From the sequence record ON862890.1: a DNA stretch of 64,000 nt; one strand, written 5' to 3'. The notes under the pieces were generated by a model. It was given only the letters and a program-made list of their open reading frames with translations, had not been told where the DNA came from and searched no databases. Source of the stretch: Escherichia phage A221. The position numbers and the translations under genes were made by a program. This document shows, one piece after another, positions 1 through 64,000 of this stretch (the first letter of the stretch is position 1; each line of letters begins with the position of its first letter).

Positions 1-14
1 TAGGGGTATTTGAA

Positions 15-3000
15 ATGGCTAATAAACCAACACAGCCTGTTTTCCCTCTCGGTCTGGCGGCTGAAGAGCAGTCTACTTTGGCTGGTGTCCTCAACACGGG
101 TACGATTGAGCATGGACCAGATGCTGTCCTGACTTTACCCGAGGGTAATGCCAGCGCAGGACTCCCGTCTTCCGTTCGCTACAATGCCGACTCCGACGAA
201 TTTGAGGGCTTCTATGAAAATGGTGGATGGTTGCCGCTGGGTGGCGGTGGTATCCGCTGGGAAGTCCTTCCGCATGCCTCTACGGCAACGCTCACTGAAG
301 GGCGAGGCTATCTCATTAATAATACCACAGGGGCATCTACAGTGGTTCTCCCTTCCCCTACGCGTATTGGGGAATCCGTTACTATTTGTGATGCTTATGG
401 GAAATTTGCCACTTACCCATTGACCGTGTCTCCTTCTGGAAATAATTTGTATGGCTCCACTGAAGACATGGCTATAACAACTGATAACGTATCAGCAACG
501 TTCACTTGGTCTGGACCTGAACAAGGTTGGATTATTACATCCGGCGTCGGTCTTGGCCAAGGTCGTGTCTATAGTCGTGAAATCTTTACAAAAATTTTGG
601 CGTCTGAAACAAGTTCTGTCGCTCTCAATACTCCACCAACAATCGTGGACGTGTATGCTGACGGAAAACGTCTTGCGGAATCCAAATATTCACTAGATGG
701 GAATGTAATCACTTTCAGTCCTTCTTTGCCAGCCAGTACAGAACTTCAGGTGATTGAATATACTCCTATTCAATTGGGTAATGGCGGTGGTTCTAGTTCT
801 TCTACGATTACTTGGGTCTATAATGGGGGTTCAGCGATTGGCGGTGAAACCGAAATCACGTTGGACGTCGTTGTTGACGATGTTCCGGCCATTGATATAA
901 ACGGAAGTCGCCAGTATAAAAATCTGGGATTCACATTCGATCCATTAACCAATAAAATCACTCTTGCGCAAGAACTGGAACCAGAGGATGAAGTTGTTGT
1001 AATTATCAATGGAACACCAAACATCTATAATCAAATTGATTATACTTTGCGGGAAGTTGCTCGTGTAACCAATGTTAAAGATACAGAGGTCGTTTATTTT
1101 AGTGTTGGTGCTGCGTTAAGTGGGTATAAAGTTATTTATGACAAGGAGACGCAAAGGGCTTATCCCTTGCCTGCTGATATTGTCCCTGGTACTACTGCTG
1201 TCAGCCTTAGTTCTTCCGCTGTACTTGTGCATTCCGCGGGTTCTGTAGATCTCGGGGAATTGGCTGTATCTCGTGAAGAGTACGTCACATTGTCCGGGTC
1301 ATTTGATACCGGTGTAACAGTTAATACCAAGAATGAACTGGTTGTTTTTACTGACAGCAAGTACCGTTGGGATGGTACATTACCTAAACAAGTCCCAGCA
1401 GGTTCAACGCCTCAGTCTACTGGTGGTATAGGTAAGGGTGCTTGGGTTAGTGTTGTTCGTGGCGTAGTAGTACCACAGCTTAGTGAAGAGTTGAAACGTT
1501 CCTATGCGCGTTCAGGTTTAAACCTAGTAGGGGATTTCAACGCAGGGGCAGTAATTCAGAACGTATCTGAAGCGTTGCTGGATACCCGTACTGGGAAGGT
1601 ATATACGGTAAGTTCCAGTGCTTCTTTCCCCCTGAGTGTTGTATCGGGTACTAACCCTGAGGCCAGTCCTGACTTATATCTAGAGGCCACTGCAATAACT
1701 TCTAAACATTATATAGACCCTACGGATTATGGTATACTCCCAGGTAATACGGCAGCAGTAAACTCTACTCGCCTGAAGGCATTGATTGAACAAGTTAACA
1801 CTTCTGGTGGCATTATCAAATTCCCGGCAGGTACTTACAATGTAGGGGATATTAGTAGTAATTGGAAAACTGTTGGGGTATGGACTAATGCCCTTGCACG
1901 AGGTATAGAAGGTGCCGGCCCGGGATTAACTACCTTAGTAGTATCTGCACCTGCCTCAGGTAATGATATCTTCACAGGAGGCGGTTACTGGATGTCCTTT
2001 AAGGATATCAGCTTTATACTAGATACTTGGGTTCATACTTCGGACTATACAAGCAGTTCGTTCGGCTCTACCGTAAACTTGTTTAATATGCTTACAGTAG
2101 GCTCGCCTAGATTGACGTTAAGTAATGTACGTGCTGTTGGCTTTAATATGGCATTCGGGTTCTGGACTTGGGTATCAGTGATTGAGCACTGTGAGGCCCA
2201 GCAATGCAGGTACGCCTTTGTATTTAATAAAGGTACTAGCATAACAGCTAACTCCCTGTACGCTCAGGATTCATGGTATGCTTATATTATTGGGGCTACT
2301 CCTAGTAATTTTATAACAGATCCTAAATCCGACTCCAGCATGATTCGAGGTGGACTCTACTATAGCACTCTCCAGAACTGTGCTTGCGACAGAACTGTTA
2401 AAGCAGGTTACACCGTAGGCGAGTACGACGGCTCCCTTATCTCATGTGGCTCGGAGATTCCTTATGAAACTGCAGCTAATATTCATAGAGGTATTGTAGA
2501 CTACCCTCCTCTTGTAGATAGTGCAGGTTCTCCGTCTGTTATTACTATGGACAGTAATACTATTATACAGGAAATGCATGTACTTAGCAATCTTACAGTC
2601 TTCCGCACCGGTGCAGGTATAGTTAATATCCGCAGAAATAACCCTACAGTTCATATCCAGGGACTGATTTCCCGGCAAGGTAATGCAGGTGCAGGTGCAG
2701 GGCTTATTAATCTTCTGACTTTCGATAGAGCAGTGACTACGTGCAACGTTACAGTAGATGGTCGTCTGCAGAGCTTGTACGGTCGCAGCATTAGCTTTGG
2801 CGCACTGTATGGAAGTACCGTACAACGTAGGTGGCACGGTGAGGCTGTACTTACATGCGACAGTATCAGTACATACTTAGGATACAATACGCCTCTGATG
2901 AACTTCGGATTCACTAACCATGCTCTCAGAGGTAACGGTAAGCTCAGGTTTGCGTTGACTGGTACAAGCAACGTAGATAGTCGTGCATTAATACACTGCA

Positions 3001-3317
3001 CTATAGGGGACATTGCGTCGCAAGCCAGCTTATATAACTTCCTAGGTACAGTAACTATCCGTGCAGTATATACAGCGGCTTCACCTAATGACCCTAACCT
3101 TACTTTTGCGCAGGCATATGTAAACGGTAATATGAGTTCTGAGGTTTCAGTAGCTATTGAAGACAGTACCCGTAATGCCGGAGGCAAGGATGTGGTTCTG
3201 ACATTCAGTAGTAACAGTGGTGTGTACTTAAGGGCTTACACTGTACAAGCTGAAGTTACTACAGGTGCCCGGTGGGTTGACGGCAGTGCTCCTAAGTATC
3301 TGGCGTGGGTGGAGTAA
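15..3317 (+). CDS. tailspike protein 1 (putative polysaccharide depolymerase, beta-helix type)
   Basis: 1100-aa ORF; ATG at 15 in ggggtatttgaaATG context; N-terminal MANKPTQP module; internal VVYFSVG/GYKVIYDK/QRAY module shared with ORF 6099-8396; C-terminal FPAGTYNVGD pectate-lyase-like signature. Confidence 0.65.
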   Translation: MANKPTQPVFPLGLAAEEQSTLAGVLNTGTIEHGPDAVLTLPEGNASAGLPSSVRYNADSDEFEGFYENGGWLPLGGGGIRWEVLPHASTATLTEGRGYLINNTTGASTVVLPSPTRIGESVTICDAYGKFATYPLTVSPSGNNLYGSTEDMAITTDNVSATFTWSGPEQGWIITSGVGLGQGRVYSREIFTKILASETSSVALNTPPTIVDVYADGKRLAESKYSLDGNVITFSPSLPASTELQVIEYTPIQLGNGGGSSSSTITWVYNGGSAIGGETEITLDVVVDDVPAIDINGSRQYKNLGFTFDPLTNKITLAQELEPEDEVVVIINGTPNIYNQIDYTLREVARVTNVKDTEVVYFSVGAALSGYKVIYDKETQRAYPLPADIVPGTTAVSLSSSAVLVHSAGSVDLGELAVSREEYVTLSGSFDTGVTVNTKNELVVFTDSKYRWDGTLPKQVPAGSTPQSTGGIGKGAWVSVVRGVVVPQLSEELKRSYARSGLNLVGDFNAGAVIQNVSEALLDTRTGKVYTVSSSASFPLSVVSGTNPEASPDLYLEATAITSKHYIDPTDYGILPGNTAAVNSTRLKALIEQVNTSGGIIKFPAGTYNVGDISSNWKTVGVWTNALARGIEGAGPGLTTLVVSAPASGNDIFTGGGYWMSFKDISFILDTWVHTSDYTSSSFGSTVNLFNMLTVGSPRLTLSNVRAVGFNMAFGFWTWVSVIEHCEAQQCRYAFVFNKGTSITANSLYAQDSWYAYIIGATPSNFITDPKSDSSMIRGGLYYSTLQNCACDRTVKAGYTVGEYDGSLISCGSEIPYETAANIHRGIVDYPPLVDSAGSPSVITMDSNTIIQEMHVLSNLTVFRTGAGIVNIRRNNPTVHIQGLISRQGNAGAGAGLINLLTFDRAVTTCNVTVDGRLQSLYGRSISFGALYGSTVQRRWHGEAVLTCDSISTYLGYNTPLMNFGFTNHALRGNGKLRFALTGTSNVDSRALIHCTIGDIASQASLYNFLGTVTIRAVYTAASPNDPNLTFAQAYVNGNMSSEVSVAIEDSTRNAGGKDVVLTFSSNSGVYLRAYTVQAEVTTGARWVDGSAPKYLAWVE

Positions 3318-3437
3318 GCGCAGGAGTAAGTGCACCTGCACTGCACCCCCCTGTACTACCTGATTACGTACAGGCATAGTGTGTGTCCTGAGTGCGCGTG
3401 TAAACGTGTCACTTAAAAATGATATACTCACCTGAGG

Positions 3438-3513
3438 CCCTCCCTCACCCTCAACGCGCCCAATTGCCCCCATAGGGGGGTGGCCTAGGGAAAACATAGG
3501 GGGTGGGGGAGGG
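3438..3513. repeat. C-tract / G-tract imperfect inverted repeat enclosing CCCCC-ata-GGGGG palindrome
   Basis: ccctccctcaccctc (3438-3452) is complementary to gggggtgggggaggg (3499-3513) allowing two G-U pairs; palindrome at 3467-3480 between the arms. Confidence 0.6.
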
Positions 3514-3661
3514 TTTTGTTGTACCTCAAACAATCCTTTATGCAGACTGTTTTAGTCAATCTCGACTTAACTAACCTGAGAAAGTCCCTATGGGAAATGA
3601 ACCAGATAACGTAACTCTAGCTAGACTCGAAGAGAGACTAAGAAACATTTTCGAAAACCAA

Positions 3662-3690
3662 AACCCCGCTCTGGCGGGGTTCTTATTATA
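3662..3690 (+). terminator. intrinsic terminator-like hairpin
   Basis: ACCCCGC-tctg-GCGGGGT stem-loop followed by tcttatt. Confidence 0.55.
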
Positions 3691-3718
3691 TCCATGTTCA
3701 TAAATTTTATTAGTTCAG

Positions 3719-3725
3719 GCTAAAT
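3719..3725 (+). promoter_or_regulatory. late-promoter-like motif CTAAATA(cccc)
   Basis: CTAAATAcccc 38 nt upstream of tailspike 2 start; recurs before seven other genes. Confidence 0.5.
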
Positions 3726-3762
3726 ACCCCATATTGGCAAATCCTCTATGGGGTATCTTCAA

Positions 3763-6051
3763 ATGACCAGAAACGTCGAGAGCATCTTTGGAGCGGTCGT
3801 AACAGCTCCGCACCAGATTCCATACACTTACACAGCAACGGGCGGAGAGAAGTTTATCTCCCTCCCTTTCTACCCTGTCACTGGTATAGTCACAATCAAC
3901 GGTGGTATGCAAGTTCCGTTAGACAACTTTGAAATCGATGGAAATACGTTGAATCTCGGACGCGCATTATCCAAAGGTGACGTTGTGTTCTGTCTGTTTG
4001 ACAAGATTCTGTCTCCAGAAGATTATAAAACCGGGATTCGAATCTATAAGTTTAAGGCTATAGGAGGTGAAACCGAGTTCACTCCTGATTACACATCTTA
4101 TGGAGTCCAATCTCTTTATATCGGTGGTGAGTACAAAACACCCGAAATTGAATATTCCTATGACAGCGCGACAGGGAAAGTGTCTTTGCAAACTGCACTG
4201 ACTGCAGGTGTTTGGGTAGTCGCTGAGATGTCTGTTAAACAACCGAATATCAGTCCGTTGTTTGACCGAAGTATTCAAGAAATCGCCCGTTCAGCTAATG
4301 TAAAAGACTCTGAAGTAATTCTCAGCACTGATACTACTCAGTCCCTCAATGGTAAGAAGGTTGTTTACTCTGTTAATGAACAGAAGTCTTATGGCTTGCC
4401 GTCGTTACCGTCCAATGTCTATATTGGCTCCGTATCCAATGGGCAGTTAACCTATAATCCTGGTCCTATTACAGTCCCTCTAGTTGAAGTGCCTGATTCG
4501 GCTGCCAAGTTGAAGAGTGAACTTGCTGCCAATACTGGGTCAAGTATGATTCATACTAGCTCCGGTGACACTGTTGAAGAATCTCTTGTTAAGTTAAAAG
4601 ACTCTTTCCGATTCGTAACTCCAGAACAGTTCTATGAAAATCATCCAGGGGAAACTGACTGGGCCGTTATGATAAATGAGGCATACGCATATGCTCGTTC
4701 AAATAATAAGAGCGTGTTGCTTGCCAATGACTACAATATATCTTCAAGTGTCATACACTATGATGGTTTGAATGTTTTATGCACAGGTAGAATCATAGCT
4801 TCCCCTTCCGGGAATTACACTTTTACCACTGCGCAAAGTAACACAGAGAACGCTGCTTATATTATTACTACAGAAAATGGAGTGTTTAATAATGCTAAGT
4901 CTGCCTCTGTTACGGGACTAACCTTAACATACACCGCGAACAGAGAGCCTTCCGGCTACACTGACCAGCATATTGCTTCGAAAGGAGTAGTAATTACCGA
5001 CATAGCTAATGTGTATATACGCAATCTACAAACTTTCGGCTTTCTTAACGGTGGGGTTGACGTTGGAGGGGTTTCTGGGAAAGGTTACGAAATAGTAATC
5101 GACAAATGTTTATCATGGATTCACGCATGGGAGGATTCAGAGAAGATCGGTTTCCGTTCTAATGTAACCGATTCAACATTCAAAGATGTAGTAACCGTCG
5201 CTTACGGTATCGGAATTCACGATGTAAAAGGTAGTGGTACAGTTTTTATCAACCCTCACCCGTGGGGTTATCCTGTAACTTCAACCGATTCATCCCAAAA
5301 ATACCCTAATATGCAGTGTAAAATACCGTTTCTCATTTCTGGTAGCGCTTCAACTTTCATTAGGCCTTACGCAGACACTGTGACAAAAATTAACAGTTCA
5401 CTTGGCTCAAGTAGGTCAAACGGTGGTGTAGGGTTTTACATAGAGGGTTGGCGTAATAAGATAATAGCGGGGAATGCGTTGATCCATCCGGAAGACGTAA
5501 ACACAAACATGGCTTTGGTGTATTTTAAAGGAGAGTCTGCCAGAAATGAGATTGAAATTGCAGATGTAATAAATCCATCTAAGTTAATTGTTGAAAGAGC
5601 ATCATACGACTCTGGTCATCAAGATGCATTGTTTACTAACCTTGTTAGGCTCCCTGAGTATATCGCTGGTAATTTAAGCAATCTTACAGGAAGCATATCA
5701 TTCGATGGCGCAGGAATAACTTCTTCCGGCACATATAGTTTACGCAGAGACGGTGAATACATAGACATTTCTTTACTTATTAATGTGACGGCAATTTCCA
5801 GCCCTTCGGGTTCGTTATCCGTTACTCTGCCTCGTGGACTTAAGTGCTATTTTGGGCCTACATCAGAACCAAGCCAGAATTCCTGCTTTGGGAACATCAA
5901 CCAAAGCAACATTGGGGTAATAGCTGTTTTGAACGGCAGCTCTATAGAATTCTTTTATAAAACGGCAAATGGTTCAAGAACCCAAATTAACGCAGCAGGT
6001 GTATCAACTGGCGCTCTTGAGCTATCCATACGTGGTAAGATTAGTAATTAA
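3763..6051 (+). CDS. tailspike protein 2 (putative depolymerase)
   Basis: 767-aa track ORF from 3748; ATG 3763 preferred by ggggtatcttcaaATG context matching gene 1; CTAAATA motif 28 nt upstream; Ser/Thr/Gly/Asn-rich beta-helix-like C-terminal half. Confidence 0.55.
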   Translation: MTRNVESIFGAVVTAPHQIPYTYTATGGEKFISLPFYPVTGIVTINGGMQVPLDNFEIDGNTLNLGRALSKGDVVFCLFDKILSPEDYKTGIRIYKFKAIGGETEFTPDYTSYGVQSLYIGGEYKTPEIEYSYDSATGKVSLQTALTAGVWVVAEMSVKQPNISPLFDRSIQEIARSANVKDSEVILSTDTTQSLNGKKVVYSVNEQKSYGLPSLPSNVYIGSVSNGQLTYNPGPITVPLVEVPDSAAKLKSELAANTGSSMIHTSSGDTVEESLVKLKDSFRFVTPEQFYENHPGETDWAVMINEAYAYARSNNKSVLLANDYNISSSVIHYDGLNVLCTGRIIASPSGNYTFTTAQSNTENAAYIITTENGVFNNAKSASVTGLTLTYTANREPSGYTDQHIASKGVVITDIANVYIRNLQTFGFLNGGVDVGGVSGKGYEIVIDKCLSWIHAWEDSEKIGFRSNVTDSTFKDVVTVAYGIGIHDVKGSGTVFINPHPWGYPVTSTDSSQKYPNMQCKIPFLISGSASTFIRPYADTVTKINSSLGSSRSNGGVGFYIEGWRNKIIAGNALIHPEDVNTNMALVYFKGESARNEIEIADVINPSKLIVERASYDSGHQDALFTNLVRLPEYIAGNLSNLTGSISFDGAGITSSGTYSLRRDGEYIDISLLINVTAISSPSGSLSVTLPRGLKCYFGPTSEPSQNSCFGNINQSNIGVIAVLNGSSIEFFYKTANGSRTQINAAGVSTGALELSIRGKISN

Positions 6052-6056
6052 ACAAT

Positions 6057-6078
6057 CCCCTCTTCGGAGGGGTTTACT
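6057..6078 (+). terminator. intrinsic terminator-like hairpin
   Basis: CCCCTC-ttcg-GAGGGG followed by tttact, just after tailspike 2 stop. Confidence 0.55.
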
Positions 6079-6098
6079 AGAAAAACAAAGAGGTTGTT

Positions 6099-8396
6099 AT
6101 GAACGAAATGTTCTCCCAAGGCGGTAAAGGCTCTACTGGTATTCTTACCAATAAGCAAGCCATTGCTCGTAAGTTTGGTGTTAAGCAGAATGAAGTAGTC
6201 TACTTTTCTGTGGGAGTGGATTTAGGTGGTTACAAAGTTATTTACGATAAGACTACTCAGCGTGCTTATTCATTACCTGTACTTCCGGTAGGAACCACTG
6301 CTGTAAGCCTTAGCAAACAGGCAATCCTGGTTCATTCAGCAGGTACAGTTGATTTGGGTGAACTGGCTGTCACACGTAGGGAATTCGTGTGTTTATCTGA
6401 CTCTTTTGCCACTGGTTTGGTAGTGAATACCAGAAATGAGCTTCTGGTGCATAATGGCATTGGTTATACCTATTTAGGTACTCTACCTGTAACAATTACC
6501 GCAGGAACTAATCCAGTTGACAATGCGGACTGGAAGCCACAGACAGATCCTAATTTACGGGAAGAATTAGCGTCTGACTCCGGCTTCCAGCTGGTTCCGT
6601 CTGTTGAAAAGCAACGATGGCTTTACGCAGGGGATGTGCGTGCTTTTGGAGTTGTCGGTGATGGGTCTGATGAGGCATCTAGTTTACAGTTAGCCATTAA
6701 CTCGGGTAATGTTTTTGTTCCCCCGGGCATGACGGTTTCTCATTCACAAGTTAACATACCAAAAGGTACAATTTTTACTTTCGGTCACGATGCTGGGTTG
6801 ACATCATTGACCGCTAATGCTCTTAATTTTGTCAGCGAGAGCCAATTCAGCTTGCTTTCCCCCGCAGCTTTCGGAGCAACGTCCATCACATTAACATCTG
6901 AGGTGACAGGAACTGGGTATACCCGGGCGTTGATAATACGCACTGAGGACACAAGTGACGCTTGGTATATTGCCAACGCACAGAATCCGGATGTAACCGG
7001 ATACCAAGGCGAATCTTTTTTAATCTCGTCCATATCAGGTGCTACCGTAAATTTAGCAACGGCTTTACCGTGGGACCTAACTACCACCAATTCGGTTATT
7101 TATCTTATAAAAGGCAACGCTACTAAGTTCATCGGGGGAATCTTAAAAAATTCTGCGTCAGGGTCTAGCTACATGTACCAATCTGTGGGGGCTTCGCTTA
7201 TAGAGTTCCATGGTACTGTTTTTGATTATAATGGAAATGGCGGTTCAAGGCATGATAACGCGTACGGTGTGGTGTACCACAACACTACCCATACCGGGCG
7301 TGTCGGAAATGGTAATATATTTTTTGGTTACGGATCTACAGATTGTACTGTTACAGGTACGACCCACATTGGAGGGACTGGTGGGGATGCGCAAATAATA
7401 TCTTATGCTGGCTGCCGTAACATCCGTACATCCCATAACACCCTAAAACCTACGGCCAACAACGGAGGTATATATTTTGGTGCAAAATGCTTCGACTGCA
7501 ACACCCATGCTGATTATATTAAAGGCGGAAAGTATGGGGTTATGGGGGCATTTGGTGCTCAGCGTATTGTTGTGGACTCGCTGGCGGCAGACGATCAAGT
7601 ATCAGGCGTTATCTTTATGGAGCAATGCCAGAACTTTACCATCACAAACCCGTCTATTAGATTCATAAAGACTGGCACTCAAACAACCGCTGCGATATTA
7701 ATTAAGGACTGTGATTATGTGACAGTGGATGCAAATGTCCCTGTAAATACAGGGGCGAACGGGTATATAGTCAGTATGTATAGCGCGCCTGCATACGCCC
7801 TGACAGTTAGAAAAAATATAAACATTACGGTAAAAGGTACTGGCAGTGTATACCTTACTAGCCCTATGACCAATTTCTCGATTAAAGACTGTTTAACATC
7901 TGGCAATATAACAGTTTACTACGCCAATGGTACGTCTACTTACGGCAGGGTTACGCGTAATAGTTGCCGGTTTTTAGTAGCTCAAAGTTTCCAATATTGT
8001 GACATAGATAGTAACACCATTGCGGGGGCTTCTGATTCTGAGGGTATACGCCTCGGTGGTAACTGTAGATGGAACAACGTATATAGAAACAAGGTTAGCG
8101 GGGTTACTACGGCATTCTTCGTTAACTCAGCACCCGCAAATCTATACACGAATGCATTTCATGATGATAACGTAATAGATTACTCAACAGTAACCACCTT
8201 CGTATCATCTCAGACTGGAACCACCACGCCAGTTACTGGAGCTTTAAACCCTGCTCCAGTAAGGAATTTCTTTCTCCCGGCAACAGGTTGGCAGGATAGC
8301 CCTACGGTAAAAAGAACTGTTAGTGGCTGGAGGCATAAAGGCACTACAACAGGCACAGCGTCCGATTGGTTTACTATCCCCTCGCCAGAAGCGTGA
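6099..8396 (+). CDS. tailspike protein 3 (putative depolymerase, pectate-lyase-like)
   Basis: 765 aa; RBS aaagagg; N-terminal module about 60% identical to residues 355-445 of ORF 15-3317; AFGVVGDGSDEASSLQLAINSG motif typical of pectate_lyase_3-type tailspikes. Confidence 0.65.
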   Translation: MNEMFSQGGKGSTGILTNKQAIARKFGVKQNEVVYFSVGVDLGGYKVIYDKTTQRAYSLPVLPVGTTAVSLSKQAILVHSAGTVDLGELAVTRREFVCLSDSFATGLVVNTRNELLVHNGIGYTYLGTLPVTITAGTNPVDNADWKPQTDPNLREELASDSGFQLVPSVEKQRWLYAGDVRAFGVVGDGSDEASSLQLAINSGNVFVPPGMTVSHSQVNIPKGTIFTFGHDAGLTSLTANALNFVSESQFSLLSPAAFGATSITLTSEVTGTGYTRALIIRTEDTSDAWYIANAQNPDVTGYQGESFLISSISGATVNLATALPWDLTTTNSVIYLIKGNATKFIGGILKNSASGSSYMYQSVGASLIEFHGTVFDYNGNGGSRHDNAYGVVYHNTTHTGRVGNGNIFFGYGSTDCTVTGTTHIGGTGGDAQIISYAGCRNIRTSHNTLKPTANNGGIYFGAKCFDCNTHADYIKGGKYGVMGAFGAQRIVVDSLAADDQVSGVIFMEQCQNFTITNPSIRFIKTGTQTTAAILIKDCDYVTVDANVPVNTGANGYIVSMYSAPAYALTVRKNINITVKGTGSVYLTSPMTNFSIKDCLTSGNITVYYANGTSTYGRVTRNSCRFLVAQSFQYCDIDSNTIAGASDSEGIRLGGNCRWNNVYRNKVSGVTTAFFVNSAPANLYTNAFHDDNVIDYSTVTTFVSSQTGTTTPVTGALNPAPVRNFFLPATGWQDSPTVKRTVSGWRHKGTTTGTASDWFTIPSPEA

Positions 8397-8414
8397 CTTA
8401 TAACTGTAAAACTA

Positions 8415-8440
8415 AGACCCCATTTGGGGTCTTTTCTTAT
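8415..8440. terminator. bidirectional terminator-like hairpin
   Basis: AGACCCC-attt-GGGGTCT with T-runs on both strands; after tailspike 3 and at the 3' end of the minus-strand open frame. Confidence 0.55.
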
Positions 8441-8760
8441 ATAGAATTTACTGTTTGCATTACCCTAATTGATACTGCTGTTAAGGTGATTACTTGCCCA
8501 GAGATATTAAACATACCCAATTGAATACCTTCTACCATGAAAGGGTCTGTCGAACCAAGTGTGTAAGTGGCTAATACGTTATCTCTGTTGGCAATGTCTG
8601 TACCCTGTACCTTAACACTAGCATCTGAACCTACTACTGTGGTTCCATTGGTTCGCCTTGTTTGCGTTCTCCATTCCCTGGCTGTACCAGCACCCCTGCA
8701 ATAGTTCCTGAAGAATGCGGAGGTCTCGAATCCATGACCATAACCGCAGAAAGATAATCA
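8437..8760 (-). pseudogene. start-less open frame (about 106 codons), possible decayed or frameshifted gene
   Basis: Minus-strand frame is open stop-to-stop with protein-like translation ...GTTVVGSDASVKVQGTDIANRDNVLATYTLGSTDPFMVEGIQLGMFNISGQVITL... but lacks a start; an ATG-initiated 35-codon frame upstream (8741 to 8634) is offset by one nucleotide. Confidence 0.3.
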
Positions 8761-8785
8761 AAGCCCCTTCGGGCTTATTTCTTTC
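8761..8785 (+). terminator. terminator-like hairpin inside noncoding spacer
   Basis: AAGCCC-cttc-GGGCTT followed by atttctttc, 20 nt before the late promoter motif. Confidence 0.45.
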
Positions 8786-8806
8786 TATTCCTCGGTTGGT
8801 TGTATA

Positions 8807-8813
8807 CTAAATA
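8807..8813 (+). promoter_or_regulatory. late-promoter-like motif CTAAATA
   Basis: tataCTAAATAtctc 35 nt upstream of ATG 8848. Confidence 0.45.
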
Positions 8814-8847
8814 TCTCTATAATGGCACCTATCGATGGAGCATCAAA

Positions 8848-11800
8848 ATGCAAGAAATGAACCTCAACCGCCGCCCATATTGGGATGACTGGAATCCAGA
8901 GAAGCGTTTTTCGCGCATCCTATTCCGTCCGGCACCTATCAAAGTTCAGACGCGTGAACTGAACCAGATGCAGACCATCTTCCAGGATCAACTGGAGAAA
9001 CTTGGCAACCATCTGTTCAAAGACGGTTCAATGGTTATCCCCGGCGGCCTAACGATCACCAACACTGCTGTGTCCATGAAGTTCACTCTGGCTGGTGGTA
9101 GTGAGTTCACTGATCTGGAAGGTATCTCCGAACTCTATGTCCTGGGCAAGGACAACAATGCGAAAGCACGCGTCCTGTCCTTGGAACGTTATCCAGCTGA
9201 GCCAGATACAATGTATGCCATCTTAGAGATGACTGAGAGTGGTAGTTCAGACGGTTTCGAAGCTGGCGACAATCTATATTTCAACACCTATGACGTGAAC
9301 GATAACTTCATCCGTGTCGGCTATGGTGTGGCCGATACTGTTGGCGGTTCGATTGTCGCTCGCATGACAAAGGGTGTTTATTTCGTTCGTGGTATGTTCC
9401 TGGATGTTGAACCAACCACTTTGATCGTAGACAACGCATCGAACTCTACATCTCACCGCATTGGCTTCAAAGTTACAGAAACAATCGTGACCGAAGCAGA
9501 AGATGAAAGTCTGTTCTCCAATGCTCAGGGTACTCCGAACTCTAAAGCCCCTGGTGCGCATCGCCTGCGCGTCGACCTCGTGTTGTCTCGCTACGGTTAT
9601 GATGAAGAAGTGGCCGACTTCGTTGAACTGGCGAAGGTGAAAGACGGTCGCATTCAGTCCATGGTCACCCAGTCAACGTACAACATCCTCGAAGACGCCA
9701 TGGCTCAGCGTACCTATGAGACTAATGGTGACTACAACGTCTCTACTCACCAGATCGACCTGCGCGAACATCTGAAACAGAACAACAACGGCGGCGTTTA
9801 CACTCCGGCTGAAGGTGGTGATGAAAGCAAATTCGTGGCGGTTATGAAGCCAGGCATTTCCTACGTTCGTGGTCGTCGTATCGAAAACCTCGGCGAAGAG
9901 CTGGTCATAATTGACAAAGCCCGTGACACTGATATCCTGAACAACAACCCTGTGGCTGTTTCGACTGGCAACTATCTGGTGTCCAAGAACTCCAAAGGGG
10001 TTCCGGTTGTCTCCCGCACAATCCGCTACAAGTTCCTGAACGCATCCAGCGATGTGCAGGCCACCGCCCTGTTGATTTCGGCAGAGCGCTCTGGTACTGA
10101 ATTCCGTCTGTATATGCGCGACCTTGTTGTGACTGGGGACATGGGTACGGTGACCAAAGTTGCATATGAAGAAAGCGGTACAACGATGTTCTCCTGCGAA
10201 CTGGAGTCCAATCAGTTCAGTCAGAGTTCAGCAATTGACCTGATCTTCCCTCTGCCTGTATTTGGTGTGAAGACTCTAGCACCTACAGGCACCATCGACA
10301 TCAACTACACCGTCCTGCGGTCAAACAAGATCACGTTGAACGCCGCTGGTGCAGGATCAATCTCTGCTCCTCTGGGTTACAGCTTCAGCCCTGAGTTTTC
10401 ACTGTACTCCGCAGCGAAAGCAGACGGCACTGCAGCTCAGTTTGATATCTCTTCGGGACTGTCCCTGGCTGGTACTCCGGTTGGTTCAGCACTGCAGATT
10501 TCCCTGGGCGCGGGGTACGCCAACCAGTCTATCAACCTGTTGGCATTGATGGTCCGCACCACAGCGACGATCAAGACCAAGACTGTTACTGAAGTCACCG
10601 AGACTGTGACGTTTACTGCGGCGGCCAGCGCACAACTTGGGAACCATGATGGTTACAAGCTGATCAGCGTGAAGAACGCAAATGGCGCTGACGTCACCTC
10701 TAACTTCACTCTGGACGGCGGTCAGCGTGATGCTGCATACTACCTTTCTAACCTCATATCGTCCACAGGAGCCATTTCAGGGACGTTCACGGTGGTGTAT
10801 CAGTATTTCGCTCACAGCTCTGGTGATTTCTTCACAGCGGACTCCTATTCGTCCATCAACTACCCAGACATCCCGAACTATGTTTCATCCAGTTCTGGTA
10901 CTGTGTATGGGTTGGCCGACAGTCTGGACTTCCGTCCCAAGATCACCAGCGGAGCGTCTGACACGGACATGGTTCGCCCGAACACCGCGATCATCCTAGA
11001 TGCAGAGTACTATCTACCTCGTATTGATGCTGTGTATCTGGCCGACAACGGTGTGTTCAACGTTGCGCGTGGTGTGAGTTCCAACAACCTGGCTTCCCCT
11101 GCGATCCCAGACAACAGCATGCGCCTGTATGAATTGATGATCCCACCATACACGGCCAACATTGACGACATCCAGATTCGTACTATCGACAACCGCCGCT
11201 ACACGATGCGCGATATCGGTAAACTGGAGACCCGTATCTCCAATGTCGAATATTACACCTCACTGTCTCAGCTGGAATCCTCGGCGATGTCACAACAGGT
11301 GTTCGATCCAATTACTGGCAACCCGCGCTTCAAGAACGGTATCGCAGCAGACCCGTTCAAAGATTTCCGTCTGATCGACGATTTGTCTGCAGACTGGGTG
11401 GGTTCAATCGACACTGACAATGGTCGTCTGCGTCCGTTTGTTCAGCAGAACGCGATTGACCTGACGCCAGTCGGTTGGAACAACGTTCAGGATGGCATGG
11501 TTGTATGCAACTACACCCGTGAGATCTCTGTCCGACAGGACTATGCAACCACGACCATCAACGTGAACCCGTATGCGGTGTTCAACTGGGAAGGATTCCT
11601 GAAACTGAACCCAACTACTGATTACTGGTTTGAGAACTACTATGTTACTCCACGTGTGATCAACGAAACGATCAACACCCGTGGTGCGATCAAAGAAGGT
11701 TCCGTGTATGGCACATGGCGTACTGTGTCCGTGTCTGAGCGTGTGTGGGAACCGCATGGTGCAGGTGGTGTATGGTGGGGCTATCGCTACCGCACGACTG

Positions 11801-13686
11801 TGTCTACCCGTGACGTCACCACGTACACGTACACCGACAAGACGACCACTACCCTGACTGGCGAGCAGATCGTTGAAACGCAGGTAATCCCATACATGCG
11901 CAAAACGAACATCAACTTCGAAGCCACAGGTCTGCGTCCGTTCACTCGTGTGTATCCGTTCTTCTCTGGACGTGATGTGAGCGCGTACTGTACCCCAAAC
12001 GGTGGTGTACTGGGCGGTGCGTTGAACACTGATGCCAACGGCAACATCAAAGGTGTGTTTGCGGTTCCTCAGAACGAGACTATCAAGTTTAACACGGGTG
12101 ACAACGTCTTCCGTCTGACTGACAGTCCTGTGGACAGTAAGTCTGCTGATGATACCCTGACCAATGCTGAGGCTGTTCATAAGTCCTTCGGCAAGAAACA
12201 GGGCATCCAGAAGACTTATGTCAACACCCGCGTCCTGGGATACACTGCAACCAAGTCTACGGAAAACAAAACAGAGACGGTTGAAGTCGCGAAGTGGAAA
12301 GATCCTATCGCCCAGTCCTTTATGGTTGCCACCAATATCGGCGGCGAATACATCGAAGGGATTGAAGTCTTCTTCTCTACCAAGTCCCGTGATATCCCGA
12401 TCACTCTGGAAATCCGCGAGATGAGCAATGGTCTGCCAGCGACGACTGTCGTCACTCGTAAGACTCTGAATCCATCAGAAGTTTCTATCTCCACAGACTC
12501 TTCTGTGCCGACGATGTTCAAGTTTGATTATCCTGTGTATCTGCAGGCACAGACTGAGTTCGCGATTGTTCTCTTGGCCAACACTCAGGACTACAACGCA
12601 TACATCGCAGAGATGGGCAAGAAGAACTTGCTGACCAACGAGTTCATTGCCAAACAGCCGTACACTGGCGTGTTCTTCACATCTTCAAATGGTACGACCT
12701 GGACTCCAAACCAGACTGCCGATATGAAGTTCCGTGTATATCGCTGTAACTTCTCCGCTGGTTCAAACATCGTGACCTTCGATGCTAAAGTCGGTCCGAA
12801 GATCCGTCCTCTGGGTCTGAACACCGTGAAATGCGTCAACGGTTCTTCAACTGTTACTGTGTACGCTCCGGGACATGGCCTGACTGCGGGTGAAAGTGTT
12901 ACTCTGTCTGGGTTGACGGGTGGTTGTGGTTTCACTCCTGAGCAGCTGAACGCTCAACACACTGTGACTGATGCGACGTTCACGACGTTCAAATTCGTTC
13001 TGAGTTCCAACGCCGACTCCGACGGTCAGATTGGTGGTGAAGCGGCTTCTTTCCTAGGCAACTACTTGGTAGACATGTTCTACGCAAGCGTCACCAATTC
13101 AGCCCTGGAAGGATCTGTGTTGAAACTGGAATACCGCTATCGCGATGCGACCTCCAACTCATTCTCTGATTGGGTTGAGTTCGAATCCGATACGGACGTG
13201 TCTCTGCCGACGGAAGGTATCTATCGTCAGGTGGGTGACTTCCAGGTTCGTGCAACCATGACTCGCAACGAGAGTAATGTCTACACGGCTCCAATGATCG
13301 ACGGTGATGATTTCACTATCATCTTCAACACCTACGGTGTGGATCCGTTTGAAGATGTGTTCAGCTATGTGACCAAGGATATCGGATTCGATAACCCTTG
13401 CACCACTCTGAAGCAATACTTCGGCGCGATGCTACCTTCTCAGTCTTCAATGACTGTGCAGGTTAAGCTGCTGCGCGCAGGCCAGGAAATGGATAATGTG
13501 GCATGGGAAACTGTGACACCGACATCCCCTCTGGTCAATGACGGTTCTGCATTCTTCGAATATGAGTATGACAAGACTGTAGACAGCACCAATCCTTTCG
13601 TTGGCCTGAAGATCCGCCTGCTGGTCAGAGGCAACCGCATAGCACCGCCGTCATTCAAAGATTTCCGTTTGATTGCTCTGGCATAA
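8848..13686 (+). CDS. large virion structural protein (putative baseplate/tail-fibre-associated)
   Basis: Track ORF starts with TTG at 8800 across the promoter motif; first ATG with GGAG RBS at 8848 gives 1612 aa; sits in the late structural block after a CTAAATA motif. Confidence 0.5.
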   Translation: MQEMNLNRRPYWDDWNPEKRFSRILFRPAPIKVQTRELNQMQTIFQDQLEKLGNHLFKDGSMVIPGGLTITNTAVSMKFTLAGGSEFTDLEGISELYVLGKDNNAKARVLSLERYPAEPDTMYAILEMTESGSSDGFEAGDNLYFNTYDVNDNFIRVGYGVADTVGGSIVARMTKGVYFVRGMFLDVEPTTLIVDNASNSTSHRIGFKVTETIVTEAEDESLFSNAQGTPNSKAPGAHRLRVDLVLSRYGYDEEVADFVELAKVKDGRIQSMVTQSTYNILEDAMAQRTYETNGDYNVSTHQIDLREHLKQNNNGGVYTPAEGGDESKFVAVMKPGISYVRGRRIENLGEELVIIDKARDTDILNNNPVAVSTGNYLVSKNSKGVPVVSRTIRYKFLNASSDVQATALLISAERSGTEFRLYMRDLVVTGDMGTVTKVAYEESGTTMFSCELESNQFSQSSAIDLIFPLPVFGVKTLAPTGTIDINYTVLRSNKITLNAAGAGSISAPLGYSFSPEFSLYSAAKADGTAAQFDISSGLSLAGTPVGSALQISLGAGYANQSINLLALMVRTTATIKTKTVTEVTETVTFTAAASAQLGNHDGYKLISVKNANGADVTSNFTLDGGQRDAAYYLSNLISSTGAISGTFTVVYQYFAHSSGDFFTADSYSSINYPDIPNYVSSSSGTVYGLADSLDFRPKITSGASDTDMVRPNTAIILDAEYYLPRIDAVYLADNGVFNVARGVSSNNLASPAIPDNSMRLYELMIPPYTANIDDIQIRTIDNRRYTMRDIGKLETRISNVEYYTSLSQLESSAMSQQVFDPITGNPRFKNGIAADPFKDFRLIDDLSADWVGSIDTDNGRLRPFVQQNAIDLTPVGWNNVQDGMVVCNYTREISVRQDYATTTINVNPYAVFNWEGFLKLNPTTDYWFENYYVTPRVINETINTRGAIKEGSVYGTWRTVSVSERVWEPHGAGGVWWGYRYRTTVSTRDVTTYTYTDKTTTTLTGEQIVETQVIPYMRKTNINFEATGLRPFTRVYPFFSGRDVSAYCTPNGGVLGGALNTDANGNIKGVFAVPQNETIKFNTGDNVFRLTDSPVDSKSADDTLTNAEAVHKSFGKKQGIQKTYVNTRVLGYTATKSTENKTETVEVAKWKDPIAQSFMVATNIGGEYIEGIEVFFSTKSRDIPITLEIREMSNGLPATTVVTRKTLNPSEVSISTDSSVPTMFKFDYPVYLQAQTEFAIVLLANTQDYNAYIAEMGKKNLLTNEFIAKQPYTGVFFTSSNGTTWTPNQTADMKFRVYRCNFSAGSNIVTFDAKVGPKIRPLGLNTVKCVNGSSTVTVYAPGHGLTAGESVTLSGLTGGCGFTPEQLNAQHTVTDATFTTFKFVLSSNADSDGQIGGEAASFLGNYLVDMFYASVTNSALEGSVLKLEYRYRDATSNSFSDWVEFESDTDVSLPTEGIYRQVGDFQVRATMTRNESNVYTAPMIDGDDFTIIFNTYGVDPFEDVFSYVTKDIGFDNPCTTLKQYFGAMLPSQSSMTVQVKLLRAGQEMDNVAWETVTPTSPLVNDGSAFFEYEYDKTVDSTNPFVGLKIRLLVRGNRIAPPSFKDFRLIALA

Positions 13687-13735
13687 GTAGTATTAACAAG
13701 GCGGGGTTGCCCCGCCATTAACAGAGGATATTATC

Positions 13736-13984
13736 ATGCGTGGTGTAAAAGTACAAGGGCATGCATCGATGATGAGAAGTAGCTCTTGCCCTGGGGCTAT
13801 CATCTGCACAGACAATGCTGCCGGTTTGGCAGCACTGAACGCTCGTCGAAATCAGGAAGAAAAGGACAGAACTATTGCAGCGCAGGCAGCGCAAATAGAT
13901 CAACTGACAGCGATGGTACAACTCATGGCGGAACACCTCGGGATTGAACTCCCGTCAGGAGGCCAAGATGGCAACCCAAACTGA
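13736..13984 (+). CDS. hypothetical protein
   Basis: 82-aa ORF with ATG and gagga RBS directly after a GGCGGGG/CCCCGCC hairpin; overlaps next gene by 17 nt. Confidence 0.35.
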   Translation: MRGVKVQGHASMMRSSSCPGAIICTDNAAGLAALNARRNQEEKDRTIAAQAAQIDQLTAMVQLMAEHLGIELPSGGQDGNPN

Positions 13985-14306
13985 CACTGTGATCGATGTG
14001 AAAGCGATCCTCACCGGGGTGCTGACGGCGACGATAGTCTCTGTTGGCTCGGTTGTTTGGATGATGGGTAAATTTGAGAATCGCCTTGATGTGGTTGAGC
14101 GTGACTCCAACAAGGTCGACCTAATCCTCACCAAGGTGAACGATATGAATGAGAAGATTGCTGTGTTAAACACAGACGTTAACTACGTCAAGCAGAACGT
14201 TGCTGAGTTGAAACTCAATAGCAACAGTCTATCCGATGACGTTCGCACTTTACGTATCACCGTCGCTGATATCCAGAGCAACAAGGGGAATGGCAATGGC
14301 CGTTAA
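13968..14306 (+). CDS. hypothetical membrane-anchored coiled-coil protein
   Basis: ATG at M9 of track ORF 13944 (codon 1 is TTG); ggagg RBS; predicted N-terminal TM helix (AILTGVLTATIVSVGSVVWMM) followed by heptad-like coiled-coil sequence. Confidence 0.4.
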   Translation: MATQTDTVIDVKAILTGVLTATIVSVGSVVWMMGKFENRLDVVERDSNKVDLILTKVNDMNEKIAVLNTDVNYVKQNVAELKLNSNSLSDDVRTLRITVADIQSNKGNGNGR

Positions 14307-15048
14307 TTCTATTGTTGATCGTAAAGGATTTATGAATTACATTCTCAAGAAATTGGGGGCGCCTGTAATTCAGATCAACCTTGACCCAACGCAAGTTTCG
14401 GATGCTGTAGACGATGCTCTACAGAAGTTTTGGGAGTATCATCGTGATGGCAGTCAGGACGCATTCTTTGTTCACCAGGTGACTGAAGAAACTATCACCA
14501 ACGGTTACATCGAATTCCCCAAAGACATCGACGACGTGGTTGAAGTCATCGTTGGCCCTCCGATTGAATCGATCGGTAACTGGGCAACCCCTCAATGGCA
14601 GATGGCCCAAGCCATGTTGGTACCAAAGGCCGCCCTCGTTTCCATCCGCTTGGTCGACTATGTTTCAATGCAACAGCGTTTGTCTGACATCACCAGTGTG
14701 CTGAACGTGAAGCGCACCTTCGTTTACAAGAAATTCCAGCGCAAACTCTACCCACAATTCGCCCTGACAAAGGACGAGGTGTTGGCGTTCAAATGCTTCC
14801 AGAACATCGACCCAGAGGTTGAGGGTAATGAAGAAGCATGGAATGATATGTGGCTGAAGGCATATGCAACTGCGTTGGTTAAGCGCCGCTGGGCAGAAGT
14901 GCTCAAGAAGGCAAGAGGCATCCGTCTCCCTGGTGGTATCGAGCTGGATGGCGATAGTATGTTCAGTGAGGCTGAAGCGGAGATCGAGCGTTTAGAGGAA
15001 GAATTGCGTACTGGTCAGCAGTACCCTATCGACTTCTACATGGGATAA
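14296..15048 (+). CDS. gp13: neck protein (T4 gp13-like)
   Basis: ILKKLGAPVIQINLDPTQV and C-terminal RLPGGIELDG...EAEIERLEEEL resemble T4 gp13 as remembered; position upstream of gp14/15/16/17-like genes. Confidence 0.65.
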   Translation: MAVNSIVDRKGFMNYILKKLGAPVIQINLDPTQVSDAVDDALQKFWEYHRDGSQDAFFVHQVTEETITNGYIEFPKDIDDVVEVIVGPPIESIGNWATPQWQMAQAMLVPKAALVSIRLVDYVSMQQRLSDITSVLNVKRTFVYKKFQRKLYPQFALTKDEVLAFKCFQNIDPEVEGNEEAWNDMWLKAYATALVKRRWAEVLKKARGIRLPGGIELDGDSMFSEAEAEIERLEEELRTGQQYPIDFYMG

Positions 15049-15053
15049 GGAAA

Positions 15054-15078
15054 GGCGGGATTACCCGCCCTTCTTTTA
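15054..15078 (+). terminator. intrinsic terminator-like hairpin
   Basis: GGCGGG-atta-CCCGCC followed by cttctttt after gp13-like stop. Confidence 0.5.
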
Positions 15079-15288
15079 GATTTTCAAATCCAGGTTTCCG
15101 TCGCCACTACCACGCAGCAGACCGTCTTCTGTCTTGTCTTTGGAGTTCCACCACTCAATGAAGTCTGTGCCATCTACTTCTTTCACCAGACCGACGATGT
15201 CGTAATCACCACCTCCAATCTTGGCGTCCACACAGATGATTCGGACGCGACGACCGCTGCGAACTTCTTTGATGTCTTCCACTTGCAT
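15076..15288 (-). CDS. hypothetical small protein (antisense to the late operon)
   Basis: 70-aa minus-strand ORF with ATG and GAGGA-like RBS, between gp13-like and gp14-like genes; stop abuts the terminator hairpin at 15054-15078. Confidence 0.25.
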   Translation of the reverse strand: MQVEDIKEVRSGRRVRIICVDAKIGGGDYDIVGLVKEVDGTDFIEWWNSKDKTEDGLLRGSGDGNLDLKI

Positions 15289-15317
15289 GAGCTATTCCTC
15301 AAAAGAATAAACTTCGA

Positions 15318-15324
15318 CTAAATA
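15318..15324 (+). promoter_or_regulatory. late-promoter-like motif CTAAATAcc
   Basis: 24 nt upstream of ATG 15348. Confidence 0.5.
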
Positions 15325-15347
15325 CCTTCAAAATTGAGGGTATCGAT

Positions 15348-15998
15348 ATGGCCACTTCTAAATATTTCAACGCCACCAATCACCAAGGCACACAAAAGCT
15401 GATTGAAGATTTGGTACAGGAAATGATTGAGTTGCGCGGGATAGACATCAAGTATATACCCCGTTCCATCGTTGAAAAATTTCCTATCACCAACGATGCT
15501 AACCACAGGTTCGACCAGGCGTTCGACATCGAAGCGTACATGCAGGATTATCAGGGCTTCAACACCCAGATGTGGGAGAAGTTTGGGGGTATCCAATTGC
15601 AAGACGAAGTGACGTTCTCTATCTCGCGCCGCCGATTTGCCGAGGTGATAGGCAACGGTGTTGGGTTTGAACAACAACCTCAGGAAGGTGACCTGATCTA
15701 TCTACCACTGGCGAACAAGATCTTCAAGGTCAACAACCCGAACAACGATGAAGACTTCATGCAATTTGGCAAATGGTATACGTTCTCTCTACCGTGCACG
15801 TTGTTCCAGTACGGCAACGAAAACTTCGATACGGGCGTTCCGGAGATCGACGATATCGACAAACGTCTGTCCATCTTGGACGAAGAGAACGAACCGGACG
15901 TGTACAAGGATTCTTCTCTGCAGACCGACAATGCTTTAGCAGATGATCTTGAGAAGGGGCTTGCAACAGACAATATGAAGATCGACTTTGGAGAATAA
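15348..15998 (+). CDS. putative neck protein (gp14-like by position)
   Basis: 216 aa; CTAAATA motif at 15318; lies between gp13-like and gp15-like genes; no confident motif match by eye. Confidence 0.45.
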   Translation: MATSKYFNATNHQGTQKLIEDLVQEMIELRGIDIKYIPRSIVEKFPITNDANHRFDQAFDIEAYMQDYQGFNTQMWEKFGGIQLQDEVTFSISRRRFAEVIGNGVGFEQQPQEGDLIYLPLANKIFKVNNPNNDEDFMQFGKWYTFSLPCTLFQYGNENFDTGVPEIDDIDKRLSILDEENEPDVYKDSSLQTDNALADDLEKGLATDNMKIDFGE

Positions 15999-16000
15999 TC

Positions 16001-16696
16001 ATGGCCAGACCATTTGAAAATTACTTCTACCATGATTCATTGATGAAATACATCAATCTGTTTGCCACCATTATGTCTGATCTGAAGGTGAACACAGAGC
16101 GTGGTCTTATGGAAGTCCCATTACACATGGCCATCGGGAGACGCAATGACCTCAACAGGAACGTGCCGTCCAACATGCTTCCATTTGCGACTTTCTCTTT
16201 TGGTCAGTTTGAGATCAACAAACAGGTGACGAAGACGTACCACAATCGACAATCGACACCAACAGCAGGGGCGAAGCAGCGAATCCCCCTGATTATCGAT
16301 TTTGAGTACAATATCCGAACCAAGAAATTGGTTGAGATGTTACAGGTGCTAGAGCAGGTTTATTCGGTATTCACTCCCTCTCTAGACTGTGGTATCAAGG
16401 ACAACGATACACTACAGCAAGACCAGAAGATCAAGATCCAACTGGTCAGCCACCAGATGTCCGATAACTGGGAAGGGGATGCTTCTGATTCACCACACGT
16501 CGACTGCTCCTTCATGTTCCAGCTGAGCGGCTTCATCTACGGGTATGACTATTGGGTGGACAACGAGGGAGGCGGGGATCCCAACGGGATCAAAGAGATA
16601 ATTATCGAAATGTCTAATGATTTGAAAACACCGTGGACGGAACTGCCGGAGTGGTTCCGTGTTGACAAAGACGGTGTACATCATCCTGGAGATTGA
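16001..16696 (+). CDS. gp15: tail sheath stabilizer / tail completion protein (T4 gp15-like)
   Basis: 231 aa; N-terminal and central segments resemble T4 gp15 as remembered; synteny gp13-gp14-gp15-gp16-gp17. Confidence 0.6.
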   Translation: MARPFENYFYHDSLMKYINLFATIMSDLKVNTERGLMEVPLHMAIGRRNDLNRNVPSNMLPFATFSFGQFEINKQVTKTYHNRQSTPTAGAKQRIPLIIDFEYNIRTKKLVEMLQVLEQVYSVFTPSLDCGIKDNDTLQQDQKIKIQLVSHQMSDNWEGDASDSPHVDCSFMFQLSGFIYGYDYWVDNEGGGDPNGIKEIIIEMSNDLKTPWTELPEWFRVDKDGVHHPGD

Positions 16697-16698
16697 TT

Positions 16699-17406
16699 AT
16701 GAGTGCTATGTCAGAACGCCTATTATCCACCCTCAGTGCTATCCAAGCGCGGGATGAGGTCGCTCAAGAAGTCATGGAGAAGACCTCGCCTATAGCCGGA
16801 AAAGATTACGATCCGGATACAGGCGAATGGTTGGGTGAAAAGCCTGCGGGGTATGAGCCTGTGGTGTTTCCTCCTTCATTGGACCCAGAAGAGCTGAAGC
16901 CCAAGGAGTCTAAGGTTCCAGACTTCGAAGACACTGATGCCACCACCGACTACAAACGCATCCGTGATACGACTTATGCCATGCAGGAAGCCACGATGTT
17001 CATGATGGGACAGGCAGCCAAACTTGCGACGACGACTGAAGCACCCCGTGCTTTCACAGTCTTCAAAGAGTTGGGTGAACTCATGCGCGGTCTGAACAAA
17101 GACCTGATGGAGAACCAAAAAACTATCAAGGCGGTCACGGGCGACAGAGAGCCACCTCCTGGAGACGAAACAACCGTCGAGGTCACCACGTCCCCTGATG
17201 GCACAACCACGGTCAACGTCGGTAAACAGGCCAGGTCTTCCCGTGATCTACTGAAGACCATCGAAGACGCCCGTAAACGTGCTGAAGAACGTGCTGCAGC
17301 GAAAGCTGCGTCCAAAGGACCTGATCCCGAAGAAGATGTAATCGACGTTCAGGCGGAGCCACAGCCGAAGGAAGAAGGTGAAGACGATGGCGTATCAGAA
17401 GCGTGA
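16699..17406 (+). CDS. gp16: terminase small subunit (T4 gp16-like)
   Basis: Track codon 1 is TTG; ATG at 16699 with ggaga RBS; central DYKRIRD...MQEATMFMMGQAAKLATTTE resembles T4 gp16; directly precedes large terminase. Confidence 0.55.
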   Translation: MSAMSERLLSTLSAIQARDEVAQEVMEKTSPIAGKDYDPDTGEWLGEKPAGYEPVVFPPSLDPEELKPKESKVPDFEDTDATTDYKRIRDTTYAMQEATMFMMGQAAKLATTTEAPRAFTVFKELGELMRGLNKDLMENQKTIKAVTGDREPPPGDETTVEVTTSPDGTTTVNVGKQARSSRDLLKTIEDARKRAEERAAAKAASKGPDPEEDVIDVQAEPQPKEEGEDDGVSEA

Positions 17407-19597
17407 TGTAGAATACGCCCCGCTCAAGACGGGGTTTAAGACAGAAGACGTCAGACTGCGTATGGACCAAACGTTCATGCGCAAGCCGTCTGTGCGTGCA
17501 CCTCGTGTGGAGTTGATGCTAACCGACGAACAAGAATCGGAGTTCGTCGAGTGTGCGATGGACGCCCATTACTTCGCCGCCAACTACTACAAGATCACGA
17601 CCATCGATAAAGGCTTCATCCTCTTTGACATGCACGATTACCAGAAGCAGTTGTTCCATGACTTCCAGGACTATCGATTCAATGCGGTCGTCCAGGCTCG
17701 TCAGTCTGGGAAATGTGTAAAAGGTGACACGCTTGTCACAGTTTACGATACTCTCAGCCAAGAGCAGTTGCTCCTGACCATAGGGGAGCTTCACAGCCGC
17801 TTCGAGGACGTCAACCACGCTTTGCCGCTGAATACCATTGGCAACCATGACAAGTTCGTGGACAGCCGCTTCGGCAAGCGTTACTTTGTGCAATCCGATA
17901 GTGGCTGGGTTCCGGTTATCGCAGCGCATAAGACGAAGAAATATGCGGAATTCGTTATTGTGACTGTTACTGGGCGGCGAATTAACGTGGCCGACGAACA
18001 TATATTCTTCACTCCGGAAATGAAGGAGATATTTGCCAAAGACCTGAATGCTGGGTCATACATCATGACGTCAGAAGGTCCAGAAGAAATCCGTGAGGTT
18101 TGGCAGACTGGTGAGACGCATCACATGTATGACCTACAGGTGAAATCTAGTGATCAGCGCTACTACACCAACGGCTTCCTCAGCCACAACACGACAGTCG
18201 TGGCAGCGTTCCTGCTCTGGTATGCGATGTTCCACTCCGACAAAGAGATCGCAGTACTGGCGAACAAAGAGAAGCAGGCGATTGAAATCCTAGATCGTAT
18301 TCGCAAAGCATATCAAGATTTGCCATTCTTCCTCCAACAGGGTTGTGAGAAGTTCGGTTCCACGCTGATCGAGTTCGAAAACGGATCAAAGATCTACGCC
18401 TATGCGACATCTTCCGACTCCATCCGTGGTCGATCTGTATCTCTCCTGTATGTGGACGAAGTGGCGTTCATTGAAAACGACTTTGAATTCTGGGAGTCTA
18501 CATTCCCGGCGATTGCATCTGCAGAGACTTCACGTTGTATTCTGACCAGTACGCCGAAAGGTCAGCGCGGGTTGTTCTACGACATCGTCACCAAGGCGAA
18601 CCCAGAACATCCACAATACAACGACTTCAAGCTCACAGAGGTCCCATGGTATCGTGTTCCAACGTACACCAAAGATCCAGACTGGGAATCCAAACAAAGG
18701 GCGAAGCTGGGTGATGCACGTTTCGATCAAGAATTCGGTATTAAGTTCCGTGGTTCTGTGGGATCACTGATACCTGCCAAGTGTCTGGACAAGATGACCT
18801 CGAAGCTGTATCAGGAGCCGAACGAGTTCACCAAGATTTATCACGACTACGATCCTAAACGCATCTATATGGGTATCGCAGATACAGGCAAGGGTGTCGA
18901 AGGGGATTATTCTGTGCTGACCATTATCGACATCACAGACTATCCTCACAAGATCGCAGCCAAGTATCGAAATAACACGATACCTCCAATGATGTATGCG
19001 TACACAATCGCCGATATGGGTGAGAAGTATGGAACGTGCCCGATGCTAGTCGAGACTAACAACGACGTGGGTGGTCAGGTAATCACAATTCTATACCAGG
19101 AAATTGAATATCCCGAGATCATATTCACTACAACAGATACCAAGGGTACAGGCAAGAGAATCGGTGGTCGCCGCCCTGAGCCTGGTATCAATACCAACAA
19201 GAAGGTGCGCACAAACGGCTGCGCCAACCTGAAAGCCCTGATTGAACGTGAAATGCTGGTGATAGATGACCAGGACACGATAGATGAACTCAGTACATTC
19301 GTATGGACTGGGACAAGGTATGAAGCCGATGATGGTTGTCATGATGACTGTGTAATGCCCCTCGTGTTGTATGCATGGGCGGTGAAACAAGAATGGTTTA
19401 GTGATCTCACCAATTCAAATATCTCTGCGGACATGAGAGGACGGTTGTCTGCGATGGAAGAATCACAGATGCTACCATTTGGGGGTATGATGACGACGCC
19501 AGATCCTCACTCTGTGGAGAACATCCCAGGGTTCGGTGGAATTCAGGTTTATGATGAACGCTCTGGTATGTCTATGGAAGAATGGCTGAGACGGTGA
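17387..19597 (+). CDS. gp17: terminase large subunit (T4 gp17-like), intein-containing
   Basis: DYQKQLFHDF...ARQSGK[intein]TTVVAAFLLW...IEFENGSKIYAYATSSDSIRGRSVSLLYVDEVAF matches T4 gp17 ATPase around an interrupted Walker A; track start 17378 is GTG, ATG at 17387. Confidence 0.9.
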   Translation: MAYQKRDVEYAPLKTGFKTEDVRLRMDQTFMRKPSVRAPRVELMLTDEQESEFVECAMDAHYFAANYYKITTIDKGFILFDMHDYQKQLFHDFQDYRFNAVVQARQSGKCVKGDTLVTVYDTLSQEQLLLTIGELHSRFEDVNHALPLNTIGNHDKFVDSRFGKRYFVQSDSGWVPVIAAHKTKKYAEFVIVTVTGRRINVADEHIFFTPEMKEIFAKDLNAGSYIMTSEGPEEIREVWQTGETHHMYDLQVKSSDQRYYTNGFLSHNTTVVAAFLLWYAMFHSDKEIAVLANKEKQAIEILDRIRKAYQDLPFFLQQGCEKFGSTLIEFENGSKIYAYATSSDSIRGRSVSLLYVDEVAFIENDFEFWESTFPAIASAETSRCILTSTPKGQRGLFYDIVTKANPEHPQYNDFKLTEVPWYRVPTYTKDPDWESKQRAKLGDARFDQEFGIKFRGSVGSLIPAKCLDKMTSKLYQEPNEFTKIYHDYDPKRIYMGIADTGKGVEGDYSVLTIIDITDYPHKIAAKYRNNTIPPMMYAYTIADMGEKYGTCPMLVETNNDVGGQVITILYQEIEYPEIIFTTTDTKGTGKRIGGRRPEPGINTNKKVRTNGCANLKALIEREMLVIDDQDTIDELSTFVWTGTRYEADDGCHDDCVMPLVLYAWAVKQEWFSDLTNSNISADMRGRLSAMEESQMLPFGGMMTTPDPHSVENIPGFGGIQVYDERSGMSMEEWLRR
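17714..18190 (+). other. mini-intein (159 aa) inserted in the terminase Walker A P-loop
   Basis: Insert begins CVKGDTLVTV, ends ...TNGFLSHN, followed by Thr; flanking sequence reconstitutes QSGK-TT P-loop; no endonuclease domain evident. Confidence 0.75.
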
Positions 19598-19600
19598 TCA

Positions 19601-19607
19601 CTAAATA
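19601..19607 (+). promoter_or_regulatory. late-promoter-like motif CTAAATA
   Basis: Immediately after terminase stop, 43 nt upstream of sheath ATG 19650. Confidence 0.5.
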
Positions 19608-19649
19608 TCTTTCAAATTGAGCGAAACTCTACAGAGAAGGAATAAGATT

Positions 19650-21545
19650 ATGGCAACTCAAAGCTTCAGCGTTGCGCCGTCCGTACAGTGGACTGAGCGT
19701 GATGCCACGCTTCAGACGTCTCCATCCGTTGTTGTTCAGGGTGCGACTGTCGGCAAATTCCAATGGGGTGAAGCAGAACTCCCTGTGTTGGTCACTGGTG
19801 GCGAAACTGGTCTGGTGAAGAAATTCTTCAAGCCAAACGATGCAACTGCCACCGACTTCTTAGTGATTGCTGACTTCCTGTCTTACAGCTCTGTTGCATG
19901 GGTGACCCGTGTGGTCGGTCCGGCGGCACGCAACGCTGTAACCAAAGGTCAGACTGCAATCCTTATCCGCAACAAATTAGACTTCGAAACTGCGTCCCCA
20001 TCTGCGTCTATTACCTGGACAGGCCGCTATGCTGGCTCTCTGGGTAACGACATTGCTGTGAACATCTGTGATGCTGCGCTGTTCCCGACCTGGGAATTCC
20101 GTAACAACTTCGCATATGCTCCACAGGATGGCGAGTACCATATCGCCATCGTTGACAAAGTAGGTCGCATCACCGACTCTTCTGGCGCTGTTAGTCAGGT
20201 TGACCGTATCTCTGTATCCGGTACTGCCACCGCTGCTGGTTCCATCTCTGTTGCTGGTGAAGCCGTGGCGTACACTGACGCTGACACTCCGGCGACTCTG
20301 GCGACAAAGATCGGAACCGCGCTGACGTCTCTGTCTGAAGTGTATTCTTCTGTTGTCGTGAAGTCCAACACCGTCACCGTCACTCACAAAGCAATCGGTC
20401 CTCAGGCTGCGACTGCGATTGTTCCAGACGCGAATGGTATGACTGCTACCGCTGCCGTCACCACTGTTGGTGCTTCCGGTACGATCATCGAGAAGTATGA
20501 ACTGGTGCAGACCGCTCAGGGTTCTAAGAAATCTGATGGATCCAATGCGTACTTCAAAGACGTGATCAACGGCACCTCAAATTGGGTGTACACCTTCGCC
20601 ACTACCCTGGCTGCTGGTGTCATTGAACTCGAAGGTGGTGTAGACGATTACACTGGGAACCGTGTTGCGGCTATCCAGGCACTGAACAACGCCGAAGCGT
20701 ATGATGCCAAGCCAGTGTTCGGTTTCTGTGAAGAACTGATTGAGCAGCAGGCACTGATCGACCTGTCCACTGAGCGTAAAGACACAGTGTCCTTCGTGTC
20801 TCCTCTTCGCGATACGGTCGTCGGAAACCGTGGCCGTGAGATGGATGATGTTGTGGCCTGGCGTGAAAGCCTTGTTCGCGACTCCTCCTACTTCTTCATG
20901 GATGACAACTGGGCGTATGTGTACGACAAGTACAACGACAAAATGCGTTGGATTCCGGCTTGTGGCGGCACCGCAGGTGTTTGGGCGCGAAGCATTGAAA
21001 TCGCGGGTATCTACAAGTCTCCAGCGTTCCACAACCGTGGTAAATACAACAACTATAATCGAATGGCGTGGTCTGCGTCTTCTGATGAGCGTGCTGTGTT
21101 GTATCGCAACCAGATCAACAGCATCGTCACCTTCTCCAACGAAGGCATCGTGTTGTACGGCGACAAGACTGGCCTGACCCGCCCATCTGCGTTCGACCGC
21201 ATCAACGTTCGTGGTCTGTTCATTATGGCAGAGCAGAACATCGCAGCCATCGCCAAATACTACCTTGGTGAAAACAACGATGCATTCACTCGTGGGTTGT
21301 TCAGCAACGCTGTCCGCCCATATATCCGCCAGTTGGCCAACATGGGCGCGATCTATGACGGGATGGTGAAGTGTGACGAGGACAACAACACCGCTGATGT
21401 TATCGCTGCGAACCAGATGGTCGCGGGTATCTGGCTGAAACCAGAATACTCCATCAACTGGGTGTATCTGGACTTTGCTGCGGTACGTCCGGACATGGAG
21501 TTCAGCGAGATCGAAACTGGCGGTGGCATCGTAGCCGCTTCCTGA
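19650..21545 (+). CDS. gp18: tail sheath protein (T4 gp18-like)
   Basis: N-terminal VQGATVGKFQWGEAELPVLV matches the gp18 GKFQWG signature; ATG 19650 (track start 19617 is TTG); CTAAATA at 19601. Confidence 0.8.
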   Translation: MATQSFSVAPSVQWTERDATLQTSPSVVVQGATVGKFQWGEAELPVLVTGGETGLVKKFFKPNDATATDFLVIADFLSYSSVAWVTRVVGPAARNAVTKGQTAILIRNKLDFETASPSASITWTGRYAGSLGNDIAVNICDAALFPTWEFRNNFAYAPQDGEYHIAIVDKVGRITDSSGAVSQVDRISVSGTATAAGSISVAGEAVAYTDADTPATLATKIGTALTSLSEVYSSVVVKSNTVTVTHKAIGPQAATAIVPDANGMTATAAVTTVGASGTIIEKYELVQTAQGSKKSDGSNAYFKDVINGTSNWVYTFATTLAAGVIELEGGVDDYTGNRVAAIQALNNAEAYDAKPVFGFCEELIEQQALIDLSTERKDTVSFVSPLRDTVVGNRGREMDDVVAWRESLVRDSSYFFMDDNWAYVYDKYNDKMRWIPACGGTAGVWARSIEIAGIYKSPAFHNRGKYNNYNRMAWSASSDERAVLYRNQINSIVTFSNEGIVLYGDKTGLTRPSAFDRINVRGLFIMAEQNIAAIAKYYLGENNDAFTRGLFSNAVRPYIRQLANMGAIYDGMVKCDEDNNTADVIAANQMVAGIWLKPEYSINWVYLDFAAVRPDMEFSEIETGGGIVAAS

Positions 21546-21553
21546 TAAACAAA

Positions 21554-21581
21554 CCCCGCTTCGGCGGGGTTTTAAATTTTT
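21554..21581 (+). terminator. intrinsic terminator
   Basis: CCCCGC-ttcg-GCGGGG followed by ttttaaattttt after sheath gene. Confidence 0.65.
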
Positions 21582-21612
21582 CCCAGATTATTTTATTGAA
21601 TTACTTTACTTC

Positions 21613-21632
21613 TTCAATAACTCACGTATAAT
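21613..21632 (+). promoter_or_regulatory. TTCAATAA-N6-TATAAT promoter-like element
   Basis: cttcaataactcacgtataattc upstream of gene 21681; same box recurs at about 31835, 32095, 33094, 33116, 44591, 51063 and 56769. Confidence 0.4.
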
Positions 21633-21680
21633 TCTAAACATAAGCAGTACGACACCAACTTGAAACGAAGGAACTATATC

Positions 21681-22037
21681 ATGACCAAGACCGAAATTAA
21701 CGCTATCCTGAAAGAAATCGGCCTCTGTAACCTGAAACGCCGCATCAATCCTTACCAGCCTGCAAAGCCAGTACGCGACAGTCAGGGAAAGATGATAAAA
21801 GGGATCTACTGTGCAGATGTTGGTCCAATGACGGTGACCAGTCCACACATTGACAGATTTAACGCTATTGTTGGGGAGTTTTGTGGTAAGGTTCTGGGTA
21901 AACTAGCTAATGATTTATGCTCCCCAGATACCAAAGTTGTAGCTTTCGGGAGCCACCTCGTCACCTTCCACCTCACCAGCTTCCGTGCCCACGGTGATTA
22001 TTATGTGTATTATGCTCAGGTTGGCATTCGCAAATAG
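21681..22037 (+). CDS. hypothetical protein
   Basis: 118 aa; ATG at M8 of track ORF (codon 1 TTG); RBS gaaggaa; preceded by TTCAATAA-N6-TATAAT element; followed by bidirectional terminator. Confidence 0.4.
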   Translation: MTKTEINAILKEIGLCNLKRRINPYQPAKPVRDSQGKMIKGIYCADVGPMTVTSPHIDRFNAIVGEFCGKVLGKLANDLCSPDTKVVAFGSHLVTFHLTSFRAHGDYYVYYAQVGIRK

Positions 22038-22044
22038 TAGTTTA

Positions 22045-22070
22045 CCCCGCTGAGGCGGGGTTTTAGTTTT
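22045..22070. terminator. bidirectional terminator between convergent genes
   Basis: CCCCGC-tgag-GCGGGG followed by ttttagtttt; between gene 21681-22037 (+) and endonuclease gene (-). Confidence 0.6.
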
Positions 22071-23847
22071 CCAGTTCATACCGGATAAGACCACACCCCC
22101 AGATACGCCCCAACCCGGCTTCTATCGCCAGCATATCCTCTGTTTTACCTTCTACATCGTATCCAAGTTTAAGGAATTTCTCTTTCCTGAAATTGAATTT
22201 GTGTATACGTGAGCCATAGCCCGGAGTCACATATTTGTAATCAGGGGGAAGGATTTCCTTTTCAACAAATCCGTTATTCAGGTAAACATTTTTCAGACGA
22301 CTGACAACACAACGATCACCAAAAGAATATACTGTCTCACCCCGATGTCGAGCGATATAATATTTCAGCAAGCGTGAGAATGCGCCATGACAATTGTTAG
22401 AAGCAAATCTCACCAATTCAATACCATGCGTCCGTTTGGTAAACAACATCACCGCCTGGATATTCCCAGTTTTGTCTACAAGGTGTATATAATCTGTCGC
22501 CACCACACCACCTTGTATATGGAATCGGTCGAGAAAGTCCTTGGACGTCCTATAGGAGCCTTCTAAAATGATATGTTGGCGAGCGTATGACAATGGTTTC
22601 CCTATCCCCAATTTTGCTTTAAGGAGTGATTTAACCACTTCCCGTTTGTCACGCCACTCATCTTCCCAGATATGGATTAATTGAATACCCTGGGCTTCAC
22701 AGTACATGGTCTTTTCAAGATGGTAGTCTTTGTATCGATGTTTCTCTGTATGCCAGTACAAGCCGTTAAATTCTATTGCCAACTTATGTTCTGGGCAGTA
22801 TATGTCTATCTGGCGTGTGGTCACCCTTCCGTCGAACATTTTACCTCTGAGGACGGAGAAATTACCAGATTCGCATATAACACCCAATGAATCCAGGTAT
22901 GAACATATTTCTATTTCTGGCTGCGTTTGGCTTTGGCTGCTGGGGTACGTGAAAGAGTTCCTATATTCTTCAGAAGAGAAATAGTGAGGTACGCCGTATT
23001 TTTCTTTTGAAATGATCCTGGTATTGACCTGGCTTCTATCCCATATAGCCTTTACCTTCAACGGATAATCAACCCCATATTTTAAGACGCATGTTTTCTT
23101 TCTCTTTTCTATAATGGAATTGAGGAACATTGGATGATCCACACCATAGATCTTCCTCCAAGTCTCAATCACCCTTTCCCTCACTTCTGGCATTTTCATG
23201 ACGTGTGATACGCCATAGCGTTCCATGACGGAAGCAGCCACTCTGTCCTTTATAACATCAGACTTCATAGGGTGGTCGACCCCATATTTCTTAAGGACAG
23301 TTTCCCGCGACTTTTGTTTTACTTCTTCCAGTTGGAATGTGTTGGCTACGCCATATTTCTCTGATATGGCGTTTTCTAGGTTGACCCGTTCTGAGCCTCC
23401 CGCCTTCATTGATTTTCGTTGGCATTCTTCGGAACAAAACTTTTTGTATCTGGGTGGTTGGGCTTCCATTTCTAAGCCAACGTCAGCACCGCAAGTGACA
23501 CACTGCGACTTCGGAATATCGTACAGCCAAGCAGTTATCGCTTGTGGTTCTTCTAATAGGTCGTTGTGTGACACCACGTATCCAACAACATCAACCCCAG
23601 TATGGGCCGTGAGTAGGGGATGAGAGATAAGTTTGTAGTTCAACGAACCATCTTTCTTCCTGAGTTTACTATCAACCCAAGAGCGGCATTCGGTTTCGGT
23701 CGTCGGGATGTTATCCAACAAACCCGGATTGCGTTTCATCGTTCCCAGCATGAATGATTTACATTCGTCACTACAATACAACGCAGCCTTCCTGGTTGGG
23801 GTGAACGGTTTGTGGCAGCATGAACAATTTTTATCGGGGAATGGCAT
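22063..23847 (-). CDS. putative homing endonuclease, Hef-like (zinc ribbons + KYGV repeats + PD-(D/E)XK-like nuclease domain)
   Basis: Minus strand; ATG at 23847 with GAGGA RBS (track codon 1 is GTG); CxxC pairs; six imperfect repeats with core KYGVxHPM; EFNGLYWHTE...IHIWEDEW restriction-endonuclease-like motif; paralog of 29838-31826. Confidence 0.65.
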   Translation of the reverse strand: MPFPDKNCSCCHKPFTPTRKAALYCSDECKSFMLGTMKRNPGLLDNIPTTETECRSWVDSKLRKKDGSLNYKLISHPLLTAHTGVDVVGYVVSHNDLLEEPQAITAWLYDIPKSQCVTCGADVGLEMEAQPPRYKKFCSEECQRKSMKAGGSERVNLENAISEKYGVANTFQLEEVKQKSRETVLKKYGVDHPMKSDVIKDRVAASVMERYGVSHVMKMPEVRERVIETWRKIYGVDHPMFLNSIIEKRKKTCVLKYGVDYPLKVKAIWDRSQVNTRIISKEKYGVPHYFSSEEYRNSFTYPSSQSQTQPEIEICSYLDSLGVICESGNFSVLRGKMFDGRVTTRQIDIYCPEHKLAIEFNGLYWHTEKHRYKDYHLEKTMYCEAQGIQLIHIWEDEWRDKREVVKSLLKAKLGIGKPLSYARQHIILEGSYRTSKDFLDRFHIQGGVVATDYIHLVDKTGNIQAVMLFTKRTHGIELVRFASNNCHGAFSRLLKYYIARHRGETVYSFGDRCVVSRLKNVYLNNGFVEKEILPPDYKYVTPGYGSRIHKFNFRKEKFLKLGYDVEGKTEDMLAIEAGLGRIWGCGLIRYELEN

Positions 23848-23895
23848 AATAAATATCCTCACTTTGGAGTATTTTAACCCCCATTTATTTCAAAA

Positions 23896-23902
23896 CTAAA
23901 TA
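23896..23902 (+). promoter_or_regulatory. late-promoter-like motif CTAAATA
   Basis: 27 nt upstream of tail tube ATG 23929. Confidence 0.5.
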
Positions 23903-23928
23903 TTTACACTATTCAGAGGAGAACGACC

Positions 23929-24462
23929 ATGGCTACAGTTAATGAATTCAGAGCAGCTATGTCACGCGGGGGCGGCGTTCAGCGCCAACACCGTTGGCGT
24001 GTGACTGTTAACTTCCCTTCCTTCGTGGCTGGAAGCGATACCATCCGTGATGTTTCGCTGTTGGCGGTGACCACAAATACCCCAACAGGCCAGCTCGGGG
24101 AAATACTCGTCCCATGGGGTGGTCGTGAACTTCCATTCCCAGGTGACCGCCGCTTTGAAGCGCTGCCTGTGACGTTCATCAACGTCGTGGACAACGCTCC
24201 GTACAACGCATTCGAAGTCTGGCAGCAGTACATCAACGGCAGCAACAACAACCGTGCGTCTGCTAACCCAGATGATTATTTCCGTGATGTAATCATGGAA
24301 CTGTTGGATGCGAATGACAACGTCACCAAGACCTGGACCCTTCAGGGCACCTGGCCTCAGAACCTCGGTCAGCTGGAACTGGACATGTCTGCAATGGACT
24401 CTTATACTCAGTTCACTGTTGACCTGCGTTACTTCCAGGCCATCTCAGACAAGTCTCTCTAA
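23929..24462 (+). CDS. gp19: tail tube protein (T4 gp19-like)
   Basis: 177 aa; LPVTFINVVDNAPYNAFEVWQ and C-terminal LQGTWPQNLGQLELDMSAMDSYTQFTVDLRYF resemble T4 gp19; CTAAATA at 23896. Confidence 0.75.
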   Translation: MATVNEFRAAMSRGGGVQRQHRWRVTVNFPSFVAGSDTIRDVSLLAVTTNTPTGQLGEILVPWGGRELPFPGDRRFEALPVTFINVVDNAPYNAFEVWQQYINGSNNNRASANPDDYFRDVIMELLDANDNVTKTWTLQGTWPQNLGQLELDMSAMDSYTQFTVDLRYFQAISDKSL

Positions 24463-24528
24463 TGTCCTCAGTGCTGGGGGATCTTTATTCCCCCTCACTA
24501 ATTACAAGAAAATGTTGAGGACTTAATC

Positions 24529-26223
24529 ATGGCATTCGGTAATGGTGCATTCGGAAATGGGTTCTTCGGCCTGTTCGGTAGAGGCGGCAAAGTAGAAGCG
24601 CCGATTGATACTGACAAGATGGTCACGAACCAAGAAGAGAAGTTGCTTTCAAAAGCGACTGTTGTTGCGCTGGACGATTCTCAGGATGGTTCCATCATCC
24701 TCCAGGGCGGCGCGAACACATTCAATTTCGTTGGTGTTGAGAATGAGTTGCTCAACGTCAAACAGCTGGTCGAAGAGTACCAATCTATGGCTCAGCAGCC
24801 TGAGATTCGTAAGGCTGTGGATATCATTGTCAACGACGTCGTCACTTGTGAAGAGGAAGAGACTCCTGTAACCATCAACCTGGAAAAGGTAGATGGCATC
24901 ACAGACGAAGTCAAAGAGAAGATCACTGACGCATTCAAAGAGATCATGCATCTCCTTGACTTTGACAACACAGCGTATCAGAAGATCCGCAAATGGTATA
25001 TTGAAGGCCGTCAGGCATTCCACGTTGTAGTGGACCCGAAGAACAAGAAAGCGGGTATCGCCAAACTCATCATGATGGACTCACGCTGTATCCGTCCTGT
25101 ATACATCGTTCAAAAGGCGATGCGCGACGGTATCGAAGTCATCAATGACGTAAAACTTCAATACTACTACAACCCGAACTACAACCGCAACCAATTCACT
25201 GGCCAGTCCGGTACGTCTCAGAACTTCCAACCGTCACAGCAAGAGCTGGTGTTTGATGATGAGAGCATAGTGTATCTGGACAGTGGTGAAGAGCCTCTGG
25301 CGAATGGGGTTGTACCAAGCCTGCTGAACCCAGCTATCCGTCCCCTGAACAACCTTGTTACAACTGAAGATGCAACGGTGATCTATGCGATCACACGTGC
25401 TCCTGAGAAGCGAGCGTTCTATCTCGACGTGGGTACGCTGGGTAAGAAGTCGGCCGAAGAATACATGCAAGCCATGATGGGCAAATTCAAGAACCGCCTG
25501 GCGTATGATCGCACCACTGGTAAGGTGGCTGGTAACACTCATTTGATGGGTATCGCTGAGGACTACTGGCTACCACGTCGCGAAGGGCAGAACGCAACCG
25601 AGATCTCCAACGTAGGCGGTGGTGATCAACTGGGTCAAATGGATCATGTGGTATACTTCCGAGAGAAGCTCTACGAGGCTCTGATGATCCCTAAGAGCCG
25701 CCTGCAAGAGGAAGGTTCCATCAACATCGGTGGTTCCAATCTTGCTGAAATCACACAGGAAGAACTGCGCTTCAACAAGTTCTGTGCGAGCCTGCGCCGT
25801 CGTTATTCTTCTGGTATATTCCTGGAACTTCTGCGCCGTCAACTGATATTGAAAGGCATTACAGATCAGGCTGACTGGAATGAGAAGATCAAGCCGTTCG
25901 TCAAGTTCGAATTCACTTCTGACAGCTTCATCCGTGAACAACAAGAGAACGAAATCTTGTCACAGCGTATGGCGGCTCTCGGTCAGATCGAACCATATAT
26001 CGGCACTCTCTTCTCTATCGATTTTGCTCAACGCAATTTGCTGCGTATGTCCGATGAAGACATCAAAGACCAGCAAGAGAAAATCGCGAAAGAGAAGAAA
26101 GAAGGCAAATACCCTGAAGTGCAGGCAGATGAGTCCGGCGGCTTCGGCAGCGGGGAAGTCAGTCCACTGAAATTCAGACCTAACGTCATCCCAGCGACTA
26201 ATCCTCCTGGTGGTGAAGAATAA
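24529..26223 (+). CDS. gp20: portal protein (T4 gp20-like)
   Basis: 564 aa; QKIRKWYIEGRQAFHVVVDPKNKKAGIAKL and IYAITRAPEKRAFYLDVG resemble T4 gp20; position between tube and protease. Confidence 0.8.
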   Translation: MAFGNGAFGNGFFGLFGRGGKVEAPIDTDKMVTNQEEKLLSKATVVALDDSQDGSIILQGGANTFNFVGVENELLNVKQLVEEYQSMAQQPEIRKAVDIIVNDVVTCEEEETPVTINLEKVDGITDEVKEKITDAFKEIMHLLDFDNTAYQKIRKWYIEGRQAFHVVVDPKNKKAGIAKLIMMDSRCIRPVYIVQKAMRDGIEVINDVKLQYYYNPNYNRNQFTGQSGTSQNFQPSQQELVFDDESIVYLDSGEEPLANGVVPSLLNPAIRPLNNLVTTEDATVIYAITRAPEKRAFYLDVGTLGKKSAEEYMQAMMGKFKNRLAYDRTTGKVAGNTHLMGIAEDYWLPRREGQNATEISNVGGGDQLGQMDHVVYFREKLYEALMIPKSRLQEEGSINIGGSNLAEITQEELRFNKFCASLRRRYSSGIFLELLRRQLILKGITDQADWNEKIKPFVKFEFTSDSFIREQQENEILSQRMAALGQIEPYIGTLFSIDFAQRNLLRMSDEDIKDQQEKIAKEKKEGKYPEVQADESGGFGSGEVSPLKFRPNVIPATNPPGGEE

Positions 26224-26260
26224 TTCGACTAAGTATAGAAAACATTTAGAGGATATGAAC

Positions 26261-26431
26261 ATGGCTGCTATCGATCTGGTAAAAGCAATCATCGCTGGTG
26301 ATACTGATGCCGCTGCTGCTGAATGCGAAATGGAGCTGTCCGCTCGCGCCCAAGAACTGGTCCAGCAGGGTACTGAATATGTCTTGAACTCCCTGAGCCA
26401 AGACATGGGTCCTTTCGGCGACGACCAGTAA
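26261..26431 (+). CDS. small acidic head-associated protein (gp67-like by position)
   Basis: Track ORF 26210 starts at GTG inside portal gene; ATG 26261 with agagga RBS gives 56 aa; position between portal and protease. Confidence 0.3.
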   Translation: MAAIDLVKAIIAGDTDAAAAECEMELSARAQELVQQGTEYVLNSLSQDMGPFGDDQ

Positions 26432-26443
26432 GAGGAATGTATC

Positions 26444-26749
26444 ATGGAAATCGAAGAAGTTGCAACGTTCGCTGATTTCCTGGCTTCCCGCATGGATGAG
26501 CAGAAAGTCATTGACAAGGTGAACGCAAAAGGCAAACGCCGTCGCCGTCTGCAGTGTGCTCCTGGTTTCAAACTGTCTGCGGATGGTTCCCGTTGTGAGG
26601 TGATGGTCGCCAGTGAGCGCCGTACTCGCAAGCTGGGCAACCGCAAGGCGATCCGAGCCAAGAAACGCATGGGTATGGGATACCAACGCAAAATCGAGCG
26701 TCGTAAGAAAAAAGCAATGAAGTTCCGTCGTATGATGGGACTGAGTTAA
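26444..26749 (+). CDS. highly basic small protein (prohead core/internal protein-like by position)
   Basis: 101 aa; Arg/Lys-rich C-terminus; strong RBS; located in head morphogenesis block. Confidence 0.4.
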   Translation: MEIEEVATFADFLASRMDEQKVIDKVNAKGKRRRRLQCAPGFKLSADGSRCEVMVASERRTRKLGNRKAIRAKKRMGMGYQRKIERRKKKAMKFRRMMGLS

Positions 26750-26756
26750 GGAGCGA

Positions 26757-27425
26757 ATGATGAAACTGTTGCGTGAGATCACTGCGATAGGGAAAGACCT
26801 TCAGATTGGTGAAGCGGCCACGGCTACTGGCGGCAGAGCCATGTACATCGAAGGTCCATTCGTGATGTGTAACCAGGTGAACCGTAATGGTCGCAACTAC
26901 GATCTCCAAAAGGTGGGTATCCCTGCTGTCGAAGCATACGACAAAGAGTATATCCAGGATCGTCGTGCAATCGGTGAACTCAAGCATCCGGATTATCCTT
27001 TCCCCGATATCGAACACGCTGCACTCAAAACCGAATCTTTGCGCTGGGAAGGCACCAACGCTATCGGTCGAGCGCGGATCCTGAATACACCGAAAGGTCA
27101 GATCATTCGTGCTCTGGCTGAAGCAGACTTCAACCTGGCCGTGTCTACACGTGGCCTTGGTGAGACCAAGTCAGTGAACGGCTATGATGACGTTCAACCC
27201 GGCTTTATGCTCACTGCTGTTGATGCAGTCGACCGTCCTTCTGGACAAGTTTGTTATGTAAAGGCTGTGAGCGAATCTGTGGAATGGCAGCTTGATGAAT
27301 CTTCAGGAATTTGGGTTCCTAAGGACATTAAGGGGCATGTGGTCGATTCATTGGTGAAAACCAATATTCAGTTAGAAGACGACTTCCTGCGCCGCCTCGA
27401 TATCGCATTGAAACATCTGGGCTGA
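26757..27425 (+). CDS. gp21: prohead core protease (T4 gp21-like)
   Basis: 222 aa; MYIEGPFVMCNQVNRNGRNYD and GELKHPDYP segments resemble gp21-family proteases; synteny portal-protease-scaffold-capsid. Confidence 0.7.
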   Translation: MMKLLREITAIGKDLQIGEAATATGGRAMYIEGPFVMCNQVNRNGRNYDLQKVGIPAVEAYDKEYIQDRRAIGELKHPDYPFPDIEHAALKTESLRWEGTNAIGRARILNTPKGQIIRALAEADFNLAVSTRGLGETKSVNGYDDVQPGFMLTAVDAVDRPSGQVCYVKAVSESVEWQLDESSGIWVPKDIKGHVVDSLVKTNIQLEDDFLRRLDIALKHLG

Positions 27426-27436
27426 ATTCAGCCTCA

Positions 27437-27443
27437 CTAAATA
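27437..27443 (+). promoter_or_regulatory. late-promoter-like motif CTAAATAc
   Basis: 28 nt upstream of scaffold ATG 27471; followed by CTGAA/TTCAG inverted repeat. Confidence 0.5.
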
Positions 27444-27470
27444 CTGAAAATCGTTCAGAAGGAAACAATC

Positions 27471-28319
27471 ATGAAACCTGAATTGCAAAAACTGTTTGAG
27501 GGCGTTAACGGCCTCAGCACCGACTTCCTGGATAAAGTGTCTGGTCTGCTGGAATCTAAAGTAGAAGCCGCTCGCCTGACCGCTATTCAAGAAACCGAAA
27601 ATGCTGCCAATATTGAGCGCCTGCGTCTGGTTGAAGCTCATCAGGCTGAGATTGCTCAGCTGAAAGAGTCTCACTTGATGGAAATCGCGACCAAAGTCGA
27701 TGGCTTCCTGAATGCTGTTGTAGAAGAGTGGGCTAACAAGAACGCTCCTGCTATCGACGCTCAGATCAAACGTGAAGCGGCTGAAAATCTGCTGACTGGC
27801 CTGACTGGTGTTCTGAAAGAAGCTGGTATTAACTTTGCCACCGACGAAAACGGCCAGATCGCTGCGCTGACTGCCCGCCTGGCCGAAGCAGAACAACGTG
27901 CTGCGATTGCCGAAAGCGAAAACCGTCAAATCAAAGAAGCCGCGAATGCGACTCTGCGTGACTCTGTGATCGCCCGTGTCTGTGAAGGTATGGTCGACAC
28001 CAAGAAAGCAACGGTTGTCAATCTGCTGGAAGCTGTGCAGTTCACCACCGAAAGCGAATTCGCTTCCCGCGTACACACCTTCCGCAACCTGGTAGAAGGT
28101 AAGTCCGTGAAGAAAGAAGGTGATGACGATGACGATGACTTCCAGGACAAAGTCGGCGGTAAAGACGGCGATGACGACAACAAAGATGTTAAAGCCGAAG
28201 GCAAAAAGCCTAAGAAAGAAGACGATGAAGACGATGAAGATGAAACAGACAAAGAGCTGAAAGAATCTATCAAGCGTCAGTTGGCCGACTATAATCGTCG
28301 CTTCGGCATCAACGGCTAA
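27471..28319 (+). CDS. gp22: prohead scaffold protein (T4 gp22-like)
   Basis: 282 aa, alanine/glutamate-rich coiled-coil composition with acidic Asp-rich C-terminal tract; immediately upstream of capsid gene; CTAAATA at 27437. Confidence 0.6.
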   Translation: MKPELQKLFEGVNGLSTDFLDKVSGLLESKVEAARLTAIQETENAANIERLRLVEAHQAEIAQLKESHLMEIATKVDGFLNAVVEEWANKNAPAIDAQIKREAAENLLTGLTGVLKEAGINFATDENGQIAALTARLAEAEQRAAIAESENRQIKEAANATLRDSVIARVCEGMVDTKKATVVNLLEAVQFTTESEFASRVHTFRNLVEGKSVKKEGDDDDDDFQDKVGGKDGDDDNKDVKAEGKKPKKEDDEDDEDETDKELKESIKRQLADYNRRFGING

Positions 28320-28410
28320 TTTTAGCAGCCACAGCCCTCGAAAGGGGGCTTGATTTTGAACTACTAAGTAATTTCAACTTAACTGAATATCAATGTAAGG
28401 AATGACCATC

Positions 28411-29733
28411 ATGGCTAAGAAACTTGTTACCGAACAAATGCGCGAGCAGTGGCTGCCAGTTCTTCAGAAAGAATCTGAAAGTATCCAGCCGCTTTCTGCC
28501 GAAAACGTTGCCGTCCGTCTGCTGCAAAACCAGGCTGAGTGGAACGCCAAAAACCTGGGCGAATCCGACGCTCCTGGCTCCGTGAACGCCTCTGTGGGCA
28601 AATGGCAGCCAGTCCTGATCGACATGGCCAAACGTCTGGCTCCGGTCAACATCGCGATGGACTTCTTCGGTGTTCAGCCGCTGTCTGGTCCTGACGGTCA
28701 GATCTTCGCACTGCGTGCTCGCCAGGGCGTTGCAGACGGCTCCAACACTGCCCAGTCCCGCGCTGAGCTGTTCATGAACGAAGCCAACTCCGGTTACTCC
28801 GGTGACGATACTGCACAGGCTGGCGACCCATCTGGCTTCTCCCAGACTGAGATCGAAGGTTCCGGCGCTGCTACCACCACCATCGGTAAAGGCATGTCAA
28901 CTTCCGACGCTGAACTGCTGGGCACCACCACCAACCCATGGGCACGTGTTGGTATCACCGTTCAGAAAGCAACCGTGACTGCGAAGTCTCGCGGCCTGTA
29001 CGCTGACTACAGCCACGAACTGCGCCAGGACATGATGGCGATCCACGGCGAAGACGTTGACAGCATCCTGTCCGACGTGATGGTAACTGAAATTCAGGCA
29101 GAGATGAACCGTGAGTTTATCCGCACCATGAACTTCAGCGCAGTACGCTTCAAAAAATTCGGCACCAACGGTATCGTAGACATCTCCACTGACATCTCCG
29201 GTCGTTGGGCGCTGGAAAAATGGAAGTACATGACTTTCATGCTGGAAGTTGAAGCGAACGGCATCGGTGTTGACACCCGTCGTGGTAAAGGCAACCGTGT
29301 TCTGTGCTCCCCGAACGTAGCATCCGCTCTGGCGATGTCCGGCATGCTGGATTATGCTCCGGCGCTGCAGGAAAACACCAAGCTGGCGATTGATCCGACT
29401 GGTCAGACCTTCGCTGGTGTGCTGTCGAACGGTATGCGTGTATACATTGACCCGTATGCAGTAGCAGAATACATCACCCTGGCATACAAAGGTGCAACCG
29501 CGCTGGATGCTGGTATCTTCTTCGCACCATACGTGCCGCTGGAAATGTACCGCACCCAGGGTGAAACCACCTTCGCACCACGCATGGCGTTTAAAACCCG
29601 CTACGGCATCTGTGCTAACCCATTCGTTCAGATCCCAGCGAACCAGGATCCACAGGTCTATGTGACTGCGGATGGTATCGCCAAGGACACCAACGTGTAT
29701 TTCCGTAAAGGGCTGATCAAAGGCCTGTTCTAA
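28411..29733 (+). CDS. gp23: major capsid protein (T4 gp23-like)
   Basis: MDFFGVQPLSGPDGQIFALRARQG matches the gp23 FDICGVQPMNSPTGQVFALRA region; ATG 28411 preferred (aagga RBS) over in-frame ATG 28402. Confidence 0.9.
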   Translation: MAKKLVTEQMREQWLPVLQKESESIQPLSAENVAVRLLQNQAEWNAKNLGESDAPGSVNASVGKWQPVLIDMAKRLAPVNIAMDFFGVQPLSGPDGQIFALRARQGVADGSNTAQSRAELFMNEANSGYSGDDTAQAGDPSGFSQTEIEGSGAATTTIGKGMSTSDAELLGTTTNPWARVGITVQKATVTAKSRGLYADYSHELRQDMMAIHGEDVDSILSDVMVTEIQAEMNREFIRTMNFSAVRFKKFGTNGIVDISTDISGRWALEKWKYMTFMLEVEANGIGVDTRRGKGNRVLCSPNVASALAMSGMLDYAPALQENTKLAIDPTGQTFAGVLSNGMRVYIDPYAVAEYITLAYKGATALDAGIFFAPYVPLEMYRTQGETTFAPRMAFKTRYGICANPFVQIPANQDPQVYVTADGIAKDTNVYFRKGLIKGLF

Positions 29734-29761
29734 TCGAACAGTTGTCCTTAACCCTGACAAA

Positions 29762-29789
29762 CCCCGCCAACGTGCGGGGTTTTCTTTTG
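29762..29789 (+). terminator. intrinsic terminator after capsid gene
   Basis: CCCCGC-caacgt-GCGGGG followed by ttttcttttg. Confidence 0.65.
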
Positions 29790-29802
29790 AAACAAACCAG
29801 CA

Positions 29803-29808
29803 TATAAT
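29803..29808 (+). promoter_or_regulatory. TATAAT -10-like box upstream of Hef-like endonuclease gene
   Basis: catataattctaaa downstream of capsid terminator, 30 nt before ATG 29838; similar tataattctaaa follows the TTCAATAA box at 21627. Confidence 0.35.
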
Positions 29809-29837
29809 TCTAAAATAATAATAGGTAGGATTAGATC

Positions 29838-31826
29838 ATGATTCATATATGCCGGACATGCAAAACCTCATTCGTCAATGCCCAGTCAAAGGCCGTCTAC
29901 TGTAGTGTTGATTGCAGAACCTTTTACCAAACAGTTGGTATCAAATTCTCCCCAGAGTTAATGTCGGACGCCAAATTTATTCAAACTGAAGATGACTACA
30001 AAGACTTCATCCGTGAATATTTCTATATGAAGAATGGCAACCTGAATTACCAACTACTATCTTCACCCCTGTTGTCATCTTACCTTGGCGTAGACCCCCT
30101 CAAATATGCCAACCAGCACAACTCTGAAGAATCCGTGAACACCCGTGTATTGGTCTGGTTACACGACGTCAAACCAACACCTTGTATCACCTGCGGTGCT
30201 AGAACTTCTGTCGAGATTAAGAAGTCTATCCCATCCTACCGGAAATATTGTTCGGAGGAATGCTATGCCCAATCAATGAAGTTGGGTGGTGAAGCCCGTA
30301 AAGTCTTGGACAAGACAATACTGGACAAATATGGCGTGGAAAACGTGTTCCAGGATGAATCCATAAAAGGGAAGGCACGGTTGACCATGCTGCAGCGTTT
30401 CGGCGTAGAACACATTATGCAGTCTGAAGAGGGGCGGCAGCTATTCAGAGATTCCGTTATGGAAAAATATGGGGTTGAGCACCCGATGCAGTTGGAAGAG
30501 ATCAAACGGCGCGCATGGGATACCCTCGGTGCTCGGTCTTGGTATGCTACTTCAGAAGGTAAAGCTGCGCGGGAGAAGGCATTTGGTGGATACCAAGGCG
30601 GTCATCCGATGCGTGACAGGGGTGTTATAGAGAAGATAATCTCAAACAATCTCAAGCGGTATGGTGTTGAATGGCCTGCTCAAGACCCTGTTATCAAAGC
30701 TAAAGTTGTAGACACCATGTTGGAAAAATATGGTGTGTCCCACCCATTACAAATACCAGAAGTGAAAGCCAGAGTCAAACAAAGTCACCAAACAAAGTAC
30801 GGTAGATTCTATTTCAATAGACATGAGGTTATGTTATTGGCTTCGGAACGTTCTAAAGAGACATGTGTTAGAAAATATGGTGTACCATATGCGTTGCAGA
30901 ACAAATCCATGTGGGAACACATTACGTCATCCCTTAATTCGAAATCAAAACCAGAAATAGAAATATCTGATTGGCTCACTTCAATGGGGGTTGCCCACAA
31001 ATGCTCCGACTTCACCCTCCTAAACAATATGAATTGCCAGGACGGTGGAACTCGACGCCAGATAGACATCTATTGCCCAGAACACAAACTGGCAATAGAA
31101 TTTAATGGCCTGTATTGGCACAGTGAGATACACAAATATCGCCGTTATCATCTCGAAAAGACAGAGGCATGTGAAGCACAAGGCGTTCAGCTGATACACA
31201 TCTGGGAAGATGAGTGGCATAACAACCCAGAGATCGTGAAAGGGTTGCTGGCTGCCAAACTCGGGATCAAGAAGCCATCCGGGTACGCCCGTCAGTGTTA
31301 TGTAGAGGAAGGTAAGAAGTCGGATATTCTAGAACTCCTGGCCTCTCAACACATACAGGGCACCATTCATTCGGCCACGCATTACCTTCTCCTCAGAGAT
31401 AAGAGAGACAACCGGGTTCGGGCTGTCATGACCTTTATCAAACGTGTGGTGAAGGGGGAACAGTGTATGGAACTTACGAGGTTTGCCTCCGACGGCATTC
31501 ACGGGGCGTTCTCTAAACTGCTGGCGTACTACAAGGAACATCTCTGGGATGGCGTGAAGACTTTCTCCTTTGGCGATAGGTGTGTTGTTAGTCGGTTGTC
31601 CAACATTTATCTTTCTCACGGGTTCGTCGAGGAAGAAATACAAGACCCGGATTACAAATATCACAAACCAGGGACTCTCATGCGGGAGCACAAGTTTGGA
31701 TTCAGAAAGGCAGACTTTGCTCGCATGGGCTATGGCGTAGAAGGTAAGACAGAAGATCAGTTAGCAACCGAAGCCGGGCTGGTCAGGATTTGGAATTGTG
31801 GACTGATCAAATATGTCTTGAACTAA
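29838..31826 (+). CDS. putative homing endonuclease, Hef-like (paralog of 22063-23847)
   Basis: 662 aa; N-terminal CxxC zinc ribbons; seven KYGVxHPMQ-type repeats; EFNGLYWHSE...IHIWEDEW nuclease motif; C-terminal about 200 aa clearly homologous to the minus-strand copy; own TATAAT-like box at about 29803. Confidence 0.65.
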   Translation: MIHICRTCKTSFVNAQSKAVYCSVDCRTFYQTVGIKFSPELMSDAKFIQTEDDYKDFIREYFYMKNGNLNYQLLSSPLLSSYLGVDPLKYANQHNSEESVNTRVLVWLHDVKPTPCITCGARTSVEIKKSIPSYRKYCSEECYAQSMKLGGEARKVLDKTILDKYGVENVFQDESIKGKARLTMLQRFGVEHIMQSEEGRQLFRDSVMEKYGVEHPMQLEEIKRRAWDTLGARSWYATSEGKAAREKAFGGYQGGHPMRDRGVIEKIISNNLKRYGVEWPAQDPVIKAKVVDTMLEKYGVSHPLQIPEVKARVKQSHQTKYGRFYFNRHEVMLLASERSKETCVRKYGVPYALQNKSMWEHITSSLNSKSKPEIEISDWLTSMGVAHKCSDFTLLNNMNCQDGGTRRQIDIYCPEHKLAIEFNGLYWHSEIHKYRRYHLEKTEACEAQGVQLIHIWEDEWHNNPEIVKGLLAAKLGIKKPSGYARQCYVEEGKKSDILELLASQHIQGTIHSATHYLLLRDKRDNRVRAVMTFIKRVVKGEQCMELTRFASDGIHGAFSKLLAYYKEHLWDGVKTFSFGDRCVVSRLSNIYLSHGFVEEEIQDPDYKYHKPGTLMREHKFGFRKADFARMGYGVEGKTEDQLATEAGLVRIWNCGLIKYVLN

Positions 31827-31830
31827 AAGA

Positions 31831-31870
31831 ACATTTCAATAACGGGGCGAGAGGTATTATTGCCCTCTCT
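31831..31870 (+). repeat. TTCAATAA-hairpin cassette, copy 1
   Basis: tttcaataacggggcgagaggtattattgccc, about 90% identical to copy at 32091-32130. Confidence 0.7.
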
Positions 31871-31889
31871 ATTAATCGAGGAAATCACA

Positions 31890-32090
31890 ATGAGCCTGAA
31901 AGAAGATTCTGTAAACACCACAGTCGCCAACTCCACTTTCCGTGAGTGGCACGACGTATTATGCAAAGTCGCGAAAAGCCAGGGCGGTTCAGCCGCCGAC
32001 GCCGACGCCTGGCGTGATGATTACGAAGCAGGCAAGACCCCTCGCCAGTCTTGGGAAGATGAATGGGGTTGGGAAGAACAAGAAGGATAA
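31890..32090 (+). CDS. hypothetical acidic small protein
   Basis: ATG at M11 of track ORF (codon 1 TTG); gagga RBS; preceded by TTCAATAA-hairpin cassette. Confidence 0.35.
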   Translation: MSLKEDSVNTTVANSTFREWHDVLCKVAKSQGGSAADADAWRDDYEAGKTPRQSWEDEWGWEEQEG

Positions 32091-32130
32091 CAGTTTCAAT
32101 AACGGGGCGAGAGGTATTATTGCCCCGTCT
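32091..32130 (+). repeat. TTCAATAA-hairpin cassette, copy 2
   Basis: tttcaataacggggcgagaggtattattgccccgt with perfect ACGGGGC/GCCCCGT stem. Confidence 0.7.
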
Positions 32131-32150
32131 ACTTATCCGAGGGTTGTACC

Positions 32151-32375
32151 ATGTACTTGAAAAAGATCGTGAAGAAGCCGAAAGCCGGTGTTGCCGAGGT
32201 GTGCCTCATCGAGGTTTACGTTGATTCTTGTAACAATGAGCAGTGTTACTTCATGGTCGAGACGATGGTGTATGTTCCAGCCTCTCACCTGAACCGTGAT
32301 TTCGTCACAACCGAAAATGTCGTCCGCTGGGAGATTGCAACGCAGTCCGATATCGACGAACACAACATTCTTTGA
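32151..32375 (+). CDS. hypothetical protein
   Basis: 74 aa; ATG start; preceded by second copy of the TTCAATAA-hairpin cassette. Confidence 0.35.
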   Translation: MYLKKIVKKPKAGVAEVCLIEVYVDSCNNEQCYFMVETMVYVPASHLNRDFVTTENVVRWEIATQSDIDEHNIL

Positions 32376-32392
32376 AAGGAAGGATCTATATC

Positions 32393-32836
32393 ATGTGTGA
32401 TAAGAATTTCATTTTCATTAGTCCCGCCAAGAAACAGTTCTTCCGTAGCTCCGTTGGGGACAAGGTGGAAGGTTTCCGTAAATTCAAAGATTATCGCCTG
32501 GCATGCGGTGATGTTGATTTTCAGAGCTTCGACAATGATCGCCAGGATTTGAACGATGAGGGTTGGACAGAAGTTCCATCCCCACAGTTTATCGATGTCA
32601 AGCTGTACTACATGAAGGACAGTGGGAAGTATTATTCAGAGGGTGTGATCAAAATCAACCGTGGGGAGGCCGAGGCCGAACCTGCTAAGTCCTGGATGGA
32701 GACTGTGGATAAAATCCGCTATCTGCTCGACTCAGGCAATTTGCCTGGTTTGGTTAAAGGTGCCCGGTACGAGGTCTTCGTGACCGGAGAAGGGCATCCA
32801 GGTGGTTATCCACAACTGTTCCGCATTAACAACTGA
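32393..32836 (+). CDS. hypothetical protein
   Basis: ATG at M8 of track ORF (codon 1 TTG); RBS gaaaggaagg; 147 aa. Confidence 0.4.
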   Translation: MCDKNFIFISPAKKQFFRSSVGDKVEGFRKFKDYRLACGDVDFQSFDNDRQDLNDEGWTEVPSPQFIDVKLYYMKDSGKYYSEGVIKINRGEAEAEPAKSWMETVDKIRYLLDSGNLPGLVKGARYEVFVTGEGHPGGYPQLFRINN

Positions 32837-32844
32837 GGTCAAAC

Positions 32845-33081
32845 ATGATTATCAAAAAGATCGGCGCAAGTCCTCTCACTGGTACTATATTCCAGGGCAG
32901 GTTGAACACCAAAACCAGCATGTGGGTTGGTGAGAAGACCGACGTGACAGATGACTGTGTGGCAGCTGTAGCCGAACACTTGCGTCACATCAAGAAAGAC
33001 TATTGCTTCCCAACGACGGATGGTAAGTTTCTGGTGCTGAGCGCCGAGGTTCACGACACCCTTCCTGATCGCTTCAAATAA
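32845..33081 (+). CDS. hypothetical protein
   Basis: 78 aa; ATG with gagg RBS; tightly packed after previous gene. Confidence 0.4.
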   Translation: MIIKKIGASPLTGTIFQGRLNTKTSMWVGEKTDVTDDCVAAVAEHLRHIKKDYCFPTTDGKFLVLSAEVHDTLPDRFK

Positions 33082-33093
33082 ATTTTAAATTTA

Positions 33094-33180
33094 TTCAATA
33101 AACGGGGTTTAATTCTTCAATAAACCCCGTATACTTCATTCCATAAGCAGCACAACACTGACTTGAAATGAAGGAACTAT
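33094..33180 (+). repeat. dispersed repeat related to 21612-21677, with ACGGGGTTTA/TAAACCCCGT hairpin
   Basis: cttcaataa...cataagcag...acttgaaatgaaggaactat shares about 80% identity over about 66 bp with the leader of gene 21681. Confidence 0.55.
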
Positions 33181-33282
33181 CACCACTCTCGTTACAAAGT
33201 AACATTGCAGCAATTTGTTCTAAACCTTTGAACAGGGTATGTTAACCACATACCCTATCCCCTACAAATAGAGGACTTTATC

Positions 33283-33603
33283 ATGGCTAACAGCATCCCG
33301 ATTTTAGAAGCGGTCGTAAAAGAGAACCCTCGTGCGCGCAAACCACGTCGCCGCCTGACCACCAAGCTGGATCTTCTGAAACAGAAGTTCGGCGACCACA
33401 GTGTGTTCACTCGCATTCGAAATGCAATAAAGGAAGGGCGAACTGAGCTGGAGCTATATCGACCGAACGGTTCGACACGCGCGTATCAGACCACTGACGG
33501 CTTACTGGAACTGATCCGCCTGAGCGGGATGACGATCGAACCTCGTTCGTCAGGTACTCCTCTGTGCTCCCTGTACGTAATCGGCAATCTTGGGGCGCTG
33601 TGA
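33283..33603 (+). CDS. hypothetical basic protein
   Basis: 106 aa; ATG with agagga RBS; Arg/Lys-rich N-terminus. Confidence 0.4.
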   Translation: MANSIPILEAVVKENPRARKPRRRLTTKLDLLKQKFGDHSVFTRIRNAIKEGRTELELYRPNGSTRAYQTTDGLLELIRLSGMTIEPRSSGTPLCSLYVIGNLGAL

Positions 33604-33607
33604 TTCT

Positions 33608-34030
33608 ATGAAGAAGTATATCGTTCTCATTACGGGTTCCCGCTCAATCACCGAGCGGGATAAGGTATTCGCCAAGCTGGACGAACTCTTGGATCCTCGT
33701 GAGGTCTATACACTGATTGAGGGTGAAGCCTCTGGTGTAGACAAGATTTGCCGTGATTGGGCTGAAATCAATTATGTTCATATCACTCCTATGCCAATAC
33801 CTCCGAGCTATTATGAAAAGTATGGGAAAGGGATGGGCAACAAACGCAATCAGGACATGTTAGACAAGGCATTGGATCTCGTCAGACAGACCAAGCTGGA
33901 AGTGTATCCGATTGCGATGTGGGATGGTTCGTCCACTGGCACCCTGGACATGATCAACCGTTGCAAGAAAGCTGGCCTCCCTGTGGATATCACTCTAATG
34001 GGTAAGCCGAAGACCAAGCGCCTTTTGTAA
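33608..34030 (+). CDS. SLOG-superfamily protein (DUF2493-like), putative nucleotide-binding
   Basis: IVLITGSRSI...EGEASGVDKICRDWA...GKGMGNKRNQDML matches the remembered DUF2493 pattern ITGSR / GxASGxD / G..RN..M. Confidence 0.5.
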   Translation: MKKYIVLITGSRSITERDKVFAKLDELLDPREVYTLIEGEASGVDKICRDWAEINYVHITPMPIPPSYYEKYGKGMGNKRNQDMLDKALDLVRQTKLEVYPIAMWDGSSTGTLDMINRCKKAGLPVDITLMGKPKTKRLL

Positions 34031-34070
34031 CATACCATAAATAATTGAATACACACAGCGGAGATACATC

Positions 34071-34241
34071 ATGTTTGTCGTCATCAATCTGTTCTGTTAT
34101 ATCTTCACGGCGTACTTCTTGGGCGCGGTAGGGATCGAGACCTACAATGACCTGAAGGATGGGGAATACGCCAACCGAATGGTTTATGTCAAGAAGTTTG
34201 TTCGTAAGTTCTGGTCCAACTTCGTTTACAAACTACCATGA
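34071..34241 (+). CDS. small hydrophobic protein (56 aa)
   Basis: Not in track (under 60 aa); ATG with ggaga RBS; translation MFVVINLFCYIFTAYFLGAVGI... indicates one TM helix. Confidence 0.3.
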   Translation: MFVVINLFCYIFTAYFLGAVGIETYNDLKDGEYANRMVYVKKFVRKFWSNFVYKLP

Positions 34242-34244
34242 TCC

Positions 34245-34251
34245 CTAAATA
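34245..34251 (+). promoter_or_regulatory. late-promoter-like motif CTAAATAccccc
   Basis: 29 nt upstream of ATG 34280; 5' arm of AAATACCCCC/GGGGGTATTT inverted repeat. Confidence 0.5.
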
Positions 34252-34279
34252 CCCCCATCATCCATGGGGGTATTTTCTT

Positions 34280-35008
34280 ATGAACGCACAGATCTATGAC
34301 GCCCTATCACAGGGCAACGCCTTTACCAATCCTCTCCCGTCCCTCAGCAGCGCCTCACAGGGGTTAATCACCAGTGGTAAGGCGACTACAGCGTCACTGG
34401 CTAACACCGGAAATGCGCAGATTCAGGAAGCGCTGACGGCAGGTGGGTTGACTACAGCCAAACTCAACGAATCTACAGCAATGTTCAACTCAGCCAACAA
34501 CAGCATCACTACTTTGAACAACTATGGCGACCAGTCAGTGAAAGAGGCATATTCCCGCATCGGTACATCTGTGTCGTATAAGTCCGCCCTGAAGTCTATA
34601 GGTCGAGAACCGAACAACTGTGATCTGATCAATAATGCATTTGGGGTTATTCAGAACCTCGGCAAACAGTGGATCAACACCATGCAAAGTGTTCTCACAA
34701 CTATCACAAACAAGATGAATGAGCTGGCTGAGTTGGTAGCTCAGGGCGTCGGTGCTGGTCTTGATGCTATTCAGGCACTGGCTGCTGAAGTTACTCAAGC
34801 CATCGACACCGCTGTCGCATCAGTAGCCTCTATTGCTCAGGACATCACGAACGGTATTGCAGCAGAGTTAGCCCATATCCAAGACATGGTTGGTAAGTGT
34901 CTTAACTTCTCTTTTGCCAACGTGATCTCAGAGTGGGCGAAAGATATCTGCGCCGGAGGTGTCATCAACAGCATTGGTTCCGATAATCTGAAGAACGCAC
35001 TGAAGTAA
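34280..35008 (+). CDS. hypothetical protein (Ser/Thr/Ala-rich, possible minor virion protein)
   Basis: ATG at M15 of track ORF 34238, downstream of CTAAATA motif at 34245 and in gggggtattttcttATG context. Confidence 0.45.
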   Translation: MNAQIYDALSQGNAFTNPLPSLSSASQGLITSGKATTASLANTGNAQIQEALTAGGLTTAKLNESTAMFNSANNSITTLNNYGDQSVKEAYSRIGTSVSYKSALKSIGREPNNCDLINNAFGVIQNLGKQWINTMQSVLTTITNKMNELAELVAQGVGAGLDAIQALAAEVTQAIDTAVASVASIAQDITNGIAAELAHIQDMVGKCLNFSFANVISEWAKDICAGGVINSIGSDNLKNALK

Positions 35009-35416
35009 TCAGTGCTCCCGCGCCGGAAGAACTCCCACTGGTTCGATGCCATCCAACAGCAGGGAGTTCACACCCACATTACTCAGTCTGATCAAGATCG
35101 TTCCCCCTGGGTTAACTTCAAAGATACTCATCCCATTTCCAACCGCGTCGTTGTTAACGAACACGCCCTGAGTTGCGATTCGTACTGGTTTATCTGTGTC
35201 ATTCATGATCTTGAACGTCACGATTATATCCGATGTTGTACCCAGTCGTCCAACCATGCGTTGCTTCAGCTTGGCGTAGAATGATGGATTAAAGGTGATA
35301 ATGATGCTGTTGTTCTGAGAGTAATAAATACTTGCTGAAATGTATGGTATCTTCCCTTCATCGCCATGCCGCAGGAGAGGAATTGTGGTCTTCCAGTATG
35401 GCTTGAGGGTGCTCAT
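35009..35416 (-). CDS. hypothetical protein
   Basis: Minus-strand ORF; the C-terminal 135 codons look protein-like; start uncertain (ATG 35416, 35488 or further); stop codon abuts stop of plus gene 34280-35008. Confidence 0.3.
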   Translation of the reverse strand: MSTLKPYWKTTIPLLRHGDEGKIPYISASIYYSQNNSIIITFNPSFYAKLKQRMVGRLGTTSDIIVTFKIMNDTDKPVRIATQGVFVNNDAVGNGMSIFEVNPGGTILIRLSNVGVNSLLLDGIEPVGVLPAREH

Positions 35417-35687
35417 GTTCTCATCAAAGCAACCTAAAGGTACGAGTTTCTGGAAGGGCTGGAACTCTTGCACGATGATGTCCAGCATACCCTTGTCACA
35501 AGTAGGAACGCTGGCCGACAACGTCACAGGTACAGTGCGCACTTCTGGGTTCCAGAATTCGGAAACAGAAATTATTGGCGTGACAAAGATGCGACAGCTC
35601 GTAAACAAGAGCATCGAGCATGCCAACAACAATCTACTGATCCCGCGCATCAGGGTCACAACATATCTCCACAGCAAAGGTGCTATT

Positions 35688-36200
35688 ATGTCCAACGTAC
35701 AATTCAAGAACGAAAACCCTAATTTCGCGGCGTCCGATAAGTGGCGTCTGACTATCGGAGACCTTATACTCCTAACCCGTAACATACACGACTTCAGTAT
35801 ACCAGGAGTGTACTCCGAAGGCATCGATGGTCCGTCTCCTGGTGACGTGTTGGTTTCTATACCTTCAGAGCGTTTAACCTATGACCCCGTAGTATTTACT
35901 TTCGTTATAGACGAGGACTGGAAATCATGGTTACAGATCCACCAATGGATTACCAGCAACGTCGGCAAGGATTTGCCTGTCAGCAAGGACATTACCATTG
36001 AATTGCTGGATAACCTCAACCGACCGATTGGCCTCACTCTCGTGCTGGAGGAAGCCCGCCCGACTGCTTTGGACAACGTACTGGTGGACGTAGACGCGGC
36101 TGTACCTCAGCTGGTGACGACAGTGACCTTCAAGTTCCAACAGCTGGTTCCACTATCTGGTGGGAAGGCGATTGATTCTAATCCGCAAAATGCGGTATAA
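35688..36200 (+). CDS. hypothetical protein
   Basis: ATG at M117 of track ORF 35340 with aaaggtg RBS; upstream part of track ORF overlaps divergent minus gene. Confidence 0.4.
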   Translation: MSNVQFKNENPNFAASDKWRLTIGDLILLTRNIHDFSIPGVYSEGIDGPSPGDVLVSIPSERLTYDPVVFTFVIDEDWKSWLQIHQWITSNVGKDLPVSKDITIELLDNLNRPIGLTLVLEEARPTALDNVLVDVDAAVPQLVTTVTFKFQQLVPLSGGKAIDSNPQNAV

Positions 36201-36230
36201 TTCTATGACATTGACAAGCTGGGATATTTT

Positions 36231-36683
36231 ATGAAAGAACAACTACAGACAATGGCTACCGAGGACATCATGAACGAACTGGAGCCGCTGATCACAGTGG
36301 ACCCAGAAGACATGAACCTTGACCAGATCTCACTGAAAATCGGGCGCTCTTGGATGGCTGTGCAGCGGCATTATCTGCGCGAGGGGCGTTATCTTGAATT
36401 TCTCAACGGGCGCTTCCGCCAGATCGATCTCTATCTGCGCCGCTACTATGCAGGGGAGTTACCCCCTAACATCTACGCAGAGCGCCCCCTGAAGGTTCGC
36501 CCCCTGAAGTCTGACCTAGATACATGGGTCAAAGCGGACGATGACTATGTGGAGTTGTCTGTTCTGTTACAAGAACAAAAAGCAAAAGTCAAGTTCATAG
36601 AGACTTGTTTGGATCGCCTAAACAAACTGGGATACGAAGTGAAAAATGCTATTGAGTGGAGAAAATATATTGATGGTGTATAA
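36231..36683 (+). CDS. putative recombination mediator (UvsY-like)
   Basis: 150 aa; YYAG and C-terminal LGYEVKNAIEWR segments resemble T4 UvsY as remembered; lies next to UvsW-like helicase as in T4. Confidence 0.4.
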   Translation: MKEQLQTMATEDIMNELEPLITVDPEDMNLDQISLKIGRSWMAVQRHYLREGRYLEFLNGRFRQIDLYLRRYYAGELPPNIYAERPLKVRPLKSDLDTWVKADDDYVELSVLLQEQKAKVKFIETCLDRLNKLGYEVKNAIEWRKYIDGV

Positions 36684-36698
36684 CGAGGATCACACATA

Positions 36699-37445
36699 AT
36701 GGCATCTCTCCAGGATCTACGCAAGCTGAATGACTTCGAAAACCGTCATTACACATTTCAGCAATACGAACTTCCTCATAAGGAACTGGAGTGTGTTACG
36801 ACGGAGAATGGTCGTCATTACGTTTCACCGTCTGGTGTAAAACTGACATCCGTCACGACTATGCTGGGGCGCACTGGAGATCATGAATGGCTTGAGTCTT
36901 GGAGGAAGAAGCTGGGCGCAGAGGCCGCTGACCTTGAGACCATGCGCTGTGCTGACCGAGGGGAGAAGCTGCACCTTGCGTGTGAACTGTATCTAAAGAA
37001 CCGCCCAATGAAAGAAGTGTTGGAAGCGGCTGGCGAATACATGTTCATGTTCAAGCAGCTGTTCCCTTACCTGAACAAGATGACAAAGATCTATGCTCAG
37101 GAGATCCCATTATATAGTGAGGTGCTTGGTCTTGCAGGTCGTGTAGACCTTATCGGGGTTTATGAGGGTAAACCTGCTGTCATCGACTTCAAGACATCGA
37201 ACACCATGAAGACGCGGGGCATGATCGAGGATTACAGTATCCAGCTGTGCTTATATTCGGTCATGTTCCAGCAGATGTTCGGCGTCAAGATCACCCGCCT
37301 CATCAACGTGATTGCCAACGAGTCTTCCCCTCTACCAACCGTCATTGAGTTCAACCGTGATGACATTCTGACAAAGATGTTTGAGCGTGTTCGTCTGTAT
37401 CATCGCATGGATAAAGAACAAAACGGAGTCTGGCCGGATCACTAA
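36699..37445 (+). CDS. PD-(D/E)XK-family nuclease (putative exonuclease)
   Basis: 248 aa; GRVDLIGVYEGKPAVIDFKTS contains a D...D-x-K signature typical of the restriction-endonuclease-like fold. Confidence 0.5.
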   Translation: MASLQDLRKLNDFENRHYTFQQYELPHKELECVTTENGRHYVSPSGVKLTSVTTMLGRTGDHEWLESWRKKLGAEAADLETMRCADRGEKLHLACELYLKNRPMKEVLEAAGEYMFMFKQLFPYLNKMTKIYAQEIPLYSEVLGLAGRVDLIGVYEGKPAVIDFKTSNTMKTRGMIEDYSIQLCLYSVMFQQMFGVKITRLINVIANESSPLPTVIEFNRDDILTKMFERVRLYHRMDKEQNGVWPDH

Positions 37446-37448
37446 ATA
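37442..37448 (+). promoter_or_regulatory. late-promoter-like motif CTAAATAcccc
   Basis: Overlaps TAA stop of upstream gene; 26 nt upstream of UvsW-like ATG 37474. Confidence 0.5.
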
Positions 37449-37473
37449 CCCCATAATCCTTGGGAGATTTTGT

Positions 37474-38982
37474 ATGGCAGACATTCAGATTGTTAAGGTT
37501 AACGAAGTCCGCATGCGTTGCATCGCAGATCTTTCTATCAGGGAAGAACTTAATGACTACTTCAAATTCGAAGACCCGAACTTCGTTCCCAACCCCTTCT
37601 CTAAATGGGACGGGGTTGTCCGCCTATTTACCAAGTCATCTGGTCTAATCGATATCGGTCTGCTGTTTGAGGTATTTAAGTTCTGTAAGAACAACGGATA
37701 CACCATTGAACTGGATCCGGCACTGAAGTACATTCAGGACATCCCAGATGAAGAAATCCGTGAATTCATCGACAGTCTGCATCCAAAGATCCGTACCGAA
37801 AATCACGAATATATCGATGCCGAGACTCGTGACTACCAGTATGACACCATCGCCAAGGCTATGCGTCAAACCAGATGCGTCTGTGAACTGGCTACGAGTG
37901 CCGGTAAGTCCTTTATTCTGTATGTCATGGCGCGGTACTACAGGCGGCGCAGAGAAGCTCTCGAAAGTCCTCTGAAGACGCTTATCGTGGTGCCGTCAAT
38001 CCACTTAGTCACTCAGCTGTACGACAACTTCGAAGAGTATGCGCATGGCAGTGATTGGAAGCCCGTTGTTAACACCCAGCTGATTTTTGAGGGCGCGACA
38101 AAGGAGATCAGCAAACCAATCGTCATCAGTACATGGCAAGGCATTCAAGATCAGCCGAAGGAATGGTTCCACCAGTTCGGTGATATCGTGGTGGATGAAG
38201 TGCACACCTCCAAGTCTGAGAAACTGTCTTACATCCTAAACAACTGCATCTATGCCGACCAGCGCCTGGGGGTTACAGGTACGCTGGCGAATACCAAAGT
38301 TGCCGGGCTTCAGGTGGTGGCTCACTTCGGGGCGTACCATAAGATCATCACGGCTCGCGATCTCATCAATCTCGGGTACGCCACTGACATCAAAGTGAAG
38401 ATGATTCAGCTGAAGCACACTCCGGCGGATGCTGTTGGTCTGGACGGGGATTATTCCAAGGAAATAGAATACCTCATTACACACCAGTCCCGCAACGAAC
38501 TGATCGCCAAGATGGCACTGAATCTGAAAGGAAACGTGGCCATCATGTTCGAGCGTATTGATGGTCACATGATGGTCGTGTATGATATGCTGAGCGCAGT
38601 CAAGCCCAACGTGTTTGTCATCAACGGGGAAGTGAAGATCGAAGACCGCCGCCGCATACAGAAAGCGATGGAGGATGGAGAGGACATCACCCTGTTGGCA
38701 TCATACGGGACAATGCAGCAGGGAGTGTCGATCAAGAAGCTACACCACCTTGTACTGGCACACCCGAGCAAGTCATATATCCGCGTCATACAGACATTGG
38801 GTCGTCTGATGCGTCAGCACTCCTCTAAGGACGTCGCGTGGATATGGGACTTAGTGGATGATGCATCGTACAACGCCAGCACGAACCACGCTCTTAGGCA
38901 CTCTCACGAGCGTTACAAGTTTTACCTGGCAGAGCGCCACCCTGTGGAATTCATGAAGGTGGCGCTGGGTAATCACGATTAA
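37474..38982 (+). CDS. uvsW: DNA helicase (T4 UvsW-like, SF2)
   Basis: ATG at M32 of track ORF (codon 1 TTG); ELATSAGKS Walker A, VVDEVH motif II; overall resemblance to UvsW; CTAAATA at 37442 overlapping upstream stop codon. Confidence 0.75.
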   Translation: MADIQIVKVNEVRMRCIADLSIREELNDYFKFEDPNFVPNPFSKWDGVVRLFTKSSGLIDIGLLFEVFKFCKNNGYTIELDPALKYIQDIPDEEIREFIDSLHPKIRTENHEYIDAETRDYQYDTIAKAMRQTRCVCELATSAGKSFILYVMARYYRRRREALESPLKTLIVVPSIHLVTQLYDNFEEYAHGSDWKPVVNTQLIFEGATKEISKPIVISTWQGIQDQPKEWFHQFGDIVVDEVHTSKSEKLSYILNNCIYADQRLGVTGTLANTKVAGLQVVAHFGAYHKIITARDLINLGYATDIKVKMIQLKHTPADAVGLDGDYSKEIEYLITHQSRNELIAKMALNLKGNVAIMFERIDGHMMVVYDMLSAVKPNVFVINGEVKIEDRRRIQKAMEDGEDITLLASYGTMQQGVSIKKLHHLVLAHPSKSYIRVIQTLGRLMRQHSSKDVAWIWDLVDDASYNASTNHALRHSHERYKFYLAERHPVEFMKVALGNHD

Positions 38983-39350
38983 TCTTGATTCACATAGGCG
39001 GGGGTGGCCTCGCCTTCATCAGTTACTACACCGAACAATTTGTCCAGAGAAGCCAGACATTGTGAGTTCAGGTGTTCACTGATCGTATCCTTCAGCATTT
39101 GTTCGCTACCCAATTTGAATGGCAGAACCTTCGCTTCGATGCCGTTTTCAAACGTCACAACGCCAACATACAGACCAACTTTCAGGCCTGTCATCAAGCC
39201 AAGGGGGACAAATCGCGGCTCCGATGGTAAGTGCTTGTCTGACGCCAGCTGTGTCAGATAAACTGGGGTGCCTGTGATAAATTGACCTGTGGTGAGGTTG
39301 GCGTCTGGCTTACTACACCCGACTGCGTATAATCCTACGAACTGTTTCAT
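38979..39350 (-). CDS. hypothetical protein
   Basis: 123-aa minus-strand ORF with ATG and gagag RBS, diverging from the AT-rich iteron region. Confidence 0.4.
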   Translation of the reverse strand: MKQFVGLYAVGCSKPDANLTTGQFITGTPVYLTQLASDKHLPSEPRFVPLGLMTGLKVGLYVGVVTFENGIEAKVLPFKLGSEQMLKDTISEHLNSQCLASLDKLFGVVTDEGEATPAYVNQD

Positions 39351-39533
39351 ATATTACTCTCGTGTGTTGGTTAACATGACATACATATTATTTCGCGTGC
39401 ATGTTTAGACCAAATAAATTATTTTTGCTGTTGAATAAAAACTGCTTTCTTGTTGAACAATGGCGTGGTATTATACGAGTTGTGAGCGTTAGCGAACAAC
39501 GAGTATTTGTTTTATGAGCGAAGCGAATAGGAT

Positions 39534-39598
39534 TAATAAAGATTATTATCTTTAATAAAGGTTATTATCTTTAATAAAGGTTATTATCTTTAATAAAG
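39534..39598. repeat. tandem direct repeat, about 3.4 copies of a 19-bp unit
   Basis: taataaag(a/g)ttattatctt repeated head-to-tail in the 380-bp AT-rich divergent intergenic region. Confidence 0.85.
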
Positions 39599-39601
39599 TC
39601 C

Positions 39602-39622
39602 ATAAATGCCGAAGGCATTTAT
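39602..39622. repeat. perfect 9-bp inverted repeat (palindrome)
   Basis: ATAAATGCC-gaa-GGCATTTAT immediately after the tandem array. Confidence 0.8.
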
Positions 39623-39731
39623 TAATAACGCGTAGCGCAATTTGCCACTTGTTCTATAAGCAAAACACAGCGATACTAGATTGCGTCAAACATGACTTGA
39701 ACCCCCCACTATATTTTGAGGATACATACAA

Positions 39732-40400
39732 ATGCAAGAGATCACTCTCTCCGAACGTACACTTCAGTTGCTGGCCAACTTTGAGACCATCAACCCATCT
39801 ATCGTTCTGACACCGGGCAAGATGCTGCGCAGTATTAATGATTCTTCTACTGTGATCGCCGTGGCGCAGATCGAAGAAGACTTCCCGTTTGAGTTCCCGA
39901 TTCTGGACCTGACCAAACTTCTGGCCATCCAGCGCCTACCTTCCTTCAAAGGTGCCAAAGCCGAATTCCATCAGGACTACATCCTGTTGAAAGGCGAAAG
40001 TTCTCAGCTGCAATTCTGGCGTTCTGCTAAAGAACTCACTGTTGTTCCGGCTGACACCATTGAACTACCGTCTGTCGACTTTGAAGCGATCATCACTCCA
40101 GAGAAGATGAAAGAACTGACCCGCGCCTGTTCTACCCTCGGACACAAGACTGTGCGCCTGGTTGCTCAGGGTGGCAAAACTCGCCTGGTTGCAACCACCA
40201 CTACCCTGGACAACTCCAACAACTACACTGTTGAGCTGGGTGAAACCGCGCTGCCGGACTTCGTAATGCCGCTGGATGTTGCCAACCTGAAAATGATCGA
40301 AGGCAACTACACTCTGCGTGCATGTGCTGATCTACAGATGGTGAACTTCCAATCATCCGACGCGACGATCAATTACTTCGTCGGCGCACAGATTGAGTAA
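39732..40400 (+). CDS. gp45: sliding clamp (T4 gp45-like)
   Basis: 222 aa; N-terminal LQLLANFETINPSIVL resembles gp45 LLKNFATINSGIML; followed by gp44/gp62/regA-like genes in T4 order. Confidence 0.8.
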   Translation: MQEITLSERTLQLLANFETINPSIVLTPGKMLRSINDSSTVIAVAQIEEDFPFEFPILDLTKLLAIQRLPSFKGAKAEFHQDYILLKGESSQLQFWRSAKELTVVPADTIELPSVDFEAIITPEKMKELTRACSTLGHKTVRLVAQGGKTRLVATTTTLDNSNNYTVELGETALPDFVMPLDVANLKMIEGNYTLRACADLQMVNFQSSDATINYFVGAQIE

Positions 40401-40481
40401 TCAATCTCCAGCCTGATGCTATAATGTGTGGGCGGGGGCGTTCCCCGCCTATTTGAAATGATTCTTCTACACGAGGCTGAA

Positions 40482-41471
40482 ATGTCTAATATCACAATTG
40501 TAAAAGACCAGTACGCTTGGGAAAACCGCTTCCGCCCTGACAACCTGGACGAGATTATCATCCCTCAAGACGTCCGCGCTAAAATCCATGGCTACATCAC
40601 CAGCGGTAACGGCAACATCCCGTCTATGCTGTTTTACTCCCCTCAGCCTGGTACTGGCAAGACCACTTCTGCTTTGGCCGTGTGTAATGAAATCGGTTGT
40701 AAGCAACCACTGATGATCAACGCATCCCTGGACAACAGCATTGACGTTATCCGTGACCGCGTGATTCAGTACTCTACTGGTGTGAGCGTATTCGGTGGCC
40801 GCAAAGTCGTTATCCTCGACGAAGTAGAGCGTCTGTCTATGGCGGCACAGGAGTCGCTGAAGGGTATTGTGGAGAAGGTCTCCAAGAACTGTTCATTCAT
40901 CCTGACCACCAACGCCAAGCAACGTGTGAACGAACCTCTGCGCTCTCGTTGCCGTGAAATCGACTTTATCTGGAATGAGACCGAGGCTGATGAGGTCAAA
41001 CTTCAGTTCATGCGCCGCTGTGCTGAAATCCTTCGCAGCGAAGGTGTTGAGTATGACCCTCCTGTGTTGGCTGCTATTGTCAAGCGCCATTTCCCTGATA
41101 ACCGCCGCATCATGGGTGTTCTACAGGATAACGTCACCACTTACGGCAAGATCGACGAACGTGCACTGGCTGTGTTAAAATCGGCCGATATGGGCATGTT
41201 GGTGAATATGTTGAAGGATAATGACTGGGCTGGGATGAAGCAGTGGGTGACCGACAACCAGAACTATATCACTGAAGACTTCTATTCCCGCTTCTTCCAG
41301 TTCTGTGTACCACAGGATAAAGAGAAGCAAATGTTGGTTCAGAATGAGTCTATCCCTGATCTGGTATGCGTGTGTGGTCAGTCTCAGATTGAACACCGTC
41401 AAGTCGGCGATGTCTGGCTGCATGCTGTGTTTTTCCTGACCAATGTCATGCTCAACATCAAGTGGAAGTGA
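40482..41471 (+). CDS. gp44: clamp loader large subunit (T4 gp44-like, AAA+)
   Basis: ENRFRPDNLDEIIIP...SPQPGTGKTT Walker A; VVILDEVERL Walker B; ATG 40482 fits gp44 N-terminal spacing (track start 40428 inside hairpin). Confidence 0.85.
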   Translation: MSNITIVKDQYAWENRFRPDNLDEIIIPQDVRAKIHGYITSGNGNIPSMLFYSPQPGTGKTTSALAVCNEIGCKQPLMINASLDNSIDVIRDRVIQYSTGVSVFGGRKVVILDEVERLSMAAQESLKGIVEKVSKNCSFILTTNAKQRVNEPLRSRCREIDFIWNETEADEVKLQFMRRCAEILRSEGVEYDPPVLAAIVKRHFPDNRRIMGVLQDNVTTYGKIDERALAVLKSADMGMLVNMLKDNDWAGMKQWVTDNQNYITEDFYSRFFQFCVPQDKEKQMLVQNESIPDLVCVCGQSQIEHRQVGDVWLHAVFFLTNVMLNIKWK

Positions 41472-41475
41472 TATT

Positions 41476-41898
41476 ATGGCCGCCCTTGGATTGTTCGATT
41501 ACCTGGCTGCTCTGAACAGCAGCAAAGAAAACCTTTTGCGGTCTGATGACCCAGAAGTGTTGAAAGGATTCGACCCGTTTATGACGCGGCGTGGTTTAGC
41601 TCAGAGCAAAGACACTCTAGTGGCTGCGCAACAGATGAATAAGCTACATGCTATCACTCCATGGATGCAATGGTCATATGCCTTTTACACCATTCCGGCT
41701 CGGAAACGCTACGACAAATGGTCTAAGAAAGGTCCGATTGATCCTGACGTGAAGTTACTCTCAGAGTACTTCTACATCAGCATGGAGAAGGCATCGGAGT
41801 ACGTCCGTTTCTTGCCGAAGGAAGTCCTGGCCGAGATACGCGAGAAGATGAGACGCACTGAGCTGAACGCCAAAGCGAAACCGCGCAAGGCTAAATAG
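41476..41898 (+). CDS. gp62: clamp loader small subunit (T4 gp62-like)
   Basis: PARKRYDKWSK resembles gp62 PRGKRYGKWAK; position after gp44; ATG 41476 with ggaag RBS preferred over 41443. Confidence 0.6.
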   Translation: MAALGLFDYLAALNSSKENLLRSDDPEVLKGFDPFMTRRGLAQSKDTLVAAQQMNKLHAITPWMQWSYAFYTIPARKRYDKWSKKGPIDPDVKLLSEYFYISMEKASEYVRFLPKEVLAEIREKMRRTELNAKAKPRKAK

Positions 41899-41927
41899 TT
41901 CAAACTATTGTAAAAGGGGAATGAGTC

Positions 41928-42392
41928 ATGGCGCGTAATACGCTAGACATATTGAATATTTCAGCAGTCAACGATGAGGCCAGCATCGTTGATTGTATGG
42001 TTGAAGTTCAATTGAACCAAGATCGGCCAGGTATATTCCTGGGGATCAAGGAAACACTGAGTCGAATTGGGGTAAACACGCGCCAAGAGCCGAATACTCT
42101 GTATCAGACTTGCCATATTCTTCATAAGTGTGGCAAGTATTATATCGTCCACTTTAAGCATCTATTTATGCTGGACGGGCATTACAACGGATTTAACCGC
42201 GAAGATGTCCTGAGGATGAACCGAATCATCAAACTGCTGGAGCAGTGGAACATGGTGAAGGTCATTCATCCTGAACAGGTCACCGAAGCAGCCGATATGT
42301 CTCGCATTAAAGTGGTTAAACACGATCAGGTTCCTGAATGGAAACTGGTTCCAAAATACATCATCCGGCCTACGAAGGCAAAAAGCGAATAA
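41928..42392 (+). CDS. regA: translational repressor RegA
   Basis: IKETLSRIGVN...LYQTCHILHKCGKYYIVHFKHLFMLDG and PEWKLVPKYIIR match T4 RegA signature segments. Confidence 0.8.
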   Translation: MARNTLDILNISAVNDEASIVDCMVEVQLNQDRPGIFLGIKETLSRIGVNTRQEPNTLYQTCHILHKCGKYYIVHFKHLFMLDGHYNGFNREDVLRMNRIIKLLEQWNMVKVIHPEQVTEAADMSRIKVVKHDQVPEWKLVPKYIIRPTKAKSE

Positions 42393-42408
42393 CTGGAGTC
42401 GCTAAATC

Positions 42409-43281
42409 ATGACAACTACATTTTCCAAGAACGTGAATCTGAATCTGGCTTTCGGTAATGCAAAGGGCGACGTCACATCGCCCGACTTTGGTAAGATCCG
42501 CAATCAGGCGAAACTGGTGCTGGAAGAAACCCGTGAACTGCTGGAAGCGGCGTATTTCGACCACGAGGTGAAAATTGAGTTCACTGCATCTCCGCGAGTC
42601 CTGAAAGAACCCGTTGTTGTCGACATCAAAGACATTATGCGCCAGATCATGGATGCCCAGGGCGACATCACAACAGTCAACGACGGTGTGGCTCATATTG
42701 CTGGTTTCGACGGTGACGAATGTCTACAGCGCGTGTATGCCTCTAACATGAGCAAGTTCATCCGTAATGAAGGTGAAGTTGTGCCAGCACTGGATTACTA
42801 CTACAACAAAGGATTCCCACGCGAAAGTCTGCGCATCGAAGGGGAATTCCCTCAGGTGTGCATCAAAGTGGTAGACACCATCACTGTCGACGGCAAAGAG
42901 TACCCGGCTGGCAAGTTCCTGAAGAACATGGCAACCTTCAAAGAGCCTGACTTCTCTGATATGTTGACCGTCGAGCCTAAGCGCCAGATCACCGAAATCA
43001 TTCTGACGGGCACGGCCATTCCAGGCCAGCTCGGATGCAACGAACACGCTGGTGTTGCCTTCGCTCCGTTCGATTTTATTGACGAGATCATGGGATACAC
43101 CAAGATGGGCTTTCAGGCGTTCTCTGGCGAAACAGTCGAGAGCTACATTCCCGTGTTTGTTTTCAATGAAGACAACTTCCCAACTCTGCCGTTGATCTGG
43201 GGTGAATGGAAAGCCAACGTCCGTATCTATGTGGCCAGCCCAGTGCAATCATCTATCACCCAACTGACCCGTATCGATTAA
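42409..43281 (+). CDS. hypothetical protein (DNA-metabolism neighbourhood)
   Basis: 290 aa; N-terminal LVLEETRELLEAAY is a weak ExxE hint toward a MazG-like NTP pyrophosphatase, unconfirmed; followed by a terminator. Confidence 0.4.
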   Translation: MTTTFSKNVNLNLAFGNAKGDVTSPDFGKIRNQAKLVLEETRELLEAAYFDHEVKIEFTASPRVLKEPVVVDIKDIMRQIMDAQGDITTVNDGVAHIAGFDGDECLQRVYASNMSKFIRNEGEVVPALDYYYNKGFPRESLRIEGEFPQVCIKVVDTITVDGKEYPAGKFLKNMATFKEPDFSDMLTVEPKRQITEIILTGTAIPGQLGCNEHAGVAFAPFDFIDEIMGYTKMGFQAFSGETVESYIPVFVFNEDNFPTLPLIWGEWKANVRIYVASPVQSSITQLTRID

Positions 43282-43304
43282 GATATACAGTTATTCACTA
43301 AACA

Positions 43305-43332
43305 ACAGAGGCTATAATGGCCTCTGTTTTCG
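43305..43332 (+). terminator. intrinsic terminator-like hairpin
   Basis: ACAGAGGC-tataatg-GCCTCTGT followed by tttcgtatt. Confidence 0.55.
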
Positions 43333-43349
43333 TATTCTAAGAGGATACC

Positions 43350-44570
43350 ATGAAAGATAAAGCCCTAGACGTCCCGTACTGCGGTGTCCGTGAAGAAAAG
43401 ATAAAGTCGGCCAAACCGGTTCTCAGTCCGACCCATACCAGCCTGTCTTACGAATGGATGCGCGATCGTTATCAGATCCACGTCAAGAAGGACGTCCAGC
43501 GCCTTCCTGCTCCTTGGACTGATAATCCCATATTACGGCAGGTCAAGTTCTGTAACGTCCGGAGAGAGCACGACAGGCAGTCTCTCAACCTGATCAACAA
43601 CATCGTCAACAACGATGCTCTGGGTATGGCCGACAAGATGTTCAACTGCGTGATGTTTCGCATGTTCAACCTCTGGGATCCAATCCAGGCTATCGGCGGC
43701 GCGATGACGATCAAAGAATTCGCCGAGATCAACCTCGATGCAACCCGCGAACGACTTCAGAAGTTCGAGGCCGACGGCGGTAAGGTATTCACCAATGCCT
43801 TCAACACGGGCGGCCTGAAGCAATGCCTGGCTTTCCCTGAGCTGGTTGTCAACCACAAGGAGCAGCGCTTCGGTGGGATGATGGTGAATCTGATCTGTAA
43901 AGATGGTTCAACCCAGAACATGGATTATAAAGAAGCCAAGGCGATAGCCGAAGCAGAACCGGACTTCTACACCATCGAAGGTTGGGAACCGTACATGCCA
44001 ATGCGTGTCATCCGCTCCCTGAAGGCATTCGTCAACAAGTATCCAAATTACTTCCATGACCTGCTGCGCCTTGGTACTCCTTTGGAAGTATACCAGCGCA
44101 TGTATGACGACATCGAAGGGCTTGGTCCATTCCTGGCCTATCAGATCTGGGTAGACTTCACTTACATTCCTGAATATCCTTTCAGTGAGAACCACTTCAC
44201 GGTTGCTGGACCAGGCTGTCGCGCAGGGATCGACCTGATGTTCCAGGACAAAGATGGCATGACGCATGAAGAATGCATCTTCTGGTTGCGGGACAATCAG
44301 GACGCGGTTTATGGCCCTCTTGGGTATAACAGGGAAGAATTTTGGTCTGCGGAAGAGCCTTGGGATCAGTGTATGAATGTGATGAGCATCGAGAATATGG
44401 CATGTGAATTGTCGAAATATACTCGTTGTGTAGAGGCCATACAGCAAGGTAAAAAACCGCGCGGGAAGGTTGGATATGACGGCGGTGGGGAATACAAAAA
44501 GCGCTGTGATGAAGTCGTGCTCAAACGTGGTTCCGTCAATTTGCTGGACCGTTTGAAGAAACCTGAATAA
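43350..44570 (+). CDS. hypothetical protein (DNA-metabolism neighbourhood)
   Basis: 406 aa; no catalytic motif confidently recognised; flanked by hairpin terminators on both sides. Confidence 0.4.
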   Translation: MKDKALDVPYCGVREEKIKSAKPVLSPTHTSLSYEWMRDRYQIHVKKDVQRLPAPWTDNPILRQVKFCNVRREHDRQSLNLINNIVNNDALGMADKMFNCVMFRMFNLWDPIQAIGGAMTIKEFAEINLDATRERLQKFEADGGKVFTNAFNTGGLKQCLAFPELVVNHKEQRFGGMMVNLICKDGSTQNMDYKEAKAIAEAEPDFYTIEGWEPYMPMRVIRSLKAFVNKYPNYFHDLLRLGTPLEVYQRMYDDIEGLGPFLAYQIWVDFTYIPEYPFSENHFTVAGPGCRAGIDLMFQDKDGMTHEECIFWLRDNQDAVYGPLGYNREEFWSAEEPWDQCMNVMSIENMACELSKYTRCVEAIQQGKKPRGKVGYDGGGEYKKRCDEVVLKRGSVNLLDRLKKPE

Positions 44571-44590
44571 AGATTCCCTTTACTTCGTTC

Positions 44591-44620
44591 TTCAATAACT
44601 CAATCCAGCGTATATTGACC
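44591..44620 (+). promoter_or_regulatory. TTCAATAA box with TATATTGACC
   Basis: ttcaataactcaatccagcgtatattgacc upstream of gene 44685. Confidence 0.35.
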
Positions 44621-44684
44621 TCACTTAAACGAAGCGCCCTGGCAAACGGGGCGCACATTTGAACTGAAACAGGAAGATTACATC

Positions 44685-46703
44685 ATGTCAGATTTTAAGC
44701 CCTTCGCAGTAGCTGTCAACAATAACGTGCTGGCCATGTCAGCAACTGGTCTGTTCATGACCAACATCGATAAAGATGCTCTGTGGGATCTGTATCTGTC
44801 TTCTTTCCCTGCTGGCACTAACCCGCTTTATCGTGAGCGTACCGAGCACGACTGCACCTGCTGTAAACAATTCATCCGTAACATCGGCGGTGTGGTCACC
44901 ATCGACTCCGACCTGAACGTGATCTCTATTTGGGATAACATTCAGCTGGGTAACGAATACGACGTTGTCGCTGCGGCGCTGTCAGCGTATGTTAAGCAGC
45001 ACGCAATCGTCGACGTGTACTTCAACGACACCAAGAAAGTTGGTGTTGAGTCGAATCACGAAATGAAAGACGGTATTGTCCGCACCTACAACCACTTCCA
45101 CACCGACCTGCTGGGCAGCTATGTTCTGCGGGCAGATACCATCGCTTCTAAGAAGGGTGAAATCCGCCAGGCGATTGAAGTGTTTGAGCGCGGCCTGCGT
45201 GAACTGTCTCTGGAATCGGCTGAAATCGTTCTTGAATTGATTGACCAGAATTCTCTGTATCGCGGTGAAGAGCACAAAGAGGCAGTGCAGGCGTTCGTGG
45301 TGAACAAGACCCTGTACGAACAAACTGCAGAAGAGAAACGCGCTCTGTGGGCTTGGCGCACTGGCTACCGTGCAAACGGTCATACCCCTCACGGCATTCG
45401 TAATACCGTGATTGGCTCTCTGCTGGTAGACCTCAATGAAGGCCGGGATCTGGAAACCGCCGTGAAGTCCTTTGAAGCCAAAGTCGCTCCGACGAACTAC
45501 AAGCGCCCAACCGCGCTGGTCACGAAGTCGATGATTGAAAACGCGCAGAAAGAAGTCGAAGCGCTGGGTCTGACTGATTCACTGGGTCGCCGTTATGCCG
45601 TGTATGACGATCTGACCATCAACAACGTTCTGTTCGCCGATCTGGCAGCTCAGAAGAAGATGGACCCGTTTGCTCAGCTGGCGTCTGAAGTGAAGACTCC
45701 GACCAAGTCCCTGGACAAGGTTGAAGAGATCACGATCGACGACTTCCTGACCAACGTGTTGCCAAAGGCGCATTCCCTGGAAGTACTGGTTGAAAACTCT
45801 CACATTGGCAACCTGATGTCCCTGATCGCTCCGGCTACCGCAGGCGCTCCTAACCTGTTCAAGTGGAACAACGGCTTCAGCTGGTCTTACAATGGCGAAG
45901 TGGCCGACTCTATCAAAGAGCGCGTAAAGACCGCAGGCGGCAATGTCGACAGTTTCCTCCGTGTGTCACTGGCTTGGCATAACAACGACGACCTGGATCT
46001 GAGCATGAACGATCCTCTTCACAACCACGTGTATTATCACAACCGTCGTTCGACAACTGGCGCAACTCTGGACATCGACATGAACGGTATGGACGGCATT
46101 GATCCAAACCGCCGTCCGGTGGAGAACATCTTCTTCAGCGATGAACGCAAGCTGCGTGATGGTCTGTACGAGTTCTATGTCACTAACTTCAGCCAGCGTG
46201 AAACCTGTGATATGGGATTCGAAATCGAAGTTGAATACAAAGGCCAGACCAAGCGTTTTTCGCATCCTGGCCTGAAGCACAAAGATCGCACTCTGGCTGT
46301 TGTGATTGATGTCCGCGCTGGACAAGTGGTAGACATCCGTTCTACCCTGAAAGACGACGCTCGCTCTCAGGAAATCTGGGGCATCAAGACCTCCGTCTTC
46401 CAGAAGGTACAGCTGGTTCTGAACTCACCAAACCATTGGGACGGCGAGCAGACTGGCAACAAGCACGTGTTCTTCATCCTGGAAGGTTGTGCTAACCCTG
46501 TCGGCACCCGTGGTTTCTATAACGAATATCTGAAGCCGGAACTTGATAAACACCGCAAGGTTTTTGAAATGTTAGGTGGTAAGATTAAAGTACAGCCAAG
46601 CACTGAGCAGCTGTCCGGTCTGGGCTTCTCTACCACCCAACGCAACCACGTGTTCGTGAAGGTGAGCGGCTCGTTCAACCGCACTGTGAAAGTTGTGTTC
46701 TAA
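44685..46703 (+). CDS. hypothetical protein with N-terminal Cys cluster
   Basis: 672 aa; HDCTCCKQF cysteine cluster; no P-loop; preceded by TTCAATAA-N12-TATATTGACC element and hairpin. Confidence 0.4.
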   Translation: MSDFKPFAVAVNNNVLAMSATGLFMTNIDKDALWDLYLSSFPAGTNPLYRERTEHDCTCCKQFIRNIGGVVTIDSDLNVISIWDNIQLGNEYDVVAAALSAYVKQHAIVDVYFNDTKKVGVESNHEMKDGIVRTYNHFHTDLLGSYVLRADTIASKKGEIRQAIEVFERGLRELSLESAEIVLELIDQNSLYRGEEHKEAVQAFVVNKTLYEQTAEEKRALWAWRTGYRANGHTPHGIRNTVIGSLLVDLNEGRDLETAVKSFEAKVAPTNYKRPTALVTKSMIENAQKEVEALGLTDSLGRRYAVYDDLTINNVLFADLAAQKKMDPFAQLASEVKTPTKSLDKVEEITIDDFLTNVLPKAHSLEVLVENSHIGNLMSLIAPATAGAPNLFKWNNGFSWSYNGEVADSIKERVKTAGGNVDSFLRVSLAWHNNDDLDLSMNDPLHNHVYYHNRRSTTGATLDIDMNGMDGIDPNRRPVENIFFSDERKLRDGLYEFYVTNFSQRETCDMGFEIEVEYKGQTKRFSHPGLKHKDRTLAVVIDVRAGQVVDIRSTLKDDARSQEIWGIKTSVFQKVQLVLNSPNHWDGEQTGNKHVFFILEGCANPVGTRGFYNEYLKPELDKHRKVFEMLGGKIKVQPSTEQLSGLGFSTTQRNHVFVKVSGSFNRTVKVVF

Positions 46704-46747
46704 ACCTGATTTGAAATTGTAACCCATTCATCATTGAGGATAGTAAA

Positions 46748-47119
46748 ATGTTTGATAAAGCAACCCGTATGAAACTGCGCTTCGAGTCTAACAAAGGTCT
46801 GCTGTCTGTTGAGCAGGTCTGGGACCTGAGCCTGACTGCCCTGAACGAAATGGCGAAAGGTCTGAGCCGTCAGGTGAAAGCAGCAGAAACCGATGAAGAA
46901 GATTTCATTGGCACCAAAAGCAACGTTGACTCCGAACTGCAGCTGCGCTTCGACGTTGTCAAGCACATCATCGGCGTTAAGCTGAAAGAACGTGACGACA
47001 GCAGAGACGCGGCAGAGCGTAAGGCGAACAACCAGATTATCCTGGAGCTGATCCAGCGTAAGAAACAGCAAGAGCTGGAAAGCAAATCTGTTGAAGAACT
47101 GGAAGCGCTGCTGAAATAA
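46748..47119 (+). CDS. hypothetical acidic coiled-coil protein
   Basis: 123 aa; ATG start; followed by CCCCGC/GCGGGG terminator. Confidence 0.4.
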   Translation: MFDKATRMKLRFESNKGLLSVEQVWDLSLTALNEMAKGLSRQVKAAETDEEDFIGTKSNVDSELQLRFDVVKHIIGVKLKERDDSRDAAERKANNQIILELIQRKKQQELESKSVEELEALLK

Positions 47120-47143
47120 CCCTGTTGGCCTCGGCCTGAGCAA

Positions 47144-47169
47144 CCCCGCCATGTGCGGGGTTTCTTTTG
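47144..47169 (+). terminator. intrinsic terminator
   Basis: CCCCGC-catgt-GCGGGG followed by tttcttttgg. Confidence 0.6.
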
Positions 47170-47179
47170 GACAAAGAAT

Positions 47180-47590
47180 ATGAAACCTGTTATATGTGAT
47201 TACTGCGGCCTCCCAGCCGAATTCGTCGGTGGTGATGTTCTCTACCCTCATCGCCCTGACCTCCGCAATCTGAAGTTCTGGGTGTGCACTCCATGTGATG
47301 CCCGTGTCGGTTGCCATACCCATGGCGACGGCAGACAACCTTTGGGAAGGATGGCGAATGCCGCTCTCCGTGCTGCTAAGCAGGAAGCCCATAGATCGTT
47401 TGACCCATTGTGGAAAAGCGGAGAGAGGAGCAGGAGCGACGCTTATAGTTGGCTGGCGCATAAGCTGGGGATAAAGAAGCGTGAGTGTCATATTGGCTTG
47501 TTCGATATCGACATGTGCCGTAAAGTAGTTGTTGTCTGTCAACAATACGAGGCACATATCAATGTCAAAGGAAATACAAGAAGCGTTTGA
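47180..47590 (+). CDS. zinc-ribbon protein (DUF3268-like)
   Basis: ATG at M10 of track ORF (codon 1 GTG inside terminator stem); CDYCG...CTPCDARVGCH cysteine pattern. Confidence 0.4.
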   Translation: MKPVICDYCGLPAEFVGGDVLYPHRPDLRNLKFWVCTPCDARVGCHTHGDGRQPLGRMANAALRAAKQEAHRSFDPLWKSGERSRSDAYSWLAHKLGIKKRECHIGLFDIDMCRKVVVVCQQYEAHINVKGNTRSV

Positions 47591-47867
47591 GAATCTAACT
47601 CAGGCGCTCACCAACTGCAACCGTCTCAACTATTGCAACGACCCATTGCAAAAGCTGAAGTCCCTGGTAGAATCAGAACTGGCTAAACTGGCCGAATACA
47701 ACGCCATCCAAGAAGACGTGGCGTTCATGTCGGACACGGTCGTAGACACCCTTCCGCGCGAAGTGTACAATGTCTTGGGCCGCATCACAAAGGTGGGTTT
47801 CCGTGAACCACAAGACGCCAAACCCACCCCCGAAATTCTTACATCCATCGTTGACTCGTTTAAGTGA
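47562..47867 (+). CDS. hypothetical protein
   Basis: ATG at M12 of track ORF 47529; gagg RBS; begins MSKEI like the next gene. Confidence 0.35.
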   Translation: MSKEIQEAFENLTQALTNCNRLNYCNDPLQKLKSLVESELAKLAEYNAIQEDVAFMSDTVVDTLPREVYNVLGRITKVGFREPQDAKPTPEILTSIVDSFK

Positions 47868-47873
47868 GACGCC

Positions 47874-48107
47874 ATGTCTAAAGAGATTATCTTTACCGGG
47901 GCGGCGCTTGACACCATGTATGCCCTGTACAATCGTGGTCCACTGAGCATTGGCGATATCCCGTCTAAGTCAGGTCTGGACTTCCTGTTACGACATAAGC
48001 TGGTTGTGGCTGTGGTGGTCAGGGGTGAAACGCAATACGCCGGGTCGATGGCCATGGCTTCCCACTACAAACGTCAGACATGGAAGGGTGCTTCCTCCAA
48101 ATCCTGA
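47874..48107 (+). CDS. hypothetical protein
   Basis: 77 aa; ATG start; begins MSKEI. Confidence 0.35.
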   Translation: MSKEIIFTGAALDTMYALYNRGPLSIGDIPSKSGLDFLLRHKLVVAVVVRGETQYAGSMAMASHYKRQTWKGASSKS

Positions 48108-48261
48108 GTTTGTCAAAACCTTTTCAATATCAATAACGTCCAGTGTAAATGCTGGGCGTTTCAATTAACTCTTCGCAGTATAATATGCCATGACTAACAA
48201 ACAGAGGCCTGGCCCATGTCCGTGAAATACCTGGTGTTACTGAAGTGAAGGTCGACTAACC

Positions 48262-48432
48262 ATGACAGAACCATTCAAGAAAGCTGGTCTAGACACCATC
48301 GACCTCAGCTTTAAACCGAGCGAAACGCTGATGAGTCAGATTGAACTCAATCGCGACTTCCTTGAATATATGCTGGTCAAGCCGGAAGGTGAGGCCGAAG
48401 ACAACCCTGAAGAAGGCAATAACGATGATTGA
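48262..48432 (+). CDS. small acidic protein (56 aa), translationally coupled to vWA gene
   Basis: Not in track; hand translation MTEPFKKAGLDTIDLSF...EGNNDD; stop TGA overlaps vWA start in ATGATTGA arrangement. Confidence 0.3.
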   Translation: MTEPFKKAGLDTIDLSFKPSETLMSQIELNRDFLEYMLVKPEGEAEDNPEEGNNDD

Positions 48433-50626
48433 ATCATTAGAATTTAAGAATGCGGTTGCGACTGCTGCCCCGTCCAACCATGTAATCGTTGTAGACATTT
48501 CTGGCTCTATGTACCGTGCACTCCCTGAAGTCCGTAAGCATCTGAAGGAGAACCTGCCTTCCCTGGTGAAACCGGAAGACACTGTGAGTGTTCTATACTT
48601 CTCATCTCGTGGCGACTTTGGCACTGTGTTCGCTGGTCGCCAGGTTAGTGCTGCGTCTGACCTGAGCGAGCTGAACAAACTGATCGACCGCTTCCTACAA
48701 CCATCTGGCTGTACTGGTTTTGTTGAGCCGTTGAAACTGGCGATGGACACTGCTCGTGGCCTGAAGAAGCCTGGCTATGTCAACAACCTGGCGTTCATGA
48801 CTGACGGGTATGACAACTGCTGGCGTACCAACGAAATTCTACTGGTTGCTGAGACCCTGCCATTTGCTTTCGATAACATTACATTTATCGAATATGGCTG
48901 GTACTGTAACCGCGAACTGCTGGCGCAGATGGCCGAACGCTCTGGTGCTACTCACGTGTTTGCCGAAGGTCAGACCGAATACCAGACCGAGCTGGAAAAC
49001 GTGCTGAAGTCATCAGTGCCGAAGGTGGTTGTTGATGTGCCTCTGTTATACACCCATGCTATCTATGTTGAAAACGGCGTAGCAACTGTTCTGGCGGTAC
49101 AGCCGGATGAAGACCATCCTATCGGCCACGTGAGCATCCCTGAGAGCGTCACCAAGCTGTGGGTTGTAAACCCTAACATGATCGACCAGATGGATAGCCT
49201 GACGGACATCCAGGCGGCATACGTGCTGGCGTTCTACGGCGTACACATCATGGACGCGGACCTGGTGTGGGCTGCACTGAAGAAAACGGGTGACGTTCGC
49301 TTCATCAAACAGTACAGCAACTGCTTCACCAAGCAGGACTACTCCAACATCAAGAACGATCTGGTTCAGGCGATTGTTGACGACCAGCTGCGCGGCGTTG
49401 ACGGTATTGACTATGACCTGGTTCCAGCTGAAGATGCGACCACCGTCGTTGATGTGCTGACGTACCTGGCTGAAGCTGGTGTGCCTGTTGCTACCAAGCA
49501 TCCGATGTTCTCCTATAAGAGCATCGGGCGCGGTACTGTGCAGAAAACCGACGACACCGAAGACAAGCTGGCAGAACAGATCGCGAATGCTCAGTCCAAA
49601 GAAGAGCGTAAAGCCCTGGCTCTCAAGCTGGCAGAGCACGAAGAGTGGAACCCGACGTTCGAACCTACCAACGACCTGGGTGTTGTGCCAATCAGCGATT
49701 TGGTCTATAACTCCGAGCGCCCGAACATCAGTGTGCGTACAATTCAACACGGTACTGTGGCTGTGCCTGAATTCGCACAGAAGAAGTTTGGCCTGCCTGA
49801 AGAACTGGATACTTTCCAGTGGCGCAACTACACCATCGTCAAAGACGGTATCATTAACGTGAAGACTCTGCCGTTCAAGGCTGATATCGAAGTTGTACAG
49901 AAGCTGATCGAAATGGGTGTCCACGTGTTTGGTGGTCCGGAAGTGTTCATCCTGAACCTGGAAAGCGTACCGCTGGTCAACCGCGCCATGGTCAAAAACA
50001 TCAGTGCTGCTCAGTTCTTTGCGGATAATGTCCGTCTGGAAGCCCTGAAAGGCAAGCAGAAGGTGCTGAAGTTCTATCGAGACGCCCTGGTTGGTAAGGG
50101 CAACGCCAAAGGCCTGGCAGTACAGTACGGCGCTGAGGCGGCCGAGTTCCTGTCCTCCTACGGCATCCGCGATTACGGCTTCTCACCGAAGACTGAGACC
50201 AAAGAGTCTACCGACTTCTACATGAGCCGTGAGCTGAACGTGAAGATCGCTGGCGCTTCTTCTCTACCGTCTATCGCAGCGGTACAGAAGAAGATTGCCG
50301 AGAACAAGAAACTCAATGCTGGTGACTTGTTCATCGCCAATGCGCTGAAGGAGTACGAAGCATTCGTGAAGTCTCCTATGATCACTGCCGTGCCTGAAGC
50401 CTTACAGAAACAGCTGATCGAAAACTGGATCGACGCTGCTGCCAAGGCGGCCATCACCGAAGTCCGTGCCCTGAACAAGACACTGTCTAAAGTGGTGTAT
50501 GGTATCGTTGCTGGCCACGGCTGGTTCACCGACCTCGACCTGGAAGAGTCCACCATGGAAGTTGAAGTGGATGGCGTGAAGTACAAGGTCACTGCCGAAC
50601 TGACAGAGAAAGAAATCAAAATCTAA
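48425..50626 (+). CDS. von Willebrand factor A (vWA) domain protein
   Basis: ATG at M29 of track ORF (codon 1 TTG); VVDISGSM MIDAS motif (DxSxS) and downstream MTDGYDN; about 500-aa C-terminal extension of unknown function. Confidence 0.6.
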   Translation: MIESLEFKNAVATAAPSNHVIVVDISGSMYRALPEVRKHLKENLPSLVKPEDTVSVLYFSSRGDFGTVFAGRQVSAASDLSELNKLIDRFLQPSGCTGFVEPLKLAMDTARGLKKPGYVNNLAFMTDGYDNCWRTNEILLVAETLPFAFDNITFIEYGWYCNRELLAQMAERSGATHVFAEGQTEYQTELENVLKSSVPKVVVDVPLLYTHAIYVENGVATVLAVQPDEDHPIGHVSIPESVTKLWVVNPNMIDQMDSLTDIQAAYVLAFYGVHIMDADLVWAALKKTGDVRFIKQYSNCFTKQDYSNIKNDLVQAIVDDQLRGVDGIDYDLVPAEDATTVVDVLTYLAEAGVPVATKHPMFSYKSIGRGTVQKTDDTEDKLAEQIANAQSKEERKALALKLAEHEEWNPTFEPTNDLGVVPISDLVYNSERPNISVRTIQHGTVAVPEFAQKKFGLPEELDTFQWRNYTIVKDGIINVKTLPFKADIEVVQKLIEMGVHVFGGPEVFILNLESVPLVNRAMVKNISAAQFFADNVRLEALKGKQKVLKFYRDALVGKGNAKGLAVQYGAEAAEFLSSYGIRDYGFSPKTETKESTDFYMSRELNVKIAGASSLPSIAAVQKKIAENKKLNAGDLFIANALKEYEAFVKSPMITAVPEALQKQLIENWIDAAAKAAITEVRALNKTLSKVVYGIVAGHGWFTDLDLEESTMEVEVDGVKYKVTAELTEKEIKI

Positions 50627-50633
50627 TCCAACG

Positions 50634-50658
50634 GGCGGGGCAACCCGCCTTTCTTTGG
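50634..50658 (+). terminator. intrinsic terminator after vWA gene
   Basis: GGCGGG-gcaa-CCCGCC followed by tttctttggg. Confidence 0.6.
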
Positions 50659-50668
50659 GAGAAGTAGC

Positions 50669-50992
50669 ATGAGCAGTAAACCAACATATGTTGAAGTCAT
50701 GCGTCATCTGGCTCAGTACGCCACCGACAATCTGAATATGGATCTGTGGCGTGACGATGACAAGCGCAAATTGCTGGACGACGTGGCATCTCAGAACGAG
50801 GACGCCCTGGACAAGCTGGCTGGCCTCCGTACCAAGAAAGACCTCGGTGGTGACGAACTGGATGCCATCGAAATCGTAATGGAACTAGAAGAAGAGTTTC
50901 AGGTCGAAATCGACGACGGGTGGCTAGGTAGTAAAGGCGATGACCCGACCATGGGTGAACTCGCTGAACTCGTGGTTGCCCTGCGCAAATAA
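50669..50992 (+). CDS. acyl-carrier-protein-like protein lacking the phosphopantetheine-attachment serine
   Basis: DLGGDELDAIEIVMELEEEFQVEIDD aligns with E. coli ACP [26 protein letters not shown], with Glu replacing the conserved Ser; own RBS; terminator hairpins on both sides. Confidence 0.6.
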   Translation: MSSKPTYVEVMRHLAQYATDNLNMDLWRDDDKRKLLDDVASQNEDALDKLAGLRTKKDLGGDELDAIEIVMELEEEFQVEIDDGWLGSKGDDPTMGELAELVVALRK

Positions 50993-50998
50993 CAGAAG

Positions 50999-51027
50999 TC
51001 CCCAACAAACGTTGGGGATTTTTACTT
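50999..51027 (+). terminator. intrinsic terminator after ACP-like gene
   Basis: TCCCCAAC-aaac-GTTGGGGA followed by tttttactttt. Confidence 0.6.
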
Positions 51028-51114
51028 TTAGGGGTTTACTTCCTCTAAGGAATGTCCTATTATTCAATAACTGGCGAACGATGGGTTCACCGGGTTGAAA
51101 GGTAAGATTATATC

Positions 51115-51354
51115 ATGAAGAACAAAATGGTCGAAACTTCAGTAGAGATTGATCGCAATTGGGGATTGCTCCGCGCTAAAGGGTTCCGTCGTGTGTATGC
51201 GACCAAAGAAGTCTACGCACAGCGCCGTGACGTTATCATCAGCAAGAAAGGCAAAGAGTGGGTTGCTGAAGAAGTTGATGTCGAGACAGGCATCGTAGGA
51301 AAGGTAAAGGCCAAGGCCGTGATCCTCTTCGCTCTTCTGAAGCACATCAGTTAA
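51115..51354 (+). CDS. hypothetical protein
   Basis: 79 aa; ATG with gaaaggtaag RBS; preceded by TTCAATAA box. Confidence 0.4.
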   Translation: MKNKMVETSVEIDRNWGLLRAKGFRRVYATKEVYAQRRDVIISKKGKEWVAEEVDVETGIVGKVKAKAVILFALLKHIS

Positions 51355-51413
51355 TTCTATAACTTTGGGCGGGGTATGATTACCCCGTCTATTTGAAACC
51401 AAGAGACTATATC

Positions 51414-51788
51414 ATGAAAAAGTTAATCCTCGCTGTTGCCCTGCTGGGCGCTTCCTTTGCTGCTGTTTCCGCCCCTCCTGTCATCACCGGAGTGTCTACC
51501 AACGGTGTTTATGCTTTCAAGGCGTATGGCCAAGACCTCGTTCTGTATAAGAACGGGAAGATGATTGAGCGCTGCGTATCAGACGACGTGAATCGTGGGA
51601 TCGACAATCAGGGTAGCCCATACGTCCTGGACATCTATTCCTGCTCCAACGGGACGAAGTCCTTTGGCGTCAAGACCTTTGGCAACGTCGCCGACGGTGG
51701 CTGGGGCTTCATGTTCGAAACCCGCAACCACCACCCGGTCAAGACCATGCAAGAAGAGTTCTTGATCTCTGTCGGGGGTACGTTATGA
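51414..51788 (+). CDS. putative secreted protein (signal peptide)
   Basis: ATG at M8 of track ORF (codon 1 TTG); MKKLILAVALLGASFAAVSAPP is a signal-peptide-like N-terminus with AxA-type cleavage site. Confidence 0.45.
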   Translation: MKKLILAVALLGASFAAVSAPPVITGVSTNGVYAFKAYGQDLVLYKNGKMIERCVSDDVNRGIDNQGSPYVLDIYSCSNGTKSFGVKTFGNVADGGWGFMFETRNHHPVKTMQEEFLISVGGTL

Positions 51789-52072
51789 CACCATCAGAGA
51801 GAAGTTCTATCAAGGAGATGATCAGAGACAAGGCGTGTGTTGGTCATACTCAGTCAGAGAACATCTTGCGCCTGATGGTAATAAAGAACGATATCGATAA
51901 CAGCCGATTCCAATCAGCGCTCTACGGGCTTCTCGAGTTCGTTCTCCGCCAGGCTGATCTTGGTCCTGTCGGTACTCTTGATGATCTAATCAAGCTGTTG
52001 AACACGGGCGGGGAAACTTTCGACACCGCTCGTATCCTGATTGACGGTGGACCTGAAGAAGACGAGGTATAA
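51785..52072 (+). CDS. hypothetical protein
   Basis: 95 aa; ATG overlapping upstream stop (ATGA). Confidence 0.35.
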   Translation: MTPSERSSIKEMIRDKACVGHTQSENILRLMVIKNDIDNSRFQSALYGLLEFVLRQADLGPVGTLDDLIKLLNTGGETFDTARILIDGGPEEDEV

Positions 52073-52264
52073 TTTGGATAAAGAATTGGTTTGGGAAATT
52101 GTGAAGGGTGTCCTAGTAATAATCGCGGTGGTTTTCATCTTGGGTGGGAACTTCTTCTATTGGTTATTCCGATCCGACCAGAAACGTCGCGAACGCAAGG
52201 AGAAAGAGAGAAAGGATCGATGGATGCGCTAACTAAGGGATAACCCTATATCCCGAGGTGTGTC

Positions 52265-52714
52265 ATGTTCCTTACATCTTTTATTGACTGGTTGAACATC
52301 ATTAACGGCCTGAGGATTCCTGTTGGGAACCTCGGGCTTTCTCGTTCTTCTATGCCGCAAATCGATGCCGACAAACAAGAAGATTTTCACAAATATCTTG
52401 AAGACAACGGCGTGTCCATAGATGCTGTGCAAGTGCCCATCAAAATGCTTCGTCTCACCCAGAACGAAATCAACAAGATGAAGGTCTGGAAGATCATGAA
52501 GAACATCAGAAATAAGAAACCTATGGGTCGAGTTTGGGTGTCTTCTGACAATTACGTTGTTGACGGTTCTCACCGATTTGTCGCTGCGTTGAACATGGAC
52601 GGCAAACAGCGCATGAAGGTCTACAAAGTTGATTTGCCAGCGATGGAATTTGTTAAACTCGCTAAACAGTTTCAGGGTGTGCGATACAGAACGGTCTCAG
52701 ATTCGAGATACTAA
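52265..52714 (+). CDS. ParB-like nuclease domain protein
   Basis: 149 aa; VVDGSHRFVAA matches the ParB/Srx DGxHR motif. Confidence 0.5.
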   Translation: MFLTSFIDWLNIINGLRIPVGNLGLSRSSMPQIDADKQEDFHKYLEDNGVSIDAVQVPIKMLRLTQNEINKMKVWKIMKNIRNKKPMGRVWVSSDNYVVDGSHRFVAALNMDGKQRMKVYKVDLPAMEFVKLAKQFQGVRYRTVSDSRY

Positions 52715-52715
52715 T

Positions 52716-53549
52716 ATGGACGTCTATTCAGAACTTATCGAAATAGGAGCGAAACGTCATTTCGTAAACAAATATCTTTCGCTCATTTCTTCTTTTAGTC
52801 ATTACCAAGGCGTCGGGGAGAAGCATCACATATTACCTGTGGCATTGTTCCCCGAATATGCCACGGAATACGAAAACATCGTCAAACTGCCTCATAGGGT
52901 TCATTATATTGCCCATGTGTGTCTTGCTCTTGCGTTACCAGGTTCATGTATGGTAAATGCGATTATGATTTTGAAGCGGTTAGATAGTAGAGTCAACTCA
53001 CACCTGTTTGCGAAAATGCGCAAGAGATTCGCCGAAAGGCTTTCTGTGGTGAATGCAGGGGAAAATAATCCCATGTATGGCAAGAAGAGATCCCAGAAGG
53101 CAAAGAAAAAGACCTCGGAGTCTCTTAGAAATTTTTATAAATCTAAAAGAAAAGAAGATCCAGATTTAAAAGAATTTTTCTCGGAAAGGAATTCTAAAAT
53201 AAAACGGGGAAAAGATCACCATTCTTATGGGAATAAATTGACCAATAATCTTACTCCAGAACAAGAACGATGTAGAATAGAATCGGTCACCAAGACTTCC
53301 CGTGAAACCATGCCCTGGGAGAAGCCAAGATGGAAACCAGAAAGGGACAAATGGTGGTGTTGGGCTGCACATATACACTATCACATATTGAAAGGTAAGA
53401 CGAGAGGGGAAGCCCTGAAACAAGTATTCGGTTCCAATGACGCAGAAATTTGGGCACAGGTTCGGCCAATTATTCTACGGTTGGATAACGGTTGGGACCC
53501 TTTAACTTGCGAAAAATGGGTTAATCGTTATGGGGTGGAATACCAGTAA
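52716..53549 (+). CDS. HNH homing endonuclease with NUMOD3-like motifs
   Basis: ATG at M30 of track ORF; HHILPVALFPEYATEYENIVKLPHRVHYIAH HNH core; two NPMYGKK / HHSYGNK NUMOD3-like repeats; starts 1 nt after ParB-like gene stop. Confidence 0.75.
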   Translation: MDVYSELIEIGAKRHFVNKYLSLISSFSHYQGVGEKHHILPVALFPEYATEYENIVKLPHRVHYIAHVCLALALPGSCMVNAIMILKRLDSRVNSHLFAKMRKRFAERLSVVNAGENNPMYGKKRSQKAKKKTSESLRNFYKSKRKEDPDLKEFFSERNSKIKRGKDHHSYGNKLTNNLTPEQERCRIESVTKTSRETMPWEKPRWKPERDKWWCWAAHIHYHILKGKTRGEALKQVFGSNDAEIWAQVRPIILRLDNGWDPLTCEKWVNRYGVEYQ

Positions 53550-53643
53550 ACCACCCGTTTCTGAATACGATAGTTTATTGAATCCCTTTACTCATCATGG
53601 TGAGCCGCCTATCATTTCATCCAATGAAATAAGGAGAATCACC

Positions 53644-54330
53644 ATGAAACGTTTAATCCTCGGGGTTGTGCTGGCTGGTCTGGCATTACCCGCCGCTACC
53701 AAGCTGAACTCCACAGGTGATAAACTGTGGTCCGACCTTTCCTATTGTGCTGGGTTCTCCCAGGCGGTTGCCATCGACAAGTCTGGTTCCATAGAGAACT
53801 TCGCTGAACTCTGGAACACAGGCAACGTCTCCACCGCTGTCGTCAATGCCGGAATTGAGTTCAACCGTTACAAACAGGGAGCCTATAACCTCAAGGGCTA
53901 CCTCAATGACGAAGAATTTAACCGTGGAGGCATGGAGGCTGGCGATTTGATCATGACTGGGCGTATGGGCACCCAAGGCCGAATGACAGTCAGACAGTGC
54001 CGTTCGCTCCCTTCTCCGGCATTACAGAAGGGGGTGCAGATAGGCCGCCGCCACCTGAACCTTATCAACGATGGCAACCAGTGCGTCAAAGTATTCGAAT
54101 ACAGCGCTACGCAGACCTCTGATCGCGTCCTGAAGAAGGAATGGCGCACCCGCGCTCTTGGTCTCAGGGCATGGTTGGTGGAGAACGATTATTACTTTGA
54201 AGACAGGGTTCAGAACGGTCTGAAAGACCTGGCCACGAATCTGAGCGTGAACCTTGATGATCCTCGCATGTCGCGCGAACTCCAGCAGACTCGTGTTGAC
54301 TGCGACAATATGATGAAGGAGAACGAGTGA
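53644..54330 (+). CDS. putative secreted/periplasmic protein
   Basis: ATG at M39 of track ORF with aaggag RBS; N-terminal MKRLILGVVLAGLALPAATK hydrophobic signal; 228 aa. Confidence 0.45.
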   Translation: MKRLILGVVLAGLALPAATKLNSTGDKLWSDLSYCAGFSQAVAIDKSGSIENFAELWNTGNVSTAVVNAGIEFNRYKQGAYNLKGYLNDEEFNRGGMEAGDLIMTGRMGTQGRMTVRQCRSLPSPALQKGVQIGRRHLNLINDGNQCVKVFEYSATQTSDRVLKKEWRTRALGLRAWLVENDYYFEDRVQNGLKDLATNLSVNLDDPRMSRELQQTRVDCDNMMKENE

Positions 54331-54656
54331 TGAAATGTAAAATCCTGCTCTTGTTGGTACTGATAGCCGGGTGTGTAAATGCCGCGCCACCGTCTAAACT
54401 GAACACATGTGTGGCATGGATGGAGACGTATCAGCAGTTCCACCCAGATGACAAAGACACATCTATCCTCCTGTCCGACTTCGAGGGGGAGCTGAAGCGC
54501 CTTGATCTGTTCAGTGTTGATCAGATAGAGAATGCGCTGGATCTTCCCATGATGCTGACTGCGGCTGATAACAGTCCACAAACGAAGAAAGACCTGATGT
54601 ATTGCCGGGGAATTGCCCAGGACTTTGTCGGATTTCAAAATAAAGTTTCGGGTTAA
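54330..54656 (+). CDS. putative lipoprotein
   Basis: ATG overlapping upstream TGA (gtgATGa); aaggag RBS; MKCKILLLLVLIAGCVNA with lipobox L-I-A-G-C. Confidence 0.5.
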   Translation: MKCKILLLLVLIAGCVNAAPPSKLNTCVAWMETYQQFHPDDKDTSILLSDFEGELKRLDLFSVDQIENALDLPMMLTAADNSPQTKKDLMYCRGIAQDFVGFQNKVSG

Positions 54657-54695
54657 AATTTAGCCCTACATTGTGAACTGAAGGAATACACTGTG

Positions 54696-55562
54696 ATGCT
54701 CCTGACCAAAACAATCGCTGCGGCGATTATCGAAAAGAATAAGGCTTTTGCCCCCAACGCAGCCAAAGTTATGTTGGTACACGAAGACGCTCGCGTGATC
54801 TTCGCCGAGAAGTTCGAGATGGGCGCGAAGTTCTGGTATGCCGACAACTTACGTGAGAGCAAACTTCAGGGTATCATCCACAAACTGACTCTGGTCGCCA
54901 AGCGTAATGACCAGGGTGACTGGGTCGGCGTTTCTGACTTCAGTACGAAGATCACCCCAAAGGCTCCGCTTTCTCGTCAAGAGCGCATTCTACAAGCCCA
55001 GGAAAAGCTGCGTGCGGCTCGGAGTACTCCAAAGGCGAAACCAGATGCAAGCCCTGTCATCAAGCCAGCGGTTGTTCCTAAGTCCAAATACCTCCCTCCC
55101 GTGAGTCAAAAGGCTGTGGAGCAATTGGTTGAGAAGCGCAAGGGTGACGTTGTGATGAAGTCTGACTCTTCAGTGGAGCCGTTCAAGCCGGATCCAGCAG
55201 AAGTACAGGCACTAGCAGAAAAGGTAAAGAATTCACAATTCATTTCCCTGCGTGAACTTGAACCGCCTACTCGCCGTCGTGTCGCCAACGAGCTGTTTGT
55301 GTCGTTCAGGTCGGATGGCAAGATCGTCCTGTGCAAAGCCCTGCGCGATGCAATCCCTTGGACAACTCTGAACATGATGGTCACTCGCGACTTCAAGCGT
55401 TTTGGTATCATGCAAGGCAAGGACTACAACGTCAACCAGAGCGGGACTTATGTTAATCGCGCCATGTGCGACAAATTGACCTTCCCAGAAGACACCGGAA
55501 CGATCCGTGTCGTTCTGAATTGGGATGACAATCTGAACATGTATGTTGGCGATTTCCAATAA
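54696..55562 (+). CDS. hypothetical protein
   Basis: ATG one codon after track GTG start; gaagga RBS; 288 aa. Confidence 0.4.
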   Translation: MLLTKTIAAAIIEKNKAFAPNAAKVMLVHEDARVIFAEKFEMGAKFWYADNLRESKLQGIIHKLTLVAKRNDQGDWVGVSDFSTKITPKAPLSRQERILQAQEKLRAARSTPKAKPDASPVIKPAVVPKSKYLPPVSQKAVEQLVEKRKGDVVMKSDSSVEPFKPDPAEVQALAEKVKNSQFISLRELEPPTRRRVANELFVSFRSDGKIVLCKALRDAIPWTTLNMMVTRDFKRFGIMQGKDYNVNQSGTYVNRAMCDKLTFPEDTGTIRVVLNWDDNLNMYVGDFQ

Positions 55563-55618
55563 TCAATAACCTCGGGCGGCTTATCATAAAGCTGCCCTTT
55601 CATTTGAGTGACTATATC

Positions 55619-56281
55619 ATGGAAAAACTTTATTCTATTATCGTCGGTCCTGATCCTGACGGATTATTCTTCGCCCCGTTGTCTTATATTGCCCACGCCC
55701 GTATCGGTAGCTATTACGCATATTGCACACGTGGCCACGACGGTTCCAATATCCTCCATTATAGCCGCCTGAACGATTTCCTGGCACTTCAACCAGAAGA
55801 TGTTGTGCTGGCGCGTCGCGTGTTCATCGACTTCAACGCGATGCACAACAACGAAATCGACGCTCGCTATCATGCCATGCGTTCTATGGAAGGGGGAGAC
55901 TGCATTTATCGTATCGACCATTTTAGTGAGTTTACCGAATGTATTGATTGGTTTATCTCTGATAAAGTGATGGGTGAAAGAATCGTCACAACTCCGTGGG
56001 CGCATGCGGAACAACTTCGTGTGTCTACCGATGCGTACAAAGAAGTCGAAAATCTGTGCAACAAGTTCCGCATCTCGGTGGCCTGTAATCAAGACCTGGG
56101 CGAAGAGATACAATGGACAGCTGAGTCTCCTCATTTCAGTGGCCTGGTGATGACGGCCGAAACCCGTTCCCGTGCTGTTGTCCAGTTAGTACTCTGGGCG
56201 TTCTACCAGCGCACCCCGTTCTCATACATGGGGCAGAAAGAGATTGATGAACTCCTGAAGTCTCATGCGGTGGAGGTGTAA
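55619..56281 (+). CDS. hypothetical protein
   Basis: ATG at M6 of track ORF (codon 1 TTG); 220 aa. Confidence 0.4.
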   Translation: MEKLYSIIVGPDPDGLFFAPLSYIAHARIGSYYAYCTRGHDGSNILHYSRLNDFLALQPEDVVLARRVFIDFNAMHNNEIDARYHAMRSMEGGDCIYRIDHFSEFTECIDWFISDKVMGERIVTTPWAHAEQLRVSTDAYKEVENLCNKFRISVACNQDLGEEIQWTAESPHFSGLVMTAETRSRAVVQLVLWAFYQRTPFSYMGQKEIDELLKSHAVEV

Positions 56282-56282
56282 T

Positions 56283-56723
56283 ATGGCTGGCGTATGGTGT
56301 GATGTCTTGCTGGTTCGTTACAGCGTAAATGGGGGTGCCCAAGTTCGTTCCGCCTTCTATCCAGTACCGTTCTCCTCTGGTGGCCTTACAGCTCAGAGGG
56401 TGTTAAGTATCGAAGCAGAACTGAACGCGAAGACATATATCGGCGATACACAAGTGTTGGGATACGATCTTCTGAACGAAATGTTGATCGATGAAGATAA
56501 GGTAGAAACCATTATTGTTAGCCGTCAAGAAATGGAGGTCTTGATGAAACTGGAAGGCACCGAAAAGACTGAAGTTCAAACGGTGTCTGTGCCTGTCGCA
56601 CCAACACAGGAACACCTTGATGCCATTGCTGGATTATTCACGCATGGATTTTGTGATGATCGCATGGCTCGTGGTATCTATGCCGCCGCACTGGGCGTTG
56701 AGAAACAAACGGAGCAAATATGA
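56283..56723 (+). CDS. hypothetical protein
   Basis: ATG at M7 of track ORF with strong ggaggtg RBS; 146 aa. Confidence 0.4.
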   Translation: MAGVWCDVLLVRYSVNGGAQVRSAFYPVPFSSGGLTAQRVLSIEAELNAKTYIGDTQVLGYDLLNEMLIDEDKVETIIVSRQEMEVLMKLEGTEKTEVQTVSVPVAPTQEHLDAIAGLFTHGFCDDRMARGIYAAALGVEKQTEQI

Positions 56724-56848
56724 GCACAAAGACTGTAATCGTGGTGAAAGGCTATTAATTCCGCTTTATTCAATAAAATTTGTTAGTTAAACTGTAGTCC
56801 TCTTGTAGTGAACATGAAAGTAAACATTAACCCAACGGAGAAATCCAG

Positions 56849-57127
56849 ATGAATCGTACTGAATTTGTTGCCCACATTGCTTCGACCCAGAATATCACCA
56901 AAGGCGAAGCGGAGAAAGTAGTGGCATCCTTTATCGACGGTGTTAAAACTGCAGTTGCTGCAGGCGCATCTGTACAGCTGGTCGGCTTCGGTGCGTTCGA
57001 AGTGAAACACCAAGAAGCGCGTGAAGGCCGCAACCCTCTGAACGGCCAGACCATTCAGATTGCGGCGAAAAACGTTGTGAAATTCAAAGTGGGCGAAGGT
57101 CTGAAGAACGCTGCCAACGGCAAGTAA
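56849..57127 (+). CDS. HU/IHF-family histone-like DNA-binding protein
   Basis: 92 aa; MNRTEFVAHIA...VQLVGFGAFEVKHQEAREGRNPLNGQTIQIAAKNVVKFKVG matches the HU fold signature GFGxFxV...R.GRNP.TG; followed by strong terminator. Confidence 0.8.
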   Translation: MNRTEFVAHIASTQNITKGEAEKVVASFIDGVKTAVAAGASVQLVGFGAFEVKHQEAREGRNPLNGQTIQIAAKNVVKFKVGEGLKNAANGK

Positions 57128-57179
57128 TTCTATCTGACGCGCGGCCAGGCTCTGCAATCAGGGCATGGCAAAAGAGAAA

Positions 57180-57208
57180 GCCGGAGCATTGTACTCCGGC
57201 TTTTTCGT
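57180..57208 (+). terminator. intrinsic terminator after HU-like gene
   Basis: GCCGGAG-cattgta-CTCCGGC followed by tttttcgttc. Confidence 0.65.
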
Positions 57209-57255
57209 TCTTGGGGATCGGGTAAACTATAGGCGAATCCCATAGGAGGAAGAAA

Positions 57256-58974
57256 GTGACAGCATTCAACCAATATACCAAGGCGCTTGACGGCGTCGGA
57301 CCAGTCAGCATAGACCGCATCAAGTCTCTTGCCACTGAGTTCTTCCCGTATGACACCGCCAACCCCGGCCAGATGGAATGCATCGTTGAAGCCATTGATG
57401 CCCTTGTGAATAAGAAATTCAAACACGTGATCATCGAGGCTCCGACTGGTGTAGGTAAATCCCTCATCGGCACTACCATCCATAATGTGCTTCGCCATTT
57501 GGTTCTTGAGCACAACCCGTATGGTCAGTTCCGCACGTCTATCACGACGCCGACCAAAGGTTTACAGGATCAGTATGCAGCAGAGAAAGCCGTGGCGATA
57601 GATATCCTGAAGGGCAAGAAGAACTACCGTTGCCACATCAGTCCCGACCTATACTACAACGCCATTCAGTGCCGTATGGCATGCCGTGATGGCCACTGTA
57701 GTAAGAATCGTTGCCCATATGTTCAGGCGCGTCGACAGTGGACCGACGTCTCCTCCCTGCGCTGCACCAACGCCGCCATGATGGTGGAGATGTGCACGAC
57801 GATCTGTATGAAGCCGGAAAACCGCGCCGATATGCTGATCCTTGACGAGTGTCATAAGATGCCCTCTACGCTGCTAGAGCATACTATCATGGAATACAAC
57901 ATAAAGGCTGTGGAAGGGTTGCTTACGATCCCCGAGGGAGTGCCTATCGTGGAGACCATCAAGGATATCATCATCCGCACAGAGAACTATGAATTGGGCA
58001 AGCTGTATTCCCTGTCTGGTGAGATGCATGCGATATTTGATGAACTGCACGGCAAGGTTGAAGCCCTGTTGGAAACTCTTGAGGAACTGGTAGAGGACGA
58101 GCGCCTGACTGAAGCCCAGGTGATGAAGCTGTCTGATATTATTGATACTCTTCACAACCTCAGCGACTACTGTGGTATCATGGGGCAGACCAACGCCAGC
58201 ACTTTCATCGTACAGGAGAAGGACAAGGGTATGATTCAGTTCAAGCCTGTCATCGCCTCTGATGTATCCCAGTTCGGCCTGTTCCGCAAGGGTGACTACC
58301 ACGTCCACATGTCGGCTACCATTTGTGGGATTGACTCGTACGCCCGGTCACTGGGTATCCGCGAGGGTGAGTACCACAAGATACAGATCGGCAACCCTAT
58401 CCCGATTGAGAACCGGAAAGTCAACTACATGCCCATCATGAAGATGACAGCGAACATGGGTGACTACGAGATGAAGAAGCTGGCTGAATACGTGGATGAA
58501 ATTATCGCGTTCCACCCTGGGCAGTCTGGCATCATTCACACAGTCAGTTATGACCGCGCCCTGGCTCTACAAAAGTTCAGTAAGTACCGGAATATGATTC
58601 ACGTTCCTCGTACTCGTAAGGCTCTGATGGACATCATGGAACACGCGTTCAGGACGAAGACACCTTGTGTCATCGCCAGTCCGGCCATGGAAGAGGGGTA
58701 TGACTTCAAAGGCGATTATAGTCGATTTCAGATCTTGATCAAGGTGCCATATGATTACCTTGGTGATCCTCTGGTGGCCCACGTCAACAGTGTGGACCCA
58801 TCGGCGTACTTCAGGATGGCGGTACTGCGTATCGTTCAGATGTGTGGGCGTTCGGTCAGGGGTGTGAATGACTGGGCTGCGACGTACATCCTTGATTCTT
58901 CTTTTGAATCACTGATGATGCGCAACCCAGAGTTCTTCCCCGCTTGGTTCACTGATGCCGTGTTTGAGGTTTAG
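57256..58974 (+). CDS. DinG/XPD-like Fe-S helicase (SF2, DEAH-type)
   Basis: GTG start with aggagga RBS (first in-frame ATG is 39 codons in); IIEAPTGVGKSL Walker A; ILDECHKM motif II; Cys cluster CHISPDLYYNAIQCRMACRDGHC between them. Confidence 0.7.
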   Translation: MTAFNQYTKALDGVGPVSIDRIKSLATEFFPYDTANPGQMECIVEAIDALVNKKFKHVIIEAPTGVGKSLIGTTIHNVLRHLVLEHNPYGQFRTSITTPTKGLQDQYAAEKAVAIDILKGKKNYRCHISPDLYYNAIQCRMACRDGHCSKNRCPYVQARRQWTDVSSLRCTNAAMMVEMCTTICMKPENRADMLILDECHKMPSTLLEHTIMEYNIKAVEGLLTIPEGVPIVETIKDIIIRTENYELGKLYSLSGEMHAIFDELHGKVEALLETLEELVEDERLTEAQVMKLSDIIDTLHNLSDYCGIMGQTNASTFIVQEKDKGMIQFKPVIASDVSQFGLFRKGDYHVHMSATICGIDSYARSLGIREGEYHKIQIGNPIPIENRKVNYMPIMKMTANMGDYEMKKLAEYVDEIIAFHPGQSGIIHTVSYDRALALQKFSKYRNMIHVPRTRKALMDIMEHAFRTKTPCVIASPAMEEGYDFKGDYSRFQILIKVPYDYLGDPLVAHVNSVDPSAYFRMAVLRIVQMCGRSVRGVNDWAATYILDSSFESLMMRNPEFFPAWFTDAVFEV

Positions 58975-59738
58975 TAACCCGCAACGAAGGACAGATGGCA
59001 CTTGACATTCGGTTCCAACGACGTCACAGAAACCGTCATATTGTCCGTATCTTGGCTGAAGTCAATGGTGGCGAGAGGTTTGGTCTGAATATGGTTGTAG
59101 ACACTGTAGATCAGATCCTCGCCACGATACCCTACCTTCCCGTCGGTGTCTTGCCAATGACCCAGTGTCTCATCGTAGACATGCACTCTGAACTCGATCA
59201 TATGGAAGAGTGCCTTGGGGATGTCCTTGAGTACGCTGGTGCCAACCACGGGAATTTCTATGCTGGAATCATTGGAGTTCCCTTCATAGACCGAAGCCCA
59301 TGCAAAGGTAGGATCACCCCCAGCAACAGGGGTTCGCTTCCAGTATTGGAATTCTGGGTTGCCCGAAGCGTTCTTCTGAAGTAGAATGACCTCACCACCT
59401 TTGAAGTTCGAGGTATCGATGTCGCCTCGCTGAAGTTCATCTGCTGGAGATCCAATAAATTTCCAGCCTTCGCGATCCAGTAAAGACTTATAATAGTCGG
59501 TGAACACGTTGCTGTCTTCTGCATCGTTGATGGCATCTTTGAGACCTTGGCCTGTCACCATCTCGTTGAGCTTCAACCACATGTTCTTGACAGCAGAAGC
59601 TGCTGCGACTTGTCCAGCAGTCCCACCTGCAGCATAATCATAGATGATATCTTCTGACTTGATAGCATCATAGATAGAGAGGAGCAATTGCTCAATCTGC
59701 GGGGCGGTGAGACTGAAACGATATGCGCGGGGTGCCAT
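58971..59738 (-). CDS. hypothetical protein
   Basis: Minus strand; ATG at 59738 with aagagg RBS (track start 59897 would overlap the RNase H start); 255 aa. Confidence 0.4.
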   Translation of the reverse strand: MAPRAYRFSLTAPQIEQLLLSIYDAIKSEDIIYDYAAGGTAGQVAAASAVKNMWLKLNEMVTGQGLKDAINDAEDSNVFTDYYKSLLDREGWKFIGSPADELQRGDIDTSNFKGGEVILLQKNASGNPEFQYWKRTPVAGGDPTFAWASVYEGNSNDSSIEIPVVGTSVLKDIPKALFHMIEFRVHVYDETLGHWQDTDGKVGYRGEDLIYSVYNHIQTKPLATIDFSQDTDNMTVSVTSLEPNVKCHLSFVAGY

Positions 59739-59783
59739 AGTTTCATTCCTCTTTCTATAAAACCAGTTTGGGATATTTATATC

Positions 59784-60311
59784 ATGATAGAAATTTATTC
59801 TGACGGGGGTTCTAACCCGAAGACCAACCAGGCCGCAGGATGGGCATTTGTCATCAGGCCAATAACGGGTATGCAATGGAAGGTGTTCTTCGGTCATCTA
59901 CCTCCCCCGTCCACTAACAATATCGCCGAGTTGTTGGGTGTGACCAACGCATTGAAGCTACTGTGGGCATTCTCAGGAAAGGGTGAGCGCAGAATACCAA
60001 AGGCAACAATTTGGTCTGACAGCCAATATGCTATCAAGAGCGTCACCGAATGGCGAGCGAAGTGGGAGTATCAGGGTTTCCCAGAAAAGAACGTTGAACT
60101 CATCAAAGATCTGTTCAGAATCTATGATCTCGTTTGTTCAATTTGTGATGTTGAACTAAAATGGGTTAAGGGTCATGCGGGGCACGAAGGCAACGAACTT
60201 GCCGATGACTGGGCCACAGCAGCCAAAAACGACAGCAACTTCCTGATTGAGAATGACAAGATCTCGGTGAAGAAGGTTGTTGGATCTTTTGATGAATTTA
60301 TCGGTATCTGA
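59784..60311 (+). CDS. rnhA: ribonuclease HI (bacterial RnhA type)
   Basis: ATG at M33 of track ORF; IYSDGG, NNIAELLG, IWSDSQY, KWVKGHAGHEGNELAD match RNase HI catalytic motifs. Confidence 0.8.
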   Translation: MIEIYSDGGSNPKTNQAAGWAFVIRPITGMQWKVFFGHLPPPSTNNIAELLGVTNALKLLWAFSGKGERRIPKATIWSDSQYAIKSVTEWRAKWEYQGFPEKNVELIKDLFRIYDLVCSICDVELKWVKGHAGHEGNELADDWATAAKNDSNFLIENDKISVKKVVGSFDEFIGI

Positions 60312-60322
60312 GGGATTTCATA

Positions 60323-61114
60323 ATGGGAATGAACTTCGTGGACAGAGGGGAGAATGTCGTCAAATATTTCACAGACGAAGATAACGAGCGTGTCATCAGT
60401 ATCCTTCGTGATTGGATCCCTGCTCGTAAGAAGGCTCTGGCTGAAGGCACCAGGCTTCCAAAGATCCCCAACTATGTTGCTCTACAGGTCCAGCGCATCA
60501 TCACCAAGATGAGCACCCGCTACAACTATCGCGACTATCCCTTCCGTGAAGACATGGTCTCTGAAGCAATAGTCAACATCTTGCGCTACCTCCACACATT
60601 TGACGTCGAACACATTGGAAAGAAAGGGAAGATCAACTTCTTCTCTTGGGTGACAATGTGTGCTGATCGATCATTCGCTCGTAAACTGAATATCGAAGAA
60701 GAGCACACGTACATTAAATTGCGCTCATTTGAAGAGGCGGGTGGGTTCGCAGGCCTGGCAGACGATCCCGACTTCCAACAAGAGGTCTTTGTTGATGCTA
60801 CAGGAATTGGCATGGACTTCCGTGAACGTATCGGCAACTTTGAGAACAAAAAGGACGCTCAAAGGCAGAAGGAGCGAGAGAAGGTGGAGGCAGCTCGTCT
60901 CGCAGAATCGAATAAAAAGATTGCGAAAGGCATACTTCAATACATGGCGCAGGCTAAGAATACGGTAACAGCGCAGGCCGAAGACAATTCAGATCAAGAC
61001 TTCGGCAAAACCCAATTCAATCTGGAAGATGATATCTGTGCGATGGAACCAGATTGGGAAGCCCTCAAACAAAGATTAGAAGAACGGGAGAAAAAGAACA
61101 ATGGCGATTGCTAA
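60323..61114 (+). CDS. gp55: late-transcription sigma factor (T4 gp55-like)
   Basis: YVALQVQRIITKMSTRYNYRDYPFREDMVSEAIVNILRYLHTFD parallels the T4 gp55 region as remembered; precedes gp47/gp46 as in T4. Confidence 0.65.
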   Translation: MGMNFVDRGENVVKYFTDEDNERVISILRDWIPARKKALAEGTRLPKIPNYVALQVQRIITKMSTRYNYRDYPFREDMVSEAIVNILRYLHTFDVEHIGKKGKINFFSWVTMCADRSFARKLNIEEEHTYIKLRSFEEAGGFAGLADDPDFQQEVFVDATGIGMDFRERIGNFENKKDAQRQKEREKVEAARLAESNKKIAKGILQYMAQAKNTVTAQAEDNSDQDFGKTQFNLEDDICAMEPDWEALKQRLEEREKKNNGDC

Positions 61115-62216
61115 AATTGGCGATCTGCATATCGGGAGCCGTAATGGTTCTCGATACGTTCGCGACTTCATCAAGAACTATCTCATCAATTATTTCATTC
61201 CTGAACTTGCCGACTCTGATATCAAAGAGGTCTGGCAGTTCGGTGATACGTTTGATGTCCGCAAATTCATGTACGGGCGCGACAAAGACTGGCTGAAGGA
61301 TGAACTCACCCCTGCGTTGAAAGCGGCTGGTATCAAGTGGAATGGCATCGTGGGCAACCATGACATCACCCTGGAAGAGTCCAACCGCATCAACTGGCCA
61401 TCCTACCTGAACGAACTCGACCCGGATGTGTACTGCTATTACAGCGAACCGACCGAAGTGATGATCGAGGGTGTCAAGACTCTGCTGCTGCCTTGGATCA
61501 ACAAGGAGAACTATGATGCGTCTATTAAAGCGATACAAGATACAGACGCCGAGTACTGTTTTGCGCATCTGGAGCTGGCGGGGTTCAAAATGTATCAGTC
61601 TTCTACTTGTGATCACGGTCAGATCGACGTTGCTCTGCTTTCCAAGTTTACCAGGGTCGACACGGGGCATTTCCATACCCGTTCGATGGAAGGTAACATT
61701 CAATATATTGGGACTCCATATCACCTGAACTGGGAAGACTACAAAGACGGCACCAACCGTGGCTTCTATGTGGACGACATGCGTGGTGGTGAGATCTTTA
61801 TCCCGAACGCCGAGCACCAGACGCTGTTCCGCTATGTGGAATATGATTACACCAAGTTGTCCTCTGATGAAGAAGGTAATTGGATCGACCCGGAATGGTT
61901 GAACACAGGCTTGGGTATTGAAGGGCAAATTGTTAAGGTTATTGTACAGAACCGTGACAATGCTAAGCATTATGAAAAGTTCTGTGATGCGATGAAGCGA
62001 TGCAAGTGTATTGACTACAACTTCATCGACCGGACGATTACTGTTGCTGCCGAGAAGGTTGAGGTCACCGAAGAGATGGTGGCGACCGATGCGGTGGAAG
62101 TCCTGAAGAAGGATATCCGCGCAGGGAACAACATTCAGCGCCCCGACAACGTCTGTAAACTAGCAGAGCACTTCTATAATGCTGCCCAACAACGCCTGAA
62201 CAAACTGGATGCATAA
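61101..62216 (+). CDS. gp47: recombination endonuclease subunit (T4 gp47-like, SbcD/Mre11)
   Basis: GDLHIG, GDTFDV, GNHD, GHFH phosphoesterase motifs in Mre11/SbcD order. Confidence 0.8.
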   Translation: MAIAKIGDLHIGSRNGSRYVRDFIKNYLINYFIPELADSDIKEVWQFGDTFDVRKFMYGRDKDWLKDELTPALKAAGIKWNGIVGNHDITLEESNRINWPSYLNELDPDVYCYYSEPTEVMIEGVKTLLLPWINKENYDASIKAIQDTDAEYCFAHLELAGFKMYQSSTCDHGQIDVALLSKFTRVDTGHFHTRSMEGNIQYIGTPYHLNWEDYKDGTNRGFYVDDMRGGEIFIPNAEHQTLFRYVEYDYTKLSSDEEGNWIDPEWLNTGLGIEGQIVKVIVQNRDNAKHYEKFCDAMKRCKCIDYNFIDRTITVAAEKVEVTEEMVATDAVEVLKKDIRAGNNIQRPDNVCKLAEHFYNAAQQRLNKLDA

Positions 62217-62217
62217 C

Positions 62218-64000
62218 ATGACTCAGAGCACAGATATCTTGACCAAATTTGGTAATCTTTTGAAGGAAGCCGACGCCCCGGTCGAGGTTGAAGTCCCATT
62301 TGAAGTGCGTAACGTTGTTACACACAAACTGACCTTCCGTAAAGGCCGCGCCAAGAACTTCCGCTCCATCGGCAATCAGTTCATGGAGATTGATTATCAG
62401 CGCAACCCGGCCACCCTTGTCACGTCTGATGACAACGGCGCGGGTAAATCCACGATGCTGGTATGGCTGCTGTTTTTCGTACTGTACAACGACACATACA
62501 GCAAGAAGGAGAAGAAGGCAGGCCTGGTTAACTCACAGAGCCGCAAGGAATGTGTGGGTGAGGTAGAGTTTGCCTGCCGTGGTAGCGAATGGAAGGTTCG
62601 CCGTGGCATTAAACCTGACTTTGTTGAAGTCTACCAGATGGTGGACGGCAAGTGGTTGCAGATCGATAACGAAGCAGCCAAAGCCGACATGAACAAGTAC
62701 ATCGTGAATCTCATCGGTGTAGACCAGAAGATGTTTGAGAACTCTCTGGTGCTGGGTAAAGAGAAGTTCATTCCGTTCACGGAGATGTACACAGCCGACC
62801 GCCGCGCGATGGTGGAGACTATCTGGGACTTGGGCTTCTTCAGCCTGATGAACGAAGATGTCAAGGCCGCCATCAAAAGGACAAATGCAACTCTGGACTC
62901 TATATCTAACGAATGCGCACTGAAGGTTGTTGACCACACCAACAAGAAGACGCAGCTTCAGCAGATCGAGCAATCCAACGCCCTGATCCAACAGCAGTCG
63001 GCCGATATCCTTGTACAGCAACAGGAAGCCCTGAATTCCTTGGATGCCGACATCGCCGCCCAGAATGAAGAGCGCACCCGCCTCACGGCTGTGGAGTTTG
63101 AAGCCACCCAGGAAATGAAGACGGTGGAAAGCCGCCTGCATGATGAATCCATGGTAGAGATCGAGGCTGTCAAGAAAGACTTTGATACCAAGATCCAGGC
63201 GGTGAAGGACGCCGCGCAGGACAAGGCTGACGATTATGAGCGCATCGAAGTGTCTACTGCGGAGCATGATCTTCAGGTCTTGCGTGACCGCGCCTTTACA
63301 GTGGCCGAACGCAAGAACACCCTGCTCACCGAGCGCAACACAAACCTGGACGCCCTGAACGCTGCTATCCAGCGCCGTCAACAGGGTGAGAACTTCCGTA
63401 TCAAGTTCCAGACCGAAATGGATGGCCACCAGTCGGCTATCAAGCGCTTCCACGACATGGGGACTTGCCCAACATGTACCCAACTGGTGTCCGACGATAC
63501 CAAGGCGCGTATTGAAAGCGAGTACAATCCTCAGATCCAGGAACTACAGTCGAAGTTAGATCAACTGGACAAAGTTACCGCCGATATCAATGTCCTGATC
63601 GATGATCACAAGGCTCAGGACGATAAGTTGGTTGCTGACATTGCTGTGTTGGACGCTGAACTGGACGCCATGCGCAAGCAGGCCGACGAAATCGTTGACA
63701 ATATCAAGCAGCTACGCCGTGATATTCAAGGGTTCCATGATGCTGCCACGATTGAGTGTAATTCGCTGAACCGTGAATGCCAACAGAAGATCCTTGACAT
63801 CCGTAAGGCACTGAACGTTCGTTTTGAAGACATCACTGCTTCACTGCAACAGACGCGAGAGAATGCCGTCAGCGGGATTAAAGCCGTCGATGATAAGATC
63901 GCCGAGCTGAAAGCCCGTCGTGCTCCTCTCGTGGCGTCTATTGCCGATCTGGAGCGTAAACTGGCTGTACAGCCAACACCTACCACCGACCTAGAGAACT
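62218..64000 (+). CDS. gp46: recombination ATPase subunit (T4 gp46-like, SbcC/Rad50), 3' partial
   Basis: Not in track (no stop inside window); hand translation from ATG 62218 gives MTQSTDILTKFGNLLKE... with Walker A SDDNGAGKSTML in the first 80 codons; start overlaps gp47 stop (TAACATG). Confidence 0.6.
   Translation, partial: MTQSTDILTKFGNLLKEADAPVEVEVPFEVRNVVTHKLTFRKGRAKNFRSIGNQFMEIDYQRNPATLVTSDDNGAGKSTMLVWLLFFVLYNDTYSKKEKKAGLVNSQSRKECVGEVEFACRGSEWKVRRGIKPDFVEVYQMVDGKWLQIDNEAAKADMNKYIVNLIGVDQKMFENSLVLGKEKFIPFTEMYTADRRAMVETIWDLGFFSLMNEDVKAAIKRTNATLDSISNECALKVVDHTNKKTQLQQIEQSNALIQQQSADILVQQQEALNSLDADIAAQNEERTRLTAVEFEATQEMKTVESRLHDESMVEIEAVKKDFDTKIQAVKDAAQDKADDYERIEVSTAEHDLQVLRDRAFTVAERKNTLLTERNTNLDALNAAIQRRQQGENFRIKFQTEMDGHQSAIKRFHDMGTCPTCTQLVSDDTKARIESEYNPQIQELQSKLDQLDKVTADINVLIDDHKAQDDKLVADIAVLDAELDAMRKQADEIVDNIKQLRRDIQGFHDAATIECNSLNRECQQKILDIRKALNVRFEDITASLQQTRENAVSGIKAVDDKIAELKARRAPLVASIADLERKLAVQPTPTTDLEN

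Follow-up and report, generated by a model that had tools for sequence, protein, structure and literature searches.

The 381-bp spacer between a leftward 123-aa ORF and the gp45 sliding-clamp gene of this phage is best read as a compound, conserved transcription-control region and not as an iteron origin, a reading to which we assign a probability of roughly 0.6. The window, that is the whole 64-kb stretch of DNA analysed, comes from an Agtrevirus-like phage of the Ackermannviridae. An initial annotation had seen in the spacer either a replication origin or a regulatory hub; the sequence features that it listed are all present, far beyond chance, with coordinates off by 1 nt at most. It is the regulatory half of that proposal that holds up, as the invariant blocks of the spacer coincide with two predicted divergent sigma70-type promoters, with the predicted clamp promoter and 5'UTR and with a strand-specific hairpin element. 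The observations behind our reading are the anatomy of the spacer, a copy-number polymorphism, its conservation, pairing that is preserved with few compensatory changes, and a second copy of one of its modules. From these we infer promoter activity, an RNA and its ends, termination at a hairpin and a trans-acting factor.

The arrangement would work as follows. A leftward sigma70-type promoter would drive the 123-aa ORF, and an A/T-rich upstream region would be common to it and to a rightward -10 element, here called Px, that would start a plus-strand transcript. This transcript would carry a non-coding element of two hairpins built on one plan (from the base up, a Watson-Crick stem, then a tandem G.A/A.G mismatch and a GC helix of two pairs that ends in a free loop), followed by an AT-rich hairpin whose core would have expanded from 1.5 to 3.5 copies by replication slippage in the window genome. 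A palindromic hairpin would then end or insulate the Px transcript, and the clamp gene would use its own promoter and conserved 5'UTR. The Px product would be either a short structured RNA (~145–150 nt here, ~110 nt in relatives with 1.5 copies) or a leader. Because the gp5 leader carries this module too, the GAGC-loop-GCGA hairpins may be recognition sites for a phage or host factor.

Genomic setting and conservation of the spacer

The genes that frame the spacer are:

36231–36683, UvsY gene, followed by a PD-(D/E)XK exonuclease gene
37381–38982, UvsW gene
38979–39350, minus strand, 123-aa ORF (phrog_4255)
39351–39731, the spacer, 381 bp
39732–40400, plus strand, gp45 sliding-clamp gene, first in the gp45-gp44-gp62-regA block
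~41928–42392, RegA homologue

The neighbours are as first described, an AT-rich divergent gap beside UvsY- and UvsW-like genes, with a GC content of ~0.28–0.38 in the spacer against 0.487 across the whole window. The divergently transcribed 123-aa ORF is found only in Ackermannviridae-like phages. Its AF2 model (pLDDT 79) had no neighbour in a structure search against the PDB (best E 0.84), and the protein has neither a Pfam domain nor a recognisable initiator or DNA-binding fold; lacking a domain or structural neighbour, it was rejected as a candidate regulator or initiator. Its C-terminus is conserved (...SLDKLFG...EGEATPAYVNQD) and includes, in the SLDKLFG segment, what we take to be a likeness to the clamp-binding tail of T4 polymerase; a segment of this type is not shared by the phage's own gp55 homologue. 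The only ORF that spans the conserved core of the spacer, a 38-aa frame at 39401–39517, was dismissed as a small protein gene because a 1-nt indel interrupts it in Ag3 and SKML-39 and its ATG is gone in Kuttervirus. The annotation of Mooltan_082 is, on these sequence comparisons, probably spurious.

Within the Aglimvirinae, the identity of the spacer is higher than that of either neighbouring gene in every comparison. Against L020, for example, its identity is 97.1%, compared with 90.0% for gp45 and 79.8% for the 123-aa ORF, and against LIMEstone1 it falls in the 95th–98th percentile of 300-bp windows. At the distance of Kuttervirus CBA120, overall conservation of the spacer is no more than average.

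Predicted promoters and the clamp 5'UTR

The spacer holds three predicted promoters, a pair of upstream blocks and the clamp leader:

39385–39413, minus strand, predicted sigma70-type promoter of the 123-aa ORF, TTGGTC-N17-TAATAT (-35 at 39413–39408, -10 at 39390–39385)
39436–39459, plus strand, upstream blocks TAAAAA (39436–39441) and TGTTGAACA (39451–39459)
39466–39474, plus strand, putative promoter Px, a rightward extended -10 element TGgTATTAT with a conserved hexamer
39649–39677, plus strand, predicted clamp-gene promoter, -35 TTGTTC (39649–39654), N17, -10 GATACT (39672–39677)
39681–39731, plus strand, highly conserved clamp 5'UTR with Shine-Dalgarno GAGGA (39718–39722)

Both the predicted ORF promoter and the predicted clamp promoter show what is expected of sigma70 sites, namely hexamers separated by 17 +/- 1 bp that hold their position while the sequence between them drifts. 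The clamp promoter has identical hexamers and exactly 17 nt between them in 25 of 25 distinct sequences from three genera, with a variable spacer sequence; at the same position phiEa2809 has, as read by eye, TTGCTT-N17-TAATAT. The ORF promoter reads TTGGTC-N17-TA(A/T)TAT across 25 sequences from three genera, its hexamers and 17-nt spacing being kept in Aglimvirinae, Kuttervirus and Taipeivirus, and TGTTTAGACCAA at 39402–39413 is invariant in all 12 sequences compared. The clamp 5'UTR contains four invariant blocks (39681–39690, 39692–39700, 39707–39714 and 39716–39724).

Px is less complete. Its -10 hexamer takes the form TA(T/A/C)TAT, or TATATT in phiEa2809; four genera retain it, the position that varies being the least constrained one, and no good -35 is present; a transcript from this putative promoter is predicted to start at ~39479–39482. 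The upstream blocks are invariant in 12 of 12 sequences, the invariant block is unique within the window, and together they may form an UP-like or activator-binding region serving both divergent promoters. The whole resembles divergent sigma70 and extended -10 promoter regions with UP-like A-tracts in its back-to-back hexamer pairs with 17-nt spacers, its TGn extended -10, its invariant A-tract at ~-45 to -40, and the way hexamers and spacing stay constant while the intervening sequence does not; it differs in that Px has no recognisable -35. As the -10 of Px shares nucleotides with the outer helix of hairpin 1 (below), either the RNA starts further upstream or that outer helix forms only in DNA.

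Two other promoter assignments were rejected. A MotA-type middle promoter is at odds with the absence of MotA from the family, and the 'middle promoter' annotations of LIMEstone1 are consensus matches only. GCTTTCTTG was set aside as a promoter motif since its other four copies lie in coding sequence.

The predicted structured element

Overlapping the Px -10 or downstream of it lie the hairpins and the motifs that they contain:

39484–39496 (GAGCGTTAGCGAA) and 39516–39527 (GAGCGAAGCGAA), duplicated motifs
39473–39506, plus strand, hairpin 1, AUAC-GA-GUUGU-GA-GC-GUUA-GC-GA-ACAAC-GA-GUAU (RNAalifold)
39511–39531, plus strand, hairpin 2 module, UUUAU-GA-GC-GAA-GC-GA-AUAGG

The duplicated gagcg..agcgaa motifs had been noticed in the initial annotation, and GAGCG-N1-2-AGCGA does occur at these two sites of the window and nowhere else in it. 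Hairpin 1, which holds the first motif, consists of three short helices with two invariant tandem G.A/A.G internal loops between them. All 11 pairs of its core are kept (100%) across 14 sequences that represent four genera, with compensatory changes at two pairs and, in phiEa2809, insertion of a whole pair that keeps complementarity, while wobbles are tolerated on the plus strand only. A covariance model scores 93.5 bits at the locus and 12 bits at the next-best match in the window. In hairpin 2, which holds the second motif, GAGC..GCGA is invariant (12/12), the loops vary freely, and either U-A or C-G serves as the closing pair.

Taken over the whole element, variation is low and amounts to three independent compensatory changes plus the one whole-base-pair insertion; because there is so little variation, the covariation is supportive but not statistically decisive, and shuffle controls on pairing can be beaten by relatedness alone. 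Strand asymmetry offers a further line of evidence. The U.G wobbles and GA/GA mismatches make sense on the plus strand only, and the mean folding energy is -15.2 kcal/mol for the plus strand and -8.3 for the minus strand. The core of hairpins 1 and 2 has weak shuffle z-scores (mean -1.2, ~0 in Kuttervirus and Taipeivirus), and the very high primary-sequence conservation of the hairpin arms is compatible also with a protein-binding site in double-stranded DNA.

Among known families, the spacer copy has no counterpart in Rfam 15 (best E 6–10, far below gathering thresholds), and the element is not a kink-turn, as its internal loops are symmetric (2x2) and have no bulge, whereas a kink-turn has a 3-nt bulge ahead of its tandem G.A/A.G pairs. 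It does recall the DNA mini-hairpins GCGTTAGC and GCGAAGC found at the primase-dependent complementary-strand origins of St-1, alpha3 and G4 (PMC13037366), both of which occur exactly within the window motifs. However, the loop here varies across genera and in the second copy of the module, where GCTTTGC, GCAAAGC, GCTTCAGC, GCAACGC or GCATAGC stand in its place, and GCGNAGC is not enriched in the window (28 sites, ~31 expected). With its loop type not conserved, the Hirao mini-hairpin GCGNAGC / GCGNNAGC, in which a sheared G.A of a GNA or GNNA loop closes a G-C, C-G stem, was rejected as a conserved feature, and the resemblance is probably incidental. Scans of metagenomes and genomes with the pattern AACGAG-N8-25-GAGCGNAGCGAG gave, among the matches listed, chance matches. 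Two of these score ~23 bits: L171 precedes a beta-helix protein, and L235 has REP-like repeats next to a sortase gene. Having been pre-selected by the pattern, and lying in unrelated contexts, they carry no evidential weight.

The 19-bp repeats and the iteron question

The third hairpin and the repeat tract that it encloses are:

39530–39601, plus strand, hairpin 3, GGAUU...AGUCC, AT-rich, seen in the folds of AV101 and of the window
39533–39598, unstranded, 19-bp tandem repeat TTAATAAAG(A/G)TTATTATCT, 3.5 copies by TRF

The tandem copies that had been reported at ~39534–39598 are real. They are 97% matched and, with a TRF score of 125, outrank every other tandem repeat of the 64 kb; the unit has no other site in the window, and none of 100 shuffles yields a match. 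Copy number, however, differs among relatives. One full unit is found in AV101, Ag3, SKML-39, LIMEstone1, P46FS4 and L020, and two in LHE287, PC3 and L013, while three full units occur, among the relatives fetched, in the window only, the others having 1.5 or 2.5 copies; match lengths in close relatives all fit one or other of these two states. A search of IMG/VR contigs for at least three full units found none, and the unit is absent from Kuttervirus, Taipeivirus, Nezavisimistyvirus and phiEa2809. Relative to the common 1.5-copy state, the extra 38 bp of the window (e.g. 39552–39589) are a strain-specific expansion. In the AV101 and window folds the extra units only lengthen hairpin 3, whose position is taken in Kuttervirus by a different AT-rich inverted repeat and in Klebsiella Taipeivirus phages by a deletion.

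Each 19-bp unit is an inverted repeat able to form a hairpin, with a direct repeat of the 9-mer TTAATAAAG on its flanks; such an arrangement is a classic substrate for slippage. Since relatives hold only 1.5–2.5 copies and other genera none, the sequence comparisons indicate that the tract is a slippage-prone minisatellite within an AT-rich hairpin and not a conserved array for binding an initiator. In its short unit bounded by a direct repeat, its perfect or near-perfect copies and its whole-unit differences in copy number between near-identical genomes, the tract behaves like other bacterial and phage VNTR loci, from which it shows no substantial difference; here it is part of a hairpin that is conserved in a regulatory spacer, and its copy number could tune that hairpin.

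That the repeats are iterons, as had been proposed, is therefore contradicted by the comparative data. Such a reading would make the 19-bp repeats the binding sites of a phage initiator, by analogy with plasmid origins and with what has been proposed for T4 oriE. The window does offer 3.5 evenly spaced direct repeats in a non-coding, AT-rich tract of a T4-like phage with replication genes adjacent, and at least three even direct repeats of a length within ~12–22 bp are what an iteron array should have, but only the window's genome has them. True iterons are conserved in the syntenic regions of relatives, and the 12-nt repeats of T4 oriE are no exception (PMC3016281), whereas the repeats here are missing from other genera altogether and down to one full unit in close relatives that replicate normally. 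Moreover, the repeat is confined to one locus in the window, no gene like RepEA/RepEB, Rep or any other initiator lies nearby (the neighbours being UvsW, the clamp and the 123-aa ORF), and the architecture of the unit, an inverted repeat with flanking 9-mer direct repeats, suits slippage. We regard an iteron origin at this site as extremely improbable. The case carries a caution, in that a tidy direct-repeat array beside replication genes can be a recent product of slippage. It also provides, with 1.5, 2.5 or 3.5 copies, a potential marker for strain typing.

The palindrome

Between hairpin 3 and the predicted clamp promoter lies a single further structure:

39602–39622, unstranded, perfect palindrome ATAAATGCC-gaa-GGCATTTAT with 9-bp arms

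The palindrome is perfect, as had been noted, and occurs once in the window. Its stem is kept in Kuttervirus with the loop changed from GAA to GTCA (3 to 4 nt), and in Taipeivirus an unrelated hairpin, AATAGAT-ta-ATCTATT, occupies the same position. The 9-bp stem includes three G-C pairs and provides the stable stem-loop of a Rho-independent terminator; a terminator scan flagged it on the minus strand only (5 T in 8), the plus-strand 3' tract UAAUAAC falling below the scan's threshold for a U-rich tract. The palindrome probably serves to end the putative Px transcript or to insulate it from the clamp promoter. Two other explanations were rejected: a UUCG tetraloop on the minus strand, because the 3-nt loop register bars C(UUCG)G unless the stem is broken, and a T4-like late-promoter box CATAAATA, which is not enriched (3 matches, 1.7 expected).

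A second copy of the module upstream of gp5

GAGC-loop-GCGA recurs once more outside the window, upstream of the gp5 baseplate-hub gene (63338–63391 in AV101), where it is conserved in three genera. Like the spacer copy, this gp5-leader copy gives only weak matches in Rfam, far below threshold. Between genera, the closing pair and position +3 have changed together in both copies; this concerted change suggests a common trans-acting partner or gene conversion. We tentatively raise the possibility that the GAGC-loop-GCGA hairpin is a previously undescribed, Ackermannviridae-wide recognition element in two unlinked leaders, read by one phage or hijacked-host factor that would couple expression of the clamp to that of a structural gene. 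The clamp of T4-type phages is also an activator of late transcription.

Alternative readings

Three alternatives to the control-region reading stand beside the iteron origin. In the first, which we think unlikely, hairpins 1 and 2, alone or bound by a factor, would let polymerase pass the palindrome at 39602–39622 into the clamp operon, in the manner of put/nut antitermination or of an attenuator, and would so give the clamp delayed-early timing. The order of promoter, conserved structured RNA, hairpin and gene is the same at gp45 and gp5, the way the two copies changed in step hints at a common partner, and the CBA120 authors remarked that antitermination may replace the middle mode in relatives without MotA (PMC3184105). 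The likeness to lambda nut boxB, HK022 put and the targets of RegA/RegB, as phage leader RNAs or sRNAs, lies in conserved hairpins that follow an early-type promoter and precede a hairpin and an essential gene, with two concertedly evolving copies per genome; those systems nevertheless share no sequence or Rfam similarity with the hairpins here, whose tandem G.A mismatches, 2-bp GC helix and free loop are unmatched among the families tested, Rfam antitermination and leader families included. Nor would read-through be needed with a strongly conserved predicted clamp promoter downstream of the hairpin; the palindrome is weak as a plus-strand intrinsic terminator, and no alternative terminator/antiterminator pairing was found. 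A duplex operator array is a good deal less probable still. On this account the CGAG/GAGC/GCGA blocks and the palindrome would be bound by a transcription factor of the phage that controls both divergent genes together, which would suit a site between divergent promoters, a perfect palindrome with 9-bp arms, weak folding z-scores and hairpin arms conserved beyond what most RNA stems need. Yet all three internal mismatches place GA opposite GA on one strand in every genus, a signature of single-strand folding and not of a two-fold symmetric duplex site. The whole base pair inserted in phiEa2809 with complementarity kept, the change of palindrome loop length, the unrelated hairpin swapped in by Taipeivirus, and an adjacent ORF without a recognisable DNA-binding fold point the same way.

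The remaining question is whether the spacer is an origin of another kind. The initial annotation had drawn on the position of a T4 origin near uvsY and uvsW, a weak argument given that T4 oriF consists of a MotA-dependent promoter and an unwinding element, and MotA is absent from the Ackermannviridae (PMC3184105), as is AsiA. Because R-loop origins have no sequence signature, one of this type, made of any promoter and an AT-rich tract, is formally possible at the spacer. As in T4 oriF/oriG, the Px transcript would form a persistent R-loop in the AT tract and prime the leading strand; the displaced plus strand would fold into the GA hairpins, and UvsW, encoded next door, would later remove the R-loop. 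This scheme appears to us unlikely. In its favour, a -10 element is followed ~55 nt on by the most AT-rich 60–100 nt of the window, among the genes for UvsY, UvsW, gp45 and gp44/62; hairpin 1 takes in the -10 region, as is more readily explained if the folded strand is single-stranded DNA and not an RNA that starts past the -10; and the St-1, alpha3 and G4 mini-hairpins are matched exactly (PMC13037366). But the tract, which starts ~50 nt past the predicted Px start, is the AT-richest only through the expansion, without which, in its unexceptional ancestral 1.5-copy form, it is equalled by three or four other gaps between genes. The mini-hairpin loops vary (TTT, AAA, TTCA, AAC, ATA) and the heptamer is not enriched. 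Px has no MotA box, cumulative GC skew has no turning point at the spacer, and skew gave no origin signal; the strand switch, too, is a single minus-strand gene in a plus-strand block and not the large-scale change of transcription strand and skew seen at several T4 origins. In addition, a conserved, predicted structured element separates promoter from AT tract, unlike in oriF/oriG, and the presence of the module in the gp5 leader fits expression control better.

Implications for the Ackermannviridae

Phages of this family (Vi01-, CBA120-, Ag3- and LIMEstone-like) are widely used in biocontrol and therapy, yet the promoters of their early and middle genes, the motif of their late promoters and their replication origins have still to be defined (PMC3184105); our search of the literature found no transcriptome, origin or small-RNA study of the Ackermannviridae. 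As a control region, the spacer offers testable candidates, namely two divergent promoters, a clamp promoter and a hairpin module in two copies. That module may mark a shared regulator and, if a recognition element common to the clamp and gp5 leaders does exist, it would be a first handle on the early and middle regulatory logic of T4-like phages that lack MotA.

Genomic context

The 1.6 kb surrounding the spacer matched 152 phage records in a nucleotide similarity search, the best being Escherichia phages AV101, RPN242, LHE287, YX22 and PC3 (96–98%), followed by Shigella phage Ag3 and Salmonella phage SKML-39 (95%) and Dickeya Limestonevirus (92%), with Kuttervirus more distant. This ranking places the window in the Ackermannviridae (subfamily Aglimvirinae), as an Agtrevirus-like phage. 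The gene order is:

36231-36683, UvsY, followed by a PD-(D/E)XK exonuclease gene
37381-38982, UvsW, 3' of the exonuclease gene
38979-39350, minus strand, 123-aa ORF (phrog_4255, function unknown)
39351-39731, 381-bp spacer, then gp45 (sliding clamp), gp44, gp62 and regA in order

The UvsW ORF, called mechanically as 533 aa with a TTG start at 37381, shares its first 65 nt (37381-37445) with the exonuclease gene; because UvsW is annotated at 1509 nt in AV101, the true start probably lies ~90 nt further downstream. UvsW is intact in the window and interrupted in LIMEstone1 (L002 / L061) by the HNH homing endonuclease I-LimI. Identity to Kuttervirus CBA120, 77% window-wide, reaches 95–100% over ~52100-53600, ~17660-17960 and ~20920-21220, pointing to recent recombination between genera or to ultra-conserved genes.

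The 123-aa ORF, transcribed divergently from the clamp gene, belongs to a family restricted to Ackermannviridae-like phages, with an invariant N-terminus (MKQFVGLYAVG) and a C-terminus of the form ...C-l-x-S-L-D-K-L-F-G...(D/E)EGEATPAYVNQDQS, whose LDKLFG segment resembles SLDFLFG, the clamp-binding tail of T4 DNA polymerase. No Pfam domain was found in it, and its AlphaFold (AF2) model, of reasonable quality (pLDDT 79), had no PDB structural neighbour better than E = 0.84. The RefSeq record of CBA120 leaves the ORF unannotated, with a 710-nt gap instead.

Conservation of the spacer

The spacer is under strong constraint, and its identity exceeds that of both flanking genes in the four Aglimvirinae relatives listed below.

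Identity to the window, with spacer values calculated without its 38-base expansion
AV101: spacer 100%, gp45 98.8%, 123-aa ORF 94.9%
Ag3: spacer 98.2%, gp45 95.8%, 123-aa ORF 92.5%
LIMEstone1: spacer 95.9%, gp45 92.8%, 123-aa ORF 89.0%
L020 (a fetched locus): spacer 97.1%, gp45 90.0%, 123-aa ORF 79.8%

Against LIMEstone1 (~50 kb compared), the spacer's 300-bp windows fall at the 95th–98th percentile and include the second-best non-overlapping one; the top-conserved window begins at 23001 (99.3%). Against CBA120 the whole spacer is only average, because divergence of its AT-rich centre offsets the discrete blocks that remain fixed. Across 12 sequences of three genera, 12 blocks are invariant.

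The spacer of Salmonella phage Se-I (L007, MN871497.1, Kuttervirus SeJ; record flagged UNVERIFIED_ORG) is Aglimvirinae-like on the left, to about hairpin 1 (39473-39506 in the window), and Kuttervirus-like on the right, which implies a recombination junction within it. In the Ackermannviridae Vibrio phages GR28A (L060:940-1110) and 1.244.A (L059:900-1190), which carry neither the minus-strand ORF nor the hairpin element, the UvsW–clamp spacers are also extremely AT-rich; they share AAAGCAGAGC(A)GCGGTT just 5' of the clamp gene, and that of GR28A is packed with TTATTTTA-type repeats.

Predicted promoters

All promoter assignments in the spacer are predictions from sequence:

39413-39385, minus strand, predicted promoter of the 123-aa ORF: -35 TTGGTC (39413-39408), 17 nt, -10 TAATAT (39390-39385)
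39466-39474, plus strand, Px, a putative rightward -10: TGgTATTAT
39649-39677, plus strand, predicted clamp promoter: -35 TTGTTC (39649-39654), 17 nt, -10 GATACT (39672-39677)

Hexamers and spacing of the predicted ORF promoter are conserved in three genera. The predicted clamp promoter has identical hexamers and a spacer of exactly 17 nt in 25/25 distinct sequences, the spacer sequence itself varying between genera; the equivalent site in phiEa2809, from a fourth genus, reads TTGCTT-N17-TAATAT, and the clamp 5'UTR with GAGGA that follows is nearly invariant. The Px hexamer is kept as TA(T/A/C)TAT, with invariant blocks TAAAAA and TGTTGAACA upstream and no convincing -35. The CBA120 genome paper (PMC3184105) reported that ViI-like phages are without MotA, AsiA, Alt and ModA and that promoters at their transcriptional divergence points were unidentified; the LIMEstone1 promoter annotations within the spacer are consensus matches only.

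A probable hairpin module in two copies

The initial annotation had pointed to duplicated 'gagcg..agcgaa' motifs, and these were recovered at 39484-39496 and 39516-39527 as the sole GAGCG-N1-2-AGCGA matches in the window. They lie in two probable plus-strand hairpins (RNAalifold, 14 sequences):

39473-39506, plus strand, hairpin 1: 5'-AUAC-GA-GUUGU-GA-GC-loop-GC-GA-rCAAC-GA-GUAU-3'
39511-39531, plus strand, hairpin 2: yA-y-GA-GC-loop-GC-GA-r-Uw

The 11-pair core of hairpin 1 is paired in 14/14 sequences from four genera. Compensatory changes in the element include C-G to U-A in Ag3, LIMEstone1 and L020 and A-U to U-A in phiEa2809, which also adds a whole base pair; the closing pair of hairpin 2 changes from U-A to C-G. 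Changes of U-A to U.G and G-C to G.U are tolerated on the plus strand only, and mean folding energy is -15.2 kcal/mol for that strand versus -8.3 for the minus. In each of the three internal loops GA faces GA, always within one strand (the minus strand would give UC/UC), a pattern that a duplex binding site with two-fold symmetry would not preserve. We grade the structure as probable rather than proven because shuffle z-scores are weak (mean -1.2) and variation is low. A difficulty is the overlap between the outer helix of hairpin 1 and the Px -10, which leaves two options: an RNA start upstream of the predicted one, or a helix formed by single-stranded DNA alone. The element has no Rfam match and is single-copy in the window (covariance model 93.5 bits, next best 12). 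A protein-coding role was rejected, the sole ORF spanning the element not being conserved.

In AV101 (OQ973471.1), the complete genome closest to the window, a covariance-model scan of the remaining sequence revealed a second copy at 63338-63391 (23.2 bits, E ~1e-3 in an unselected 100-kb search), within a 363-nt gap (63129-63491 = L304:13129-13491) upstream of the baseplate-hub gene gp5, and sharing the 20-mer ATGAGCGAAGCGAATAGGAT with window positions 39514-39533. This gap, conserved family-wide (269 records; homologues L306-L309) and without an Rfam match, carries first a predicted terminator and TGcTATAAT promoter and then ~200 nt of conserved leader; next, the GAGC-loop-GCGA module lies between a GC hairpin and an A-rich tract, and the last hairpin before gp5 shows a compensatory change in Taipeivirus. 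This layout parallels the clamp spacer. CRISPR-reduced Salmonella phage selz mutants OL964737 and OL964753 (143.6 and 122.7 kb; PMC9825161) keep the clamp-upstream spacer, and OL964737 the gp5-upstream one too, which is consistent with, and no proof of, both being indispensable.

Over both copies GAGC..GCGA is invariant in 12/12 sequences, with a free loop (GAA, AAA, GTA, TTCA, AAC or ATA). Both copies have T-A as closing pair in Aglimvirinae and C-G elsewhere, and both have T at position +3 only in Taipeivirus; because two unlinked copies changed in concert, these patterns point to a common trans-acting partner or gene conversion. The modules resemble Hirao's DNA mini-hairpins, GCGNAGC/GCGNNAGC, of the G4, St-1 and alpha3 origins (PMC13037366), but with the loop free, mini-hairpin likeness is not the property conserved across copies, and GCGNAGC heptamers are no commoner in the window than expected (28 sites versus ~31).

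The palindrome and the 19-bp repeats

The palindrome ATAAATGCC-gaa-GGCATTTAT (39602-39622) is present as first described and unique in the window. Kuttervirus keeps both 9-bp arms with the loop changed from GAA to GTCA, and Taipeivirus substitutes a different hairpin, AATAGAT-ta-ATCTATT; what is conserved is therefore the potential to form a hairpin, not sequence or half-site spacing, which speaks against an operator and for a structural role, perhaps in insulation, in processing or as the end of a transcript. The terminator scan rates it as terminator-like on the minus strand only, the plus-strand tail being UAAUAAC.

The AT-richness of the spacer (GC 0.28–0.38 versus 0.487 overall) and the tandem repeat were likewise confirmed. 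A 19-bp unit, present in 3.5 copies at 39533-39598, is the strongest tandem repeat that TRF finds in the 64-kb window (score 125, matches 97%); no further copies occur elsewhere in the window, and shuffles give no matches. In alignment, AV101, Ag3, SKML-39 and LIMEstone1 carry TTAATAAAG-r-TTATTATCT-TTAATAAAG, one full unit plus flanking 9-mer; relative to these, the spacer of the window is longer by exactly 38 bases. Over a wider alignment panel and all fetched loci, the states were:

1 full unit: AV101, Ag3, SKML-39, LIMEstone1, P46FS4, L020
2 full units: LHE287, PC3, IMG/VR contig L013 (clamp protein 100% identical)
3 full units: the window only, among fetched loci

All other close relatives gave match lengths in the 1.6-kb search consistent with 1.5 or 2.5 copies, and no IMG/VR contig with three full units was found. 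In Kuttervirus this position is occupied by another AT-rich inverted repeat (TAATAAA-gaaaggt-TTTATTA) and in phiEa2809 by unrelated AT-rich sequence, while Klebsiella Taipeivirus phages have a deletion there. The array is the product expected of replication slippage, because the unit is an inverted repeat (AAAGrT-TATT-ATCTTT) bounded by a 9-bp direct repeat, and extra copies merely lengthen one hairpin in the folded plus strand.

Regulatory hub or origin

The proposal that the repeats are iterons fails on these distributions. Iterons, the 12-nt repeats of T4 oriE included, are kept in syntenic regions of relatives (PMC3016281), whereas the 19-bp units vary from one to three full copies among close relatives and are missing from the other genera; nor does any initiator candidate adjoin the spacer, given the 123-aa ORF's lack of Pfam domain or close PDB neighbour. 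An iteron origin here is thus highly improbable. An R-loop origin, a minor rival, is less remote and still unlikely: all that T4 oriF and oriG require is a promoter plus an AT-rich unwinding element, whose sequence is arbitrary (PMC3016281), and the spacer has both, the promoter being predicted. However, no skew turning point occurs at the spacer, its AT tract is exceptional solely through strain-specific expansion, the hairpin module is found again in the gp5 leader, and neither iterons nor an initiator gene is conserved.

Of the two roles first suggested, origin or regulatory hub, it is the second that stands, the invariant blocks corresponding to predicted promoters and the hairpin element. 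The spacer is most likely a regulatory hub, not an iteron origin, and belongs to known classes: promoter/leader region, candidate small or cis-regulatory RNA, and VNTR. Its most notable features are the GA-hairpin module, conserved in two copies, and clean promoter candidates for an Ackermannviridae phage rather than the repeat array.

Follow-up and report, generated by a model that had tools for sequence, protein, structure and literature searches.

Two functional units after regA in an Ackermannviridae phage: a MazG-type and a probably clamp-tethered gp160-like protein, and a separate DUF8224 module

The three large open reading frames that follow regA in Escherichia phage A221 (sequence record ON862890.1) belong to two functional units and not to one: ORF1 and ORF2 make up the first, and ORF3 forms the second together with a 123-aa gene downstream of it. 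We consider it probable that the first unit joins a MazG-type enzyme and a clamp-tethered, gp160-like protein in thymidine hypermodification, and that the second is a separate DUF8224 module. The gene assignments of ORF1 and ORF2 were already known, and it is the finding of a short C-terminal tail on ORF2 that goes beyond annotation. A sequence-only reading of the window (the whole stretch of 64,000 nucleotides that was analysed) had called the proteins unassigned and proposed enzymes of nucleotide metabolism or DNA hypermodification. This interpretation is partly supported, in that it fits ORF1, which is of MazG type, and ORF2, which belongs to the hypermodification set, and fails for ORF3, which belongs to the DUF8224 module. 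The label itself does not stand: RefSeq names homologues of ORF1 MazG-like, and publications list homologues of ORF2 as hypermodification genes.

Escherichia phage PC3 (Ackermannviridae) is 98.6% identical to the genome carrying the three ORFs. Upstream lie the genes for the sliding clamp, the clamp loader and regA (Table 1), among which the clamp gene gives a weak match to Pfam gp45-slide_C (E 0.002, under the cut-off). The order clamp-44-62-regA-ORF1-ORF2-ORF3 is conserved throughout Ackermannviridae, and each of the three ORFs has hundreds to thousands of homologues; hence all three are real genes. The sizes first given for them, 290, 406 and 672 aa, are exact, and all three lie on the plus strand. 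Walker A is missing from all three proteins, in agreement with the claim that they have no P-loop, and a tblastn search with the ViI polymerase found nothing anywhere in the window, as the claimed lack of a polymerase at the T4 position would predict. The hairpins said to separate the ORFs are present, one in each intergenic gap, although terminator-like hairpin sites are no more numerous in the region than chance would give. The sequence box that had been noticed, TTCAATAA, is found in the ORF2-ORF3 spacer, and the window has 10 copies of it where 2.46 are expected, a number that none of 100 shuffles reaches.

Table 1. Positions of the genes, protein segments and intergenic elements discussed here, numbered from the first letter of the window.
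Feature	Position	Strand	Description or basis
Sliding clamp, gp45-type	39732..40400	+	PC3 and ViI annotation; synteny with gp44/gp62/regA
Clamp loader gp44	40428-41471	+	Pfam Phage_clamp_A, phrog_225; PC3 and ViI annotation
Clamp loader gp62	41443-41898	+	Pfam Phage_clamp_A / phrog_225 (gp44/gp62 pair); PC3 and ViI annotation
regA translational repressor	41928..42392	+	Pfam Translat_reg, E 2.1e-34
ORF1	42409-43281	+	290 aa
ORF1 core, aa 1-190	42409..42978	+	MazG-type all-alpha NTP pyrophosphohydrolase domain; phrog_2144, family profile
ORF1 C-terminal extension, aa 191-290	42979..43281	+	variable; some lineages without it
Terminator-like hairpin, ORF1-ORF2 gap	43304..43328	+	11-bp stem, 3-nt loop, T-rich tail
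ORF2	43350-44570	+	406 aa; HMUDK_hel-family helix-hairpin-helix DNA base-modifying enzyme, ViI gp160 orthologue
ORF2 candidate active-site motif	44391..44417	+	E348-N349-M-A-C352-E353-L-S-K356; family alignment
ORF2 linker, aa 371-393	44460..44528	+	disordered, sequence-variable; pLDDT 42-57
ORF2 C-terminal tail GSVNLLDRLKKPE	44529..44567	+	proposed sliding-clamp-binding peptide; motif sharing
TTCAATAA box, ORF2-ORF3 spacer	44591..44598	+	motif match
GC-rich hairpin, upstream of ORF3	44634..44654	+	GCGCCC...GGGCGC, read off sequence
ORF3	44685-46703	+	672 aa; DUF8224 (PF26675)
ORF3 Cys cluster HDCTCCKQF, aa 55-63	44847-44873	+	putative metal site
ORF3 TerD-like beta-sandwich, aa ~420-560	approx. 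45942..46364	+	conserved acidic NNDDLD, LDIDMN, VEN
ORF3 partner, 123 aa	46748..47119	+	phrog_2018; next to DUF8224

MazG had been named as one family to which these proteins might belong, and ORF1 does fall within the MazG-type NTP pyrophosphohydrolases by PHROG, by family profile and by its PhiW-14 homologue. The PHROG matches are to MazG-like families (phrog_2144, E 2.5e-131; phrog_671, E 4.6e-20). As a single sequence ORF1 has no match in Pfam, NCBIfam or PDB, and a diverse profile of its family matches DR2231 (2yeu/5i0m) with E values of 4.6e-6 to 5e-5, as well as other MazG structures more weakly. The residues invariant in the family are E40, E43, D82, D86 and S112-N113-x-x-K116, and the alignment with DR2231 pairs E40/E43, D82/D86 and SNxSK. 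PhiW-14 gp206, a homologue at 31% identity, scores above the Pfam MazG and PRA-PH cut-offs, and a few genes separate its own gene from the clamp-44-62-regA block upstream, a placement comparable to that of ORF1. These comparisons show, at the level of sequence, a predicted DR2231-like, MazG-type all-alpha dNTP pyrophosphohydrolase fold. The C-terminal extension matches no family beyond phrog_2144, and L027, L030 and Pectobacterium phage CB1 have homologues of just 182-191 aa.

Most likely, ORF1 would hydrolyse dUTP and/or dTTP to the monophosphate, with the consequence that 5-hmdUTP would replace dTTP in replication. It is possible, although rather unlikely, that ORF1 is instead a general house-cleaning or counter-defence MazG that acts on non-canonical dNTPs or signalling nucleotides and takes no part in thymidine replacement. 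Stand-alone 182-aa homologues occur amid unrelated genes in Pseudomonas phages and, among N4-like phages, in those of Pectobacterium and Klebsiella, and ViI has two other MazG/dUTPase-type genes; a dUTPase_2-type enzyme that adjoins thyA in ViI is an alternative candidate dTTPase. In the N4-like phages with ORF1 homologues, hypermodification genes are absent from the 10-kb stretch examined, so the tie of ORF1 to hypermodification is not obligatory. However, ORF1 adjoins replication genes in two independent 5-hmdU lineages, Ackermannviridae and PhiW-14, and its nearest solved relative is DR2231, a dUTP-specific enzyme.

ORF2 matches Pfam HMUDK_hel (PF18723; E 3e-81, 273 bits) and is 82% identical over its full length to gp160 (Vi01_130c) of Salmonella phage ViI, which is the 'aG/PT-PPlase1' of Lee 2018 and was one of five lysates that reconstituted 5-NeOmdU (PMC5889632). 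This orthology bears out the suggestion of an aGPT-Pplase. Of the proposed 5-HMUDK only the helical family is found, there being no kinase among the three ORFs, and none of them is a glycosyltransferase, which had also been suggested. No reaction of gp160's own has been published, the protein being known only from the five-lysate mix, and purified ViI gp247 alone converts 5-PmdU DNA to O-SerT with no need of gp160 (Lee 2021).

ORF2 has the helix-hairpin-helix DNA-glycosylase fold of gp46, the 5-PmdU glycinyltransferase of PaMx11. The tail excepted, its family has no significant sequence or profile similarity to PaMx11 gp46, ViI gp247 or other ADDT proteins (PF18724, formerly aGPT-Pplase2). Within the candidate active-site motif, N349, C352, E353 and K356 are invariant in the family, including PhiW-14 gp72, which has Ser at the position of E348. 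The motif resembles E243-T244-x-x-C247 of gp46 (PMC11472151) and E222-T223-x-x-C226 of phage 15599 Pplase2 (PMC13458397), and we infer that the three are equivalent, in an alignment without statistical significance; because the ORF2 family has no significant profile-profile similarity to ADDT, the equivalence rests on this short motif. We propose that ORF2 would act on DNA after replication, by base flipping and through a Cys352/Glu353 dyad, on 5-phosphomethyl-dU produced by the 5-hmdU DNA kinase. Virion DNA of ViI, PhiW-14, SP10 and M6 contains no 5-hmdU, and the remainder becomes thymine (Lee 2021), a step with no assigned enzyme in the searchable literature. On our hypothesis the product of ORF2 is most likely thymine, which would arise from 5-PmdU residues that escape serinylation.

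Alternatively, ORF2 could be a second ADDT-like group-transfer enzyme, which joins 5-PmdU to another nucleophile, or to the same nucleophile in different sequence contexts, a possible but somewhat improbable reading. The fold held in common with gp46/PUGT and the transferase-like Cys-Glu motif agree with it, as does the presence of HMUDK_hel with no ADDT nearby in L034-L040. Moreover, SP10 is listed without a second helix-hairpin-helix protein beyond the HMUDK_hel domain of gp186 (Table 3, PMC5889632) and nonetheless produces alpha-glutamylthymine (PMC5889632). However, ViI DNA has one reported hypermodified base, 5-NeOmdU, for which gp247, the kinase and gp226 are a sufficient explanation, and no sequence similarity links ORF2 to the donor pocket of ADDT.

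The linker that precedes the tail of ORF2 varies in both length and sequence in the family alignment, and a short helix is predicted at residues 398-402. In ViI the tail motif is found on 6 of 1232 ORF tails, namely those of the polymerase, the kinase gp243, the serine transferase gp247, gp160, a 70-aa protein and an unannotated ORF. Its seven occurrences among 942 tails in PhiW-14 are on the polymerase, gp33, exonuclease gp32, NrdA.1-like gp98, kinase gp37, ADDT gp109 and HMUDK_hel gp72, and within the window ORF2 is the only ORF that carries it. The tail also co-varies by lineage, with specific variants in L030 and L031-33, and the lineage of the window itself has it too. Since the motif is common to the polymerase and pathway enzymes and co-varies in this way, it suggests that ORF2 is tethered to the sliding clamp: the disordered linker and GSVNLLDRLKKPE would hold it on the gp45 clamp, whose gene lies 3 kb upstream. 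Among T4 proteins, gp43, gp33 and gp55 bind the sliding clamp through their C-terminal tails (PMC2988020), and alpha-GT binds gp45 (PMC13216743).

It is unlikely that the shared tail has a partner other than the clamp, such as SSB, the clamp loader or a scaffold common to these proteins, or that it serves to signal degradation or localisation. Several observations would fit such a role: the motif of ViI type combines hydrophobic with basic character, and that of T4 hydrophobic with acidic; VNLL is absent from ViI gp33 and from the window's gp55-like protein; and the three enzymes of L031-33 have a KKLW tail, unlike the polymerase there, which has KVNVFSFIKK. A fusion of HMUDK_hel and HMUD1 kinase in L034 has no such tail. 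Nevertheless, the motif lies on the DNA polymerases of ViI and PhiW-14 and on PhiW-14 gp33, which are canonical T4-type clamp clients (PMC2988020), and a divergent disordered linker followed by a terminal peptide is the architecture of T4 gp55.

The linkage of ORF2 to the kinase is as clear as its fold and family. In distant phages the homologue directly follows genes for polymerase, kinase and ADDT and lies near those for HMUD1 kinase, thyA, dNMP kinase and dUTPase, and in L034 HMUDK_hel and HMUD1 kinase form one ORF. We think it quite unlikely that ORF2 is merely a non-catalytic DNA-recognition and base-flipping partner of an HMUD1-type 5-hmdU DNA kinase that selects the hmU to be phosphorylated, a role in keeping with the Pfam name 'helical domain' and with kinase fusions in both orders (L034 and SP10 gp186; Lee 2018/2021). 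The SP10 kinase domain is active by itself (Lee 2021), and the helical domain would thus be accessory to phosphorylation. However, the Cys-Glu dyad and the acidic residues D75, D269 and E308 are invariant even in very distant members, which suggests catalysis, and in Ackermannviridae the gene is separate and distant from that of the gp67 kinase.

ORF3 belongs to phrog_1735, and precomputed Pfam assignments of its homologues, which form 4715 clusters at 50% identity, give PF26675 (DUF8224). Its AF2 model has a pLDDT of 89.6. The TerD-like beta-sandwich is probably Ca2+-binding, and the Cys cluster that had been pointed out in the third protein is indeed there, as a putative N-terminal His/Cys site in which C57 and C60 are conserved in at least 90% of 64 homologues. 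The 123-aa partner gene is found in 74 of 80 DUF8224 loci from very diverse phages, and in 46 of the 48 clustered cases it is directly downstream on the same strand, with a median gap of 18 nt. ORF3 and this gene are an autonomous module, present in hundreds of unrelated phages outside hypermodification, for which our best guess is metal-dependent binding or regulation early in infection. That ORF1 to ORF3 are a single hypermodification or nucleotide-metabolism operon, with ORF3 a further modification enzyme, is very improbable in spite of their tight order, kept in Ackermannviridae, and the conserved His/Cys site: in 73 non-Ackermann loci ORF1, ORF2 and the ViI hypermodification genes are all absent within 7 kb of DUF8224, which is spread over N4-like, phiCbK-like, Bacillus phage and cyanophage genomes, distant ORF2 homologues lie in other contexts where DUF8224 is missing, and mobile genes are frequently inserted between ORF2 and ORF3.

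Among known systems, TerD (the Ca2+-binding beta-sandwich of tellurite resistance; 2kxt, 2qz7) has no sequence-level match from ORF3, which differs from it in its 672 aa, three other domains and dedicated 123-aa partner and in lacking a ter-operon context. DR2231, the MazG-like all-alpha NTP pyrophosphohydrolase of Deinococcus radiodurans (2yeu, 5i0m), aligns with the ORF1 family profile over ~85 residues that take in the metal-binding helices, with ExxE and (E/D)xxD, as well as the SN(L/M)SK motif, a match of E about 1e-5 only and one made with the family profile. Two parts of ORF1 go beyond DR2231: a beta-rich segment (aa about 120-190) and a C-terminal domain of 100 aa. The role proposed for ORF1 is the same as that of the PhiW-14 dTTPase activity and of Acinetobacter phage 15599 gp18, a dTTPase/dUTPase that clears dTTP and dUTP and so leads to 5-hmdUTP incorporation (PMC13458397); in PhiW-14 gp206, as in 15599 gp18, the pyrophosphatase domain is the C-terminus of a longer protein.

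ViI gp160 has neighbours and a C-terminal tail identical in kind to those of ORF2, and there is no material difference between the two. PaMx11 gp46/PUGT has the same fold; compared with the ADDT transferases, however, ORF2 is ~100 residues larger, carries a beta-hairpin insert at 178-209, and has no recognisable donor-pocket residues, and the HMUDK_hel family, in contrast to ADDT, pairs or fuses with HMUD1 kinase and not HMUD2. For the proposed tethering, the clamp clients of T4 provide the model, as they too end in a short peptide that follows a flexible linker and is shared with the cognate DNA polymerase, and T4 alpha-glucosyltransferase already exemplifies a clamp-binding enzyme that modifies DNA after replication. 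The motif here, from which clamp binding is proposed on the basis of sequence, is VNLLxxL(K/R)K and differs from the hydrophobic and acidic peptide of T4, and here three sequential enzymes of the pathway end in such a tail, not just one.

The sequence-only reading had taken the three large proteins encoded after regA (ORF1, ORF2 and ORF3) for candidate nucleotide or DNA modification enzymes, and this interpretation is borne out in part: ORF1 and ORF2 can be assigned to such families, but ORF3 is separate from the hypermodification unit. All three ORFs were found where they had been placed and none has a P-loop, and the Cys cluster, both intergenic hairpins and the TTCAATAA box that had been described are present as well. 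The ORFs lie directly downstream of genes for a gp45-type clamp, the gp44/gp62 clamp loader and regA, and the order clamp-44-62-regA-ORF1-ORF2-ORF3, followed by a gene for a 123-aa protein, is preserved across Ackermannviridae. The window derives from an Ackermannviridae (ViI-like) phage, as shown by its 98.6% identity to Escherichia phage PC3 and 92% identity to Shigella phage Ag3. Its 64 kb do not include the DNA polymerase gene or the remaining hypermodification genes, and tblastn with the gp67 and gp243 kinases of Salmonella phage ViI as queries gave no match within the window. Two suggested functions can be set aside, since no glycosyltransferase family appears in Pfam, PHROG or NCBIfam results or among the fold hits, and ORF1-3 neither match a 5-hmdU DNA kinase family (HMUDK_HMUD1/HMUD2) nor carry a Walker A motif. 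NCBIfam and PADLOC searches gave no match, and single-sequence phmmer searches against PDB gave no useful match for any of the three ORFs.

Positions of the features discussed, in the window unless another locus is named
Feature	Position	Strand	Remark
ORF1	42409-43281	+	290 aa
ORF2	43350-44570	+	406 aa
ORF3	44685-46703	+	672 aa
TTCAATAA sites	21593-21620, 31835-33123, 44591, 51063, 53575, 56769		
Clamp/gp44 gap	40400-40428		
ORF2/ORF3 gap	44571-44684		
DUF3268 zinc-finger protein	47153-47590		downstream of ORF3
vWA-domain protein	48341-50626		761 aa, downstream of ORF3
NUMOD3-motif ORF	52629-53549		
RNase H homologue	59688-60311		
ViI ORF3 orthologue	L003:301-2320		
ViI Vi01_049c	L002:30355-30567	-	70 aa, phrog_4789
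PhiW-14 gp32	L150:26496-27356		putative exonuclease
PhiW-14 gp98	L151:26189-26488		NrdA.1-like
HMUDK_hel-kinase fusion	L034:4644-6524		626 aa, uncultured phage contig

Among the families put forward for these proteins, MazG fits ORF1, which shows profile-level homology to solved MazG-type enzymes and carries their two-helix acidic motifs. The only families that ORF1 matches as a single sequence are PHROG ones with a MazG-like or nucleotide pyrophosphohydrolase label; there is no direct match to Pfam MazG or PRA-PH, even at E <= 10 for ORF1 domains, and none in NCBIfam. The conserved core comprises residues 1-190, the final 100 residues being variable and absent in several lineages. A narrow family profile (A3) found no match in PDB and only a broadened one (A5), drawn from Ackermannviridae, an N4-like phage, and Pseudomonas, Xanthomonas and PhiW-14 phages, succeeded, matching the MazG-like DR2231 at E 4.6e-6 to 2e-4 and, more weakly, SSO3215, 2yxh, E. 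coli MazG and YpjD. Residues E40/E43 and D82/D86, all invariant in nine sequences with identity down to 32%, align with the metal-binding EExxE and ExxD motifs of DR2231. PhiW-14 gp206, which is found with ORF1 at E 9e-9 and is encoded a few genes past clamp-44-62-regA, itself exceeds the Pfam cut-offs for PRA-PH (30.5 vs 21.3 bits) and MazG (26.8 vs 22). Comparison of the ORF1 profile by hhalign with single sequences of ViI MazG gp11 and dUTPase gp63 was uninformative. By analogy with phage 15599, for which a dTTPase/dUTPase clearing the way for 5-hmdUTP has been demonstrated (PMC13458397), ORF1 would most likely play the same part. This role is not secure, because the family also occurs in phages without nearby hypermodification genes and because ViI has other candidates.

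The third protein, ORF3, is outside the hypermodification unit. All its homologues, close and distant, carry a precomputed PF26675 (DUF8224) label, and our Pfam search, made with a copy without the DUF8224 model, returned no match. The family comprises 4715 clusters at 50% identity, with 558 cultured-phage records, and ranges over Ackermannviridae, N4-like, phiCbK-like, Bacillus, Vibrio and cyanophage genomes. The 123-aa gene co-occurs with it in 74 of the 80 fetched loci, almost always as the next gene downstream on that strand. The two count among the more abundant gene pairs of phages to which no function is assigned. ORF1, ORF2 or ViI hypermodification genes are near none of the 73 non-Ackermann DUF8224 loci, and no further gene recurs as a neighbour. 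An association of DUF8224 with a vWA protein or an AAA ATPase, prompted by the vWA gene of the window and by locus L005, was considered and rejected: none of these 73 loci has a MIDAS-motif protein at a distance of up to 7 kb, only one locus has an upstream P-loop gene, and no link between the vWA protein and DUF8224 was seen outside Ackermannviridae. Foldseek comparison of the ORF3 model with PDB gave only immunoglobulin-like noise, the ORF3 profile matched nothing there, and the sole phmmer match, BacB (E 0.026), was judged to be due to chance. ORF3 may have a TerD-like domain, although its sequence gave no match to that family. The 'DNA-directed RNA polymerase' label found on ORF3 homologues in a few records is supported by no search, and the literature on DUF8224/PF26675 yielded nothing bearing on the reaction or tails of ORF2. 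In the window and nearly all relatives ORF3 is a single ORF; the ViI orthologue is annotated as two coding sequences, Vi01_128c and Vi01_129c (491 and 183 aa), a split due to a frameshift in ViI or else to an error in its sequencing.

Several relatives (L001, L009, L010, L013, L016 and L019) carry insertions of ~0.7-1.3 kb in the clamp/gp44 and ORF2/ORF3 gaps, which are absent from both gaps in the window, and phages Marshall and Maynard have an HNH homing endonuclease annotated inside the ORF1-ORF3 stretch. The window, for its part, has a NUMOD3-motif ORF. Mobile endonuclease genes thus appear to favour the clamp-to-ORF3 block. The TTCAATAA box is present in 10 copies in the window versus 2.46 expected, a number reached in 0 of 100 shuffles. 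It lies mostly in intergenic spacers, sometimes paired and often with a GC-rich hairpin or a GTATAAT-like element behind it, and may serve as a promoter or regulatory box specific to the phage. Further downstream, the gene after that of the vWA protein has counterparts in PC3 and ViI that are annotated as acyl carrier protein.

Of the three ORFs, ORF2 is the most clearly assigned. It matches the Pfam family HMUDK_hel (PF18723) over residues 30-365 with 273.1 bits (cut-off 25), has the helix-hairpin-helix DNA-glycosylase-like fold, and shares gene order and 82% identity over 407 aa, its full length, with ViI Vi01_130c (orf00160, gp160). PhiW-14 gp72 and a fusion protein from an uncultured phage match HMUDK_hel too. 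The ViI protein gp160 was termed 'aG/PT-PPlase1' in a study in which five combined lysates (gp67, gp160, gp226, gp243 and gp247) converted 5-hmdU DNA to 5-NeOmdU (Lee et al. 2018, PMC5889632). Subsequently, gp67 and gp243 were identified as 5-hmdU DNA kinases, purified gp247 was found to transfer serine to 5-phosphomethyl-dU (5-PmdU) and gp226 to decarboxylate that product, with no role given to gp160 (Lee et al. 2021, PMC8989533). In SW16-7, a close relative, the ORF2 homologue has already been counted among the thymidine-modification genes (PMC10458263), and the gene assignments in general are already present in the literature or in RefSeq annotation. We found no published single-enzyme assay of the HMUDK_hel/gp160 group on 5-PmdU DNA and, within the papers that could be searched for HMUDK_hel/PF18723, none that assigns the reaction of ORF2; its profile had no match among PDB sequences.

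Genomic context ties the family to 5-hmdU DNA kinase. In four distant contigs (L030-L033), the HMUDK_hel gene directly follows genes for a gp243-like kinase and a gp247-like transferase, and in three of them (L031-L033) a DNA polymerase gene is just upstream and gp67-like kinase, thyA-like, dNMP kinase and dUTPase genes are nearby. In the fusion protein, a single ORF encodes an N-terminal HMUDK_hel domain and then an HMUD1-type P-loop 5-hmdU DNA kinase, the opposite of the domain order in SP10 gp186 (Lee et al. 2018, 2021); it has no clamp-type tail. Kinase genes are also present on a metagenomic contig near-identical to the window, in which the proteins from the clamp to ORF1 and ORF3 are 97-100% identical to those of the window and ORF2 is 80% identical. 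There seem to be two pairings of kinase and helix-hairpin-helix protein, HMUD2 with ADDT (the amino-acid:DNA transferase family) and HMUD1 with HMUDK_hel, and the latter family is kept in the hypermodifying lineages examined (Ackermannviridae, PhiW-14 and several uncultured contigs).

The virion DNA of these phages is without 5-hmdU, and the share that is not hypermodified becomes thymine (Lee et al. 2021). In the papers that could be searched, this step is assigned to no enzyme. We know of none named since about 1980 as converting the unmodified 5-hmdU share to thymine. Because of this vacancy, the lack of 5-hmdU in virion DNA and the kinase-linked context, we put forward the hypothesis that the ORF2 family makes thymine from 5-PmdU, which pairs the family with the missing step as a directly testable candidate. 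There are two main rivals. ORF2 could be a non-catalytic partner of the kinase, to which an HMUDK_hel domain is joined in the fusion; set beside this, N349, C352, E353, K356, the hairpin GPG, D75, D269 and E308 are invariant in an alignment that includes PhiW-14 gp72. Alternatively, ORF2 could have a second transferase activity. Its E348-N349-x-x-C352-E353, in which E348 is the variable position, recalls E243-T244-x-x-C247 of the ADDT protein gp46, a possible equivalence by motif only. Against this, Pfam ADDT (PF18724) had no match to ORF2 at E <= 0.1, and global and local hhalign comparisons of the ORF2 family with ViI gp247 and with a 7-sequence ADDT alignment gave nothing significant except the tail, so that no other link to the transferases was found at sequence level.

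This tail is the short C-terminal peptide of ORF2. In the structure model, residues 379-397 are disordered (pLDDT < 50) and are followed by a short helix at 398-402, within GSVNLLDRLKKPE, and across the family the linker is divergent and the terminal peptide conserved. In ViI, the DNA polymerase ends in RRVNLLSMMGKKG, the kinase gp243 in SSVSLLGLMRKA, the transferase gp247 in TSVNLMSLLKR and gp160 in GSVNLLDRLKKPE. Among 1232 stop-to-stop ORFs of that genome, just six have the motif within the last 16 residues, namely these four, one 70-aa protein and one unannotated ORF. The 70-aa protein, Vi01_049c, ends DKVNLLSLMRK, like the polymerase and the hypermodification enzymes, and might act as a small regulator or competitor that binds the clamp. 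On the metagenomic contig, the kinase and transferase carry the same tails. In L031-L033 all three enzymes end in (K/R)(K/R)LW and the polymerase tail differs, and in L030 all three share a hydrophobic, aromatic tail of the type V/L-x-D-x-F. The tail varies by lineage, but jointly across the enzymes. The window's RNase H homologue has VGSFDEFIGI at its C terminus; this hydrophobic and acidic peptide resembles the clamp-binding tails of T4 more than the VNLL type, and clamp peptides of more than one class may exist in its phage.

PhiW-14, which represents an independent lineage and has a T4-type clamp, shows a shared motif of its own in the polymerase (VAKLGAFFV), gp33 (TTSLGGFAAT), the kinase gp37 (THGLGGFFKG), the putrescine transferase gp109 (TTGLGSFFR) and the HMUDK_hel protein gp72 (TTTLAQFAP). 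It occurs in 7 of 942 ORF tails, the two further carriers being the exonuclease gp32 and the NrdA.1-like gp98, which have the polymerase/gp33 tail LG(G/A)FF; the putative clamp clients of PhiW-14 thus extend beyond replication and modification enzymes. In both phages compared, ViI and PhiW-14, the tail is the motif of the cognate polymerase and is rare in the genome scan. With three pathway enzymes and the polymerase sharing a tail, which gp33 has as well in PhiW-14, the prediction is that the clamp couples hypermodification to replication. Within the searchable literature, we found no mention of tails or clamp coupling in hypermodification papers.

Two points here are new and testable, namely the ORF2 family as a candidate for the thymine-forming step and this clamp-type tail, which three hypermodification enzymes have in common with the polymerase. 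The two can be combined in a scheme that we consider unlikely to hold in its entirety: in thymine hypermodifiers with a T4-type replisome, the kinase, the amino-acid or polyamine:DNA transferase and the HMUDK_hel protein would be carried by the clamp behind the fork through their polymerase-like tails, and the ORF2 family would turn the remaining 5-PmdU to thymine at the polymer level by means of Cys352/Glu353 and a reductant. Clamp coupling, if true, would account for the processing of tens of thousands of bases ahead of packaging, and would also be relevant when such pathways are engineered into heterologous hosts. T4 gp43, gp33 and gp55 each bind the clamp by a C-terminal peptide that sits behind a flexible linker and can be exchanged among them (PMC2988020), and gp45 is bound by the T4 alpha-glucosyltransferase too (PMC13216743). 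Like such T4-type clients, ORF2 has a conserved peptide at its extreme C terminus after a divergent flexible linker, and we infer from these tails that ORF2 and its pathway partners are putative clamp clients.

Follow-up and report, generated by a model that had tools for sequence, protein, structure and literature searches.

What does the vWA-domain protein of Escherichia phage A221 bind, and is the small acidic open reading frame (ORF) that runs into its start codon a partner of this protein? The question is raised by positions 48,262 to 50,626 of the window, i.e. of the whole stretch of 64,000 nucleotides analysed here (record ON862890.1). The region shares 96% identity with Escherichia phage vB_EcoM-ZQ1 and 86-97% with the other top-ranked relatives, and 247 matching records (60-99% identity) are of the Agtrevirus, Limestonevirus, Kuttervirus or Taipeivirus type; the window thus belongs to an Ackermannviridae (Aglimvirinae) genome and not to a T4-type phage. 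The small ORF (48262-48432, plus strand; 56 aa; PHROG 8656), ending with TGA at 48430-48432, and the vWA gene (48425-50626, plus strand; 733 aa, 81.2 kDa, pI 5.1; PHROG 2426) form a genuine two-gene unit of this phage, as indicated by selection acting on the small ORF, its preserved adjacency to vWA, its conserved helix core and the conserved terminator past vWA.

The unit is bounded by a 154-nt gap on its 5' side and by a terminator-like hairpin on its 3' side. Within the gap lies a TATAAT hexamer (48179-48184, plus strand) that might act as a -10 element, and the block GCTGGGCGTTTCAATTAAC...GTATAAT is kept in another locus (L010); this reading is weak, because a strict sigma-70 scan did not report the hexamer. 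A Shine-Dalgarno-like GAAGG (48247-48251, plus strand), located 10 nt 5' of the small-ORF ATG, is a candidate ribosome-binding site of that ORF. Seven nucleotides past the vWA stop codon, a terminator scan detected the hairpin GGGCGGG-GCAA-CCCGCCT with a T-run (50633-50660, plus strand), resembling an intrinsic terminator, and terminators are annotated at the equivalent place in LIMEstone1 and Pseudomonas phage pf16. Genes nearby are those of replication and nucleotide metabolism, encoding the clamp loader, RegA, a MazG-like protein and 5-hmdU DNA kinase, the last one 3.8 kb upstream. A link to thymidine hypermodification was not seen in many phages carrying the vWA family, nor is vWA named in the paper describing that pathway. 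Searches for RNA elements and tRNAs found none, and the PADLOC catalogue of defence and anti-defence systems gave zero matches.

The larger product matches PHROG 2426, a family of phage VWA proteins with no assigned function, over its full length (E = 0, 1229.7 bits, residues 1-733 against profile positions 2-736). Pfam places a vWA domain (PF00092) at residues 20-184 with a weak score that exceeds the curated cut-off (26.8 vs 23.8 bits), and NCBIfam gives sub-threshold vWA matches only. Among 5.8 billion proteins, 202 homologues were found; most of the 120 that were listed are full length, with identity down to about 33%. The initial annotation had described a complete MIDAS motif at the N-terminus, and this was fully borne out: the window copy contains DxSxS...T...D, composed of D24 (48494-48496), S26, S28, T97 (48713-48715) and D127 (48803-48805), all on the plus strand, and these five residues, together with G128, D130 and N131, are invariant in 40 of 40 aligned sequences with identity down to 34%. 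Judged from its sequence, the motif is real and strongly constrained, and it probably binds a metal. The MIDAS of integrin I domains, of Rea1 and of CbbO/NorD-type vWA proteins is known to bind a carboxylate of the ligand.

A confident AlphaFold2 model (pLDDT 86.8, pTM 0.73), built from the 40-sequence alignment, consists of a vWA domain with the Rossmann-like alpha/beta fold of the vWA/MIDAS superfamily (residues ~1-195; 48425-49009), a small beta-sandwich packed behind it (residues ~197-248; 49013-49168) and a C-terminal alpha/beta module (residues ~250-733; 49172-50623) for which no structural relative has been solved or annotated, all encoded on the plus strand. The longest structural alignments, covering 264-304 residues, were obtained with 4fx5, ITIH1, the archaeal Sec23/24-like ArnB (8s05_B), Sec24 and Sec23A, all of them proteins with a beta-sandwich behind the vWA domain; the phage protein thus has its two domains in the order known from ArnB, from Sec23/24 and from proteins of the ITIH type. 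The C-terminal module of approximately 480 residues, which had been noticed earlier as a long uncharacterised region and indeed proved to be one, is restricted to this phage family and appears to represent a fold with no solved relative. Its sequence profile had no match in the PDB, Pfam recognized nothing in the protein besides vWA, and a fold search among predicted viral structures (BFVD) gave four significant matches (E <= 0.001), all of them uncharacterised proteins of the same family. The module contains the invariant polar residues D290, R432, N434, S436, D474, K546, D597 and Y599, and a variable helical hairpin at residues ~375-405. Its profile recovered 1371 cluster representatives at 50% identity from among 1.84 billion proteins; in the best 150 of these, ~200-270 N-terminal residues precede the module, except in some shorter proteins which start within it or just before it, and therefore the architecture is fixed and the family large.

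The vWA protein was found by tblastn in 503 phage records, eight of which are Bacillus phages (these were counted only), and is 76-99% identical to proteins of Kuttervirus, Agtrevirus, Limestonevirus and Taipeivirus. Its gene belongs to the set of 114 core genes defined for Vi01-like phages (PMC10892097, Table 5). The claimed lack of a T4 counterpart seems to hold for T4-type phages, but T4-related Straboviridae of the Pseudotevenvirus/Slopekvirus type (GAP161, CfP1, PMBT1) do carry full-length homologues of ~49% identity. Further matches were found in Pseudomonas phage pf16 (36%) and in Rhizobium phages, and loci on viral contigs include jumbo-phage contigs of 300-500 kb. Only 38 Escherichia records match vWA, compared with 24 Escherichia records of Ackermannviridae type in the DNA search. 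Cellular homologues occupy no more than seven loci in a survey of one genome per species over 185,579 prokaryotic species, one of the seven being on a phage-sized contig, and their contexts are uninformative. No conserved neighbour gene of vWA was found outside Ackermannviridae, and vWA is a transcription unit of its own in pf16 as well as in a metagenomic phage of 139 kb.

Comparison of homologues indicates that the small ORF truly encodes a protein and evolves under purifying selection, with pairwise dN/dS of 0.06-0.5 between type-A copies and one close pair at 0.79. Although it is a real ORF of 56 codons, as proposed, its description as unannotated has to be corrected: its match to PHROG 8656 covers the entire length (E 1e-31), PHROG 11447 also matches (E 3e-12), and the ORF is annotated in ChubbyThor (gp159), ZQ1 and many other relatives, being uncalled in Vi01. 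Its acidic character is also true of the window copy (net charge -10, pI 4.1), which is the most acidic variant seen; however, the net charge of homologues ranges from -10 to 0, and therefore acidity is specific to the lineage and no family trait. Homologues are present in 209 phage records, all of Ackermannviridae type, and in 39 protein clusters; where long contigs are recorded for a cluster, these measure ~150-160 kb. There are at least four sequence types and a Serratia-phage form, and the alignment reveals a helix-like core common to the types (P19, L23, E28, F33, M37, L38), so that a conserved amphipathic-helix core is combined with a variable acidic tail. The LIMEstone1 copy is fused in frame with the upstream gene into the 180-aa ORF109. 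At two Kuttervirus loci the ORF is intact and has no in-frame ATG at the homologous position, thus a non-ATG start is likely there.

The overlap of this ORF with the vWA start was confirmed: the vWA start codon and the small-ORF stop codon share the 8-nt sequence ATGATTGA (48425-48432, plus strand), and almost every Aglimvirinae or Cvivirinae locus has the identical junction. It had been taken to suggest translational coupling to a stoichiometric partner, and here the evidence is divided, since the stop/start overlap is conserved but the two genes neither co-occur across the family nor co-diverge. The overlap itself is not a distinctive sign of partnership, because overlapping same-strand junctions are frequent in these genomes (9 of 20 in ChubbyThor and 13 of 21 in GAP161). 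Moreover, the vWA gene has its own Shine-Dalgarno sequence, GAAGG (48412-48416, plus strand), placed 8 nt before the ATG in the last codons (E-G) of the small ORF; AAGG, AGGGG or GAAGAG stands at the equivalent site in relatives. The tail of the small protein, EGNNDD* here and (E/K)-G-(N/Q)-N-D-D-stop in its conserved form, is encoded by GAAGGCAATAACGATGATTGA, which holds this Shine-Dalgarno sequence together with the vWA start codon, and it is conserved because of the overlap with these signals rather than for a function of the protein.

A rival explanation is that both genes are mere neighbours, brought together by ordinary phage gene packing, whose products do not interact. Besides the frequency of overlaps and the separate Shine-Dalgarno sequence, this explanation is favoured by the Aeromonas relative L031, where the vWA start has a 4-nt overlap with an unrelated ORF of 89 aa, and by Straboviridae, where the upstream genes are different. 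Analysis of homologue neighbourhoods gave a mixed answer. The small ORF stays beside vWA in Ackermannviridae, and is found only in those of their loci where vWA is at least 55% identical; it is absent from Bue1, the Aeromonas phage, all Straboviridae, pf16 and the jumbo-phage loci, which make up most of the vWA family. Its type has also been swapped independently of vWA: at one locus (L003) vWA is 97% and the small ORF 41% identical, and at another (L013) the values are 76% and 68%. A Rosetta-stone test was negative, as vWA homologues with long N-termini (P0221, P0259, P0190 and others) lack a helix like that of the small ORF. Missing from most of the family and mosaic relative to vWA, the small protein is thus not an obligatory partner, and a stoichiometric one it may possibly be. 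On the other hand, every Aglimvirinae, Cvivirinae and Serratia-phage locus examined has the small ORF directly 5' of vWA despite variable genes further upstream, no member of the small-ORF family was found away from vWA in phage records or protein clusters, and the helix core is kept in all four divergent types. We consider mere neighbourhood somewhat unlikely.

The explanation which we tentatively prefer, conceding it somewhat less than an even chance, is that the vWA protein is a MIDAS-dependent protein-binding adaptor equipped with a family-specific C-terminal module, and that the small helical protein is an accessory made from the shared transcript. The adaptor function is suggested by the invariance of the MIDAS, the size of the family, its fixed architecture and the core-gene status in Vi01-like phages; it is weakened by the C-terminal module, which offers no functional clue. 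Under this mechanism, coordination of Mg2+ or Mn2+ at the MIDAS would be completed by a carboxylate of a partner protein, of either phage or host origin, and the conserved C-terminal module would provide a family-specific activity or a second binding surface. The small protein would be a lineage-specific accessory, encoded by the same mRNA and translated just ahead of vWA, most likely binding the vWA protein through its single conserved amphipathic helix, P..L..QIE.NR.F...ML. It may serve as a chaperone or a regulator, possibly presenting the nearly invariant Glu28 to the MIDAS, and its C-terminal hexapeptide would be no functional motif but a consequence of the ribosome-binding site and start codon that overlap it.

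Another explanation would place the vWA protein in the virion at low copy number, as a minor structural protein or one ejected with the DNA, with the MIDAS binding a target in the host envelope or cytoplasm early in infection. Virion association, for which proteomics had been proposed as a check, is disputed in published data. Mass spectrometry of LIMEstone1 virions yielded six vWA-protein peptides (11.4% coverage), and the protein was listed as structural (PMC3296691), which argues against a solely intracellular role. CsCl-purified Sajous1, however, gave one vWA-protein spectrum against 924 for the capsid protein (PMC10892097), and the Vi01 record calls Vi01_123c merely uncharacterised while a neighbouring gene is labelled 'phage associated protein'. 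The gene also lies amid replication and nucleotide-metabolism genes, outside the structural module, the T4-type late promoter TATAAATA was not found near the operon, and the vWA protein sequence contains no signal peptide, membrane segment or capsid-targeting sequence. All this makes a virion role unlikely.

Still less probable is an extension of the adaptor mechanism in which the small ORF, vWA and the gene of an acyl carrier protein (ACP)-like protein downstream constitute a conserved Ackermannviridae cassette, whose products would assemble via the MIDAS metal, the vWA protein with its structurally novel C-terminal module using the ACP-like one as a decoy to engage ACP-dependent machinery of the host. 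As part of this improbable scheme, the MIDAS would be plugged by the Glu28 carboxylate or by the Glu/Asp that replaces the 'ACP' serine. At the fetched loci, the ACP-like gene is next to vWA where vWA is at least 55% identical, the same pattern as that of the small ORF, and is absent from this place in Bue1, the Aeromonas phage and all Straboviridae and jumbo-phage loci.

We regard as very improbable that the vWA protein is an adaptor of a MoxR-type AAA+ chaperone, like CobT, ChlD, ViaA, NorD and CbbO, through which a phage or host ATPase would remodel a target. No AAA+ or MoxR gene occurs within 6 kb in 75 viral loci, the search having covered locus neighbourhoods; none is present in the distant contexts of pf16 and the 139-kb metagenomic phage, two bacterial loci show only weak, sub-threshold AAA_16 matches, and the Vi01-like genome paper mentions no MoxR ATPase. 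The vWA domain is, moreover, N-terminal here and C-terminal in CobT, ChlD and NorD. A Ku-like or Sec23/24-like machine, in which vWA, a beta-barrel and a helical domain would bind DNA ends or membranes, is hardly credible, as structure comparison of the C-terminal module largely refuted it and the ring-forming beta-barrel and C-terminal arm that follow vWA in Ku70/80 were not found.

The window copy shows no new biology beyond its relatives. With ~1,370 clusters at 50% identity, the vWA family ranks among the larger families of uncharacterised proteins in large virulent myoviruses, and its gene belongs to the core of Ackermannviridae, which have found wide use in phage therapy and biocontrol. 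The invariant MIDAS provides a precise, mutable handle for identification of the binding partner. Assignment of a function would annotate hundreds of phage genomes and would also decide between a place in the virion and a role inside the infected cell.

Of the loose ends at this locus, the downstream 'acyl carrier protein' is the most interesting. The phosphopantetheine serine is missing from it, being replaced by Glu or Asp in 20 of 20 aligned Ackermannviridae homologues. The ACP-like protein occurs in 271 phage records, with host genera as for the Ackermannviridae matches, and at least one partial match was found in a Pseudomonas jumbo phage.

Both genes of the unit belong to catalogued, conserved phage families with no known function. 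The window protein is a full-length match of the PHROG 2426 VWA proteins (Vi01_123c, LIMEstone1 ORF108, ChubbyThor gp158), from which it differs in nothing substantive, and its gene has the same position as theirs in Ackermannviridae, between the DUF3268 zinc-finger gene and the ACP-like gene. The small ORF likewise matches the small Ackermannviridae proteins of PHROG 8656/11447, the window copy differing as the most acidic one (net -10). In comparison with MoxR-associated proteins (CobT, ChlD/BchD, ViaA, NorD, CbbO), there is no partner AAA+ gene in the contexts examined and the domain order is reversed. There is an architectural likeness to the ArnB and Sec23-Sec24 core, whose trunk of vWA followed by a beta-sandwich is common to the window protein (264-304 residues align). 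However, the zinc finger, the Sec-type helical domain and the gelsolin domain of Sec23/24 are missing, as is an ArnA-type FHA/zinc-ribbon partner, and, in contrast to both systems, the MIDAS is complete and invariant, and the remaining 480 residues are unrelated.

The region just 5' of the cassette formed by the small ORF, the vWA gene and the downstream ACP-like gene is a recombination hot spot. When positions 47600-48260 of the window were compared with the corresponding stretch of the ChubbyThor locus (L001, 3113-5628), the latter was found to carry two NAD-salvage genes in the interval from the zinc-finger gene to the small ORF; these encode ribose-phosphate pyrophosphokinase and nicotinamide phosphoribosyltransferase. 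Of these genes LIMEstone1 retains nothing but a 110-aa nadV remnant. The window replaces the NAD-salvage genes of ChubbyThor with two small unrelated ORFs (47529-47867 and 47874-48107).

The small ORF itself forms the C-terminal third of the 180-aa ORF109 of LIMEstone1 (L087, 4129-4671; likewise L006, 5466-6008). Part of the N-terminal region of ORF109 resembles ChubbyThor gp160, the product of a separate gene upstream of the small ORF, to judge by a short shared segment (VSHFKAWRKQK versus QLVSHFKKWRK). Either the 180-aa ORF of LIMEstone1 arose by in-frame fusion, or its start has been mis-called. Two long antisense ORFs lie inside the vWA gene, of 153 aa (48289-48750, minus strand) and 292 aa (49046-49924, minus strand). 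Their equivalents, found in 49-72 loci (clusters 1 and 2), track the vWA gene itself, and they are most likely its codon-bias shadows rather than genes.

A 5-hmdU DNA kinase of 406 aa (43350-44570, plus strand; PF18723 HMUDK_hel, E 3e-81) is also encoded in the window. This kinase is the entry enzyme of thymidine hypermodification, whose product in ViI is 5-NeOmdU. Judged by gene order, its gene appears to be the counterpart of the Sajous1 gene labelled 'putative DNA-directed RNA polymerase' (gp179/gp180) in the table of PMC10892097. The same label is borne in ChubbyThor by the 672-aa protein encoded directly 3' of the kinase gene (44685-46703, plus strand; PHROG 1735), which has a Cys-rich N-terminus (HDCTCCKQF), gave no match in Pfam, NCBIfam or PADLOC, and is kept in 24 of the 25 Ackermannviridae-type loci, with only the Aeromonas-type L031 lacking it. 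On the other side of the cassette, a 306-aa ORF (52629-53549, plus strand) has a NUMOD3 motif (E 9e-9), which suggests that it is homing-endonuclease-like; its listed coordinates overlap those of the 149-aa ORF before it (52265-52714), whose Vi01 homologue is labelled 'phage associated'.

The ACP-like gene (50669-50992, plus strand; Pfam PP-binding, E 1e-5), annotated as 'acyl carrier protein' in relatives, always lies immediately 3' of the vWA gene. Among the fetched loci its pattern is that of the small ORF: Bue1, the Aeromonas phage, and the loci of Straboviridae and jumbo phages lack it in the vicinity of vWA. At the serine site, each of the 20 distinct Ackermannviridae homologues in the alignment carries Glu, or Asp if it comes from Kuttervirus. 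Because the phosphopantetheine-attachment serine is thus replaced, the protein, judging from its sequence, cannot be a functional carrier, and 'pseudo-ACP' would be a better name. In E. coli ACP this position is held by the attachment serine, whereas the window protein (DLGGD-E-LDAIEIVMELEEEF) has Glu at the same place.
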